Source: Okamejei kenojei (Eukaryota). Taken from it: a stretch of DNA of 64,000 nt. The position numbers and the translations under genes were made by a program. Location of the stretch: the NCBI GenBank assembly GCA_035221665.1, contig CM069153.1, positions 30,070,001-30,134,000 on the forward strand, written 5' to 3'. Below, piece by piece: positions 1-64,000 of this stretch. Numbering within the stretch: position 1 is the stretch's first letter; every line of letters starts with the position of its first letter. Under the pieces are notes generated by a model. It saw only the letters and a list, made by a program, of their open reading frames with translations. It did not search any database and was not told the DNA's origin.

Positions 1-14
1 GAGGGACCCGGCGT

Positions 15-52
<38 letters not shown>

Positions 53-861
53 CAAGTAAACATTGGAGGACCCAGTGTAGGTGAGCCACCAAGAGAACAA
101 AGGGGGGCCATTTGGGGACTAAATGGGATACTTTGTAACTTTGTTGGTGCCCTATATGTGGCGACTCTTGTGTATGCAAAACAAATAAACTCACTGTGAC
201 ATGTCACATGCGATAATAAAGTATCACTCATTCATTCACCCATTCAACTACTATTGAATATTTTCCTGCACTCCATTCTAAACTATATGGTTTCTGATCC
301 CTGACATCATCCACAACTGTTGGATCCAGCTCCTCCCAATTTTTATTACTCCATCAGATCTCTGCACTCCTTGTGGCTCTTAGATTAATGCTGGCTCCGT
401 CCACATTGCTTTCACAGTCAGATAATTCTCTATACTGGGTAGGTATGTTGCACGTCCAATTTGTAGAGTTATGGCAATTATAGTTTTGTTGAAAGCGTTG
501 GAAATAAGGGGACATATTGTCATTTGACAGGCTCAAGGGCTTGGTGAAGAAAACCCCAAAGACCTGGCCGAGACATTGTTCCTTTTTTTTGGCACCACAG
601 CAGCACTGCTGGAGATGTTTCATGTTAGGAAAAAAATGAGAGTTGCACTGTGGAACCCATTTCCCAAATGCTACAAGGTCACCCAAAAGTGTGTGCCAGC
701 CTGCGCTTCTGCAGGCGAACCTGCTATTCCAGGGGAGAGTTCTGCTCTTGCGGAGTTGGTTGAATGAGCTAATAGCGCGTGTTTATCATCATCCCATTCG
801 ATCGAGAATTTAGAATGGAGTTTTTGACCCTTAATCTACTTATCACCGCGGAAATACCAAC

Positions 862-1051
862 CATCGTCCAGGGTTCTCTCAAGAATGGGCGGGAAGCTGG
901 GCATTCCATCTCCAATCCTGGTGAAAGCAAGCACTTGGATCTTGTACAGCACGTACTTCCCGAGGTCAACAAGTTGGACAGCATGGGTGGTGTTGCCTTC
1001 AATGGCCCTGAACTTCGTAGACGTTTCCAGGTCTTTCTCCTTGTAAAGGAC
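862..1051 (-). CDS. SDK2: SDK2 exon, 190 bp, FNIII-7
   Basis: [63 protein letters not shown], translated by hand; donor G|GTTGGT. Confidence 0.92.
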
Positions 1052-4000
1052 CTATGTTCAAACAGAGAACAATGCACGGACAGGATGAGAGGAATTCCAA
1101 CAAAAAGTAATGTTTCACGTTCATCTTTCGCTAAAGTGAATAGCAGCATCTGCCATTTTATTGTTGCTTGTTGGTGTGCGGCATGGTGGCGCAGCAGTAG
1201 ACTTGCTGCCTTACAGCGCTAGAGACCCGGGTTCGATCCTGACTACGGGCGCTGTCTGTACGTTCTCCCCGTGACAGCGTGGGTTTTCTCCGGGATCTCC
1301 GGTTTCCTCCCATATTCCAAAGATATACAGGTTTGTAGGTTAATTGGTATAACTGTAAATTGTCCCTAGTGTGTGTAGGATAGGGGACTTGTGCAGGGAA
1401 CGCTGGTCGGCATGGACTTAGTGGGCCGAATGGACTGTTTCCATGCTGTATCTCTATACTAAACTAAACAAAAACAGTATTTTTATCTCTCCGTTGAGAA
1501 GATGATGAAGGGGTTTTCAGATTTGAAATTGGCTTCACTGTGTTAACAGTTTAGTATCGCTGTAAATAGGTGAAAATGTTTTGGCCATTGAACTAATGTC
1601 ACGTAAAAAAGATGAAAGGAAATAATGGTAGATATTTGTACATAACATCAGGAACAAAACACATGGGGTTATAGAGTCATTGACCCTTGGGCCAATGTGT
1701 TCCATTGAAGCTAATCCCATGATCAGGCTCATGTGAACTAATTGAGTTTAAAACAAAATTTGTCCATGTCCAGATCTCAGAAGAGCGCATTTCTTTAACT
1801 CTGGTTTGTGGTCTCTCCACGTAAGATTGCTGACCTCTGGAATCACACCCATGTGGTGAAGACAATTTACTCTGTTCCCCAAGATTTTTGGAGGCAGGAT
1901 GTAATCACGTTTACACACCCTGGATGGAACCACTGAGTTAAAAACAACCTTGCGATGCCAAACCACATCACCCCAAAATAGTCAAAGAGAGATACAGCAC
2001 AGAAACAGGCCCTTTGGCCCAGCGTCCACACTGATCATCTGTCACTCATTCACACTAATCCTACACTAATCACATTCTTTCCTATCCCCACATTCTTATC
2101 AACTCCCTCAGAATTCACCACCAACGTACACACTGGGACAGTTAACCTATGAACCCAGAGGTGTTTGGGATTTTTTGAGGAAACCCACAGAAACTCACAG
2201 GAAGAACATGCAAACTCCACCTGGACAGCATCTGCGGTCACAAATGAATTCTGGCCTCTGGCACTGTCAGGCAGCGGCTCTGCAGCTGTGCCACTGTGCT
2301 GCCCTAAATGGTTGGTACTATCCAGGGCTCAGACTTCCCTGTGTCTGGGAAAGCAGCATAAAGCACCCCAAGGAGCTGATCACCCACTGCGGGGCTGTGC
2401 ATGAGACTGGCAGCTGGCATGGGCCGACTTTTAGTCCCATGTACAGGGTTTATTCTCTGGTTGTTCTGGAGTCTGGAGGAGCAAGCGTACTCCACGCTGC
2501 TCATAAACTGTGGGCTGGAACATCTCTCTTCCTTCCCTTTTTAACTGCACAGATGTGAACTCCCTCTCCCGACTGGCAGCAGAGCCTGGAATTGGATGCA
2601 GCAGTCACACCCTCTGCTCCAAGGGGCAAATCTGGCAATGGCCACTTGCCAAGGTTAAACAGAGAAGTGTGTATGAAGGAACCTCAGATGTGGGTTTTGT
2701 ACCGATGATAGACACAGACTGCTGGAGTCATTCAGTGGGTCAGGCAGAATCTCTGGAGAAAAAATAGGTGATGTTTGGGATCGGAACTTTTCTACAGACT
2801 GAAGAATCTGAAGAAGGGTCATGACCCAAAATGTCAGCTATTCTTTTTCTCAAGAGATGCTGCCTGACCCACTGAGTTATTCCAGCACTTTGTGTCTATA
2901 AACAGATGAGAATTCATTTGGTTGACACAAAATGCTGGAGTAACTCAACGGGACAGGCAGCATCTCTGGAGAGAAGGAATGGGTGATGTTTGGGTCTCGA
3001 CCCGAAACATCACCCATTGCTTCTCTCCAGAGATGCTGCCTGTCCCGCTGAGTTACTCCAGCATTTTGTGTCTACCTTCGATTTAATCCAGCATCTGCAG
3101 TTCTTTCTTACACATGAGAAGTGATTTGGACAGGTACAGGGGATATGGAGCAAACCCAGGCATATGGGATTAACACAGATGGGGCATCTTGATTGGCATG
3201 GATGAGGTGTGCTGAATGGCCTGTTTCCGAGCTGTATGACTCCATGATTATGATTAACATTGATATCAGCTTGCCTTGTAGCCTAGGACGAGTCCATTGC
3301 GATTCTGTTTGGGGACCTCATTCCACTTGACCAGGATGCTGTTCGAGTTAAGAGCAAGGGAAGAGACATTTGTTGGACCTGAGGAAGGAACTAAAAATAC
3401 AAAGAAAGGAATTATCCAGGGAACAAATTATTCCACAGCCACAAGAAGAATTTCAAAAAAAATTCAACAATTCTCAAAGCACTGACAGGACCTATAAAAA
3501 TATCACCAGCTAAACCCACAGTAATGTCCGAAGAAGGGTTTCATCTTGAAACGTCACCCATTCCTTCTCTCCAGAGATGCTGCCTGCCCTGCTGAGTTAT
3601 TACAGCATTTTGTGTCTATCTTCAGTTTAAACCAGCATCTGCAGCTCCTTCCCACACGTACTGTACTAAACTCTGGCAACCAAATGCCACAACCAAAGGT
3701 GCCTGGAACACATTGCCAGGGGTGGAGGTCGAGGCAGATGTGAGAGGTGTTTAAGAGACTTTCAGATAGACGCACAGATATGCAGGGAATGGAGGGATAT
3801 GGATCGAGTGCAGGCAGAGGAGATTAGTGTAACTTGGCATCAAGTTCGGCGTGGACAATGTGGGCCGAAGGGCCTGTTCCCGTGCTCTACTGTGCTATGT
3901 TCTATGTTCACTGATTCTACTCCATTAGGTCTCCAGTTATTAATTGGGCTTTTTAGAGAATTAACTTGTTCAGAAGTAAAGATTCTAGTTCTGAATATAT

Positions 4001-7000
4001 ATTTTGCTGATGTATGCGTCTTCTCTTATTCTGCTGACCCAGTAACATGCTGCCTCGTCTCCTGTTTACTTTATGTACATCAGTCATTCCAGCCCAACCT
4101 CCTCTCTCCTATTAAACAGTCGCACACGCTCACAAGGTCATGCGGTAAATACTGGAAGCGTCTGGATATAATGGTGAATTCTGCTCATATTCCCTGTGGC
4201 ATAGCCGACCTTCTTCGTGCAATCCTCTCCTGTTACCCAACAGGGTTATTGGAGAATTGCATTCTGCAGAGATTAAATATTTAAAAGGAATAAAATAGCA
4301 CTTTGGTGCCACAAGTCAATAATAATGTTACTACTTGTGCCGATCCACTGCAAGTCCTGATGGTTTTCACCCCGACTCATTTCCACAGCTTTTACCATCC
4401 ATTGCTAGTCTTGTTGTAGACAGGGGTGTCCGATTCTGATTGATATAAACTCTTGACTCTCAGTCTGAAGAAGGGTCTCGACCCGAAACGTCACCTGTTC
4501 CTTTGCCCCAGAGATGCTGCCTGACCCGCTGCGTTACTCCAGATTTTTGTGTCTATCTTCACTGAGTTGGAATGGCCTGGCTGTGCAGGTATTACCCAGG
4601 GAATGGTCCTCTGGGACAATTTGGTCTACGCTCTTCTGCCATGCGGCAGAAGCAACTGTAAACGCATTGGATTATGAAGGGAACTCAAACTGAACTGCTG
4701 GAGTGATTTAAAATGACCCTGAGAATGTTGTTGCCATGTTTTACTGCCGATTATTGATTTTCAATCTTGCTGAAGACAGTGAGGTGGAGATGAAAATAAC
4801 AGCATCAAGCAAGACGATGGACAAAGAGCAGGGAGTGAGATCAACCTGAATCTCAACGTTCAGCACCAGCGGTCAGCATCAAGGGTGCCAAAGTGGAGAT
4901 AGTTGAGATCTTTCCATTCCTAGGTGTGAATCTCACCAACAGTTTGTCCTGGGGCAACCGCATTGATGTTTCAACCAAGTATGCGCACTAACACCTCTAC
5001 TTCTCAGGAGGTTAAGGAAGGAAGCCATGTCTCCAATAATTCATACCAACTTCTACAGATGCACCGCAGGTAGCATCCTAACAGTTGGTTTGAGAACAGC
5101 TCTGCCCAAGTCAGCAAGAAATCACAGAGAGTTGTGCATGCAGCTGAGTCCATCACACAGACCAGTCACCCCACCACTGACTCCATCTACACTTCCCGCT
5201 GCCTTGGGGAAGCAGCCAACATAATCAAGCACCACTCACACCCCGGTCATTCCCTCTTCTGCCCTCTCCTGTCGAGCAGAATATACAAAAGTTTGAAAGC
5301 ACGTACCACCAAATTCAGGATCAGCTCCTTCCCCCTTATGAGACCACTGAATGTCCTCCCATAAGGCAAGGATGTAGTCTCAATCTTCCAACCTACCTTA
5401 TGGTACCTTGCACGTTTTAATCTGAATTTTCTCTGTAACTCTGATGCTCCAATGCTGTAACACTACATTCAGCATAATTTGAATGAATTAAGAGTTGCAG
5501 TATTGGAGACAGCAGAATGCCACCACTACCAGAGAACTCACAATCTTCCCCGTTGTCAATGGTCCTCCCTAAATTATGGTGTGGTCCTGATCTTCTAAGC
5601 AGCCTTCATTGCCGACGATTAATTTTTTATCTGTAACTGTAACACTAGAACGCTGTAACACTATATCCCACACTCTGGTATTTTCTCTTTGCACTACCTG
5701 TCGTACTTGTATTTAGTTTGGTTGTACTCATGTATATTATGATTTGTTGGGATCGCACACAAACAAAGCTTCTCACTGCATCTCGGTATTATTAACAATT
5801 ATAAAACCAATACCAATAACCAATGGGCGGCACGGTGGCGCAGGGGTAGAGTTGCCACCTTGCAGCGCCAGAGACCCGTTTTGATCCTGACTGCAGATGA
5901 TGCTGTCCGTACAGAGTTTGTACGGACCTGCATGGGTTTACATCGCACTCCAAAGATGTACAGGTTTGTAGGTTAATTGGCTTTGATAAAATTGTAAAAA
6001 AATGATTCTCAGTGTATGTCGGATAGTGTTAGTGTGCGGTAGAGAACACGGGACGGTGCGGACACGGTGGGCCGAAGGGCCGGTTTCTGCGATGTATCTC
6101 ATAACTAAACTAAATACCAATACCAAGTATCTCTTTATCAGATGAGATGAATAATCGTTTTCTTTATCATTATTTTTTATGCTTCCATAATATTCATTCT
6201 GTGTGAACATTGAGACCACTGTAACATGCACGCTGCTTGAGCTGGAGATCTATCCCGGTGCCCTTACACTCCACATCGCTCGGCTGGTTGGTGGTTTAAA
6301 CAACACAAATTTCTGCAAAACCTTGATCGTGTTATTCACATTCACTTGCAAAACATTGTCAACCAAGTTTAACAGAAATTGGGTTTCAGCAATTATGAGT
6401 AACTCCATACTAATATATAATCTATATTATCTGAAGCTCTGAAACAGAAGCAAACATGATGCCTGCAACAAATACTGTAAAGATGCCATTAGCATCCTAA
6501 TGAAGGATATTCGACATTGCAGTAATCATTAAAAATTTAACACCCTGTATCAACTATCAAATCTTATAAGCACATCAACAAAACTACTTGTGTTATTACT
6601 TTGTCAAGATAAGAGGGCACCTCATTGCATTCAGCTTTATCTGTGTCTGTAGTGAACTTCAAAAAGAGGGAATGTTGCCGTTAGTTCAATAATCGATAAA
6701 CATTACCATTTATCGATCAAAGGCCAAACAGCCTCCAGAGTTCAGATGAGGAAAACCTGAGGATTACTTCCTGGCCACGATCCCGCTCAAACAGTGGCGC
6801 CTGTGGCCACTGCAATTGTCAAACGCCCCAGATGAGACCCGGAATCTCTGAGTTAATTGGTCCCTTTAAAGAAAGTTAGTTGCACTGGGAGCAAAGTCCT
6901 CTTGGCTGTTGCTCACTCATCGACCACACAGTCATTTCAGTTTTGGCTGACGACCAATAGCACTGAACAAATTTAATTAACCGTTCATCATTGTCCTGAT

Positions 7001-10000
7001 TAGCAATCAGCTTTCATGGGAAAAGGAATAGAGAGAGAGCAACAGGATGTTACAATTCTTCAGGGCTCAATCCAACTGATACATTGCAAAAAAAGACAAA
7101 GTGCTGGAGTAACTCAGCAGGTCAGGCAGCAGCTCTGGAGAACTTGGGGCGGCACAGTGGTGCAGCGGGTAGTGTTGCTGCCTCACAGTGCCTCATAGTT
7201 CAACCCGGACTATGGTACACCTCAATAAGCTCACCCCAGAAGTCAAAACAATTATGGTCAAAACCAAGGTGGGGAAGCAGATCACATTTCATAATTTTTC
7301 ACCATGTATTCTGCATACATTATGTGGCAATAATTAAAATAATCTGAAACCATACTATATTTAGGTAAAAACTTGAGTTGTTTTTTTACTGTCCTTTAGT
7401 CCATGTCTGGATCATCTTCATGGATATTAATAAGTTTTGCAGCGACACTATGAAAAGTAATGGCTTGAAAAGATGATGAGCTATGATCAGGTTTGTTCCC
7501 TGCACAGTTATAGTCTGGTTTCAGGGAGAGCAGATATCCCAGGACGTCGTCTGGCGACTTTTACTGAGGTGCTAGTGAGTGAATGTTCAAAGGACATCTG
7601 ACCATGGAGGACGTTACTCTTACTATTCAACCAACGAAAGCATGCATGTACTTGTAGAAAGAATCATGGTACACCCGTGGCACAGCTGGTAGAGCCACTG
7701 CCGCACAGTGTCAGAGACCCAGGTTCAATCCTGACCTCGGGTGCTGTTTGTGTGGAGTTTGCATGTTCTCCCAGTGACCGTGCAGGTTTCCTCCAGGTAC
7801 TCCGGTTTCCCCCCCATATCCCAATGACATACAGGTTTGTAGGTTCATTTGCCCTCTGTAAATTGATCCTGATGTCTAGGGAATGAATGAGAAAGTGGGA
7901 TAACATAGGACTAGTGTGAACGGGTGATCGATGGTCGGCCTGGGTTCGGTGGGCTGAAGGGCCTGTTTCCATTGCTGGATCTCCAATCTCTGCACCCACC
8001 AGGATAGGAAACCAATGCGAACACTCCCTTCTTCTAGCTAGGGGCTGACCAGAGACACTGCTCGGATGCTCCTTCTCCATGAGACTCACAGTAGGAGATT
8101 CACTCGAAGTTACCATATTCAAGACACAATATTTTGACACGATAATTTGTTTACCCCTGACTCCATCAGAATTTGGTAGAAGATCGAAACACATGGGTAA
8201 TAGTACCAATTTAACAGAAACTAGGAGGCCTAACAGGCTACTTAACGAGAGTCATATTTAATTTAAACGTTACTTCCAGCTATAATTCAATGGAATTCAA
8301 TGATTGCTGCTCATTAAAGCCATCTGTAATTCAACACTTAGGAACTCCACATTATAAGCCATTTCTTCATGTCTTTTCTTAGAATATGCAATCACAGCTA
8401 ACGTCTACAAGCATTACCAGATCAGCCATTAGGAAATTAAATTCACAATGACTCTGTCATTGCCATCATTCTATGTATGAGCTTTAAAGAAATAGCTCCA
8501 GGTTTAGATTAGCTGCTGATTATATTTTAACCTCCGTCTTTAATTTTTTTATACCTTCAATCGAAAATATTTGTTGTTACATCATCATAATCAAATAATT
8601 AGCAGATGGATGTAGCATCGTGTCGGGAATGATAAAATAATTCCGGGATTAAATGTGCTGGTCTGTTGCCAAATTGTAATGCGATTGCTCGATAAGCTGA
8701 TGGTGAGCTCATCTGAAACTAAACTACCCAAATACCAACTCTTGTCGAGTCTCAATCACCTGTAATCTCTGTGCTTGATGACTCTGACATTCCCCGACTT
8801 GTTCTCAAACCACTCACCCACATCTGTGACCTCCTCCCACCATCAGACCCTCCTCCAGCCCTGGCCGATATTGCTGTACTTGCCATCAGCTACCAAAGTC
8901 CCACACTGTTGAGATCCATTCCTCAACATCTCTTCTTTTAAATAGGTGACGTTTCTAGTTGAGACCTTTCTTCTCAACCTGAAACGGCACCTATCCACGT
9001 CCTCCAGCATTGCTGCCTGACCCACTGTGTTGCTCCAGCACGTTGTGTCTTTCCTTGGAAAACCAGCATCGACAGTTCCTTGCTACTACTCTCTCTTCCT
9101 TCAAAGGTGATTCTAGCATTAGATTTGTGGATGCTGTGTCTATAGTAGAACATGATGCAATAGCAAATTATTGACACAACATCTGTCTATAACAGAAGAA
9201 ATGTGTAGGGTCTTGAACCAAAATGTCACCCATCCCTTCTCTCCAGAGATGCTGCTTGACCCGCTGAGTTACTCCAGCAGTTTGTGTCTTTTTTTCTCCC
9301 TATAGCACAGTAGAATGTCTACTCTGAAGGGAGACACTCAGTAAGAGTTTTAGTTCAGTTTAGTTTATTGTCACGTGTACCAAGGTACAGTGAAAAGTTT
9401 TTGTTGCGTGCTAACCCCCCAGACAATGGAAAGACCATGTGTTTAAGAAGGAACTGCAGATGCTGGAAAATTGAAGGTAGACAAAAGTGCTGGAGAAACT
9501 CAGCGGGTGCAGCAGCATCTATGGAGCGAAGGAAATAGGTAACGTTTCAGGCCGAAACCCTTCTTCAGACTCCTTCTTCAGAGTCTGAAAAAGGGTTTCG
9601 GCCTGAAACGTTGCCCATTTCCTTTGCTCCATAGATGCTGCTGCACCCGCTGAGTTTCTCCAGCACTTTTGTCTACCTACAGTGGAAAGACTATACTTGA
9701 TTACAATCAAGCCTTCCACAGTGTACAAATACATGATGAAGGGATAACATTAAGTGCAAGGTAAATTCCAGTAAAATCCAAGGGTCTCCATTGAGGTAGA
9801 GAATAGCTCAGGACTGGTCTCTCGTTGTTGAGCTGCTTCTGCAATGAGCTGATACCACAGGTTCTGTGGTTGGGTTTAATTCGTAATGACTGATTTGTTA
9901 GTTTCAATTAAGAATGCAACTTGCATGCTCAGTCTTGTTCTCAGAGTAATTCCAAAACAAAGCGTCAATTTACATTGAAGTACAATGGGATTGCTAGAAA

Positions 10001-13000
10001 TGTAGAAACAAAATATTTAGGCAATTGTAGTGAATGGCAGTGAGAACGTGGAACTGGGTGCAGCGATGCCAGTGCTCACTCCGCTGTTTCCCAGTGAAAG
10101 CTCAGTCAGTCACCATTGCTGCAATTACTTGTTTACTTTGGTTTAGAGATACAGCGCAGAAACCGGCCCTTAGGCCCACCAGGTCCGCACAGACCAGCGA
10201 TCCCTGCATGCTAACACTATCCTACACATACTAGGGACAATTCACAATTACACCAAGCCAATTGACCTACAAACCTGTACGTCTTTGGAGTGTGCGTGGA
10301 AACCGTAGATCACAGAGAAAACCCACGCAGGTCACGGGGAGAACGTGCAAGTTTCATAAAGACAAGCACCCGTAGTCAAGATCGAACCCGGGTCTCTGGC
10401 GCTGTAAGGCAGCAACTCTACCGCTGTGTCACCGTGCCGCCTGTCTTTTCTTGCCTGCCTGGGCAGCCCCTCAGCCAGCGAACCCAGTGCCGAGAGCAAG
10501 GCCTTCAGGCACGGAACCAACACACCAATCTCCAGTTATTCCATTAATATACCTCCCTCTGCTGTTTCGAATTTGTGACCCATCAACTTCTAATTTAGTA
10601 AACTAATAACTAAAAAGTATAAAAACAATAAAATATTAGTCAGAGTCATACAGCGTAGAAACGGGCCCTTCGGCTCAACTTGTCCATGACGACCAACATG
10701 CCCCATCTACACTAGTCCCAACTGCCCATAACCCTCTAATAACCTGTCCTATCTGTGTACCTGTCCAATAATCTCGTAAATGTTATGACAACATCTGCCT
10801 CAACTACCTCCTCTGGCAGCTCATTCCATTTTCCCATCATCCTATGTATAAAAAAGCTACCTCTCAGGTTCCTATTAAATCTTCCCTCCCTCATCTTAAA
10901 TTAAAAATAGAAATTCTAAAAAGTTGAATATCGAGTGTTTAACTTTGCAGAGTTGCCGGTATGCTGTACTCGTGAGTACTGCCACAATAAAAATCACTGA
11001 TTCTGTCACTGTGTTATTATATATGGTATATTAATCACTTCCTTTCACATCATTGCTTCCAGCTGCTTTGTTTTATTGTGGCAGGCGTGTTTCTAATTGT
11101 GTTTAAACAACGCCACAAATAAAAAAGCAGTTTTGTACTTAAATTGGAAGTCGTACGGACTTGACTGGTTCCATAAGTGATAGGACCAGAATTAGGCCAT
11201 TCCGCGCATCAAGTCTATGTCCGTCATTCAATCATGGTTGATCTATCTCTCCCTCCCTCCTAACCCCATTTTCCTGCCTTCTCCCCACAACCTCTGACAC
11301 CCGGTTTGTGGAGTTCAGACAGCAGGACTGGGGCTGCCTCTCCCACAGCACCACTGCAGACATTCAGCTACGGTTACAGAGGGGCCTCTTTCCTGCAACG
11401 CCAGCTGGCTGGAGAAACTAGCCGGGAGGAGTTACCAGGCGGAAAATGACCTGGCGACTGAACCGGTAACTGAACTGGTAACCGACAACCAGTTAGTGAC
11501 AACCAGTTACCGACCCCCCAGCAACGGGTCTGGAATGACAGAGTTTCTATCAGAATCCATGCAGATCAGATGCTGCAGAAAGCACAAGACCAATCTACAA
11601 CAACCTCAGTTATATGACCTTGCATGACCTTCAGCTGCAAGGCTTCAGGGAATGGGAGCACATTTACCACAGACCACATCGAGAGCAAGAACTCTGACCC
11701 CAGGGTGAATTGCCAGATTTCAGATGGCGCAGATTATCGAACAGATACTCCCGTCCTGGGTACAATCTCCAGTTTATCAGCCCAGACTTCTTTGTGATGT
11801 TGGTGGGGGGAGGGGGGAGGGGGTGAGATTTCAGTGATCAGGCAAAAAGATACAAAGGCACATTGATTCAAACTTCAAACCACCAATGACGTTCCAAATT
11901 ACCAACAATGATAATGTTAACTTTAAAGATTATTAACAAACATAATAAACTTCGCAAACCGTAAAATATTCATTAAATGTTTACAAAGTTGATGTAAAAA
12001 AAGTAAAATTTCCAACTTTAAATTTTCCTCTGAAGCTGCTTAGTAAATAATTCCTCTTCCCTGCTGAGCTCATTTCTGCCATCTGGTGGGGCAGTTGAGA
12101 AGTGCTAGTTGCATGCAGATCCTTTACTTCATACTTTTACACATCAGAGATACAGCGCGGAAACAGCCCCGACAGCCCACTGAGTTCGTGTTGACCAGCG
12201 ATCACCCCGTACTCTAGCTCTAACCTACACACTAGGGAGAATTTACAATTTTACCAAAACCACTTAACCTACAAACCTGTACGTGCTTGGAGTGTGGGAG
12301 GAAACCGGAGCACCCGGAGGAAAAACAATCGTGGTCTCTAGGACAACGTGCAAACTCCATACAGACAGCACCCATAGTCAGGACCGGAGCCAGGTCTCTG
12401 GTGCTGGAAGGCAGCGGCTGCACCACTGTGGCATCTTGCCGCCCTCAGGAAAGATTCCTGTAGTTTAAGTCAAGTCGAGTTTATTGTCACATGCACAAGC
12501 ATGGTGAGGTACAATCTTGGTTTCTAACCAACAAGGATCCTTATTGGAGCCATGTTCAAAATTTGGACACGCTCGAACGTTTTTCCAATCACCGAAAGTA
12601 CGCAAATGCCGGTGGAATGAAATGAAAACTGCGAATACTAAAGACAGGCATCAGGTCCGGCAGTGGGACGAAAAACGAGGGGCATGTTTTATCTCAGTGA
12701 CCTTTCATTAGGGCTGCTGAAAGTTAGAGATCTAACAAAATTTGGAGAGGGTCCAGAGGTAGTTTACAAAAAATATGCCAGGGATGATTGGGTTAAGGGG
12801 CGGCACAGTGGCGCAGCAGTAGACTTGCTTCCCCACAGCGCCAGAGACCCGGGTTGGATCCTGACTATGGGTGTTGTCTGTACGGAGTTTGTACATTCTC
12901 CCTGTGACCGCGTGGGTTTTTGTATGGGTGCTCCGGTTTCCTCCCACATTCCAAAGATGTACAGGTTTGGAGGTTAATTGGTAGTGATAATATTTGTAAA

Positions 13001-16000
13001 TTGTCCCAAATATGTAGGATAGTGCAAGTGTACAGGGTCAGCACGAACTCGGTGCGTCTAACATCTTGTTTCCATGCTGCATCTCTAAAGTAAAGTACGA
13101 GGAACGTTTCACGGCACTGGGCCTGTACTCACTGGAGTTTAGAAAGATGAGGAGAATCTCATTGAAATCTACTGAATAGTGAAAGGCCAGGATAGAGTGG
13201 ATGTGGAGAGCATGTTTCCACCAGTGGGAGAGTCTAGGACCAGAGGGCACGGCCTCAGAATAAGAGGACGTACCTTTAGAAAGGAGATGAGGAGGAATTT
13301 CTTTAGCTAGAGAGTGGTGAATATGTGGAACTCATTGCCACAGACGGTGGTTGTGCCGAAGTGGAAATGGTCGAGAACTTCAAGTTCCTGGGTGTAAATA
13401 TCACAAACAGTTTGTCTTGGACCAACTACATTCATGCCTCAGCCAAGCTTTTCACTATATATCGGTACACATGACTACAAACTAAACTAAACTAAGGTAA
13501 AGTAAACTAAATTGCACCAACGCATCTACTTCCTCAGGGGACCAAGGAATGTTGGCAAGTCTCCAACAACTCTCTCCAACATCAATGGGTGCATTGTAGA
13601 ACTCATAATATCAGGATGCATCGATGCATCACAGGGAGACGACAAAATGCTAGAGTAACTCAGCGGGTCCGGCAGCATCTCAGGATAACCTTGGTATTTT
13701 GAAGCTAGGCATTGGCAAATCCTTGATTTGCAAGGGTATCAAGAATTATGGCAGGAGAATGGAGAAGATAGATCAGCCATGATTGAATGGTGGAATAGGC
13801 TTAATGGACTGAATGGCCTAATTCTTCTCGAATCTCTTTGCACGGGAGACCCGACTTTTACCCTGTCGGGTCTCCGTTGTCGTTGGGGCCTAGCACCGTG
13901 GAGCGGCCTCCGACCGGGACGACCTGGGGGCTCCAGTCACGGAGCCTGTGGAGCTGCGGACTACTTACTATCGTGGGGCGGGCCGGCCTTGGAGCGTGGG
14001 GAGCGGTGGTGGCTCGCTGCTGCGGCCCGACTCCGGAGCTCCAGCTCCAGCTGCAAATTACTGTCGGTGGACATCGGGAGCTCGCGGCTCCGGATGAAAG
14101 ACTGTTTCCCGGAGCTCCGCAACACAACTTCTCCCCCCGTGTCGAGGGATTGGAACGACCCGGAGCGGGGCCGTACATTGCCCGGCGCAGCTTTAAATGG
14201 CCGCGGGACATTCCAGCGCCCGCCGGGGGCTCCAACTTTGTGACTTTTGGGCCTAGAGCGGGGCCGTACATCGCCCGGCGCGGCCTCAATGGACATGGGA
14301 CTTAACATCGCCCGCCTGGGGCTTCGACATCGGGAGAGAAATGGTGCGGGGGAGAGAGAGGAACTTTGCCTTCCATCACAGTGAGGAGGAGATTCACTGT
14401 GATGGATGTTTGTGTGAATTGAATTGTTTGTGTGTTTTTTTATGAATTGTTCTGTTTATATGTCTTATAGAAACGGAGTTTTGTTTGAGCCTCTCTGAGG
14501 TTTGAATGACAAGTAATAAAATCTAATCTCCAGTCTAATCTAATCTTCTGCTCCTTTGCCTTATGAGACCATGGATAAGTGAGGTTTCCGGTTGTGACTC
14601 TTCCTCATTGTGGCAGTGGGGGGGGGGGGGGGGGGGGGGAGAGGGGGGAATGCTGGAAGAGAGGTGGGGGGGGGGGGGAGGGGCAGGGACTTAGCATTTA
14701 GTTTCAACTCAGGTGAACTTCATGAAAGTAAATTGTCTGAAAAAATAGTTTTTTTTTTTGGCAAAAGAATCAGTACTTTATCATGAAACACAGATCTTGT
14801 TCAAAATTAGATGAGTTTCTCCACAATGCACATGACAATTTTATGTACATGCACTCTATCTTTTAAATCATGTCGGTAAGTTATGTGTTAAAACCTTGGC
14901 CACCGTTTGAATGTCAGAAGACCCGTGGAGAGGAAACAGTGTCCATGGAAAGTATTGTCAGTTGCTCATTGTGACTTGTCCAGGATGTTCCCATATGGGG
15001 AGATACACAATACGTGAGAACATAAAGGTCACTTGGCTCCTCGAGCTTTCTCTGCCTTTTGTGGCTGGTCTGACCGTAACCTCGTTCCACATTCCTATCC
15101 CCTCACCGATCATCCTGTCAGTGTCCACGATCTACCTCTGCCTTAAGAATATTCAAAGACTCAAATCCACTGCCCTTGGAGGGAAAGATTTCTGATGACT
15201 CATGACCTTCTGACAAGAAATGTCTAATTTCCCTCTTAAATTTGTGACCTTCTATTTTTAGTGGTGACCTCTCGCTCCGAATGTTCCCCCAAGAGGGAAA
15301 TATCCTCTTCACGTCTCGCCAGTTAAGACCCCTTTGAATCTGACACATTTCAAACAAGTTACCTCACGGTCTTCTAAACACCAGTAGATATAAACCCGAT
15401 GTATCCCAGGTATGAGCCAAGCATCCAGCAAATGAGTTTATAATTTAAGTTATAATCACAGCAGAGGCAGCCACGTGGCAACACAACAAGACACAGAACT
15501 GAGGTCTGAAGCAATTAAAAGAAAGTAGGTGTCTAGGCCTTTAGTTTAATTTCAAATTATTTAAATCAATGTAATTACTTCATTTTTATATTCAGTTAAT
15601 TACTGTTAAAAAAAAAAGTTATTGTGATTAGTTTAACTTCAAATTAGTTAAATCAACGTATTTACTTCATTTTTACATACAGTTAATATATTGTTTGGTT
15701 TTGGTTTATTTTAAGTATTTAATTGTAATTAATTTCTACACATTTATTTTGGAATCGGATGATTTCACTTTGGTGGCCATGTAGTCTGTGTAAAATAATG
15801 CAAAACCACAAGGCTGTAGTTGCTGGAAATTGTCAACCACCTCCTATGCCACCAGAACCATCTACCACGTTGTTTCCGGTGAGTCATAGTTGGCCACAAA
15901 ATTAACAAGCCACAGGCTATGACCCTGAATTCTAAACAAAGAAACATAGAAAATAGGTGCACGAGTCGGCCTTTCAGCCCCTTGGGCCAGCACCGCCATT

Positions 16001-19000
16001 CAACATGATCATGGCTGATCATCCAAAATAAGTAGCCCGTTCCTGTTTTCTCTCCATAGCCCTTGATTCCGTTAGCCCTGAGAGCTATATCTAACTCTCC
16101 CTTGAAAACATCCAGTGAATTGGCCTCCACTGCCTTCTGTGGCGGAGAATTCCACAAATTCACAACTCTCTGGATGAAAAAGTTTTTCCTCATCTCAGTC
16201 CTAAATGGCCTATCCCTTATTCTTAAACTGTAACCCCTGGTTCTGGACTCCTCCAACACCAGGAACATTTTTCCTGCATCTAGCCAGTCCAATCCCTTAA
16301 GAATTTTATGATTCTTTAAGATCCTCTCTCATCCTTCCAATTTCCAGTGAATATGTCCAGTCGATCCATTCTTACATCATATGATATAAACATATGGACA
16401 TAAATATTTCAACATATGGACATATATACCCTCAGCAAGGGTAAGCATCAATTCCACTGCTCTCCAGAAGCCCCTTAAGAATTCTGCATATTTCAATGAG
16501 AACACATCTTCTAAACTCTCAAGTGTAAGGTTCCATCAGTCGTCGAAGGATGACACTGCCATCCCTGACATCTGCTTCTGCTGCCAGTGATCCAGACATC
16601 ACCAGCTCAAGGAGGAGAACGCAATAAAGCAGGCAACACTGGACTCTGGTGTGAAATGGTTGAACAAGCTCAGGTTCATCAGTTCTGTGCTTTAACCCCT
16701 GGGCTATGGGACCAGAAACTGTTGTGCAAAATGGCCCCATCTTTGAGCATGGACTGCTCTGGTCTACACAACGGTGCAGAAAACTCCAGGCTGTATGACT
16801 TCAATCAATGCTTTTGTTGTGACGGTACACACTGGTACAGAGTACTAGCACTTGTCAAAGGTTAAAAACTAGACCTTCAGATCGAGAACCAGTGACATAG
16901 GTTTAAAGTTAGGAGGGGAAAGATTTAATGGGAACCTGAGGGGTGACGTTTTTACACAAAGGGTGGTGGGTGTATGAAACAAGCTGTTGTAGGTGGACTA
17001 TCACAATATTTAAGAAACGTTTAGGACAGGTTTAGAGGGATATGGGCCAAATGCAAGCAGTTGGGACTGGTGTAGATGGGACATGTTGGACAATGTGGGC
17101 AAGTTGGGTTCTTGTGACTCTTCAATTTTTTAGAATAGTTGATTTTATACCTTTTAGTCATGAGTCATGTACTGAAACCAGAACAAAATTCTTACTTGCA
17201 GCAGCATAACAGGTCTGTCAACACTGTCTTCATAAATAACATAATAAACAAAAAGTTTAATATATTTACAATGCCCTCCAAAAATAACTCATATTGGTGC
17301 CCCTTTATTACTTATTAAATTAGAAGTTGATCGGTCACAAAATCAATACCATTGAAGGGGGTATTGAACAAATAAAATTGTTGATAAATGTAGCTTAATT
17401 TTTAATTGATGTGCATACTGGCAATTTTTTTTCCACAACAATAGCACTGACTTTAATGCCGTGGGAACTGAGATGAGGCCTATTGTTGTTCGTTAGCGTG
17501 TAAGCAACCTTAAAAACAAAACGCAAAGTGATGGAGTAACTCAGCGGGCCAGGCAGCATCTCTGAAGGACATGGATGGGCGACGTTTCAGGTCGGGACCC
17601 TTCTTCAGACTCGGAACTTCTCTTGACTTTGAAGAAGGGTCCTGACCCGAAACATCACCAGTCCGTGTTCTCCAGACATGCTGCTTGACCCGCTGAGTTA
17701 CTCCAGAACTTTGTGTTTTTGCTTGTAAACCAGCGCCTGCAGGTCCTTGTGTCTCTCTTGTAAAGAAACTCACCGGATTCTCTGGTGCGACCATTGACCT
17801 GTGGACTCCAGGGTCCTGAGCCGATGGCGTTGAACGCTTGCACCTGCACTCTGTACTCAGTCCACTCCTCCAGATCCTCGATGGTGAAATCCCGCTCAAT
17901 ACGATCGTGGATGATGTGGGTCAGAGTTGACCCATTCCCCTCTGACTTCCCATAGTTTATTTTGTATCCCACTGATTCCTGATTCCCATTGTACTCCGAT
18001 TCAGGCAAAGGCTGAGGAAAGAAATGTAGCAATTTCTTTATCAGTTCAATTTTAGAAGTTTTAACTGTTTTTTGTGTAAACGCCTAACTTATCCAAATAA
18101 AACTAACTGATCTTCATCACAGGCATTCAAGTGAATGAACTATAGTCTCTGATTCAATGCCCTCAGAAATAATTATAGTAAAAGTTTAATCTGCTATCAT
18201 CCTTCACCATCATTTTCCCACCATAATAAAAATAATCTGCTATAAATTTCTGCAATAAAGATCAAAAATTGAGTAAATTTAAAGGCATAAAATGTACATT
18301 ATCACATTAGATTAATTGTCGCTGAGAGTGATTATTTCCAGCTAATTATACTTGGTTTTGTACCCATTCCCATTCAGATAATAGACGGGAGAATCTTCGC
18401 TGGGTGTACACCAGCTAATCATGTTGATTAAATTAATGTTCTGTGGAATGCTATAATCTTCCTGCCGGCTTACAAATACAGGGATCAGAAAATTAACTTT
18501 GCAGGGAAGCCTCAAAATTGAAGATTTTAAACCTTCCTGACCAATGGTGATTGGAAGATTCATTAATTCACAAGAAAGTGACTGTTACCCTGGTGAAGAC
18601 ACATGACAGGTGATTTGGCCACAGTTACTTTACTGATGCTCCGATGATAGTTTGCGTTTTGAGTGGTGAAACCATTCTGTGGCATACACAGTGACATTAA
18701 CATACACCGTGAGGAGTAGCGGCCCCAGCACCGACCCCTGCGGAACACCGCTGGTCACTGGCAGCCAACCAAAAAAGCTCCATTTATTGCCACTCTTTGC
18801 CTTCTGCCATTCAGCCAACCGGCTATCCACGCTAATATCTTCCCAATGATACCATGGGCTCTCATCTTCTTTAGCAGTCTCACCTTATCGAAGGCTTTCT
18901 GAAAATCCAAGTAAACAACATCCACTGACTCTCCTTTGCCTATCCTGCTATTTACTTCCTCAACGAATGCCAACAGGTTCGTCAGACAAGATTTCCTTTT

Positions 19001-22000
19001 TATAAAACCATGTTGAACCTCGGCCTATTTCATCATGTACTTAGAAACCTCATCCCTTATAATGGACTTTAAAATCTTACAACCACTGAAGTCAGCGCAC
19101 CGGCCTATAGTTTCCACTCTTCTGCTCCCTTCTTGAACAGTGGAGTAAGATTTGCACTTTTCCAATTGTCTGGAACCACTCCTGACTCTAGTGATTCTTG
19201 AAGGATCAACACTAATGCCTCCACAATCTCTAAGGCCCTGGGGTGCAATCCAGCTGATAAGGTGACTTATCCACCTTCAGACCTTTCAGCTTCCCAAGCA
19301 TCTTCTCCTTTGAAATAGCCAATCCACTGACTTCCATCCATTGAATCTCTTGAATTTCAGGCATGTTGTTGGTGTCTTCCACTATCCACTGTGAAGACTG
19401 ATGCAAAAAACGTATTCAGTCCATCAGCCATTTCTTTATTTCCTACTATTACATCTCCAGCATCATTTTCCAGTGGTCCAATGTCCACTCTGGCCTCTTC
19501 CTTACTCTTTATATATCTGAAGAAACTTTTGCTCTCCTCTTGTATATTATGGCCTTACTTACTTTCATATTTCATAGTATATATCTGATCTGATTGGTGA
19601 GAATGCAAAGCACATGGTACATGTGACACTAATAAAACTAAACTTAAAAATGAAGCTCTCAATGACCACCAAGCGGGGCACCAGTAGAAAGCCCAGTGGA
19701 AGGTTCTCCGACTCAGTTTGGATGGAGAAGGGAGGGAGAGGTAGTGGGTGGGGCAAGGAGCTGCACTCGGAGACAAAGGTTTCATGTCATACTGCAATAC
19801 AAGTGTTTCAGAAGCACTTAAACAAGCTAGAAAACAAGTGATATTGGTTACTCCTGAGACGAGAGCCCTGGTCTGTTACATACCACCCAACGGAGCCAGA
19901 GACTTGTCTCACTTGCAGTGCGCAGGGTCACATTGGCAGGAGCCATGTCAGGCGGGGCCTGCAACGTTTGAATTTTGCGTGATAGCTGGCTCGGCAAGCT
20001 CGTCCCCACGATGTTGACCTGGCGCATGCGGAACCTGCAGAGACACAGAGCGGGCACTGCGATACAAGACAATCCACAATCCCCGAGTGGGCACTGAGCT
20101 ACTGGACATTCCATGCCACCCTCACGGGCACTGAATGACAGGACATTCCACATGTGAATGGTACCTGTAATGTGTGAGTGATACCCGTAATGAGGAGTGG
20201 TACCTGTAATGTGTGAGTGACACCTGTAATGGGCGAATAATATCTGTAATGGGTGAATGGTACCTGTATTGGGCGAATGGTACCTGTAATGCGTAAATGA
20301 TTGTAATGGGTGAACCGTACCTGTAATGGGTGAACCGTACCTGTAATGGGTGAATGGTACCTGTAATGGATGAATGGTACGTAATGAGTGAATGGTATCT
20401 GTAATGGGTGAAGTCCCTGTTAAGAGTGAACTGTACCTGTAATGAGTGAAATGTACAGTGGCTTGCAAAAGTATTCATACCCCTTGAACTTTTCCACGTT
20501 TTGTCGCGTTAAAACCACAAACGTAAATGTATTTTATTGGGATTTTATGTGATAGACCAACACAAAGTGGCGCATAATTGTGAAGTGGAAGGAAAATGAT
20601 ACATTGTTTTCAAATTTTTTTACAAATAAAAAACTGAAAAGTGTGGCGTGCTAAAGTATTCAGCCCGCTTTACTCTGATACCGCTAACTAAAATCCAGTG
20701 CAACCAATTGCCTTCAGAAGTCACCTAATTAGTAAATAGAGTCAACTTGTGTGTAATCTAATCTCAGTATAAATACAGCTGTTCTGTGAAGGCCTCAGAG
20801 GTTTGTTAGAGAACATTAGTGAACAAACAATGTTCCTTGGGCATCATGAAGCCCAAGGAACACACCAGACAGGTCAGGGATAAAGTTGTGGAGAAGTTTA
20901 AAGCAGGGATAGGTTATAAAAAAATATCCCAAGCTTTGAACATCTCACGGAGCACTGTTCAATCCATCATCCGAAAATGGAAAGAGTATGGCACAACTGC
21001 AAACCTACCAAGACATGGCCGTCCACCTAAACTGACAGGCCGGGCAAGGAGAGCATTGATCAGAGAAGCAGCCATGAGGCCCATGGTAACTCTGGGGAAG
21101 CTGCAGAGATCCACAGCTCAGGTGGGAGAATCTGTCCACAGGACAACTATTTGTCATGCACTCCACAAATCGGGCCTTTATGGAAGAGTGGCAAGAAGAA
21201 AGCCATTGTTGAAACAAAGCCATAAGAAGTCTTGTTTGCAGTTTGCCCCAGCCATGTGGGGGACACAGCAAACATGTGGAGGAAGGTGCTCTGGTCTGAT
21301 GAGACCAACATTGAAGTTTTTGACCTAAATGCAAAACGCTATGTGTGGCAGAAAACTAACACTGAACATCACCCTTAACACACCATCCCCACTGTGTAAC
21401 ATGGTGGTGGCAGCATCATGCTGTGGGGATGCTTTTCTTCAGCAGGGACAGGGAAACTGGTCAGAGTTCTTGGGAAGATGGATGGGGCCAAATACTGGGC
21501 AATCTTGAAAGAAAACCTGTTAGAGTCTGCAAAAGACTTGAGACTGGGGCAGAGGTTCACCTTCCAGCAGGACACCGACCCTAAACATTCAGCCAGAGCT
21601 GCAATGGAATGGTTTAGATCAAAGTATATTCATGTGTTAGAATGGCCCAGTCAAAGTCCAGACCTAAATCCAATTGAGAATCTCTGGCAAGACTTGAACA
21701 TTGCTGTTCACAGACGCTCTCCATCCAATCTGACTGAGCTTGAGCTATTTTGCAAAGAACAATGGACAAAAATGTCAGTCTCTAGATGTGCAAAGCTGGT
21801 AGAGACATACCCCAAAAGACTTGCAGCTGTAATTGCAGCGAAAGGTGGTTCTACTAAGTATTGACTCAGGGGGGCTGAATACTTTTGCACGCCACACTTT
21901 TCAGTTTTTTATTTGTAATAAAATTTGGAAACCATGTATCATTTTCCTTCCACTTCACAATTATGCACCACTTTGTGTTGGTATATCACATAAAATCCCA

Positions 22001-25000
22001 ATAAAATACATTTACGTTTGTGGTTGTAACGTGACAAAATTTGGAAAAGTTCAAGGGGTATGAATACTTTTGCAAGCCACTGTACCTATAATGAGTGAAT
22101 GATACCTGTAATGGGTGAATGGTACATGTCATGGATGAATGGTACCTGTAATGATGAATGGTACTTGTAATGAGTGAATGATACCTGTAATGGGTGAATG
22201 GTACCTGTAATGGATGAATGGTACCTGTAATGATGAATGGTACTTGTAATGAGTGAATGATACCTGTAATGGGTGAATGGTACCTGTAATGGATGAATGG
22301 TACCTGTAATGATAAATGGTACTTGTAATGAGCGAATAATACCTGTAATGGGTACCCGTAATGGATGAATGGTACCTGTAATGATGAATGGTACTTGTAA
22401 TGAGGGAATGGTACCTGTAATGGGCGAACAGTGCCTGTAATGAGTGAACTGTACCTGTAATGGGTGAAAGGGTTGAGGTTGGGGACCTCCAGGGAGCGTG
22501 CATCAGGCTCGTTGACCAGCTGATGAACCAGGTGCCATTCCTCATGCTCCCCAATTACACCGACCTGAGGAAGGAAAGCAGAGGTCAGCCCAGGGGCGCT
22601 GCGCAACCAGCCAGTATTCTGCTTGGCTTCATCCTCTGGAGGAAGCATGGAATGGCTGCAGTCCACGTTGGTATTAATTAAAAAAAACCTCAAAAGGATC
22701 AAGGAGATTGAAAATACTCTTAAAATATTATTACTCAGTTAATCACAGTCAAAGATAGACCCAAAATGCTGGAGTAACTCAGCGGGTCAGGCAGCATCTC
22801 TGGAGAGAAGGAATGGGTGACATTTCAGATGGGTATGATCCAAAACATCACCTGTTCCTTTCCTCCAGCGATGCTGCCTGACCCGCTGAGTTACTCCAGC
22901 ATTTTGGATCTATCTTCGGTATAAGACAGCTTCTGCAGTTCCTTCCTAAACATAATCACTTACAGCAATTCAATTTCTTCTAACGGAAAAATTAAACCAA
23001 TTATAATTAAACAATGGGCAGCAAGATTAAAACAGCTAAGATATTTTGTTCAGTTACATTGTACAATATTCTTTCCAGTTCTTTTCAGAATATTAGCCAA
23101 ATCAGAATCAATTAGTGAACTACATCAAACTCCGTGTTGCATTTGCTCAAGTGTTCACAATTGTCTTTGTTACAGTAATGGCTTCATTACTACTTGCATT
23201 TCAGAAACTTTTTCATAAAGAAAAATTGCGCTCTATGGTGGCAAAATTAGCATAATGCCAAAGCCAAGCCTTATACATTTATGATAATGAGGAGAGGTAG
23301 AGGGAAACAGTTTTGGAGACACAAGTAAGTGCAGACGCTGGAATTTTAAGTGCTGGGAGTAACACAGCAGGTCAGGCAGCATCTGTGGAGGGAATGTACA
23401 GGCAACGTTTCAGGTTGGGACTCTTCTTCAGACTTCAGTTGTTAAGAATGGATTTAAAGAGGGTGTTGGAGAGAGGATGAGGTTCGAGGAGGAGATTGAG
23501 AATCTGGGCAGCTGATGACAGTGTCACCATTGGTTACATTGGAAAAGAGACACGAGACAACGGACGTAAATGGAGAGACTCAGGGAGATGGTTGGATGTT
23601 GGGTGAGAGATGTTCAGTGCCAGCAGCAAGATTTTGAAAATGTTTGGCCCAGAAGTCACAAGTCATCATGAATTAAAGCATTGATGAGAGGGATGGTGTG
23701 AAATAGAATATGATGAAGAGTATTTGAAGAGCAGTATTAAAATGACATAGTAGTGCAGTGGTAGACCCGCTGCATCACAGTGCTAGAGACCCTGGTTCGA
23801 TCCTAACCTCAGGTGCTGTCTGTGTGGAGTTTGAACGTCCTCCCTGCGACCGCGTGGGTTTCCCCCGGGTGCTTTGGTTTTCCCCCACATCCCAAAGTTG
23901 TGGGGGTTTGTGGGTTAATTGGCCTCTGCAAATTGCCCATGATGTGTAGGGAGTGAATGAGAAAGATGAATGATGGTCAGCATGGACTCGATGGGCTGAA
24001 GGGCCCGTTTCCCAGCCGCTTCTCTACTACTAAAAAAATTAATGTAAAGTGAGAAAGACATGAAGATGTAATTCAGTTGGCCTAAGATGAAGGCTCCGGC
24101 AGTGGTTGTGATGGAGATTAAAGCAGACAGATGTGGCAAATAAGAAGAGACAATGTCTACCATTCAATCATAGATTCTCAACCACGTCGCTGAAGGAACA
24201 GCTCCTCATGTATCGCTTGGGCAGCTTACAACCCAGCAATATGAATATTGATTTCTCTAACCAAGTAACCCTTGCTTTTCATCTCTCTCCATCCCTCCCC
24301 GCCTTAGTTCTCTGACTAGTTACCCTGTCCTCCTGATTAAATATTACTGATTGTTTGCCGTGTTTTCACCTTCCCCTCAGCTAACAATGAACCATTCTAC
24401 GTTTCCTTTAGCATTATCTGCTTTAATCCGTCATTTTCACACCTTGCCCTTCCATATCTCTAGACTTCCCCTCCCCTGACTCTCAGTCTGAAGAAGGATC
24501 TCGACCCGAAATGTCACCGATTCCTTCTCTCCAGAGATGCTGCCCGTCCTGTTGAGTTACTCCAGCATTTTGTGTCTATCTTCGGTGTAAACCAACAGCT
24601 GCTGTTTCTTCCCACACAAGTCCCTGAAAACGATGGTTTCATTGGTTACCATCATAATTCTGAGTAAGAAGTCATCACTGCCACTTCCTTTACACACAGC
24701 AGGGTAAATGCAGACTTTTGATAAAAATGTAAAATGCAATGAATCGGTATCTTAAAATAAATATTAATTGGATTATTCCTGGGTTCCGTGACAAAGTGGT
24801 TACCGCCGTCCTTTGTCTCTCAAATCTACATGGAAAAAGCAAATTCAATTACCTACTGGAATTGAAAGCTGGCATTCACAGTTAAGGTAGCAAAGATCAC
24901 ATATATTTAGCTCCAGAATTACTTTTCAAGCTCAATTTACAGTCAATGTATCGCCTAGGCAATGGATTTTAATATTAGTTAAAAGCAACTGGTATCATTA

Positions 25001-28000
25001 TGTTTTAAAGAAGGAACTGTTTCCCTGATCCCTGACCAGTCTGAAGAAGGGTCGTCGCCTATCTCCTTCGCTCCTTAGATGCTGCTGCACCCGCTGAGTT
25101 TCTCCAGCCTTTTGTGTTCCCTGGTATCATTAAGTTGCGCCTTTCCCTCACCGATCAGTGTTTTACTTCACACACAATGCATCCAGAGTTGCACATTTTT
25201 TTGGTCCAAAAATATTTTATATTTTAAATATTTAATAGACATTTGAGCAGGTAAATGGATGGGAAAGGTTTGGAGGGATAGGGGGCAAATGGAGGCAGGG
25301 TAGGCTCGTGTGGATAAGTCATCAATGGAGCATCTATTCCTCTATTCTTTTACATTAGTTCCTTTCCTGTCAGTGAAACTGACCACAGTCTAGGTCTTTC
25401 GATTGGGGAATTCATTGAATACAAGGTAATGTACAACGTACGTACAAACACTGGCCCGTATACTCAACAACCCGTCTGGCCTGTACGCTCTGCAACGTAC
25501 AAACACTCTGCTCCGTACACTCTGCAACGTGCAAACTCTCTGGCTCCGCAGATGAGCCGGCGACTGCATGTACTTGGAATCACAATATTTCCAGATTTCT
25601 TCCAAGGTTTGAGGTGGAACTGGCTGGGAAATGTTGACATTTATCCCACGTCCTCTGGGCCATGGCACAAACACTGAGGTCTCTAATTTGATGGCATGAA
25701 TCTGCTGGGGGTTCTCTCACTGTGATCTGAGGTTGGACAAACCTGCTGACGTCCTCAACACTTAACACTGGGGAATCACCTTCCTGAGGCAGAGTCAGGT
25801 TGGAGCAAGCCCAGAAGATTACTGTCTTCAGTTAATTAACTCTATCGCTAAAGCATTTTTTACAGCTTTTAAACTAACTGTATTTGCTTTGATGATTTTC
25901 ATTATTTTACAAAGTATTTTATAGATGTTCCGAAATGGTTGAATTGCTTATTTTTTGATTTAAACAAAAAAATGTCAATTGTGTTTGAATGGTTTTCAAA
26001 TGTTCTCAATTGAATTGATTGATACAACATGGAAACAGGCCCTTCGGCCCACCCTGTCCACGCTGACCACGGATCAATGTTCACACTAGTTCTGTGTTAT
26101 CCCACTGTCTTGTTAACTCCAAACAATTTACAGGGGCCAATTAACTTACAAACCTGCACTTCTTTGGAATGTGGGAGGAAACCAGGGCACCCAGAGTAAA
26201 ACCACGTGGTCACAGGAAGAACGTGCAAACTCCACACTGACAGCACCTGAGGTCAGGATCGAAGCCGGGTCTTCAAAGTTGTTAGGCAGCAGCCCCACCG
26301 GTTTTCAGAAACATTTGAAGTCCTCGACAACCCACAAAGCCAGAGGAGTGAATTTTCAGATGTGAAAGGTTTCCAGCCATGTTCTGACCAGCTTTAGTCA
26401 GGTTCGCCCAGGCGATAACAATGGCCGATGCCACCCACGGCCCTGCTCTGTTGCCAGACTTTAACTGATCAGCAAGTCACTGCTGAGAGATGTAGTGTTT
26501 GCCCGTACAGCGCCAGAGACCCGGGTTCAATCCTGACTATGGGTGCTGTTTGTACAGAGTTTGTATGTTCTCCCTGTGAAAATGTGGGTTCCTCCGGTTT
26601 CTTCCCACATTCCAAAGACACACAGCTTTGTAGTTTAATTGGCTTCGGTAAAAATGGTAAAATGTCCCTAGTGTGTAGGATAGTGTCCAAAGTGCATATA
26701 TACTTGGTGGGCCGAAGGGCTGGTTTCTGCACTGTAGCTCTAAAGTCTAAAGTGTAAAGATCCCTGACGTGTATGTATGAAGCTTCCCCGTGTTATTTGG
26801 GAGCGTTCTGCTGATTGAAGTCAAAGACAAAATACAGGTGCATGGAAAAAAATTAACAACTACTCTTGTCTCAAACTGAGAGACAGGGACCTTTCAAAGT
26901 CAAGGGAACAAATTAAGGTGCAGTGAAATTCGAATTCCCATGCAGCCACACTGATGAATAAAGCAGATTGTATTTTTTCCATACTCTATTGAATGACGAA
27001 CCTTGCTCATCATTCACCCCTTAACTGTAAGTGCCTGTGTGTACTGTACCTGAGACTAATTACCTGTCCCACTTGCCGATTTTTTCGGCGGCTGCCAGTG
27101 TCATTGACTGACGTATCAGGGTCGCCGAAAAATTTTGAACATTTCAAAATCTAGCGGCGACAAAATAAATGTTGCGACACCTGAGGAAACACCGAGCGTC
27201 AATACGTCGTCATGCTGTGTCACGCTGCATCACGGCGCGACTTTTATGGTGACCTGATGCCGGCAGTCGCCAAAAAAAACGCCAAGTGGGACAGGCCCTT
27301 AAGTGTCTGTGTGTTTAATCTACCCGAGACTGTAAGTGTCTATGTGTGTACTGTACCCAAGCGTGTAAGTGTATGTGTGTTTACTCTACCTGAGCCTCCA
27401 CCAACCAGCGCGAGATGGACGTTTTTCCATCATAGCCAGGCCGAAACTGCAGCGTTACCGAGCGAGGGCCGATGTTCGAGATGGCCAGGTTTGTGGGGGA
27501 GCCAGGTAACTCTGTTGGAACACGCACAGATGACTTGGAAAGGTATTCAATACATTAACAGGGGCTTTAGAAAATGAATCATACACAGACAGCCATGCTG
27601 TTGCATTATGGAGATGTACGTAGATGCAACAGCATTGCACGCTGCCCTCATTGACATTAAACCGGACCAAGGCACCAACGTTTGTAAATAATTTATTTAA
27701 ATTATTTTGGTTAAAAAAAAGGCACCAACATTTCCTCAAGTTGCGAAGTTCCGTTAATCAGATAGCGATCAGAAATTGTTAAAGAATTCTCAAAGTTCTC
27801 ATCTTCTTTCGTTTGTTGATAGAGCATTAAATGAATTATGGGAGCTAACGCATCGTCAGAATGGCAGGCCTGGGGTAGAGGCGGAGAATATTTAATTCAA
27901 TTGCTTGACAAACTGCAAATACAAAGAAGGGCAAAACACCATTTGCTAACTGTATGGACAAATGCACCAAAGTTCTTCATTATTTATTGCAATCCCATTG

Positions 28001-31000
28001 TGATGAAGGTCAACAGAGCATTTCCCATCCCAAATGTGTGCTCTAAACTTTACTTTAGGGATACAGTGCTGAAATAGGCCCACCGAGTCTGCGCCAACCA
28101 GTGATCCCCGTACACTAGCGCTATCCTACAGACTAGAAACAATTTACAATTTATAGAAGCTAATTAACCTACAAACCTGCACGTCTTTTTAGTGTGGGAG
28201 GAAACTGAAGCACCTGGAGAAAACCATGTGGTCACCGGGAGAACGTACAAACTCCCTACAGGCAGCATTCATTGTCAGGATCGAACCCAGGTCTCTGGTG
28301 CTGTAAAGGGCCTGTCCCACCAGCATGCGACTGCATGCGGCGAGCGCGGCCAAACCTGGTGGCTTGAGGCGCACGGACCCGCGGGGCCAGTCCCACTTCC
28401 AACTGCGGAGCCAAATGGTGCTGGTCCCGACATCATACTCACCAATCAGCTGGGCAGGAGGCGGACCGACTGAATTTGGACGTCGCACGGCGTCGTGCGG
28501 TGACGTCGTCACGCAACGGCACGCTGGGCGGTGATGTCATCGCGCAACGCCACGTGCTAGGCATATGCCGTCCAGATGCTGCGTACGGCCTCAATGCGGC
28601 TGCGGGCCGACAGGCCGTTGTCGCGCGGGATTTTTGAACAGTGTCAGTTTTTCGGAGCCCCGCGCGATGTCGGGACCAGCCCCGCACAACTCCATACGGC
28701 TCCGGCGATCGAAGTGGGACCGGCCCCGCGAGGCCGTACGGCTCAAGCGACCACGCTAGGTCGCGTTCGCCGCATGCAGTCACATGCTGGTGGGACAGGC
28801 CCTTAAGGCAGCAACTTGCCCGCTGTGCCACTGTGCTGCTCTCTACTTGAAGCTAACTTTCAGTAAACCCCATAGAACACCCCAAAGCATTGACATATCA
28901 ATATTTAAGAAATACTTTGTCTTTCCATTAAAATGAATAATCTCAGCTCTCCCTACAGTAAGATGCATCTGCAATTTGTCCTTCCACTTAATCTGGAGAT
29001 ACTGGAGACAGCCGATGCTGGAATCTGGAGGAAGAAACAATCTGCTGGAGGAAGTCGGCAAGTCAGGCAGCATCTGTGGAGGCAGAGGGATTTCAACGTT
29101 TTGGGTTGAGACTTTACATCAAGACTGGATGCAGAGTCTCGATCTGAAACGCTGACCATCCGCTGCCTCCACAGATGCTGCCTGACCCGCTGACCATCAC
29201 CAGAACCGGATAAAATCCTACCTGGTGGAACTCCTGAGGAGATGGTGGAAGAGGAGGTCTGGCCTTGACCCTTGGACGTCATGGCTGCCACTTCAATAGT
29301 GTAGGTTGTGAGAGCAGTTAGGCCGGTGACTCTGTAGCCTAGTGTTACGTTTGCCAGGTAGTGTGTCACACGCGTGTTTGTGCGATTGTACTCCTCCCAA
29401 GATATGCGGTAACCTAGACAGAAATACCAGCACATAGAAACATAGAAAATAGGTGCAGGAGTAGGCCATACGGACCTTCGAGCCTGCACCGCCATTCAAT
29501 ATGATCATGGCTGATCATCCAACTCAGTATCCTGTACCTGCCTTCCCTCCATACCCCCTGATCCCCTTAGCCACAAGGGCCACATCTAACTCCCTCTTAA
29601 ATATAGCTAATGAACTGGCCTCAACTACCTTCTGTGGCAGAGAATTCCAGAGATTCACCACTCTCTGTGGGAAAAATGTTTTTCTCATCTCGGTCCTAAA
29701 AGACTTCCCCCTTATCCTTAAACTGTGACCCCTTGTTCTGGACTTCCTCAACATCGGGAACAATCTTCCTGCATCTAGCCTGTCCAACCCCTTAAGAATT
29801 TTGTAAGCTTCTATAAGATCCCCCCTCAATCTTTTAAATTCTAGCAAGTACATGCCGAGTCTATCCAGTCTTTCTTTATATGAAAGTCCTGACATCCCAG
29901 GAATCAGTCTGGTGAACCTTCTCTGTACTCCATCTATGGCAAGAATGTCTTTCCTCAGATTAGGAAACTAAAACTACGCAATACTCCAGGTGTGGTCTCA
30001 CTAAGACCCTGTACAACTGATACTTGGACATGGATACTTAGACACAGGGAACTGCAGATGCTGGTTTACAAAAAAAACGCACCAAGTGCTGGAGTAACTC
30101 AGCGGTCTGGCAGTACCTCTGGAGAACATGGATATGTGACGGTTCGGGTGAGGACCCTTCTTCAGACCTCTTGCACTGATACTTACGGTGTTACACATCA
30201 GACGTTGTGATGATGGAAATAACTGTTGTGCAAAATAGAAACACAAATTTGGAGCTCCGTTACTGCCACAGAAATTTATTGTAAGGTTTGCTCTTGATTC
30301 TTCTTCCACTCTTTAATCCAGTTCTTTGTCCAATGCTCCTCAGAACCACTCGAAAATCCACTTTTGTGCAATTTGCCCACATACCATTCCCATTTGGAAT
30401 GTAAAAAATAATTGTAGAATGCGGATTTACATTAGTGAAATCAAACTTTGAATCTTCTGACCTGTGAGAATCCCATTCTTTTCGTGCGGCTCTCTCCAGC
30501 TGACTTTGAGCGAAGTGTCCAGGATCTCCGTGAAACTGAGATGTCCGATTGGACCAGGGTCTAAAGAGTGAGCAAATCAACAGCCTGTCAACAACGCTGG
30601 AGGCACAAAGAATTGCAAGTGCTAGATCTTGAACAAAATGCAAAGTGCTGAAGGACCTCAGCGGGTTGGGTAGCATCTGTGGAGGGAATGGACAGATGAT
30701 GTTCGGGTCAGGACCCTTTTTCAGACTTCGGATCGGTATGAAGGAGGTCCTGACTCGAAACATTGCTTGTCCATTCCCTCCGCAGATGATGCCTGACCCG
30801 CTGAGTTACTCCAGCACTTTGTGTTTGGCTTTCAAAGCTGCCCCATTAGGGACCACTTGGTGTAACGTTCCATACTGCAGGGACCCTCAAATATGGTCAA
30901 ACATGAGGACACAATGAGCAGCTGGGATCAAAGGGAAGGAGGTGGGGTAGGACCAGGGGTCAATGAGGGAAGTAGTAAACCTGGGGTCAATGGGGGAGGT

Positions 31001-34000
31001 GGTAAGAACTGGGCACGAATAGAAGGGGTGGGAAACTGCTGTTAGGTGACAGATCCTATTGATGTGTATTCTCCTGCTTTGCCTGTGAAATTTAACATCC
31101 ATTTGCCTTTACTTCTCCAGGTTTAACTTTGTATTTGCTGATTAAGAATAGAAAGTTCGGAATTTGTGGAATTCTCTACCTCAGAAGGCAGTGGAGGCCG
31201 ATTCACTGGATGCAGTCAAGAGAGAGTTAGATAGAGCTCTTAGGGCTAGCGGAATCTAGGGGTATGGGGAGAAAGCAGGAACGAGGTACTGATTGTGGAT
31301 GATCAGCCATGATCACATTGAATGGACGGTGCTGGCTCGTAGGGCCGAATGGCATACTCCTGCACCTAATGTCTATGTATCTATGATTGTATGCTCTGGA
31401 TTGGCATTAGCCTAGAATTCATTCAATGGACTCTGAATGGATTGTAAAATGTAAGCTATTTAATTTGCGATTATTCGGCCACAATGTGTTAAGCTTGTTA
31501 TTTAGTTTCAGGGCCACTTCTTCTAATGTTCTTGCCTTCAATGCAATTTAGCCAATTGGTGTTGCACTCCAGAGCAAAGATCCTATTGGAGCAAGATAGA
31601 CCACTCTTGCTAAATGCAATGGGCTGACGTGTAGTACGCAACGGAATGGAACGTGAGCCTTTTTTACATCCATTTCCGTAATCGGACCCGACCCGACCCG
31701 ACCCGACTCGCAGTGTAATCAATGTTGCGGGGGAACAGTTTGTGTTAATAAATTAAAATTCTGAAAATGAGGCGAAGATTTTTACCAAATAACTTTTATT
31801 TTTACGAGGATGTTTCCGTAACCGGCTTCCGTCTCCGCACTATTATCCTATGGGATATTTGGTGCGGAGACGGAAGCCGGTTACGGAAATGGGGTCTTAA
31901 ATTACCCACGAATCTGCCCATGACCGTACTACGGCTTTTTCATCGAGTGGACTATCTTGCTCGCTATAGGATCTTTGCTTTAGAGTGGCAAAATGAATGG
32001 CACAAATTAGGAAAAGTAGTGATTGGATTTCAGCTCTGTAACCTGCTTCTTATTTACTCTTGAATTTTGCCATGGACCACAAAGCTTTAACGTAAACAGT
32101 AGTAAACACTGCATGTCAAGTTCAATGTAGATGGGTCAGTGCACAGATGCAAGGGAGTTCATCTGATCATTCACTTTTTCAAATAAGCCAAAGACACATA
32201 AAGTGAAATATTTCACATCCAAAGCATTACGGACTGCTGTTTATTACACTGTTCAGTTTAGTTTAGAGATACAACGTAGAACCAGGCCCTTCCGCTCACC
32301 GAGTTCATGCCGACCAGCGATCCCCACACATTATCTGCTGAACTTATTCCTATCAATTGATTCCATTATTGCGATGGAACTGAGATAAATCTAATGGGTT
32401 TAGCAATAGCTCAGTATGTTTTGCAATATTTTTGGACATTGATATTATATTTACGAAAAACTGTTATTTCTCCTGTTCTCAATGTCTGTCATAGTGATAA
32501 TCAGTTTCACACATCTCCCCACTAATCTCAACACGCTGAGATAAATGCCATTTAACCGGGGATTTATTTGCTTTAAACTCTTTCAACATAACGCTGTGCC
32601 CTCCGGTTAATTGCCTGAGTGGAACTTTTCCACATGCGGTTGTGTACGGGTTACTTTGAAGTCAGAGGAAACAATTTCCAGCCAGCGTCGAGAGGATGTG
32701 AGTGACGACACCTTTGAACCTGATCCGGTCAACGTTTTACGGATTGATTTCCCGTAGGTGATCTTTTGTAGTGATCAGACGCAGGAAACCTGATTATTAC
32801 AGCTGCATCAGATAAAGCAAAAGCATGCAAAAAACAGACGCCATCTGCATCTGGCATCTGCATCGAGTGCAGATTCAATTCTTCATTCCAGAGACTGTTA
32901 ATTTCACTTGCACAACATCAACAGGCATGGACCAGAAGACCACATGAGCCTCTGAACACAAAATGTAAACGCATCTTCCAAATCATCGATGTCAAAACCA
33001 AGGAGGTTAGAACCTCTGTTCCTCCGTTACAAAGCCATCCATTTTTTATGCAGCCAACTACCAAAGTTGTCACCTAATGTACATTTATAACATGTCAAAT
33101 ATGGTAATAAAGTTTCATTCATTCATTCAATCATTCATTCATTCATTCATTCATTCATTCATATATTGAAGGACCCCGTGATACGGGCAAGATACTTACA
33201 ATCTTCATGAGAGCGCACAAGTTGGGGCGGACTCCTGGGGCCGTCCCCTGGGGTGGTGAAGCATAGCACAGAGGTGTAATATTCGGCAAACTTCTTCAAG
33301 CCACGTATGTAACCAACATGGACCATGTCCTGGAAGTTTGGCCGCACGGTCACCATGGTAAAGTCTTCAATCTGACCAGGCTCCCAGGCCAGCAGCTGAA
33401 ATGATAAAACAATTATCAAAGGGAACATCATGGGAAAGCACATGTTTAGTTTAGTTCATTATGGTCACGTGTACGATGATACAGTGAAAAGCTTTTTTGT
33501 TGCCTGCTATCCATTCAGCCGAAAGACTATACATGATTACAATCGAGCTGTCCACAGTGTGAATATAAAGGATAAAGGGAATTAGGTTCAGTGTAAGATT
33601 AAGTCCTGTAATGTCTGATTAAAGATAGTCTGAGGTCCCCAATGAGGTAGATGGCAGCTCAGGACCGTTCTCTAGTTGTTGATAGAAAGGTTCCGTTTCC
33701 TGATAACTGCTGGGAAGACACAGTCCCTGAATCTGGAGCTCCACAAAATGCTGGAGTAACTCAGCGGTACAGGCAGTATCCCAGGAGAACATGGATAGGT
33801 GACGATTCAGATCGCGACCCTTCTTCATCCTGATTGTGTGGGGGTAGCGGGAGGAGAGGGGAAAGGTGGAAGGGAGGAGGAACAGCACAAATTCTGGTTG
33901 GTAATAGGTGAACATAGGTGAGGGGTGGGGGGGGGGGGGGGGGGCTTGACAGGCAGATGGTTGGAGGAAGGCCAGGAGGAGGATGAAAAAACAGAAGGTG

Positions 34001-37000
34001 TGAAACAAATGGATACATGGGACAGGAACAGGTTGTATAACGCACTGCATCCACTAACATTTACTGCAATCATAGGCTAAGTTCCTGTGAATTTCTTGTT
34101 AACTGTAAGCTAAGTGTCTGGTTTCAGGGTTTAATCCCTGGAGGAAGGTGATGGTGAATTTTGCTGAAGATGCTTCTTTCGGTCCCTTAATTGGACAAAC
34201 GGCCATTTTAATGGGAAGCCAATCTTTGTCTTTTTAAGAAGTGTCTTTCCTCATTATCAAACTTGCATAAATATCAGTTATATACTTATGAAGTTACTGC
34301 ACATGTTCAGCACATGGATGGGACATCAAAGTTCCGTGTGGAGTTGTAAGTAATGTAGGTCACGTCATTTAGTCCCGGCTTCCATGGATTAATTAAAGCA
34401 AGGAACCTTTTCTACAATAATTGAGATAAAAGCAGCCTGACTCTCCAAGCCTGTCGTAGTTTGAGCTGCCTACAGTCAAATTATAAAGTTATTTTTAACA
34501 AACAGGAAAGAACAGATTTTACTGCTGAATAATAAAATCGCCAACTTTAAAGCAATCCTTGGTCAAGACTTCCCTGGAAAAGATGGGTGACTGTCATTCA
34601 CAGGAGGATCATACCATAGGGATGTGTCCCAGTGGCTCAGACAGTAATTTCAATGCCTGTGTGTTTCTGTACTGCTGCTATTTACGGTACATGGCTTTAA
34701 CAGCGTGCTCTGTGCATAACAACTCTTCAGACTTCAGTGATACAGCGTAGATTTAGGCTTTTCGGCCCACGGAGCCCATGCCAACCAGCGATTACCCCGT
34801 GATCAATTTACAGGAATGAAAAACCGTATGCATATTAAATTGTTAATGGCCTTGCAGGTTTGCTGACAAATTTACTTGCCAACTGTGGTCAAAGAATTGA
34901 TGAGCGCAATTAACATTCGAATAATGTGCTGAACTTGGAATTAATCAAATTTTCAGCCCCGCAACTGGAAATAGGATCAATTCACCAGCTCCACACATGT
35001 TCTGCTTTGCTTTGAATCAGCGGGGTCATGTCACACTGATGGGCAAGATGCTCCAAGGGGATTTTCCACATTTACCTCATTAGTCACGGATGTCCACAGC
35101 CCTCCTTCTCATTCATTGTAGAAGTTTACAGCAGAGGAGGGGGCTTTTGCAAGGCGATGTGTCTGCATTGACTCACTCAGCTCCACCTCTGAATGCTGCC
35201 CAACCCTCTACTTTTAAACATTGCTTTGAACATTCATCTAATTTTCCTTGGAAAGAGATTGTGATCTTCCTCTGAAACTTCCCTTTATTTTAAAAACACT
35301 CCTTGCTCCAAACCCCAACCAGGTAAAAAAGCATCTTCCAACATGCCTCCTCGGTGATGAGTTGACACCAAGCACTCCTCCCAGTTATTCTCCCGTCAGA
35401 GAAAATCACCTTTCCACCTTCATCCAATTAAAACTTTTTAGATTTTTAAAAGCCACCGTAAAATTTCAATTTAAATCTCTTTTGTTCCAGAGGATTCTTT
35501 TTTTGCTAATATAATTACCCATCTCATGTTATCCTGGAGAATCTGTTTCACGTTCCCTTTGTTGTTCTCATTGCCGTTGTTGTCCTCTCCATAACTTGGT
35601 GCAAACAAAATACCTAAGGGTTTGTATTCTGACCAATATCCGTTTAAAAGGCACTGTTGTTCTTACAGTGCAAGAAGGAACTGCAGATGCTGGTTTAAAC
35701 CGAAGATGGACACAAACAGCTGGTGTAACTCAACGGGACAGGCAGCATCTCTGGAGAGAAGGAATGGGTGACGTTTTGGGTCAAGACCCTTCCTCAGACT
35801 GGTCAGGGATTAGGGAAATGAGAGATAAAGAAGGTGATGTGGAGAGATAAAGAACAATAAATAAAAGATCTGCAAAAAAGTAACAATGATAAAGGTAAGC
35901 TGCTTGTAGGGTGAAAATGAGAAGAAAGTGTGCCTTGGGTGGGGGAGGGTTAGAGAGTGATGGAATGCCAGGGCTACCTGAACGGAGAGGAATCAAATAT
36001 TCATTCCACTGGGCTGTAAGCTGCCCAAGCGAAATATGTTCCTCCATGACAATGGAGGAGACAGGGGACAGAAAGGTGTGTGTAGGAATGGGAAGGAGAA
36101 TTAAAGTGTCCAGCAACCGGGAGATTGGGTTGGTTCAAGCGGGCTGAGCGAAGGTGTGCCGCAAAACAATCGTCCAGTCTGCGTTTGTTCTCGGCGGAGT
36201 GTAAGAGTCCACATCTTGAACAAAGGATATTGGAGGAGCTGCAAGTGAACCACTGCCAAACCTGAAAGGACTGTCGGGGTCTCAGGACAGAGTCGTGGGA
36301 GGAGGTACAGCGACAGGTGCTGCATCTTCTGTGGTTGCAGGGGAATGTACCTGGGGAGGGGGTGGTTTGGGTGGGAAGGGATGAGTTAACCAGGGAGTTG
36401 CAGAGGGAACGGTCTGTGCAGAAGGCGGAAAGGGGTGGAGATGAGAAAATGTGGCTAGTGGTGGGATCCCGTTGGAGGTGGTGGAAATTTCGGAGGATTA
36501 TGTGTTGTATGCGACGGCTAATGAGGTGGAAGGTAAGAACTAGGGGGATTCTGTCTCTATTGCGACTAGGGGGTTGGGGAAGCCAGGGCAGAGCTGCGGG
36601 GTACCGAGGAGACACGAGTGGGGGCTTCATCTATGATGGGAGAGGACATCTCGGATGTTCTAGTATGGAACACCTCATCTTGGGTGCAGATGCAGTGTAG
36701 ATGGAGGAATTGGAAAGGGGGATAGAGTCTTTGCAGGAAGCAGGGTGGGAAGAATAGTTGTGTGAGTCAGTGGGTTTGCAATAGACGTCAGTCAATAGTC
36801 TATTTCCTGGATGGAGACGGTGAGATCAAGAAAGGGGAGGGAGGTGTTGGAGATGGCCCAAGTAAATTTGAATGCAGGATGAAAATTGGTGATGAAGTTG
36901 ATGAAGTCTATGAGTTCTGCATGGGTGCAGGAGGTAGCACCGATGCAGTCATCAATGTAACGGAGATAGAGTTTGGGGATAGGGCCAGTGTATGCCTAGA

Positions 37001-40000
37001 ACAGGGATTGTTCAACGTACCATATAAAGAGGCAGGCCCATGCGGGTGCCCATAGCTACACCTTGGACTTGGAGGAAGTGGAGGAGTCAAAGGAAAAGTT
37101 GTTGTGGAAAGATTAGAATGTTAGTAGGTGGAGTAGAGTGTTAGGAGCTCTTATAGTGCTCTGGTCTGTTTAATTTAGTTAAATTTAGTGTAGAGATACA
37201 GTGCAGAAACAGGCCCTTCAGCCCCCAGCGTTCACACCGAACAACGATCCCCGCACACTAACATTATCCTACACACATTAGGGACAATTTCTAATTATAT
37301 CAAGCCAATTAACCTACAAAGCCGTCTGTCTTTGGAGTGTGGGCGGAAACCGGAGATCCCGGACAAAACCCACACAGGTCACGGGGAGAACATACAAACT
37401 GTACAGACAAGCACCCATAGTCTGGATCGAATCCTGGGTTTCAGGTGCTATGAGGCTGTTTAATATTTACAGAATCTAATGTTATCTCGAATATTTTTTG
37501 TCTATTTGCACCTTCATAGATTGTGGTCGTGAACCACTTCCTTGAGCATCTCTACACAATCCCTTTGTGTCTTTCCATCAAGAAAAACACATAGGGCTGG
37601 AGTGGCTCAGCAGGTCAGGCAGTGTCCCTGGATGATATGGATAGGTGATGTTTTGGGTTGGGACTCAAGAAGGTCCCAACCTTCAACTTCAATTCATGTT
37701 CTCCAGAGATGTTGCCTGGCCTGCTGAGTTACTCCAGCACTTTTTTTTCTCTTTGTAAACTAACATCTTCAGTTCCTTGTATTTCTTCCATCAATGATGT
37801 ATTCTCATGAGACTTGGTTTTACTCACAAAATATATGAACGCATTTAGACTTCACATTTTTATATATTTGCGTTTTAAATTTTAATAGGTCACTTCCATT
37901 ATTTTTAAATAGCATGCAACGTGCCTTCGAAGGCTGACCTTGAGGAACCACTGTTTTTAAAACATTACTAATTTTATCTCAAAGCATGGAGTTGAAGAAT
38001 ATTTTTGCTGCTGACATTGAACTATTTAGATAACTTACAAAGTTTATTCTCTCTGTTCTTGAACAAGGTTACTGAGGGGCTACTCATGGTTACTTTAACA
38101 TATTTAAGGTAGATTGAAAGAATGGAGCCTTCTCTGCGACCTCACTGCCCATTCCAAAACAGCCTGTTGACTTATCTGTCTTTATTGTTCAATACATTTA
38201 TAAATATTTCCAGAGTCTTAGCGAGGATTTAAGTTAAAAAAAAAACATCCTCCATTTGCCACTTAATCCTTCAAGGAAATGTATTGAGTTTAGACAGTGG
38301 ATCTGAGGTTGAATCTCTGCATCACAGCAAGACAAACTATATTCAGGTCCTGCTGGAGTAAAGATATGGCAGACAAAGTTTGCCGTTGCTACACCTCTGA
38401 TGGCAGGGGACTGTAGCCCAACACACTATCACAGCTGTTTCCCTTGCAAATGTGGACAAAAGATAAAAGTTCATACACAGAAGACTGATAATATATTATT
38501 GGTTAATGTTCCATTTAGCGTTCACAGAAGCTAGAGGTTGGGCAATATGTGGATTGTGGCCGCATGTTTATTTTTTGTTCAACTAAAAAGCTGCCTGTTT
38601 GCCTGACTTTTGTTTGGAAACTGCAAAATGTTCTCATTGAGGTTTGTATTGCTCCAGTGCTGTATCCCAGCACGATAAAATCACTTTAAGCTGGACAGCA
38701 ATATCACTTCACAAAAGAGGTTGAGTGCATTCAAACCAATGCAGGACAGGGGTTAGAACATTACAAACCAATGACTAAACTATTGTCTGAGCAGTCACTG
38801 TCACTGCGGCTAATGTTTAAGTCTCATTGTGTTCCAGGCAAGGAGCCAGAGTGGAGACAGGAAGGATCAACAACCGAGCAGTACATGAATGCTTCTTTAG
38901 ATTTTGCTCCCACTAGTGTTTAAGAAGGAACTGCAGGTGCTGCAAAATCGAAGGTAGACAAAAATGCCGGAGAAACTCAGCGGGTGCAGCAGCATCTATG
39001 GAGCGAAGGAAATAGGCAACGTTTCGGGCCGAAACATTGCCTATTTCCTTTGCTCCATAGATGCTGCTGCACCTGCTGAGTTTCTCCAGCATTTTGTGTA
39101 CCTTGCTCCCACTAGTGTTACTCGATGGATCACGAAGCACTGTCCCTTGGGGGCAGGATGTCTACACTGGTTTCTATAATTGGGTGTGACTGCCAGAATA
39201 TCTCCACAAGTGCAGGACTCCCATATCGTTTGCAGAAAGAGAGAGAATTCTACACTTACCTCACGCTTTGTGTGAAGAAGTGTACCTTTTCCCGTGAATG
39301 ACCTGGGTCTGTTTTTTTCAGGTTACTTGCTCTGAATTAGGTAAGCATTTGATGAAAGGTGATGAGATTTAATTGGGTTTATTGCAGAGATCTCCCTCAT
39401 TTTCTGCTCTCAAGCTGTTAAATCAAATGTTGGGTATGGAATGGCCTTCCAGTTTACCCACATGCCAGTGACAACACTGGCAGCATCCCCAATAACGTTG
39501 ACACAGTCGCATTATAATCAAGGCGCTGATGTCATTACTGGATCGAGTCAATCAACAGTCTCTTTAAACACTTTTCACTGACTGGTTAGCACGCAAAAAA
39601 AATCTTTTCACTGTACCTTGGTACACGTGACAATAAACTACACTAAACTAAATGTTCACAAATGCAATTGGACAAAAATCCAAATCTTGACACCACCACT
39701 CAAAATAATGTGGTAGAGTTATCTGTAGCTCTTTCTCATCCAACAAGAAATGCTTGACATTAATCCCTACAAGCTTACAATCCTATGAGTTTACATTTAG
39801 CAAAACTTCAACAATTCTATGAGCTTACACTTAGCAAAACCTCAACATCATTGTTCACAGTAGATTTGTACTCGAAGCTGTGAGTATTACCTTGTAGCCT
39901 TGGTTAATCCCATTAATAAATTGCGGGCTGGGTGGGGTCCACATGAATCGAATGGTTGTGGAATTAATAGCCGCAGCGCGCACGTTTCCTGGAGGCACTG

Positions 40001-43000
40001 TCGGAACTGGAAGAACCAAAGATAACTTCAGGTGGGTTACACAAGACGAGAGATCAATGGGAAGAAACCCTTGCTTCAAGACAAATCATTTGTGCAAACA
40101 CAAGAACAAATCCTTTGTTGACCACTTCTGATTTTAATTTTTTATTCTGTTTAAGTCGGAGTGCATCAAATGGCATGCTCCTACACTGTATTTACCTTGA
40201 ATTTGTAGCTTAGAACTGCAAATAGCTTCCATTGTTGTTGCATTTTGTTAAACAAAATAAGGGAAAATTGATCGGTATCAATATCTTTATTTTAGAGATA
40301 CAGTGTGGAAACAGGCCCTTCGGCCCACATCGTCCAGTGATCCCCGTACACTAGCACTAGCCTACACACTAGGGACAATTTCTAATTTTACCAAAGCCAA
40401 TTAACCTACAAATCTGTACGTCTTTGGGATGTGAGAGGAAACCAGAGCACCCGGTGGAAACCCAGCCAGTCACAGGGAGAAGGTACAAATACCATACAGA
40501 CAGCACTTGAGGTCAGGATCAAACCTGGGTCTCTGTAGCTGTGAGGCAGCAGCTCTACTGCATTTTGCAAGACATCACACATTCACTGGCAGAAGGAATA
40601 ACAGAGTTAGTGTAGCTTCCACTGAATTTGTTAGATGTGTCTCTTTCTGTACTTTAAGGTATTTTTCTATGGTATGACTTTCTCCATCTAAGAGTGCAAG
40701 AAAGTCGAGGCCACACATATATCTGTCGTCCGCACAGTCTCTGTGATGGTATGCACTGCTGCAGGCAAAAACCACATTTACCATTTTTTTATGTTTTAAA
40801 TAGTTTTGTACGTTTTTGTTACTTTATTAACTTAGAAATTGGTGTTCAGAAAACTGTAAGGGGAGAGATGTTATGTTGATGTAAAAAAATTGACTAATTG
40901 ACTAAAATTGACTTAGCATATTTTCTAATTGATATGTTTCATAATCAATTAAGCGTTGATTATACTTAATTTGCTACTGATTACTTTTAATTGATTGAAA
41001 GAAAGCTGAGGTTTATTTTGTATAGATAGATCTAGCTCTAAGGGCTAAAGGCATCAAGGGATATGGGGAAAAAGCAGGAACGGGGTACTGATTTTAGATG
41101 ATCAGCCATGATCATATTGAATGGCGGTGCTGGCTCGAAAGGCCAAATGGCCTACTCCTGCACCTATTTTTCTATGTTTCTCTGCAAGGAAAGCACAGCA
41201 CAGAAGCAATCAGTGGTCGGCAGCATAACAAGTAATCAGCCGCTGCTCCTGGATCTTGATACCTTCACGGTCCAGCACCCATTAACCTGCCTCCTTCTAG
41301 AAGGAATTACTTACCCCCTTGCAGGGTCCACTCAGTGACTGTGGGGCTGTAGATTCCCAGCCCCGCCCCATTGTACGACGCCACAGCTATCTCATAGTTA
41401 GTCCAGATGATGAGGTCTTCAAGTAGGAAGTTGTTAACATCGGAGCTGGTGATGTTCCTGTACTGGTGTGCCACGGGCAGGCCTGCCAAACAGTACCTGC
41501 AGAAAGAAGAATCGTCATCATTATTGCCCTGGTTTCTTTCAAATACTCCATCCACACTAGTGTGCACAAAGGACACAAACTATAATCATGAATAGCAATC
41601 CACTAAAAAAAGATATTTCGGAACAGCAAATGTGAAAACATCTGTAAGAGTTTTGCATTCACCACATTCTGCATACAACGTTTTCAGGAGAACTAAGACG
41701 AACATCCGCAAAAACACAAAACATAACAATTGAAAACTCCAGTGTTGGTAAAGAAAGCTAATGTTGAACACCAAACTAAAGACATGAGGTAACAATACCT
41801 CTGTAATTTATTGTTGCTGTGGTTTCAAACATCTGGCATAATTTTGTCTTGATTGCTGTTTGCTGCAACCTTTTGAATGAATGATAGATACAGCATGGAA
41901 ACAGTCCCTTCGGCCCGCCGGACAACTAGTTCTATGTTATCCCACTTACGCATCCACTCCCTACACACTAGGGGGAATTTACAGAGGACCAATTAACCTG
42001 GAAACCCGCACGTCTTTGGGATGTCGGAGCAAACCGGAGCAAGCCCACACGGTCACAGGGAGAGCGTGCAAACACCACACAGACAGCTCCTGAGGTCAGG
42101 ATCGAACCTGGGTCTCTGGCTCTGTGAGACAGCAGCTCTACCCATTATTTTTTACTGTGAGTGGACAAATGCACAGAATATGCTGCCTTTGTGATGTGAG
42201 CTGCTTTCCCCCAGGTATGACAGCGGGGAAGGACAGTGCTGAGCGGTACCTGATGATGTAGCCCTTCAGTGCGCCGTTCTGCTGGTTTTCCGGGGGTGGT
42301 TGCCACTGAATCATGATGGACTGATTGGTTCTGCCGCTGGCAATGACATTCTGGGGAGAGGCGCTCGGTGGCTCCTCCGGCAGTGAGAGCCTGCAGGCGG
42401 TTGCCCATTCAGTGTGAAAGACAGAACATCAATCATCAGAATACAAAGTTAACTCAATGCAAAACAATAAAAGTCAGGTGTGTCCAACATGCTATGACTT
42501 CTACTCATGACTTCATTATAGTTTAAGAATAGAGTCATGGTCATACAGTGTGGAAATAGGCCCTTCAGCCCAACTCATCCATGACGACCAAGATGCCCCA
42601 TCTAAACTAATTCCATTTGCCCGCGATTTCCCGCATACCTCTTAATCTTTCCTATCCATGTACCTGTCCAAGTGTCTTTTAAATGCTGTTATAGTACCTG
42701 CCCCAACTACTGTACCTTCTCTGGCAGCTCGTTCCATAGACGCATGACCCTCCGAGTGAAAATGTTGCCCCTGAGGTTCCTATTAAACCTTTCCCATTTC
42801 TACTCAAACCTATGTCCTCTGGTTTCTCCAAATGATGTAAAACTGACTACAGTACAGCGCAGGAACAGGTCCTTCATCCCACAATGTCTGTGCGAAACAA
42901 GATGTTAAATTAAGCAAATCACAAATAGGCCAGTACATGATCCACATTCCTCCATTCTCTGCAAATCCATGCGCCTATCGAAAAGCCTCTTAAGCACCAC

Positions 43001-46000
43001 CAACGTATCTACCTCCTCCACCACTCCTGACAGCGCATTCCAGGCACTCACCAACCTCTGTGTAAAAACTTGCCCTGCACATCTTTAAACTTTGCCCCTC
43101 AACTTAAAGCTATGCCCTCTAGTCTTTGACATTTCCACCCTGGGGAAAATGTTCAGACTGCCTACCCTATCTATGCCTCTCATACTTTTATACATGATGA
43201 TGGTACAATAGTAAGGTGATCAATTGTGATGTGCAGAGAATCTTTGCGATTGCCTTGGATGTCAGAGATCATATCAATATAACCAAGGCTTTATTTGTAG
43301 ATAAGAAGCAACCGGTATGCAGACTCTTCCATGTCGTAGAGTCACAGAATCATACAGAATGGAAACAGCCCTTCAGCCCAACTTGTTCCTGTTGACCAAC
43401 AATCCCATCTGCACTAGTTCCACCTGCCTGTGTTTGACAGGTGTGACTGGTGTCCCCTTACTGTTGGTGTCTCTGTCTAATATTCCCAGCTGTTGGTGTC
43501 TCTATCTAAGACTCCTAGCTATTGGTGTCTATGGCAGGTCATCATCCTATAAGATGCTTAACCTGTTGAAGAACCTGACTACCTAATTTATGCAATACAT
43601 TTTACTTTTAAAATCTTACTAATCTTTTTGTAATATTTAAAAAATCTAAAACGTGAAAATCAAATGTTCTAACTGATTAGAGATGCAGGTATGACGTAGC
43701 ATCACAATTAATATCGACATTTACAGTATGATGAATATGTAAGTTATAGATTGAGAGTGAATGAATATGTAAGTTATAGATTGTGAGTACAGCACTGGGC
43801 ACAGGCCTTACCTCTCTGTCTCTCTGCTGTACTGCCCCCTGCCAACATCGTTCAAGGCACAGATACGGAACTGGTAGGACCGGGCTGGAATGAGTCCTCT
43901 GACAGTCAGACCCACAGATTCCGGGTTGATGCTCATCAGGTGAACCGTCCAAGGGGAATCTTCAGCAAAAAAGATACGTTTCTTCTGAAAATGGTTATTT
44001 CACTTCAAGGCAACAACAAGATTAACATTCAAATGCTCGTAAACTCTGATACAATTGGGCAAATGAGAAGGAGCAATGATTGGGCAGAGCAAAAAAAAAA
44101 GGAGTCATAACTTTGCTGAGTGACTAAATTAAAAAAATAAAATAAAAATCCAGCATCTGCAGTTCCTTCTTTAACACAACTTCTAGTTTTATTCTTCTTT
44201 TAACACCGAAGACAGGGAAGTTACTTCACTGGTACCTTCAGCATTATCACGGCCTCAGACGCCAGTGAGTGGGCAGCAGTGGGAGTAACTGTTGACAAAA
44301 ATGATGAGAGACACGGTGGAAAGTATGAGGTTAGAGGACACACTGGTTGAAAGAAAAGGGGTTCTCAAACATTGCTGTCTATGAGGAACCGGGGAGCAGT
44401 GTTTGTCCGTCAGTACATACTACACGATCACTTGCAACACATTTACCTTCTACTTCCCAAAGCATAGGCATTATTGCATTTAAAAGATAGACACAAACTG
44501 CAGGAGTAACTCAGCGGGACAGGCGGCATCTCGGGAGAGAACGAAGGGAGGATGCTTCGGGTCAAGAGACCCTTCTTCAGGCCAGAAACATCACCCATTC
44601 CTTCTCTCCAGAGATGCTGCCTGTACCGCTGAGTTACTCTAGCATTTTGTGTCTATCTTCGGTTTAAGCTAGCATCCGCAGTTACTTCCTAACAATATAC
44701 AAGTTTCAATTTAGTTTATTAGTTTTAGTTTAGTTTAATATTGTCACTTGTACCAAGGTGCAGTGAAATGTTATTTGTTGTATGCTAATCAGTCAGTGAA
44801 AGACTATACCTGATTACAATCAAGCTGTCCACAGTGTACAGATGCAGGATAAAGGGTAAAGTCAACTCTCGAGTCTGATGAATGAGCACTGAGATTACAT
44901 TTCCAACAACAATGTGTATTGGTCTCTTTTATTTGCTACTTGGAAAAGTAATTAGTCACATCTCGATTCCTGGCTGGCCACGGGAAGCAGGAGGCAATAC
45001 TGTTCTGGTCAGGAGATCCCGGAGGTGAAAACTACACCACCTCCGGAGGGGAAACTGCAGCAGAGGTGACAATCAGAGCAAAAAAATGGTGATATCCGTA
45101 ACTTCAGTTGGAGCAGGGTTGGTTGATGCTGCATCTCTAATGTAAACTAAACTGATCCGTTGCCTAATCTAGTGCAAGGTTGCATGGCTGCCCAAGACAG
45201 TCACATTTACTTCACCATTGCTTTTGCTCTCCTGCTCGCTCACTCCCAATCTTTGGGATTTTCTTTCGTCTGATTCACCAAAGCCATTTTGTGGAACCTT
45301 TTGGCCATTCTAATCATCTACTTGAATTCATTCTTCACCTCTTTATATTCTTCAAAAGCCCTGTCTGATTCCACCCTCCAATACTCTGCATGCATTCCCT
45401 TTTTTCTTTTTGACCAAATTTACGACCTCTTTGGTCATCCATGGCCTACCGTACTTTGCCATCCTTATTCCTCCTCAGTGAAACATGCCAGTTCACAACG
45501 TGACCAACTGGTTGTGAAACATCCCAACAAGTCAGATGTAGACTCATCCAATAACTTCTGCTCCCAGTTTACCTTCTGATGATCCTGCCTAATCACCTGT
45601 AGTTTGCCTTACTCCAATTTAGTACTTTGCCGTAAGCTTCATCTTTCATTCTATTCACAATCTTAAAACCTATGGATACAAGGAACTACAGATGTGATTT
45701 ACTAAGAAAGACACAAGTGCTGGAGTAACTCAGTGAACATACTGAGACCGCTGCGTTACTCCAGCACTTTGTGCCTTTACAACGTATGGTGTTCACTAGT
45801 GACAAACAGCTCTTAGCAGCGGGCTGGGATGCTCCCGCCAGCAGGCCCACAGGGTGCCCGCCCTTACGGGGAAGCCGGCGCAGAGCTAGGTGGTCAGTCG
45901 AAGCCCCGAGGTTGAGTCAGGCCGAGGACGAGGTTGAGTCGGAGCCTTGAGATCGGGCCATGGACAAGGTTGGGTCGGGACGAGGAGGGAGCCACGGGGT

Positions 46001-49000
46001 TGAGCCAGGCCTAGGACGAGGTCGGGCCACAAAGTGCTGGAGTAACACAGGGCGCTCAGTATGTTCCCTGGCCCACTGAGTTACTCCACCACTTTTTTGT
46101 CTTTCTTTGTAAACCGCATCTGCAGTTCCTTGTATCCATAAGCTTTAAGACCGTGAATCGAACGAAGGATGGACCTTGGGCCGGCCACATCGCCAAGAAC
46201 AAAGGGGGACCCGGCATGCGGGGGATATCGAGAACAAAGTGGGACGAAGAAGGGATTGTACATTTGTTGGCGCCACAATGGCGACTCTTTTGTGCACTTT
46301 GTTTGCAAAAACAAAGAATTTCACTGCACCTAGGTAGGTACAGGTGACAGTAAAGTATCATCATCTTCCACTGAAACAGCAGGCACCAGGCCATGTTGCT
46401 GGCCACAGCTGCAGTGGAGGGCAGGCGAGGTTACCCTCGTGCCCTACGGTCTATGCTGTGGGCTAAGATCACCAAGTAATGCCGCGTAATCAGGTTTTAC
46501 CACAAGCGAGGTCGAATACGGGTTACACAGATCCACAGAGAAATGCATCATAAATCCGCCGTTTAAATAAGCTTTAAGGCAAGGAATTATCACTTACATT
46601 TGAACTTTTCACATAAATGTAATAAAACTAGTTTACAGCAGAAACAAATGAGAGTGAGATTTAACATTGCCTCTCATCGATCATACATTGATGTGATAAT
46701 GGCTTTCTGCACCACACCCATTTGGTATTCCACACTCACTTCATATGCTGTTGCTGGAACGTGATCGGAAAGCTGTGAAATTTACCTGTTCTCAATTAAC
46801 CTCAGGTGATAGGAAACAGGTAGAGCCATTATTTAACCTCCTGTTCTCCAGGGGTGCTGCCTGATCTGTTGAGTTACTCCAGCACTTTGTGTCTTTTTTT
46901 GTAAACCAACATCTGCAGTTCCTTGTTTCTTCAAAACTATTATTGCTCCCTGATGAAGATTAACACGTCAGTGTGCAATGTGTGACGATCACTGATGTTA
47001 TTCACTGGGTCTTCATTTTGATGCATTATAATCCCAACTTTTCAGCTTCAATTACATGGAGAAATGAGGAAATGCAGGTGTGCATTAACAAAAAAAAAGA
47101 CACCAAGTGCTGGAGTACATCAGTGGGTCAGGCAGCATCCCTAGAGAATTGGGCACGTTGACACTGCTGGTAGAGGTACTGCCTCATAGCACCAGAGTCC
47201 CGGGCTCGATCGAGACGCTGGGTGCTGTCTGTGTGGAGTTTGCACATTCTTCCTGAGACCGCATGGGTTTTCTCCGGGTGCTCCACTGTCCTCCCACTGA
47301 AGATGTACAGGTTAATTTGGCTTCGGTAAAAATTGTAAATTGTGTATGAGGATTGCTGGTCAGTGTGGAATCGGTGGGTCGAAGGGCCTGTTTCCACGCT
47401 GTATCTCAAGATTCAAGATTCAAGAGAGTTTATTGTCATGTATCCCAGATAGGACAATGAAATTCTTGCTTTGCTTCAGCACAGCAGAACATGGTAGGCA
47501 TGAATACAGAACAGATCAGTGTGTCCATATACCATTGTATAAATATATACACACATCAATAAATAAAACAGATAAAGTGCAAATAAACTGATAATGGGCT
47601 ATTAATGTTCAGAGTTTTGTTTGAGTAGAGTTCAATAGCGTGATGGCTGTGGGGAAGAAGCCGTTTCTGAACCTGGATGTTGCAGTGTTCAGGCTCTTGT
47701 ACCTTCTACCTGAAGGTAGCGGGGAGATGAGTGTGTTGACTCCAAACTAAACTAAACTAAATAAATCCAAACAGAGTCAAGGCATCATAGTCATTGTTTC
47801 AACTGGGTTGCTTAAGGGAGTTTCACACTTAGAAATTCTACAATTCATTACCAATGATAAAATAAAATAAAGATTATTTTCATTTTCATTTTACCAAAAA
47901 GCTCTGCGATCTACTACTACGATAATGGCGTGTATTCTTAATAACGTTGTTAAGAACTCACTGTTCTCGGACACCTCCAATACGTAGTGCAGCAGGGGGC
48001 TGTTGCCATCGAAGGCCTTCGCCCAAGTCAGGACAATGGCTCTCTTCTCACTGGTGCTCAGTTGGGCAGCCAGGTTCTCGGGCGCGTGGGGCAGCTGTCT
48101 GCAGGTCACACAAGAGGAGAGTCAAATCACAGTGTGGGTTGCCCACCAACCTGCAGATCTATTCAATGGGAATTTAATGGTTCAATGGGACTTTATTGCT
48201 ACATGTAACGAGGTACAGTGACATTCCTTTTTGCATACAGTTCACAATGTATTACTACACATAAACACATCTTAGATACAGTGCAAGTGTATAGAAATAG
48301 TAGACTGTGACAGCATACAAGAGTCGCCAGGTTTGGCACCATTTTGGGTTAAAGAGAGCTAAGAAGGCGCCCACGCCAGGTGACTCTTTGCGTGCTGGTC
48401 ACAGAAGTGGATCTGAAAGCACGCATCACAATCTAAAATGTTCAAGTCCCAGCTGTTTGCAAGTGTAGAGTTTCTTAACCTGAGCACGAAGGCCCGTTGT
48501 CCTGCAGGCGTTGCAGGGTTGGCCTGGCCAGGTGTGTCATGGTCATCATGGAGTCTGACTTACTCTGGCTGTCTCTGAGTCTTACAGTACACAAGACCAA
48601 TAAACTCAAAGTGAAACACAGAACCTTTATCCCAATGACATGCTGATTGTGGCTCAGTCTTGTGCTCCGATACTGAATGCAAATCTGTGTTGATTCGTAA
48701 TGAAGCATTAAGCTGCATGAAAACATCTCTACAGCACAAAACCAAAACACAAAGTGCTGGAGGAACTCAGCGGCTCAGGCAGCGTCTGTGGAGGACATGG
48801 AAAGGCAATGTTTTGGGTTGGGACCCTTCTTCAGACAGATCATCTGAGGATGGTTCCTGACCCAAAACGTTTCCTGTCCCTTCCCTCCACGGATGCTATT
48901 GTGTTCCTCCAGCACTTTGGTTCAAGATTCCAGCATCTGCAGGTCCTTGCATCCTCAACCGCATGAAGCCTTTGCATGATAACTGGTAGAGTTGCAGCTC

Positions 49001-52000
49001 ATAAGATTGCTGTTTGCCTCGGTGTAATCAATGCATTCACATTTTCCTCAAGTCCTGAATTAGGTTGGGGTTTAATTCCATCGGGTTGCCCCAGGTTAGC
49101 TTGTCTGTAGAGGGGGTGTCGTAGCCCGAGCACTTTAAGACTGGTCCCACACACTGGTTCACTTACCTCACTCTGACGTGTGCATTCCGAGAGTCATTCC
49201 CCCCTACTGAGAGCACCTTGCAGGTGTACAAGCCGATATCTCCTGACCAGGTCTGTGAGATGTACAACGTCCCCACCTCATCAATCCGCATACGTGGGAT
49301 GGCATCCACATCTATCGTAGCCCCGTTCTTCTGCCACATGTGCCTGTACACAAGAGAGCACCCCATCATTGTCATCATCGAATGGCACACCGAACACATG
49401 AGACCATTGGACGTTACTGGATTTTATCTTGCAATAAAAATTGTTCCCTTTATCCTGTCTCTGTACACTGTGGACAGCTTGAGTTTGAATTTGAGTTTAG
49501 TTTATTGTCACATATACCGAGATACAGTGAAAAACTTTTGTTGCCTGCTAACCAGTCAACGGAAATACAATACGTGACTACAATCGAGCCGTTCACAATG
49601 TACAGATACATGATAAGGGGAATAACTTGAATAACGTTTAGTGCAAGATAATATCAGTAAGGTCCGATCCAAGATAGTCTGATGGTCTCCAGTGAGGTAG
49701 ATAGTAGTTCAGGACTGCTATCTAGTTGTTGATAGGATGGTTCAGTTGCCTGATAACAGCTGGGTAGAAACTGTCCCTGGATCTGGAGGTGTGCGTTTTC
49801 ACACTTCTATACCTTTTGCCCAATGGGAGAGGGGAGAAGAGGGAGCGGCCAGGGTGGCAACTTGTCCTGGATTATGCTGGTGTCCTTGCTGAGGCAGTGT
49901 GAAGTATAAATGGAGTCAATGGGTCGTAATCATGTAGTCTTTCGCCGACTGGATAGCATGCACCAAAATGCTTTTCACGGTACCTCGGTGCATGTGACAG
50001 TAATAAACTAAACTAATCATAATACATAGGAACAGAATTAGGCAAATCGGCCCATCGAGTCGGCCCCACCATTTGATCATGGCTGATCTTTTCTTCTATC
50101 TCAACCCCACTCTCAAGCGGGCAAGGTCACCAGAGGTTGCTGTTTAGGTCTCCTAAGTGGGACGAGGGCAGATATGTGGATTGGTTGGAGAGCAGTGGAC
50201 TTGGCAGCCACGGCCAGCTGTAGCGGGGATGGCGGTAGCAGTCCCATGGGCATACCTGATGGCAACATTGGGGTCATGGGTCACACCACAGGTCAGTAAG
50301 GCCATGGTCCCTTTGATCACGCTCTGGTCCTGCGGCGGATTTGTGATCCGTGTTCGTGCTGTAAAAGAGGAGGGAGAGCGCGTCACACTGCCGCTTCCAT
50401 TGTTAGTAAGTATTCCTTTCCACAGGCAACAGGATGGCCCACGTTCGGGTCAGAGAAAGGCAACTTTGCCGAGGCCATGTGGGACACTCTCTCACATCCT
50501 GGGGACCTGCCGGTTTTGAGCAGTGTCTCACAGCGACTTTGGATGTACTCTTCAGCTAGCGTCAGGCAATAATGGGGAACGTTTCATGTGGAGCCAGCAA
50601 CTGCACGGACATTTAATCTTATCCCCCGCTTCCCAGAGACAGAACTTCACACGGAGAGGTAGAAACCAAGAACTGCAGATGCTGGTTTATATCTAGGATA
50701 GACACAAAGTACTAGAGTAACTCAGCACGTCAGGCAGCGTCTCTGGAGAAAATGAATAGGTGGCGTTTCGGGTCAGACCTTCTTATCCTGGCATGGTTCC
50801 TGACCCACTGAGTTACTCCAGCATTTTGTGTCTGTCACACACGGAAAGATACTGGTCTGTTTTGTGCCTTGATCTCTAGAACCCCAGGAGTTGTGGGAGG
50901 GGTCACGGCCCCTGACCCACGGCACGGCTCTCTCCTGCCTCCCTCAGTGAGTCCATGCTCGCAGCACATATATGCCGCAAGTCCCCTGAGCCGGCTCTCG
51001 CTCGCCAAGGGACCACCCCACCCTGCCGCTGACGAGCACTGACAGACAGTTCTCCACGGTCTGGGAGTGTAGTCATAGAGTCATGCAGCACGGAAACTGA
51101 CCCTTCGGCCCAGCTTGCCCATGCCGACCAACATCTCCCATCTACACTACTCCTACCTGCCAGCATTTAGCCCATATTTCTCTAAACCTTTCAAATCCTG
51201 TCCAAATGTATTTTAAATATAGTTATAGTTTCTGTCTCAACTACCTCCTCAGGCATTTCATTCCATATACCCACTGCCCTCTGTGTTTAAAACGTTGCCC
51301 TTCAGATTCCCATTAAATCTTTCCCCACTCACCTTAAACCTATTTCCTCTCGTTCCCGATTGCCCTACTTTGGGTAAAGGATTATGCGCATCTTCCTATC
51401 TATTCGCCTCATGATCTTATACATCTCTATATCATCCCCTCTCATCCTCCCACGATCCAAGAATTACTGTCCTAGCCTGCCCAACCTCTCCCTGTAATTT
51501 AGACCCTCAGGTCCTGGCAACATCCTCATAAATCTTCTTTGCACTCTTTCCAGCTGACAAACACCATTCCTACTGAACATGGTAGAAAAACTGTAACGCA
51601 CCAGCACCTGCACAGCTGGAACTTAACATCCCAACTTCTGTACTCAATACCCTGATTGATGAAGGCCAATGGGCCGAAAGCCTTCTTGACCACCCAATCT
51701 ACTTGTGATGCTACTTTCAAGGAACTACGTAGCTGTAGTCCTAGATACCTCTGCTCTACAACATTCCCCAGATGCCTGCCATTCACGATGTAGATCCTGC
51801 CCTGGTTGGACTTCCCAAAATACCACACATTCATCTGAATTAAATCAGTACAGGCAATTGAAGCTTTCAGAGCAAATTAATATTTGCCGATGTCTCTGAC
51901 ATTCACGGGAACTTGTTGAAAGACCCGTCAGCATAATTACACATAAAAAAAAAATATTAATGTTATTCCCAATTTTAGAGTCATTAAAACAAAAACATTT

Positions 52001-55000
52001 AAAAAAAATGTAGTGACTGGGTCTTTAATGACTGCATTCCCTTTGGCACTTGTCGAAGTTCTCCATGGAAAAGGGTGGAAGCACTAAAGCTGCACTAAGG
52101 GTAACAAGGAGCCGATTCGGTGCGTGGAGTGCCGGGGTGGTCCAGACGCTGGCTGGACACCAAGAGGAGACCACACACACGGCACACTTGCAGCAGCACA
52201 CACTTCTCAGCACGTTTAGCACTCCCCAGGCATCTGGCAGTTGGATCTGCCATTACAGTACTCAGACAGAAACAGCAGAGAGCACTGTAACATCACCTCT
52301 CAGTTTAACAAACAAGTCACAGTCGCTGCTTTATAACACCCGTCATCATAGTCTAATTAAATCATTTGTAACAATATAGAAAACATCAAATGGAATTGTA
52401 GCAGATCAAATTGATCGAAATCTTAAATAACACTGCTGTTATCATACAGTCATACAGCATGGAAACAGGCCATTTGGCCCAACTTACCCGTGCTGACCAA
52501 GATGCCCCATCTACACTATCCTACACATATCGCTCTAAATCTTTCCTATCTGTCCAAACATCTTTTGAACATTGTTATAGAACCTGTCTCAACTCTCGAC
52601 ATCTTGATCGACACAAAATGCTGGAGTAACTCAGTGGGACAGGCAGCATCTTTGGAAAGAAGGAACGGGTGATGTTTCAGGTTGAGACCCTTCTTCAGAC
52701 TGATGTCAGGGAAGTGGGTGGTACAAAGACCTCTTCAACTATCTCAGCTAGTGTTCTTTTTTTACATGGATGCTGTTCCACTGTATTTATTATTCGCAAA
52801 GCCGGGAGACTATGAGGTTAGGATAACTATCTTGCTCCAGAGGTGGGAGGGAGATGGCAGGCGGTAATAATATAGGGAGACATTTTTTGAATATAGGGCG
52901 ACATAATTTGACGAGGGAGCCAGGATCTTGGCTTTAGTGTACAGTATGTATAGTACAGAATAAAACAGAAAACATTGTAAATACTGAGCATCTGTGGAGA
53001 GTGAAAGAAAGTCAATGTTTCAGGTTGGTGATTTCTCATCAGAGCTGGGAAACACTTGAAATTAAACACATTTTAAGTTGCTCAAAGGGGGAGGACAAGA
53101 CTGATCCCAGGAGTGATTGGGTTAACATATAATGAGCGTTTGAAAGCACTAGACCTGTACTTGCTGGAGTTTAGAAGGATGCAGGACCTCATTGAAACTT
53201 ACTGAATAGTGAAAGGTCTGGATAGAGTGAATGTGGAGTGGATGTTTCCCACTAGTGGGAGAGTCTAGGACCAGATGCCATAGCCTCAGAATAAAAGTAT
53301 GTACCTTTAGAAAGGAGATGAGAAGGAATTTATTTTGTCAGAGGATGGTGAATCTGTGGACTTCATTGCCACAGCTGGCTGTGGAGGCCAAGTTAATAGA
53401 TATTTTTAAGGTAGAGATTGACAGATTCTTGATTAGGGGTTATGGGGCAAAGGCAGGAGAATGGAGTTGAGAGGGAAAGATAGATCAGCCATGATTGAAT
53501 GGTGTAGATGATGGGCCAAATGGCCTTATTCTGCTCCTAGAACTTATGAATTTATCAGATGAACGGAGACTGATGAAGTTGCCAGTTGGGAAAGAATGAT
53601 GAAGGGTTTTCACTGCTGCTGCGGACGTGTCAATGGAGGGAGATGAATGTCAGCAGAGGAGCGGGGAAAAAGCAAAGTTGGAACTGAGAGAGAAAATCAT
53701 CTGACGAATGTTGAATGGTGGGAATACCCAGCAGGTCAGGCAGCACTTGGGGAGGAAGATGTGCTGAGTTAACATCACAGATTGATGCTTTGGTGAGCAC
53801 TTCGGGACCAGTGATCACAATACCATTAGTTTCAATATAATTATGGAGAGAGTCAGAAGTGGACCTAGGGTGGAGATTTTTGATTGGAGAAAGGCTAACT
53901 TTGAGGGAATGCGTAAGGATTTAAAAGGAGTGAATTGGGACACTTTGTTTTATGGGAAGGATGTAGAAGAGAAATGGAGGACATTTAAAGGGGAAATTGT
54001 AAGAGTACAGAATCTTTATGTCCCTGTTAGGTTGAAAGGAAATAGTAAAAATTGGAAAGAGCCATGGTTTTCAAGGGAAATTGGACACTTGTTTCGAAAA
54101 AAGAGAGATATCTACAATAATTATAGGAGGCATGGAGTAAAGGTACTAGAGGAGTATAAAGAATGTATAAAGAATCTTAAGAAAGAAATTAGAAAGGCTA
54201 AAAGAAGATATGAGGTTGCTTTGGCAAGAAAGGTGAAAGTAAATCCAAAGGGTTTCTACAGCTATATTAATAGCAAAAGGATAACGAGGGATAAAATTGG
54301 ACCATTAGAGAGCCAGAATGGACAGCTATCTGCAGAGCCAAAAGAGATGGGGGAGATATTGAACAATTTATTTTCTTCAGTATTCACCAAGGAGAAGGAT
54401 ATTGAACTCTGTGAGGTAAGGGAAAAAAGTAGAGTAGCTATGGAAACTATGAGATTCAAAGAGGAGGAAGTACTGACACTTTTGAAAAATATAAAAGTGG
54501 ATAAGTCTCCAGGTCCTGACAGGATATTCCCTAGGACATTGAGGGAAGTTAGTGTAGAAATAGCAGGAGCTATGACAGAAATATTTCAAATGTCATTAGA
54601 AACGGGAATAGTGCCGGAGGATTGGCGTACTGCGCATGTTGTTCCATTGTTTAAAAAGGGTTCAAAGAATAAACCCAGCAATTATAGACCTGTTAGTTTG
54701 ACGTCAGTGGTAGGCAAATTAATGGAAATGATACTTAGAGATAATATATTTAAGCATCTGGATAAACAGGGTCTGATCAGGAACAGTCAACATGGATTTG
54801 TGCCTGGAAGGTCATGTTTGACAAACCTTCCTGAGTTTTTTGAAGCGGTTACTAGGGAAATTGATGAGGGTAAAGCAGTGGATGTTGTCTATATGGATTT
54901 CAGTAAGGCCTTTGACAAGGTTACCCATGGAAGGTTGGTTAAGAAGGTTTAATCTTTGGGTGTTAATGGTGGAGTAGCAAGTTGGATTCAACAGTGGCTG

Positions 55001-58000
55001 AATGGGGAATGTCAGAGAGTAATGGTGGATGGCTGTTTGTCAGGTTGGAAGCCCACCGGTGGGGGGCCTCAGGGATCTGTGTTGGGTCCACTGTTGTTTG
55101 TCATGTACATCAATGATCTGGATGATGGGGTGGAAAATTGGATAAGTAAGTATGCAGATGATACTAAGATAGGTGGTTATGTGGATAATGAAGTCTACAG
55201 AGAGATTTGGGCCATTTGGAAAAGTGGGCTGAAAGATGGCAGATGGAGTTTAATGCTGATAAGTGTGAAGTGCTACATCTTGGCAGGACAAATCAAAATA
55301 GGACGTACATGGTAAATGGTAGGGAATTGAGGAATGCTGTGGAACAGAGAGATCTAGGAATAACTGTGCATAGTTCCCTGAAGGTGGAATCGCATGTAGA
55401 TGGGGTGGTAAAGAAAGCCTTTGGTGTGCTGGCCTTTATAAATCAGAGCATTGAATATAGGAGTAGGGAAGTAATGTTAAAATTGTACAAGGCATTGGTA
55501 AGACCAATTCTGGAGTATGGTGTACAATTTTGGTCACCTAATTATAGGAAGGATGTCAACAAAATAGAGAGAGTACAGAAGAGATTTATTAGAATGGTGC
55601 CTGGGTTCCAGCAACTATGTAACAGAGAAAGGTTGAACAAGTTATGTCTTTATTCTTTGGAGCGCAGTAGGTTAAGGGGGGACTTGATTGAGGTCTTTAA
55701 AATGATGAAAGGGATAGACAGAGTTGACGTGGATAAGCTTTTCCCATTGAGGGTAGGGAAGATTCAAACAAGAGGGCATGACATGAGAATTAAGGGACAG
55801 AAGTTTAGGGGTAATGTGAGGGGGAACTTCTTTACTCAGAGGGTGGTGGCAGTGTGGAATGAGATTCCAGCAGAAGTGATGGAGGCAGGATCGATTTTAA
55901 CATTTAAAAGTAAAATGAATAGGTATATGGACGGGAAAGGAATGGAGGGGTATGGTCTGAGTGCAGGTAGATGGGACTAGGGGAAAACAAATGGTCGGCA
56001 TGGACTGGAAGGGCCGAGAGGGCCTGTTTCCGAGCTGTAATTGTTATATGGTTATATGGTTATATGCCTTACTTCAGAACTGGCTTGTTCTCACACAAAA
56101 CTAGACGGACCAACGATGTGAATGTTTGGAATCCTGTGTTACGTCCCAACGCTGGAACATCCCCAGTCAGAAGGGGATGAGCATTGCTGGAGACATTGGG
56201 GTGAACCATGGAGTCGTGGATGGAGGAATAGCTTCTGGGGGAGAGGGGAAGATTTGTCTGGATGGGATCACAATGACGGTGGCGGTAATTCTGCTAAAAA
56301 TAAGTTGTCTTGTCATACTTCTCATATTAACTGTTCCACATAGCATAAATTATAGAACACCATGGCTTCTGCATTTAATTCCAATGTCTCTGCCTTCCTC
56401 ATGGAAAACACTCCAGTTCCTGCTTTTTTGTTCCAAGAATGAGTTCCCCAGATTTGGTACTAGATCTTGCCTTTCACCAGTTTCAACCCCCGTTCCTGGT
56501 CTTGCCAACTCAGTATACTTTGTAGCATTCTTTATTCTTTCTACACCTTTTATGAAGTCCTCCCTGCATTTCTCACAGTCAGACTGAATAATTTGACTTG
56601 CCAAGCCTTCCCTTAGAATTCACGGGATGGCAAGGCGGCGCAGCAGGTAGTGCTGCTGCCTCATAGTGTTGGAGACCCAGGCTCAATCCGGACCTTGGGT
56701 GCTATCAGTGTGGAGTTTGCATGTTTGCCCTGTGGCAGCGTGGGTTTCCACCAGGTTCTCCGATTTCCTCCCACATCCTAAAGACGTGTGGGCTTGTTGG
56801 TTAATTGGCTTCTGTAAATTGCCCCTAGTGTTTAGGGAGTGGATGAGTAAGAGGGATAACTTAGAACTAGTGTGAACGGGTGATCGATAGTCGGTGTCGA
56901 CTCGGTGGGCCGAAGGACCTGTTTCCCTGCTCATACTCTATCTCTAAACTAAACTAAATTCCAATATGAAGAACGGGTTTTGCCTGCCTTTTCAAATACC
57001 CCTTCTGGTTTTGGATCTGCATCTTATTTTTGGCCAAAAGCCGACCGGTTTTGTTCCTCTACAGGTATAATGTCTTTCAAAGTCATTTCCTGGCCTGAGA
57101 GACGCCAGGTTATTCAATAACACTGTATGCCAAACTGCAGGCTTTAAGCTAAACGTTGGCACTGCCGTGCAGCTGAATCTGTTTAGCAATGACAAGAAGC
57201 CAAGTGGAAAAAGTTCAATTAAAAATGCTAAGTGAAACCCACAATGAATTAAAGGCCCCCAGAGTTCATTATTAGCATGAATATTTATTGTTTAGATAGG
57301 CTCGCAAGGCAATGCTAACTACATCTACTTTGCATACACAGAATAGACTGCCTATAAAACAGACTATCCTTGCTCGAGTCCCGTTGGTGGTCTCGACGGT
57401 AAAGCAACACGAGATTGCTTTGTTGAAAATAATCTCTTCTCAGTCTCCATAGTGTTCAGTTCACAGCTGCTACTCTGGTACTAATGGACGAGAAATGGTG
57501 AGAGAAGAGCCTGATGTTTGGAGATGGGTTCAACAGTTACTTTGATCTGGTTTTGAGCTTCCTTTAGTTTCGACTGTAATGTGGAGCATTGTGGATTCAG
57601 ACCCGCAGGCAGAGACTTCACTTACCCCACACCATGTGACCTTGCCCCGCACACTGGGACCTTACCCCACACATGTCCTTACCCCACACGTTACCTTAAC
57701 CCCGCACACTGGGACATTACCCCACACACTGGGACCTTACCCCACACGATGAGATCTCCGGACGCCTCGTCCACTCCGCGGGAATTGGTGGCCAGGCAGA
57801 TGTAGCTGCCGGCATCGGAGATGTGGGATGGGCTGATGAGGAGGCTGCCGGACTCCAGCAGGGTGAAGCGGGGGAACTGGACGGAACCGCTCGCCAGCAC
57901 TTTCTCTCCTGTGTGCAAAAGGGAACACATGTCGCTCATGATATTTATCAGTGACGTTTCACTTTAGAACAGTCCAGCACAGGAATGGCCCCTTCGGCCC

Positions 58001-61000
58001 ACAATGTTTGTGCCAAACATGATGCCTGGTTAAACTGATCTCATCTGACTGTATGTGATCTATAGCCCTCCATTCCCTGCACTTCCAGGAGCTCATCCAA
58101 AAATCTCTTAAATGCCACTATCATATCTGCCTCCACCATCACCACAGGCAATGCATTCCACACCCCCACTAATCTCTGTGGAATAAATCTTGCCCTGCAC
58201 CTGGTGCTTCACACATGCACCACAGAAAACTTACTGTTTCTGTTCCATACATCACAGCTTGGTTTGGGAACAGCTCTGCCCAAGACAGTAAGAAGTTGAG
58301 GATGTAGCCCAATTCATCATACAGACCAAACTCCTCACCACTGACTCTACTTACACTTCACACTACCTCGGGAAAGCAGCCAACATAATCAAAGTCATGT
58401 CCCACCCCGGTCATTCCACCTTCTCCCTGCTCCCGTCAGTAAAAGCGACAGAAGCTTGAAAGAATGCACCATAGACGCAGGGACAGTTTCTTCCCCTCTG
58501 TTATCGGGCTTCTGAATGGTCTTACCATAAGCTTGGGTACTGTCTGATTCACTTCTACCCAATTGAGGACATTGGATATAGACACAAAAAGCTGGAGTAA
58601 CTCAGCGGGTCAGACAGCATATCTAGAGAAAAGGAATAGGTGATGTTTTGGGTCAAGACCCTTCTTCAGACAGGGAGTCAGGGGATGTTGGACTTTGCCC
58701 ATGGAACTGGTGCACTATAATGCTGAGAACTATATTCTGTGCTCTCTATCTTTCCCTTTGCTCTACTTATTGCACCTGAATTTGACTTGATTGTGATTAT
58801 ATGTTGTATTATCTCATCTGTTTCTGTTGCATGTAAAACAAAGCTTTACACTGTATCTCAGCGTATGTGACAATCATAACGCTAACCCAGAATAAAAACA
58901 AACCAGTTATTTTAGCCCAGTGCTTTCACCACAGATCTAGTCAGAACCATGTCATTATTACTGGCACTGTTTGTTGGACAGGGCAACAGACGTAGAAATA
59001 AAAAACTAATCTTCTAGTTTATACCTGAAACAAAGTGCTGGAGTAACCCAGTGGGTCAGGCAGCAACTCTGGAGAAAAAGGATGGGTGACGTTACGGGTC
59101 GGGACCCTTCTTCAGACTCATGTCTTCAGTGGATGAGTGGACATATGTCCTTCTTGTGCCACTCGCTTCACTTGACAGGGTCAGACCCAACTAGTCAGCC
59201 TGCTAGTGATTGAAGCTGGAGCTGGCCACAGCGCATCACTTGAAGAGCTTCTGATTTTGTCACTTCTGTAGAATCTCCCTCAGACCAAAAATGTCACCAT
59301 CTTTTAAAGAGAGATTAAGAGCTTGGGGCTGTTGGAACCGGCCCATGGGAGACCCTCTCTGAGAGAGGGCTTCTGGCTGCTTTTGACTTCAGGTGTTACT
59401 GTCCTTGTGCTTGGAAAAGGCCACACACAGAGGACGCTTAGCAACAGTGGGCATGCCTGTTCCAAACAAGTCAGACCCTCCTAAACTGAATTCATCATCC
59501 GTCACTATGAGGTCAATGATCAGTGAATACAGACAGTAGACGTCGGCAGCCTGGTAAAGTTTGTAAAGGAAAGGCAGGGTGATGGGAGATGTGGGAGTAG
59601 GTGTAGATACTTGCCCCTCTGCCAGGTGATGGCGGGTCGTGGAGCCCCCGACGTTTCACACGAGAGGATGACTGAGAGCCCGTCTATCACCGTGCTGTCG
59701 GTTGGCCCCTTGGTGATATTGGGAGGAATACCTGCAACAACCAAAAACAACCATTTCTCTCACATTACTTCAGATATCACTGAGTAATTTACGTCATGAG
59801 AGCACTAATTTTAATCATGGCACGTTTATCAAGTGCATTCTATATGATAACTAAAGGAACAATAAAATTGGAGATATTAGATCTTTTCACAAGACAGTGG
59901 ATCGGATTTCTATAAACATACTACTGTTTTAATGTGAAGATCAATAAACTGCAGATGCTGAAAATCAGAAAGATCACCTTTGTTTCTCTTGCCGTTTACT
60001 GACTCGTTCTTGCCATGACTAAATCAGCCATTGAACTCTCTGTAAGGCCACACAACAGCAAATACTGATTCGGCGATGAGTGAATGGGGAACAAACGTCG
60101 ACGGAAATACTGGAACGGCTCTGACCTTTACCAAATAAAGCAGTTGGGCTATTTACATGCGCATATACTTGCCCTTAAGTTAAAGGGTTTACCCTGAACA
60201 AACAATTCCGTGCATCCCTTCAGAACCCTTGCAGCACGGTGTTGCAGCAGTAGAGATGCTGCCTCACAGCGCCAGAGTCCCAGGTACGATCCTGACTAGA
60301 GGCGCTGTCTGTGTGGAGTTTGTATGTTCTCCCTGTGACAGCATGGGTTTTCTCTGGGTGCTGCGGTTTCCTCCCACATCCCAAAGACATGTGGGTTTGG
60401 AGGTTAATTGGCTTCTGTAAATTGTGCCTTGTGCTTATGATGGAACTAGAGCACGGGGCGATTGCTAGTCAGCGCAGACTCGGTGGGCCGAAGGGCCTGT
60501 TTCCGTGCGGTATCTCTAAACCAAAGAAGTTTCCAAATCAGTAATTCCCTTATTCTATTTTATGATGTTAGTTATTCCTGAATTGATAGCAAGTCATTTG
60601 CCCCAAAAAGCTCCTAGAAAAGTTAAAGATAAAATGCGATTAAAAGATTACATTGGAATTAGAGTAGTATTGGATTAGATTAGAAGGCACGATTGAAACA
60701 TTTATCCACAATTCACAATCCTCTTGCACAATGGACCATCGCGGTGTGCGTGCCGGGAGTTAGCTGAATGAAAGATGCTACTTACTGGTGACGGCCAGGT
60801 AGGTGAATGTTTGCACCTCGCCCGCATCGTTCCGGGCAAAGCACTGGAACATGCCAGTGTCGTCAGGGACGAGCCCGTTGATCTGGAGGCTGCCGTTGGA
60901 CAACACCTTGTATCTGGGGGCAGTTAGCCTGGTGATGAGCGTCGCGTCTTTATACCAATACAGCACTGGCGGGGGCACTCCTGTAAATACATACACAACA

Positions 61001-64000
61001 CCGGGACATCTTTAACACAGGCATGTCGAGTGGAATATTTCCAGAAAAGGTGCTCAGTGGGCAAGAAATGCTCAGAAGCCTTTATATTCACTCTGGCCTC
61101 TCTTCTGAGAACTCTCAATAAATTAAAAATATAGCAACATCAAACCAATCAAGACTTTGGCTGAATTAATTCAAATCAAAACAGTGGCAAGTGTTCATAA
61201 CCATGAAGTTGAATGTGTAATTTTCAGTGTCTGGGATAGTTTTGTTGTTTTTGAACAGTTTATTTTCAATATCACAAACTACCACTGACAGCTTTAGCAA
61301 GAGTGCTGGTCTTGCAGTAATCTATCAATGCAGACCTGAACTCACCATATTTATCACCTTCTAAACACACAGCGCCTTGCATACCTGCTCCTCCCAGACA
61401 CAAATGTTGTGGAGGTGTCAGTGCAGGCTTCATGGCAATAACAATGAATGGCGGTGCTGGCTCGAAGGGCCGAATGGCCGCCTCCTGCACCTATTTTCTA
61501 TGTTCCAACACCTTCCACGGAATGTATTACAGTGCAGCAGGCATGGGGACTGACAATGGATGAGAAGGAGAGTATAGGTTGATGCTGCAGGCACGCACCC
61601 TCACTGGGGAACAGCAGCAGGGGTGCTGAGAGCGATCCACAACCTTCATAAACTCTATTCCTCACAGAGTGTCAGTGGGACTTGTAATCGTGACAGATAT
61701 CACAAAGAGATATCATAGATATCACTCTGCCCTTGCCCAATGCTTATATTGTGGAGAGCAATTTCAAATGGTCACATTTGCAAATCATTTTCCTCCTGTC
61801 CAAGACGGGTGGAGCTAACTTTGTCTTCCTAACAACCTGGTAGAAACAATCAAATCTGAAACAGTATGGTCTTTAGAGATATAGCATGGAAACACGCCCT
61901 TTGGCCCAGCGAGTCCTGCTGACCAGCGATCCCCATATAGTTCTATCCTATCCTAGGGACAATTTTTACAGAAACGAATTAATCTACAAACTTGTAGGCC
62001 TTTGGAACGTGGGAGGAAACTGGAGCACCCGGAGAAAACCCACACACTCACATGGAGAATGAACAAGTTCCATACAGACAATGCCTGTAGTCAGAATCGA
62101 AATTGGATCTCTGGCACTGTAACTATGCCACTTAAATGCCACATTGGGCATTCACATCTCAAACCACTCGTGGGGGGGGGGGGGGGAGAGAATTTCATCC
62201 ATTACAAACTGCATCTACCCATCTCCAACGCATCAGTTCACAACCTACTGCATCAGTTCACAACCTAAATAAAATTTGGAAACCATGAATCATTTTCCTT
62301 CCACTTCACAATTATGCACCACTTTGTGTTTGTCTATCACATAAAATCCCAATAAAATACATTTACGTTTGCGGTTGTAACGTGACAAAATATGGAAAAA
62401 TTAAAGGGGTATGAAAACTTTTGCAAGCCACTGTATATGGATAGGAAAGGTTTAGGGCGATATGAACCAAACGTGGACAATTGGGACTAGCTTAGATGGG
62501 ACATCTTGGTTGGCATAGACAGGATGGGTCGAACGGCCTATTTCCTTGCTGTATGAGTCAGTTGTTCAAATATATCATGTTATTTACTCACTTCATGGCC
62601 ATCTATATAAAAATTAAACTCCACGCCTCTCCTACATATCATCTTCCTCTTAAATGTAGTCAAGGTAGGTTGGCCGTTGATCATACCTTGTGCCTGACAG
62701 GGAATATCGACCACTCTCTCGATCTCAGCGCTGATGTGTCGCTCAGGCTCGTGGACCAACTGCGGGTGCTCTGAAAGACGACAAAGATTGAATCATGATC
62801 AGCAAAACACAACTCTCTGCACAATGAAATTGATCCAATATTCCTATCGGTGACTATTGAATATAGTGAATACAGAATGCAGTGAATACAGGTCTGAAGA
62901 AGGGTCTCGACCTGAAAAGTCACCCATTCCTTCTATCCAGAGATGCTGCCTGCCCCCCTGAGTTACTCTGAAAGCATAGAGCCTTTTACTCAGGGGAGGG
63001 GAATCAAAAACCAGAAGACACAGGTTTAAGGTGAAAGGGAAAAGATTTAATACGAACCCTAGGGGCAACGTTTTCACACGGAGGGTGGTGGATGTACGGA
63101 ACGAGCTGCCAAAGGAGGTAGTTGAGGCAGGTACTACAGCAGCATTTAAAAGACACACTGACAGGTACCGAAAAAGTTTAGGGGGATATGGGCCAAATGC
63201 GGACACATGTAGATGGGGCAAGTCGGTTGCCATGGACAGGTTTGGGCAAAGGGCCTGTCTCCATCACTCCACGCCATATTTTACATTGAGAAGATAATTT
63301 AGAAGCTACTAATTAATCAGACTGTTGCCACTATAAACTCGCACTTGTATATATGTAATCTCCACACTCTATCAGTCCGAGATATTTGCTTCCATCTGCA
63401 GCATGGGGGGTTTAACAAGCCATTGGTTAAAATTAACTGCATTCCAAATGCAATTAACACAAATGACCAGCATTACTGATGCATCACTTCAAATCTAAAC
63501 AAAAAACATGTTGAATTTATCGCCAGCTGCGAAACAGCAGTAAAATTCTAATTAAAAAAAATCAGTAACCTTGATAATACATTGTGTTTTCATGTTATAA
63601 TAGTTTACATCCTTCAACTAGTAATAAAATAGATCAATTTGATATAGATTTCAGACATCATTGATCTGCAAGATGTTTTGTGGCCATATATAAGTAAGCG
63701 CTCTGTTGCTTTGCATTGATATCGCGTTTTAAAATATGTATTGAACTTCGATTTGTTTGTCTTATTATGTTATCTTTTGGGCGCTGTGTCTATAGATCTG
63801 TAATGCTGCTGCAGGTAGGAATTTCAGTGCGTGTGACAATTAAACGTGCTTGACTCTTTACAGACGTGGCGAACTCACCCAGCACAGAGAGATAGGCCCC
63901 TGCACTGGCTGACGGGACGCTGCTGCTTCGGAGCACGGCTTCACACTCGTAGTGGCCCGCGTCTCGCGCTTTCAGGTTTAGGATGGTCAGTTTCCGGTGG
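862..64000 (-). CDS. SDK2: Sidekick cell adhesion molecule 2, partial multi-exon gene (21 coding exons in window; end of Ig3, Ig4-Ig6, FNIII 1-7); continues beyond both window edges
   Basis: Exon peptides join in frame with consistent phases and follow the recalled vertebrate SDK2 order ([14 protein letters not shown]; [16 protein letters not shown]; SQTWSGDIG; YCLAGLPV; [18 protein letters not shown]; ERTLDD). Confidence 0.95.
1178..1470 (+). mobile_element. tRNA-derived SINE (HE1/V-SINE-like)
   Basis: A box TGGCGCAGCAG, B box GGTTCGATCC, central TTCCTCCCA..TCCAAAGA, CR1-like tail, (CTAAA)n. Confidence 0.85.
1988..2305 (-). mobile_element. HE1-like SINE, diverged
   Basis: Reverse complement of the same family. 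Confidence 0.7.
2685..2900. mobile_element. PLE-derived fold-back (inverted) short repeat
   Basis: Arms GACACAGACTGCTGGAGT... and ...TCCAGCACTTTGTGTC around CTGAAGAAGGGTC. Confidence 0.75.
2922..3113. mobile_element. PLE-derived fold-back short repeat with 16-bp TSD
   Basis: Axis at GGGTC-TC-GACCC; flanks ATGAGAATTCATTTGG and ATGAGAAGTGATTTGG. Confidence 0.8.
3275..3390 (-). CDS. SDK2: SDK2 exon, 116 bp, FNIII-7, GC donor
   Basis: (V)[38 protein letters not shown], translated by hand (absent from ORF track); donor AAG|GCAAGC. Confidence 0.9.
4461..4496 (+). ncRNA. Minimal type I hammerhead-ribozyme-like motif in PLE-derived repeat
   Basis: CUGAAGA 4465-71, extra A, helix II GGGU-CUCG-ACCC 4473-84, GAAA 4485-88, palindromic ACGU helix III, GUC cleavage triplet 4490-92; helix I only about 2 bp. 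Confidence 0.55.
4885..5480 (+). mobile_element. Rex1/Babar-like LINE 3' fragment
   Basis: Degenerate [33 protein letters not shown]; homologous pieces at 13360-13630 and 58255-58880. Confidence 0.65.
5825..6115 (+). mobile_element. HE1-like SINE
   Basis: GGGCGGCACGGTGGCGCAG head through GGGCCGAAGGGCC tail. Confidence 0.8.
7668..7990 (+). mobile_element. HE1-like SINE
   Basis: Same head, core and tail motifs. Confidence 0.8.
9439..9678. mobile_element. PLE-derived fold-back short repeat with 16-bp TSD, inside a LINE-tail repeat
   Basis: Inverted arms of about 95 bp; flanks ACAATGGAAAGACCAT and ACAGTGGAAAGACTAT. Confidence 0.8.
10138..10442 (-). mobile_element. HE1-like SINE
   Basis: Full-length reverse copy. 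Confidence 0.85.
12147..12443 (-). mobile_element. HE1-like SINE
   Basis: Full-length reverse copy. Confidence 0.8.
12798..13094 (+). mobile_element. HE1-like SINE
   Basis: GGGCGGCACAGTGGCGCAG head. Confidence 0.8.
13095..13350 (+). mobile_element. CR1 LINE fragment
   Basis: CTGGAGTTTAGAAAGATGAG...GAGTCTAGGACCAGAGGGCAC, homologous to the 53100 copy. Confidence 0.8.
13826..14547 (+). mobile_element. GC/CpG-rich non-coding retroposon-like insertion in a CR1 tail
   Basis: Splits CR1 3' UTR (GGCCTAATTCTT...CTGCTCC); ends AATAAA plus (AATCT)n; family not recognised. Confidence 0.55.
15938..16385 (-). mobile_element. CR1 LINE 3' fragment
   Basis: [34 protein letters not shown]; (TTTCTATG)-type tail. 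Confidence 0.88.
17515..17755. mobile_element. PLE-derived fold-back short repeat, about 20 bp from an SDK2 donor
   Basis: Inverted arms with GACCCTTCTTCAGAC and GAAGAAGGGTCCTGACCCGAAAC. Confidence 0.75.
17774..18011 (-). CDS. SDK2: SDK2 exon, 238 bp, FNIII-6
   Basis: [20 protein letters not shown]...[36 protein letters not shown]; donor G|GTGAGT. Confidence 0.93.
18706..19575 (-). mobile_element. CR1 LINE internal RT fragment
   Basis: [15 protein letters not shown]; [15 protein letters not shown]; frameshifted. Confidence 0.88.
19884..20034 (-). CDS. SDK2: SDK2 exon, 151 bp, FNIII-5/6
   Basis: [50 protein letters not shown]; donor GTG|GTATGT. Confidence 0.93.
20153..20453. repeat. 20-bp minisatellite (TACCTGTAATGGGTGAATGG), left part
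   Basis: About 15 degenerate tandem units. Confidence 0.95.
20456..22082 (+). mobile_element. Full-length Tc1/mariner DNA transposon, Passport-like IR/DR type (1627 bp)
   Basis: TA TSD at 20454-55 and 22083-84; about 211-bp TIRs (20456-20666, 21872-22082) starting CAGTGGCTTGCAAAAGTATTCA with an inner direct repeat; transposase inside. Confidence 0.95.
20846..21864 (+). pseudogene. Tc1 DD34E transposase, inactivated
   Basis: [18 protein letters not shown]...GRPPKL...WSDET...QQDTDPKH-(34 aa D to E)-NPIENLW...GGSTKY*; frameshift near 21248 and in-frame TAA stops near 21376 and 21397. Confidence 0.92.
22083..22469. repeat. 20-bp minisatellite, right part, running into the SDK2 exon end
   Basis: About 20 units; last unit is the exon end plus donor at 22451-22469. 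Confidence 0.95.
22455..22564 (-). CDS. SDK2: SDK2 exon, 110 bp, FNIII-5
   Basis: [36 protein letters not shown](R); donor CAG|GTACAG. Confidence 0.92.
22752..22952. mobile_element. PLE-derived fold-back short repeat
   Basis: AAGATAGACCCAAAATGCTGGAGTAACTCAGCGGGTCAGGCAGCATC and its inverted copy; possible TAATCAC TSD. Confidence 0.75.
23750..24032 (+). mobile_element. HE1-like SINE
   Basis: B box GGTTCGATCC, core and tail. Confidence 0.75.
24190..24620 (+). mobile_element. PLE 3' fragment (endonuclease C-terminus + terminal repeat)
   Basis: [22 protein letters not shown], homologous to 35990-36040 (-), followed by CTGAAGAAGGATCTCGACCCGAAATGTC and the short repeat. Confidence 0.8.
26015..26296 (-). 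mobile_element. HE1-like SINE
   Basis: Reverse copy. Confidence 0.75.
26504..26752 (+). mobile_element. HE1-like SINE, 5' clipped
   Basis: ACAGCGCCAGAGACCCGGGTTCAATCC onward. Confidence 0.75.
27027..27395. repeat. About 32-bp minisatellite (TGTAAGTGTCTGTGTGTTTACTCTACCTGAG) overlapping an SDK2 donor, split by a MITE
   Basis: Copies at about 27027, 27300, 27331, 27364. Confidence 0.8.
27060..27299. mobile_element. PIF/Harbinger-like MITE, related TIR, left tip degraded
   Basis: CCTGTCCCACTTG.CGATTTTTTCGGCG and CGCCAAAAAAAACGCCAAGTGGGACAGGCCCT; TAA on both sides. Confidence 0.75.
27390..27511 (-). CDS. SDK2: SDK2 exon, 122 bp, FNIII-5
   Basis: (E)[40 protein letters not shown], translated by hand; donor CAG|GTAGAG. 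Confidence 0.92.
28050..28836 (-). mobile_element. HE1-like SINE split by Harbinger-like MITE
   Basis: Body 28050-28306, head 28804-28836. Confidence 0.75.
28307..28803. mobile_element. PIF/Harbinger-like MITE (497 bp) inserted in a SINE
   Basis: TIR AGGGCCTGTCCCAC...GTGGGACAGGCCCT, inverted similarity over about 110 bp; TAA TSD at 28304-06 and 28804-06; host SINE reads GCTG-TAA-GGCAGC once it is removed. Confidence 0.85.
29222..29413 (-). CDS. SDK2: SDK2 exon, 192 bp, FNIII-4
   Basis: [63 protein letters not shown]; donor G|GTAGGA. Confidence 0.93.
29432..30020 (-). mobile_element. CR1 LINE 3' fragment ending about 20 bp before an SDK2 acceptor
   Basis: [12 protein letters not shown]...[12 protein letters not shown]...[10 protein letters not shown]. 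Confidence 0.9.
30462..30560 (-). CDS. SDK2: SDK2 exon, 99 bp, FNIII-4
   Basis: [32 protein letters not shown](G), translated by hand; donor G|GTCAGA. Confidence 0.92.
30600..30826. mobile_element. PLE-derived fold-back short repeat
   Basis: Inverted arms around GACCCTTTTTCAGAC and TGAAGGAGGTCCTGACTCGAAAC. Confidence 0.7.
31155..31385 (+). mobile_element. CR1 LINE 3' end
   Basis: TGGAATTCTCTACCTCAGAAGGCAGTGGAGGCC through (TCTATG) tail. Confidence 0.8.
31575..31977. mobile_element. Non-autonomous DNA transposon, hAT-like (403 bp)
   Basis: TIR of about 33 bp, CAAAGATCCTAT...GAGCAAGATAG.CCACTC; 8-bp flanks CTCCAGAG and CTTTAGAG. Confidence 0.75.
33116..33161. repeat. (ATTC)n microsatellite
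   Basis: About 11 ATTC units. Confidence 0.85.
33200..33395 (-). CDS. SDK2: SDK2 exon, 196 bp, FNIII-3
   Basis: [65 protein letters not shown]; donor T|GTAAGT. Confidence 0.93.
35660..37110 (-). mobile_element. Penelope-like retroelement (PLE), degenerate RT C-terminus + GIY-YIG endonuclease + terminal repeat
   Basis: GVAMGTRMG and LRYIDD RT motifs at about 36930-37065; [53 protein letters not shown]; 3' end is the abundant short repeat. Confidence 0.88.
37170..37456 (-). mobile_element. HE1-like SINE
   Basis: Reverse copy. Confidence 0.8.
38921..39102. mobile_element. PLE-derived fold-back short repeat with perfect 17-bp flanking direct repeat
   Basis: TTGCTCCCACTAGTGTT at 38904-38920 and 39103-39119; axis GTTTCGG-G-CCGAAAC. 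Confidence 0.85.
39891..40006 (-). CDS. SDK2: SDK2 exon, 116 bp, FNIII-3
   Basis: (V)[38 protein letters not shown]; donor AAG|GTAATA. Confidence 0.93.
40290..40560 (-). mobile_element. HE1-like SINE
   Basis: Reverse copy. Confidence 0.8.
41315..41496 (-). CDS. SDK2: SDK2 exon, 182 bp, FNIII-2
   Basis: [60 protein letters not shown]; donor G|GTAAGT. Confidence 0.93.
41885..42142 (-). mobile_element. HE1-like SINE
   Basis: Reverse copy. Confidence 0.8.
42250..42390 (-). CDS. SDK2: SDK2 exon, 141 bp, FNIII-2
   Basis: [46 protein letters not shown](R); donor AG|GTACCG. Confidence 0.92.
42530..43195 (-). mobile_element. Two adjacent CR1 3' fragments
   Basis: Reverse-complement CR1 ORF2 end and 3' UTR motifs. 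Confidence 0.7.
43812..43959 (-). CDS. SDK2: SDK2 exon, 148 bp, FNIII-1
   Basis: [48 protein letters not shown](R), translated by hand; donor AG|GTAAGG. Confidence 0.92.
44483..44692. mobile_element. PLE-derived fold-back short repeat
   Basis: AAGATAGACACAAA...TTTTGTGTCTATCTT inverted arms. Confidence 0.7.
47153..47407 (+). mobile_element. HE1-like SINE
   Basis: Same motifs, internal deletion. Confidence 0.75.
47962..48098 (-). CDS. SDK2: SDK2 exon, 137 bp, FNIII-1
   Basis: [45 protein letters not shown]; donor A|GTGAGT. Confidence 0.93.
48745..48955. mobile_element. PLE-derived fold-back short repeat
   Basis: CAAAGTGCTGGAGGAAC...GTTCCTCCAGCACTTTG inverted arms. Confidence 0.7.
49167..49343 (-). 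CDS. SDK2: SDK2 exon, 177 bp, Ig6
   Basis: [58 protein letters not shown](R); donor AG|GTAAGT. Confidence 0.93.
50256..50358 (-). CDS. SDK2: SDK2 exon, 103 bp, Ig6
   Basis: [33 protein letters not shown](R); phase 1-2. Confidence 0.93.
50665..50835. mobile_element. PLE-derived short repeat, partly inverted
   Basis: GAACTGCAGATGCTGG...GAGTAACTCAG and CTGAGTTACTCCAGC. Confidence 0.65.
51070..51835 (-). mobile_element. CR1 LINE 3' fragment, diverged
   Basis: [23 protein letters not shown]; GACTCTATGACT tail. Confidence 0.85.
53100..53552 (+). mobile_element. CR1 LINE 3' fragment
   Basis: [17 protein letters not shown]...FRKEMRRN. Confidence 0.85.
53788..56066 (+). mobile_element. CR1-type LINE, 5'-truncated, disrupted ORF2 (end of APE endonuclease + RT)
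   Basis: SDHNTISF; KSPGPD; [16 protein letters not shown]; QHGF; DFSKAFDKV; PQGSVLGP; KYADDTK; stop at about 54950 and a frameshift; (TTATATGG)n tail. Confidence 0.93.
56624..56958 (+). mobile_element. HE1-like SINE
   Basis: Full length with (CTAAA)n tail. Confidence 0.8.
57620..57749. repeat. 17-21 bp minisatellite (CTTACCCCACACACTGGGAC) overlapping an SDK2 donor
   Basis: 7 degenerate copies; the last is the real exon boundary at 57740/57741. Confidence 0.9.
57741..57908 (-). CDS. SDK2: SDK2 exon, 168 bp, Ig5
   Basis: [55 protein letters not shown]; donor G|GTAAGG. Confidence 0.93.
58255..58880 (+). mobile_element. Rex1/Babar-like LINE 3' fragment interrupted by a PLE-derived repeat (58578-58685)
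   Basis: GGAAAGCAGCCAACATAATCAAAG..CACCCCGGTCATTCC shared with 5210-5255. Confidence 0.65.
59615..59731 (-). CDS. SDK2: SDK2 exon, 117 bp, Ig5, GC donor
   Basis: [38 protein letters not shown](G); phase-1 join to the next exon requires G|GCAAGT. Confidence 0.9.
60231..60520 (+). mobile_element. HE1-like SINE
   Basis: Same motifs. Confidence 0.8.
60786..60980 (-). CDS. SDK2: SDK2 exon, 195 bp, Ig4
   Basis: [11 protein letters not shown]...[30 protein letters not shown]; AG acceptor, GTAAGT donor. Confidence 0.93.
61872..62120 (-). mobile_element. HE1-like SINE, diverged
   Basis: Reverse copy. Confidence 0.7.
62268..62433 (+). mobile_element. Solo right TIR fragment of the same Tc1 family
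   Basis: Near-identical to about 21917-22082, ends GCAAGCCACTG then TA. Confidence 0.9.
62687..62770 (-). CDS. SDK2: SDK2 exon, 84 bp, start of Ig4
   Basis: tttcAG| (E)[27 protein letters not shown](G) |GTATGA; phase 1-1. Confidence 0.9.
62975..63270 (+). mobile_element. CR1 LINE 3' fragment
   Basis: [33 protein letters not shown]. Confidence 0.8.
63879..64000 (-). CDS. SDK2: SDK2 exon (truncated by window edge), end of Ig3
   Basis: [40 protein letters not shown], donor G|GTGAGT. Confidence 0.9.

Follow-up and report, generated by a model that had tools for sequence, protein, structure and literature searches.

The DNA analysed here (the window) is a stretch of 64,000 nucleotides of the skate Okamejei kenojei (assembly GCA_035221665.1, contig CM069153.1, positions 30,070,001 to 30,134,000 of the forward strand). 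As the original prediction had proposed, its minus strand carries a sidekick gene; for two exons, SDK2 was the best match of equal length in the PDB. Further sidekick exons were found out to C23:30,024,032 and 30,269,362, so that the gene extends over ~245 kb. Short-period tandem repeats at 20154-20456 and 22082-22471 lie directly after two Fn3 exons and extend their open frames. The introns contain many copies of a short repeat in both orientations, one of which harbours the putative ribozyme motif at 4463-4494 (Table 1).

Table 1. Coordinates of the sidekick gene, the repeat family and the hammerhead motif within the window.
Feature	Position	Strand	Content or basis
Host gene sidekick (SDK2 best match)	839..63999	-	Ig and Fn3 exons
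Sidekick exons (examples)	63880-63999, 60781-60981, 43811-43972, 839-1051	-	All repeat copies lie between these exons
Span of the 49 family matches	2669..62968	both	14 head-to-head pairs, 21 solo copies
Minimal type I hammerhead (putative)	4463..4494	+	Read from the sequence; consensus in PMC4209133
Tail-less PLE 3'-end stub around the motif	4454..4560	+	~10 nt of 3' UTR, ribozyme motif, conserved body to the first 3' boundary
Head-to-head pair	9441..9684	both	Minus arm 9545-9568 intact, sense to SDK2, with tail; predicted long hairpin
Head-to-head pair	17513..17753	both	Minus arm 17585-17608 intact, sense to SDK2; tail on plus arm; predicted long hairpin
5'-truncated PLE copy	24190..24617 (start approximate)	+	Endonuclease C-terminus, 3' UTR, damaged hammerhead at 24488, tail
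5'-truncated Neptune-type PLE	35668..37150 (upstream end approximate)	-	tblastn and translation

The motif reads GU-CUGAAGA-A-GGGU CUCG ACCC-GAAA-CGUC/AC, where the slash marks the predicted cut, and it is oriented antisense to the SDK2 transcript. Its helix I is formed by 4463-4464 and 4493-4494, CUGAAGA (4465-4471) is followed by an extra unpaired A (4472), helix II (4473-4484) is closed by G4473-C4484, corresponding to G10.1-C11.1, and GAAA (4485-4488) leads into the palindrome ACGU (4488-4491) without a loop 3. C17 is C4492, directly after which the cut is predicted, and the NUH cleavage triplet as well as the CUGANGA and GAAA core are present at 4465-4492. For the minimal hammerheads of Penelope-like elements (PLEs) the consensus NNN CUGANGAH G..C GAAAN palindrome NUH NNN was described (Cervera and De la Pena, 2014; PMC4209133). 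It is based on 56 motifs from 40 species, and chondrichthyans are absent from the alignment in Fig. S3 of that work. The core letters, the extra base at 9/10.1, the G10.1-C11.1 pair and the 15.2-16.2 palindrome all conform to it, so that the hammerhead-like core predicted at 4461..4496 fits the published consensus letter for letter and the loop-less palindromic helix III is of the Penelope type shown in Fig. S3. Helix I had been given as 2-3 bp, of which two hold; A and C are mismatched at the third position, and 0 of the 27 window copies that span the motif match the complete descriptor with a 3-bp helix I. Helix I of PLE minimal hammerheads is published with 2-5 bp, and with 2 bp in helix I and 4 bp in helix II the motif lies at the short end of the published cases. 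Judged by its sequence, the repeat carries the known minimal type I hammerhead motif of the Penelope kind. A pattern with the core at fixed spacing occurs 9 times in the window, where 0.25 are expected and 0 of 100 shuffles reach 9; seven of the nine matches lie inside the repeat.

A profile search with a short model of the repeat gave 48 matches in the window and none when the window was reversed, and a model including the flanks gave 49 (23 on the plus and 26 on the minus strand). All nine further copies named in the original prediction exist, and the repeat is, as stated there, the most abundant short repeat with more than 20 copies. In a self-comparison of the window it forms the deepest family, with a depth up to 41 compared with up to 18 for a SINE-like family. 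The latter is ~290 nt long and has 31 window matches, such as 1180-1468, 23756-24012 and 60231-60525. The motif is spanned by 27 of the 49 copies. All core letters are kept in 7 of these, in agreement with the predicted core mutations in many copies, and the core together with helix II, helix III and a 2-bp helix I is kept in three, at 4465 (+), 9545-9568 (-) and 17585-17608 (-); most motif copies in the window are broken. Among 187 full-length copies from the window and the genomic loci much of the damage lies at CpG sites, with G12 altered in 23%, G16.2 in 26% and a downstream CpG in 14-19%. In the 2.76-Gb genome an exact 30-mer occurs 39,727 times and a degenerate descriptor of the intact motif 82,065 times, and both reversed controls gave 0. 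The motif class has been known since 2014 and the repeat family is a further case of it. A literature search returned no paper on this family in cartilaginous fishes; Repbase and Dfam, which were outside its coverage, may hold the family, and the supplements of a 2026 preprint that includes one chondrichthyan may cover it (bioRxiv 10.64898/2026.07.22.740005).

The repeat represents the 3' terminal (pseudo-LTR) 100-135 nt of an abundant PLE, whose assignment to the Neptune type is based on motifs and not on a tree. The copy at 35668-37150 contains a broken reverse transcriptase (RT) with YIDD, a zinc-finger linker, a GIY-YIG remnant within the open frame 36001-36630, and a 3' UTR, followed by the hammerhead at 35770-35797 with G12 changed and by the tail at 35668-35702. 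When the window was searched with an RT/GIY-YIG frame taken from another genomic locus, this region alone gave a match (tblastn E 4e-17), and the decayed 209-aa window frame alone gave no Pfam match. A genome search with the window frame yielded 150 scored matches from 107,850 candidates, of which 12 loci with long frames were picked. In all 12 the repeat lies downstream of the RT-endonuclease (EN) frame on the same strand, mostly ~240 nt past it, and in nine the motif is intact as judged by eye. The location of such a hammerhead at a PLE 3' end is borne out by these loci and by the RT/GIY-YIG remnants upstream of the repeat in the window. The frames of L122, L124 and L125 match RVT_1 (3/3, E 4e-6 to 5e-7) and GIY-YIG (E 0.0015-0.0044, below the Pfam cut-off). 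A CX4CxxC linker and CCHH residues can be read by eye in the translations, and a CX2-5CxxC linker together with CCHH was reported to mark the Neptune/Nematis type (Craig et al., 2021; PMC8557442). The longest frame among the 12 loci has 705 aa, and a full-length frame between two direct pLTRs was present in none of them. L123 has a 570-nt direct repeat downstream, and L123 and L126 have ORF copies with inverted 500-nt ends.

Loci from a genome search with the Pfam GIY-YIG domain were rejected as the parent, as they belong to a different and younger PLE family and carry the repeat at only 3 of 30 loci, as a bystander. This second family forms ~6.3-kb head-to-tail units, exemplified by L061:1111-1176, 1292-5302 and 7459-9452 (G000:C43:11500-21400), with related loci L031-L060. 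Each unit has a ~600-aa upstream frame with a weak GDSL-like match (E 0.12), which is split in the first unit, and then a 759-aa RT and GIY-YIG frame. Upstream of the first frame lies a hammerhead with an 8-bp helix I and a 5-bp helix III, which could fold as a monomer (predicted -16.6 vs -19.3 kcal/mol for the MFE). Several arrays are located within 40 kb of contig starts (C11, C14, C17, C43, C111) and telomere-like hexamers abound at some of the loci. The literature search gave no obvious match for a two-frame, endonuclease-bearing PLE in end-of-chromosome arrays.

Helix II of the motif has a predicted probability of 0.9 in the bare segment 4461-4496 and of 0.33-0.71 with flanks, and helix I of at most 0.05 in the monomer. 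A double-hammerhead fold is predicted at -6.1 kcal/mol vs -24.5 kcal/mol for the free dimer, and the monomer folds no better than its shuffles (z 1.28). Covariation was analysed in 42 of the 64 available tailed copies. Two-sided changes were found at 0 of 6 hammerhead pairs, which has little power in one young and mostly neutral family; the covariation score did not exceed that of shuffles and RNAalifold gave no consensus pair. For helix I, 98.8% of cells are paired and the variation is one-sided (U-A/U-G), and the helix II arms are paired in 86.5%, so that their predicted pairing holds for most cells but is not accompanied by any two-sided change. Between subfamily majorities, 1 of 11 core columns varies vs 16 of 58 downstream columns (p=0.27); the lower core variation is suggestive only, and an excess of core conservation over the flanking repeat is not significant. 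An apparent excess (5.6% vs 11.7% mismatch, p=1e-16) was discarded because differences between subfamilies remain in the downstream columns and similarity had been the criterion for choosing the loci. Decay at the CpG positions of the core resembles that at the other CpGs of the repeat. Since these within-family tests gave no significant support, it is the cross-phylum consensus and not conservation within the repeat family that carries the conservation argument.

An Rfam scan of the window with covariance models gave no hammerhead among 28 matches at E<=10. The matches, all below the gathering score, were hairpin-driven miRNA families on the inverted pairs and other weak ones, and were rejected. 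One could argue from the lack of covariation, the ordinary monomer fold and the Rfam scan that the core match is a coincidence in the sequence of one repeat, which was never a ribozyme. However, all 11 core letters, the extra base, the G10.1-C11.1 pair and the palindrome fit a consensus drawn from 40 species, and the motif sits at the place expected in a PLE, which makes a coincidence scarcely credible. In published systems activity is restricted: for the Schistosoma motif no monomer activity and low dimer/trimer activity were described (PMC4209133), and the hammerhead ribozyme (HHR) of an anole PLE was reported to cleave only with protein and to be dispensable for insertion (PMC11167929).

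The arrangement of the copies informs on how they were inserted. In the window 28 of the 49 matches form the 14 head-to-head pairs, where random placement gives 0.48 (maximum 4 in 2,000 trials), and a ~30-nt tail is found on one arm only in 14/14. A sample of 1.46 Mb, which was not chosen for the repeat, includes the window and was searched at two slightly different score thresholds, gave 713 matches with 154 inverted pairs, i.e., about one pair per 10 kb; the tail is on one arm in 124 pairs, on both in 3 and on neither in 27. Direct repeats of at least 8 nt surround 44 of the 154 pairs (shuffled control 3.1), so that a pair often represents one insertion. They also surround 24 of 129 short solo copies (control 2.3), and in 11 of these 24 they end 0-1 nt before U2.1. 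Two 3' boundaries, ~70 and ~100 nt beyond the cut site, result in tail-less and tailed ends. The 5' edge of the motif is reached by 343 of the 713 matches, and for 11 the start falls no more than two positions from the cut site, which is not above neighbouring positions. Among 129 anchored solo copies (defined separately from the 129 short-type solo copies), 70 share nothing further upstream, with G at -1 before U2.1 in 87% and similarity fading by -5, and 59 continue into the PLE 3' UTR, 17 of them for at least 290 nt. The first base pair of helix I thus marks the start of the inserted DNA, and because insertions start at this 5' edge and not at the cut site, the template was likely uncut RNA.

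Two further features of the repeat were observed. In 42 of 52 long copies the sequence ends in CAG directly before U2.1, after a pyrimidine tract and a CTGAC-like branch motif; such a 3'-splice-site-like tract precedes the ribozyme in several subfamilies, e.g., at 35803-35830 (-) and 24460-24487 (+). Eight nucleotides of the body can pair with the tail around a small hairpin (e.g., 24540-24605), forming a candidate RT-initiation structure; this 8-bp stem is paired in 93% of cells, with one two-sided change, no more than in shuffles.

Instead of an RNA start, the sharp start at helix I may reflect a copying artefact, caused by RT stop or fold-back at TCAG/CTGA palindromes and helix II, or by the upstream AG splice acceptor. 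Inversion within the first 24 model positions in 13 of the 14 window pairs would agree with it, as would the splice-like sequence before U2.1 in the long copies and the Penelope intron of D. virilis, which was described to end at helix I (PMC4209133). The short copies, however, share no upstream exon and their target duplications lie directly against the motif; of 47 joints in contigs of four RNA runs, the 15 listed include no GT..AG, and an RT stalled by the folded ribozyme would be expected to stop at its 3' side. An artefact is thus doubtful, though it deserves to be weighed. A spliced exon or host-exon chimera as the source of the sharp start was not supported on the same two grounds, the missing common upstream exon and the abutting duplications.

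The 100-135 nt unit might also be an independent non-autonomous element similar to a SINE or retrozyme, with transcription of its own and mobilisation in trans, and not a short product of the full-element RNA. The 70 anchored solo copies without common sequence upstream of the motif, the fixed ends and the target duplications point in this direction, and retrozymes, among them those of one chondrichthyan, have been described as derived from PLEs (bioRxiv 10.64898/2026.07.22.740005). Against this, the other 59 of the 129 copies extend into the PLE 3' UTR, the same body sequences are found at the ends of RT-EN frames, and head-to-tail arrays are lacking, with two same-strand neighbours within 300 nt among the 49 window matches, neither of them intact. 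We regard such an independent element as unlikely. Both this alternative and the copying artefact concern details and overlap with the main reading, a PLE 3' end that carries a hammerhead.

The original prediction had further suggested that sense-oriented copies in the SDK2 pre-mRNA could pair up and cleave introns. The copy at 4463-4494 is antisense, and 2 of the 16 motif-spanning sense copies in the window are intact, 8 kb apart. For both, folding predicts ~100-bp hairpins that would lock up the motif (-195 and -149 kcal/mol), and helix II has a probability of 0. Over the 245 kb of SDK2 the intact solo copies are 1 sense vs 9 antisense. A replicate covered 1 Mb of four other long genes in both orientations, namely the sidekick paralog, whose region ends were assumed to be intragenic, and three LDL-receptor-repeat genes, all of which may or may not be expressed; it gave 13 sense to 9 antisense intact unpaired copies (p=0.52) and 68:71 for all motif-bearing solo copies. 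The skew in SDK2 was a post-hoc lead, and its reading as selection against cleavage was rejected, as it failed this pre-set replicate and a control motif without catalytic role, taken from the same repeat, is skewed alike in SDK2 (1:8). The strand counts exclude a strong sense deficit but leave room for a mild one. All or part of the stretch is contained in 24 RNA runs as assembled contigs only, which do not carry ends, strand or level. As a separate observation, the inverted pairs (9441-9684, 17513-17753 and 12 others) would give 60-100-bp dsRNA in SDK2 introns on either strand and are likely RNA-editing substrates.

Cleavage of introns in pre-mRNAs such as SDK2, whether by pairing of sense copies or by activation in trans by the PLE protein, could draw on the 82,065 descriptor-intact motifs in the genome, the 1:9 ratio in SDK2 and the protein-assisted cleavage known for the anole PLE (PMC11167929). 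The equally skewed control motif, the balanced replicate and the predicted hairpins of both intact window sense copies speak against it, and we consider it very improbable; on the predicted structures and the strand counts, the motif likely does not cut the RNA of its host gene. In a related proposal, equally far from probable, the intact stubs would be latent protein-gated ribozymes, and expressed RT-GIY-YIG protein would bind ribozyme-tail RNA in host pre-mRNAs and trigger cleavage in trans. A transposon burst would then cut host introns genome-wide, fold-back pairs would be self-silenced copies, and such cleavage of host RNA, if shown, would be a previously unknown way for a retrotransposon to act on host transcripts.

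The preferred reading is that the repeat constitutes the 3' end of a Neptune-type PLE with a known minimal hammerhead that is likely relevant only in the RNA of active master elements, and that the dispersed copies are likely inert, decaying by-products (probability about 0.88). The element RNA would begin at or beside the first base of helix I, as suggested by the insertion ends alone. The RT-GIY-YIG protein would likely start reverse transcription at one of two internal sites, ~70 or ~100 nt past the cut site, producing the tail-less and tailed ends, and would copy uncleaved RNA back to the ribozyme edge, in many cases with a second, inverted copy added during the same event. Cleavage would take place in two copies paired via the ACGU palindrome, probably with the help of protein, and would be confined to master-element RNA; with this need for copy pairing and probably protein, host introns are predicted to stay uncut.

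This reading can be compared with known systems. The PLE minimal hammerheads of other species, as described in PMC4209133, share the CUGANGA-H core, the unpaired base before G10.1, the G10.1-C11.1 pair, GAAA-C-G-UC and the empty palindromic helix III, and likewise occur mostly solo or as opposite-strand pairs from truncated PLEs. The 82,065 intact motifs counted here compare with ~4,000 in coelacanth and ~9,000 in Xenopus, obtained with different descriptors (PMC4209133). The EN+ Neptune PLEs in the account of PMC8557442 have the same single frame of RT and C-terminal GIY-YIG with the CX2-5CxxC linker and CCHH, the same heavy 5' truncation, an adjacent inverted copy and a 30-40 bp tail at one end; unlike these, most copies in the skate retain no more than the final 100-135 nt, beginning at the ribozyme edge. 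Poseidon PAc of Anolis, which belongs to a different clade, has the same two 3' boundaries ~70-100 nt past the HHR cut site, and its insertions likewise do not start at the cut site, which fits an uncleaved template (Frangieh et al., 2024; PMC11167929). In that report the PAc tail was traced to two internal RT start sites, and unprocessed RNA was the main substrate, with no reads ending at the cut site. The ORF of PAc starts inside the HHR, whereas no such start was identified in the skate loci. Non-LTR retrozymes, as the preprint presents them, are likewise short, non-coding and PLE-related with a type I HHR; they form head-to-tail tandem arrays, whereas the skate copies occur singly or head-to-head and are connected with RT-EN frames (bioRxiv 10.64898/2026.07.22.740005).

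With ~82,000 intact motifs, 39,727 of them identical, the in vivo role of PLE hammerheads becomes testable by statistics. Two such statistics, the absence of a strong sense deficit in introns and the start of insertions at the ribozyme 5' edge, point away from cleavage.

Follow-up and report, generated by a model that had tools for sequence, protein, structure and literature searches.

A junction-spanning splice-donor minisatellite in an intron of Okamejei kenojei SDK2

The window analyzed here, a 64,000-nt stretch of Okamejei kenojei contig CM069153.1 (assembly GCA_035221665.1, positions 30,070,001 to 30,134,000), carries coding exons of the sidekick-2 gene, SDK2, on the minus strand. One of these exons (22455..22564, minus strand; VGVIGEH...NPFTHY-R), the last 14–17 nt of which are the seed of the repeat described below, ends in CCTTTCACCCATTACAG|GTACAG at the exon|intron boundary. 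The intron that follows is 2,420 nt long (22454-20035, minus strand), and coding sequence resumes at 20034 with the next exon (19884..20034, minus strand; FRMRQVN...WLRWV). Translation across the 22455/20034 join gives SDK2 protein read-through, with 13 residues spanning the join, and the protein stretch past the junction matches SDK2 domain 1WIS. Spliced alignments, run on reduced sequence, used the 22454-20034 junction in 4/4 homologs. Moreover, 73 of 81 long homologs with the F.M.QVN motif are collinear over the exon junction, with no insertion. In six RNA runs, 7–17% of the words were present, probably as transposon sequence.

Within the intron, its donor junction recurs 34 times in 20-bp units, and 21 of these copies keep AG|GT. 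With the authentic junction included, there are 35 units, showing AG|GT in 22, CAG|GT in 21 and GT in 30; this confirms the preliminary description, which had reported an intron made almost wholly of some 35 tandem copies of its donor junction. It had also put the transposon-free intron at ~790 bp and the array at ~670 bp, and we measured 791 nt (intron minus the Tc1 insert and one TA) and 673 nt, respectively. TRF detected the 20-bp period at 22082-22468 (19.9 copies, 80%) and 20154-20450 (15.2 copies, 78%), and a 19-nt unit motif with up to three mismatches had 24 matches in the window, all within 20162-22470, where 100 shuffles gave an expectation of 0.05 for the window. The array begins in the exon, 14 nt before the boundary, and its first unit, which straddles the real exon–intron boundary, is the authentic donor junction TTCACCCATTACAG|GTACAG (22449..22468, minus strand; donor at 22454). 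The left part of the array (22083..22454, minus strand) contains another 19 copies of the junction, of which 12 have AG|GT, and includes a 79-bp higher-order repeat of four units (22083..22342, minus strand; 3.3 copies with 2–5 differences between them), which is the youngest expansion of the array. The right part (20153..20453, minus strand) holds 15 copies, nine with AG|GT, and a terminal partial unit, TTCAC, which is both the first and the last word of the array. Mean identity of the copies to the 20-nt junction is 78%, and +5/+6 are the sole positions at which their consensus departs from it. A second, decayed tandem repeat, absent from the preliminary description, occupies the final ~116 nt of the intron (20035..20150, minus strand; 3 × 37 bp, 20–21 of 26 nt alike between copies); its last copy continues into the polypyrimidine stretch and the authentic acceptor. 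The AG|GT geometry of the 20-bp copies arises because the SDK2 exon ends in AG; at the two positions of the donor-side exon end, A and G are each present in 67–70% of this genome’s donors. The SDK2 array is best read as a junction-spanning (splice-donor) minisatellite of the F7/CBS/mirage type.

The two parts of the array are separated by a 1,627-bp Tc1-type DNA transposon (20456..22082, plus strand) inserted antisense to SDK2. It is flanked by a duplicated TA (22083-22084 and 20454-20455) and has inverted ends of ~212 bp that are identical at 201 of 212 positions. Its transposase is broken into pieces (open reading frames 20810-21328 and 21400-21864), with PF01498, PF25787 and PF13358 (HTH and DDE transposase) above cut-off in two separate open reading frames. 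The element, which belongs to a very abundant family, landed at a TA inside the array and split the minisatellite.

The 20-bp unit is specific to this locus. A 31-nt two-unit pattern has five exact matches in the 2.76-Gb genome, and because all five lie within this SDK2 intron, an imported satellite is ruled out as the source of the array. Contigs from 4/4 DNA runs (four organisms) cover the end of the SDK2 exon and both the first and the last units of the array, although none spans it whole. The contig of one related organism has one extra 20-bp unit, also with GC, and a nearest copy with +1 G>A. In two of the four organisms, the contigs give near-zero depth across the 79-bp higher-order repeat, a gap that in itself proves nothing. 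The array is common to related organisms and, judging from the one contig with an extra unit, may differ in unit count.

An intron so rich in copies of an exon end could have originated when an exonic AG|GT segment was duplicated in tandem (the Rogers model), and the preliminary description had noted that the units have the AG|GT geometry of that model. Tandem repeat does make up nearly all of the transposon-free intron, and most of the unit comes from the exon. However, the paralog SDK1 in the same genome has an intron at the same codon and in the same phase (phase 2) in 4/4 alignments, which indicates from sequence comparison that the SDK2 intron predates the SDK1/SDK2 split. In addition, the end of the intron (GTGTCTCTGCAG) is unlike the upstream exon end, the start of the intron is unlike the downstream exon start, and the acceptor in use sits outside the array and is not a duplicated AG. 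The intron shares AG|GT with the introns gained by duplication described by Hellsten et al. (2011, PMC3265369), but it is older and its working acceptor is no copy. The shared SDK1 intron and the mismatched ends refute this model here, and birth of this intron by duplication is vanishingly improbable.

We then scored the copies with a position-independent donor matrix (not MaxEntScan) built from 280 donors of this genome, mostly of paralogous myosin genes. The authentic donor scores 6.7 bits (35th percentile), and the 21 AG|GT copies comprise 18 weaker (3.5–5.9 bits), one equal and two stronger sites (8.9 bits). All 12 intact copies before Tc1, within 369 nt, score below the authentic donor, whereas the equal copy (20436) and the two stronger copies (20340 and 20320, both reading CAG|GTACGG) lie beyond the transposon in the right part of the array. 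The earlier view of the array as an amplified donor junction whose copies are potential donors is borne out; the statement that the true donor is not clearly stronger than its copies holds in part, for three distal copies, whereas the other 18, among them the 12 intact ones in front of the transposon, are weaker. The nearest copy (22434) has GC instead of GT. Intact sites number 2/5 among the first five copies and 19/29 among the rest, figures too small to call selection against nearby copies. When the exon end was folded once together with 120 nt, with no shuffle control, nothing structural distinguished the first donor.

Repeats of this architecture are known from other genes. For the 37-bp VNTR of human F7 intron 7, Borensztajn et al. 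(2006, PMC1557585) found that splicing takes only the first donor, even in competition with stronger sites farther down. As in SDK2, the first F7 unit lies over the exon–intron boundary and copies of the donor recur along the intron; SDK2 differs in having 35 units of 20 bp, 14–17 nt of each exonic, that are ~78% alike rather than identical and are split by Tc1, and its site use is inferred, whereas that of F7 was measured. Minisatellites in 6-16 intron 2, CBS intron 13, LMNB2 and PDGF intron 4 contain 10–26 reiterated donors, as summarised in the same paper, which cites use of the first donor alone for LMNB2 and PDGF and of two downstream copies as well for 6-16 and CBS. SDK2 has a GC in its nearest copy and weaker sites in the next ones. 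The amphioxus ‘mirage’ minisatellites of Adh3, BflGb6 and BflGb9, which are described as leaving splicing undisturbed and are proposed as raw material for intron gain (PMC3087553), resemble the SDK2 array as repeats of an exon–intron boundary that keep AG/GT in many but not all units; they are variable in length. Mirages occur at both boundary types, whereas in the 352 introns sampled here the filter let through arrays on the donor side alone, and the SDK2 array has formed no new exon or intron. Our literature search, conducted at the level of records, found no paper on the SDK2 array.

A more active role is conceivable, in which the array is a splicing rheostat: downstream copies would be used, or array length would shift exon skipping, lowering SDK2 through nonsense-mediated decay or yielding a longer isoform. 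The human precedents are ABCA7, CBS and 6-16. For the 25-bp VNTR of ABCA7 intron 18, De Roeck et al. (2018, PMC5954066) reported that some transcripts keep one unit and that exon skipping varies with array length. Like SDK2, it has a donor in every unit, and it varies in length; its unit begins at the GT, whereas that of SDK2 begins inside the exon, and its splicing effects were measured, whereas SDK2 is known from sequence. Of the 21 AG|GT copies in SDK2, three are at least as strong as the authentic donor; one other organism has a contig with an extra unit; and the left array is almost free of stops in all three frames, with four intact copies in frame. However, the stop-free frames are explained by unit composition, the nearby copies are weak, and the nearest one is dead in both forms seen. 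Predicted use of the 12 intact left copies would cause a frameshift in eight cases and insert 57–123 residues inside an FN3 domain in the other four, so that in-frame use would disrupt the domain. We therefore regard a rheostat as having a small chance of being correct.

The preliminary description also noted that the units resemble an acceptor and a donor at once, the geometry of recursive splicing, in which ratchet sites would remove the intron stepwise, each AG|GT serving as acceptor and then as regenerated donor. Besides the 21 AG|GT copies, this reading can draw on a YTNAY-like word in each unit (TTCAC, CTCAT; consensus as given in PMC3265369), on 11/21 copies that score at or above the real acceptor with a simple acceptor matrix, and on reports of recursive lariats across a range of intron sizes (PMC10156609). 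Against it, the minimal motif Y5+N0-4YAGGT is found in 0/21 copies, compared with its acceptor half in 73/189 real long-intron acceptors, and the longest pyrimidine run is three in 22/25 AG-ending copies. A competing AG lies 3–22 nt upstream in 15/21 copies vs 20/189 real long-intron acceptors. The first copies are 20–60 nt from the donor, at or below the ~60-nt minimal intron given in PMC3265369, and conventional lariats are reported to predominate in introns <1 kb (PMC10156609). Nor is AG|GT kept better than background: 14 distinct unit variants show seven substitution types over the four AG|GT positions and seven over eight others (small numbers), which indicates that AG|GT is not protected and decays like the rest. 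The copies share the AG|GT juxtaposition with the recursive splice sites of Hoppe et al. (2023, PMC10156609) and differ in lacking a pyrimidine tract. On these motif comparisons, recursive splicing at the copies is very unlikely.

SDK2 contains two further, independent donor-spanning arrays on the minus strand, one at donor 27389, one exon upstream (27300..27395; 33-bp unit, three junctions), and one at donor 57740 (57621..57751; 20-bp unit, seven junctions, TGTGGG|GTAAG). All three arrays, which are unrelated (unit lengths 20, 33 and 20 bp), begin within the final codons of their exons and fall in a span of 35 kb, and none is at an acceptor. Such arrays were found at 3/40 SDK2 donors, against 0.16 expected and 0/312 donors in ten other genes (p ~0.01–0.04, post hoc). 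The comparison set comprised seven sarcomeric myosin genes, SDK1 and two MYO1 genes, with 152 of the donors belonging to introns of at least 500 nt and four doubtful MYO1D junctions left out. In all 352 sampled introns, only donor-side arrays passed the filter (3 vs 0 acceptor-side). With a looser filter, a single repeat of 2.1 copies was seen across an acceptor, in a myosin intron. Neutral turnover alone gives no account of three arrays in one gene. One reading is that the SDK2 region is a hot spot at which a donor-linked mutational or selective process repeatedly amplifies donor junctions, with array length tuning splicing as in ABCA7; we consider it to have only a slim chance. A genome-wide excess of donor-spanning arrays is unsupported, given the 0/312 donors outside SDK2. 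A word-copy test likewise found no donor excess (4/286 donors, 2/286 acceptors and 104/3,371 intron-interior controls, 3.1%), and a triple AGGTAAG pattern had 171 matches vs 717 for its reversed control, with a few satellites dominating. Among the matches listed (100 of 171), 24 distinct loci were checked, leaving out two large satellites and 71 further entries, and 0/17 upstream open frames had a Pfam domain above cut-off. As far as this weak test shows, triple-AGGTAAG arrays appear to lie mostly away from coding exon ends.

Based on these data, we propose that the array is, with good probability, a minisatellite whose first unit lies over the boundary of an old SDK2 intron, that the most upstream donor is likely used, and that the copies are likely carried along without effect. 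The seed may have arisen when slippage, or a microhomology-type event, produced a duplication between two TTCAC words spaced 20 bp from each other. Because a duplication over the donor keeps the exon and the first donor intact, with all added sequence intronic, it would have been tolerated, and the array could then have grown through ordinary repeat turnover. The first donor would win by upstream-first selection as in human F7, aided by the weaker +5/+6 positions of the nearby copies. Copy 3 or 5 may be used at a low level, which would cause a frameshift.

The SDK2 array represents neither a new splicing mechanism nor the birth of an intron; it is likely an unexceptional member of a class of repeats already described in human and lancelet genes, and most likely one more natural instance of serial donors among which the first wins. 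It offers a useful system for studying upstream-first donor selection outside mammals, because two stronger sites are found farther down the intron, displaced another 1.6 kb by the transposon. The finding would carry greater weight if the clustering of three arrays holds genome-wide, or if array length alters the dose of this synaptic adhesion protein.

The exons flanking the minus-strand intron at 22454-20035 encode part of sidekick-2; the best named matches of the downstream exon are SDK2 (88-96% identity), and there is also a match to 1WIS, an FN3 structure of SDK2. The host of the window (C23:30070001-30134000) is probably a skate or ray, judging by the MYO1D gene of the genome, to which a skate protein aligns with a higher score (4320) than those of horn shark (4076) or turtle (3629). 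Exon 22564-22455 ends in CCTTTCACCCATTACAG. The intron, defined by exon ends and spliced alignment, is in phase 2 and was recovered by all four homologs aligned. The F.M.QVN motif is present in 81 long homologs; 73 of these are collinear across the intron, and the remaining eight differ just upstream of the motif. Two other SDK2 introns on the minus strand carry GC donors, at 59614 (GGG|GCAAGT; 4/4 spliced alignments) and 3274 (AAG|GCAAGC; 3/4).

Counting the real donor junction, the intron contains 35 junction units, with AG|GT in 22 and CAG|GT in 21, as the preliminary description had estimated (about 35, most with CAG|GT); 24 unit-motif matches were observed against 0.05 expected. The Tc1-free intron measures 791 nt, of which 673 are array, in agreement with the earlier figures of about 790 and 670 bp. 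Most of the other 118 nt belongs to another tandem repeat, a decayed 3 × 37-bp one (20035-20150) terminating at the real acceptor; thus, tandem repeats make up nearly all of the intron apart from the Tc1, and the intron may originally have been of nearly minimal size. The youngest layer of the array is a 79-bp four-unit repeat present in 3.3 copies with 2-5 differing sites. A 1,627-bp Tc1 transposon (20456-22082), with TA at either side, splits the array; mismatches at 11 of 212 sites between its ends and a transposase broken into pieces indicate that it did not insert recently. In the examined genomes, this Tc1 family reaches very high abundance (contig depth tens of thousands times that of the flanks), and two amphibian-metagenome RNA runs share 14% of the window's words, possibly owing to a similar Tc1.

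Across the 34 copies, the consensus departs from the 20-nt junction only at +5/+6 (CA vs AG), mean identity of the copies to the junction is 78%, and all five exact matches of the two-unit pattern in the 2.76-Gb genome lie inside this intron. Hence, the array grew in place out of the donor junction. TTCAC stands at both its start and its end, as would fit an initial duplication between two short direct repeats, a general mechanism for seeding tandem arrays. The exon end and both array ends are covered by contigs, none of them spanning it, from all four DNA runs (four organisms, of which one may itself be the species or source of the window). In the contig of one organism there is one more 20-bp unit, and the nearest donor copy has G>A at +1.

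Birth of the intron itself by tandem duplication, a model whose AG|GT geometry the preliminary description had pointed out, is refuted. According to PMC3265369, that model requires an intron missing from paralogs and bounded by duplicated AG|GT. The SDK1 paralog of the same genome is interrupted by an intron of 6,999 bp at the identical codon and phase (IPYTYY-R|FRIKQIN; 4/4 alignments), the ends of the SDK2 intron do not mirror the flanking exons, and the acceptor in use falls outside the array.

Donor strength was scored with a position matrix, not MaxEntScan, derived from 280 mapped GT donors of the same genome (170 distinct 9-mers, from SDK2 and seven myosin genes). The real donor, at the 35th percentile, reaches 6.7 bits. 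Each of the 12 intact copies that precede the Tc1 is weaker (5.3-5.9 bits, 11th-19th percentile), and the copy nearest to the real donor has GC instead of GT. Past the Tc1, one copy equals the real donor and two (CAG|GTACGG) exceed it at 8.9 bits (71st percentile). The impression that the true donor is not clearly stronger than its copies is only partly borne out. Splicing at the 12 intact pre-Tc1 copies is predicted to cause a frameshift in eight and to add 57-123 residues within an FN3 domain in four. In human F7, only the first of several identical donors is used (PMC1557585), and it prevails even when competing copies have their consensus value raised to 91; the same paper lists 6-16 and CBS as cases in which two further donor copies are used. 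On these grounds, first-donor use with a possible small leak would be expected of the SDK2 array.

The AG|GT copies had also been likened to recursive splice sites, each resembling acceptor and donor at once. The resemblance holds by score, in that 11 of 21 AG|GT copies equal or exceed the real acceptor under a simple matrix of 270 acceptors, mostly from AT-rich myosin introns, and recursive lariats are reported from introns of many sizes (PMC10156609). However, the minimal recursive motif given there is found in none of the 21 copies, while it occurs at the real acceptor and at 73/189 acceptors of long introns; a second AG lies 3-22 nt upstream in 15/21 copies vs 20/189 long-intron acceptors; and substitutions per position are at least as frequent in the AG|GT core as in the rest of the unit. 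Because the copies are mutually non-independent and the numbers small, these sequence comparisons make recursive use less probable, and rare stochastic events could still occur.

Two further SDK2 donors on the minus strand are spanned by repeats. At donor 57740, a minisatellite (57621-57751) has seven junctions; two copies equal the real donor (8.2 bits), the last is stronger (9.3 bits, GGG|GTAAGT), and one copy, at +75, keeps the reading frame. At donor 27389, one exon upstream of the main array, a 33-bp unit is repeated three times (27300-27395), and its two copies are weak donors (2.7 and 4.9 bits) that preserve the frame. Junction-spanning arrays thus occur at 3/40 SDK2 donors and 0/40 acceptors, where array density predicts 0.16 (P = 0.011 for two in addition to the given one; Fisher P = 0.04 in comparison with 152 long introns of other genes). 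This cluster came to attention post hoc and may be due to chance. Upstream-first selection would tolerate a bias toward the donor side, but 3 vs 0 does not establish one. Ten other genes had such arrays at 0/312 donors and 0/312 acceptors, and a genome-wide pattern search for triple AGGTAAG gave no sign of general enrichment of donor-like arrays among the matches listed.

Three short tandem repeats begin 23-43 nt downstream of SDK2 donors and exclude them (43731-43788, 39777-39847 and 33114-33162). A shared repeat-family leader (TTTTACT..GT-GAGTGA..CGTGAAGA) precedes 4 of 24 examined triple-AGGTAAG loci (on C3, C5, C9 and C12). Each of the four (L172, L175, L182 and L184) has a different duplicated unit around a donor-like site; they resemble separate duplications, all at the donor of a single mobile element. 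Multi-kb satellites of perfect donor-like words lie at C1:19.38 Mb and C2:15.88 Mb (AGGTAAGTCAGT; AGGTAAGGTTAGCTTAGCGT).

The papers listed by the literature searches included none on the SDK2 array. The array shares the sequence characteristics of the junction-spanning minisatellites of F7, CBS, 6-16, LMNB2 and PDGF, of the ABCA7 repeat and of the amphioxus mirages. Judged by these characteristics, it belongs to an already known type, and it is likely passive.
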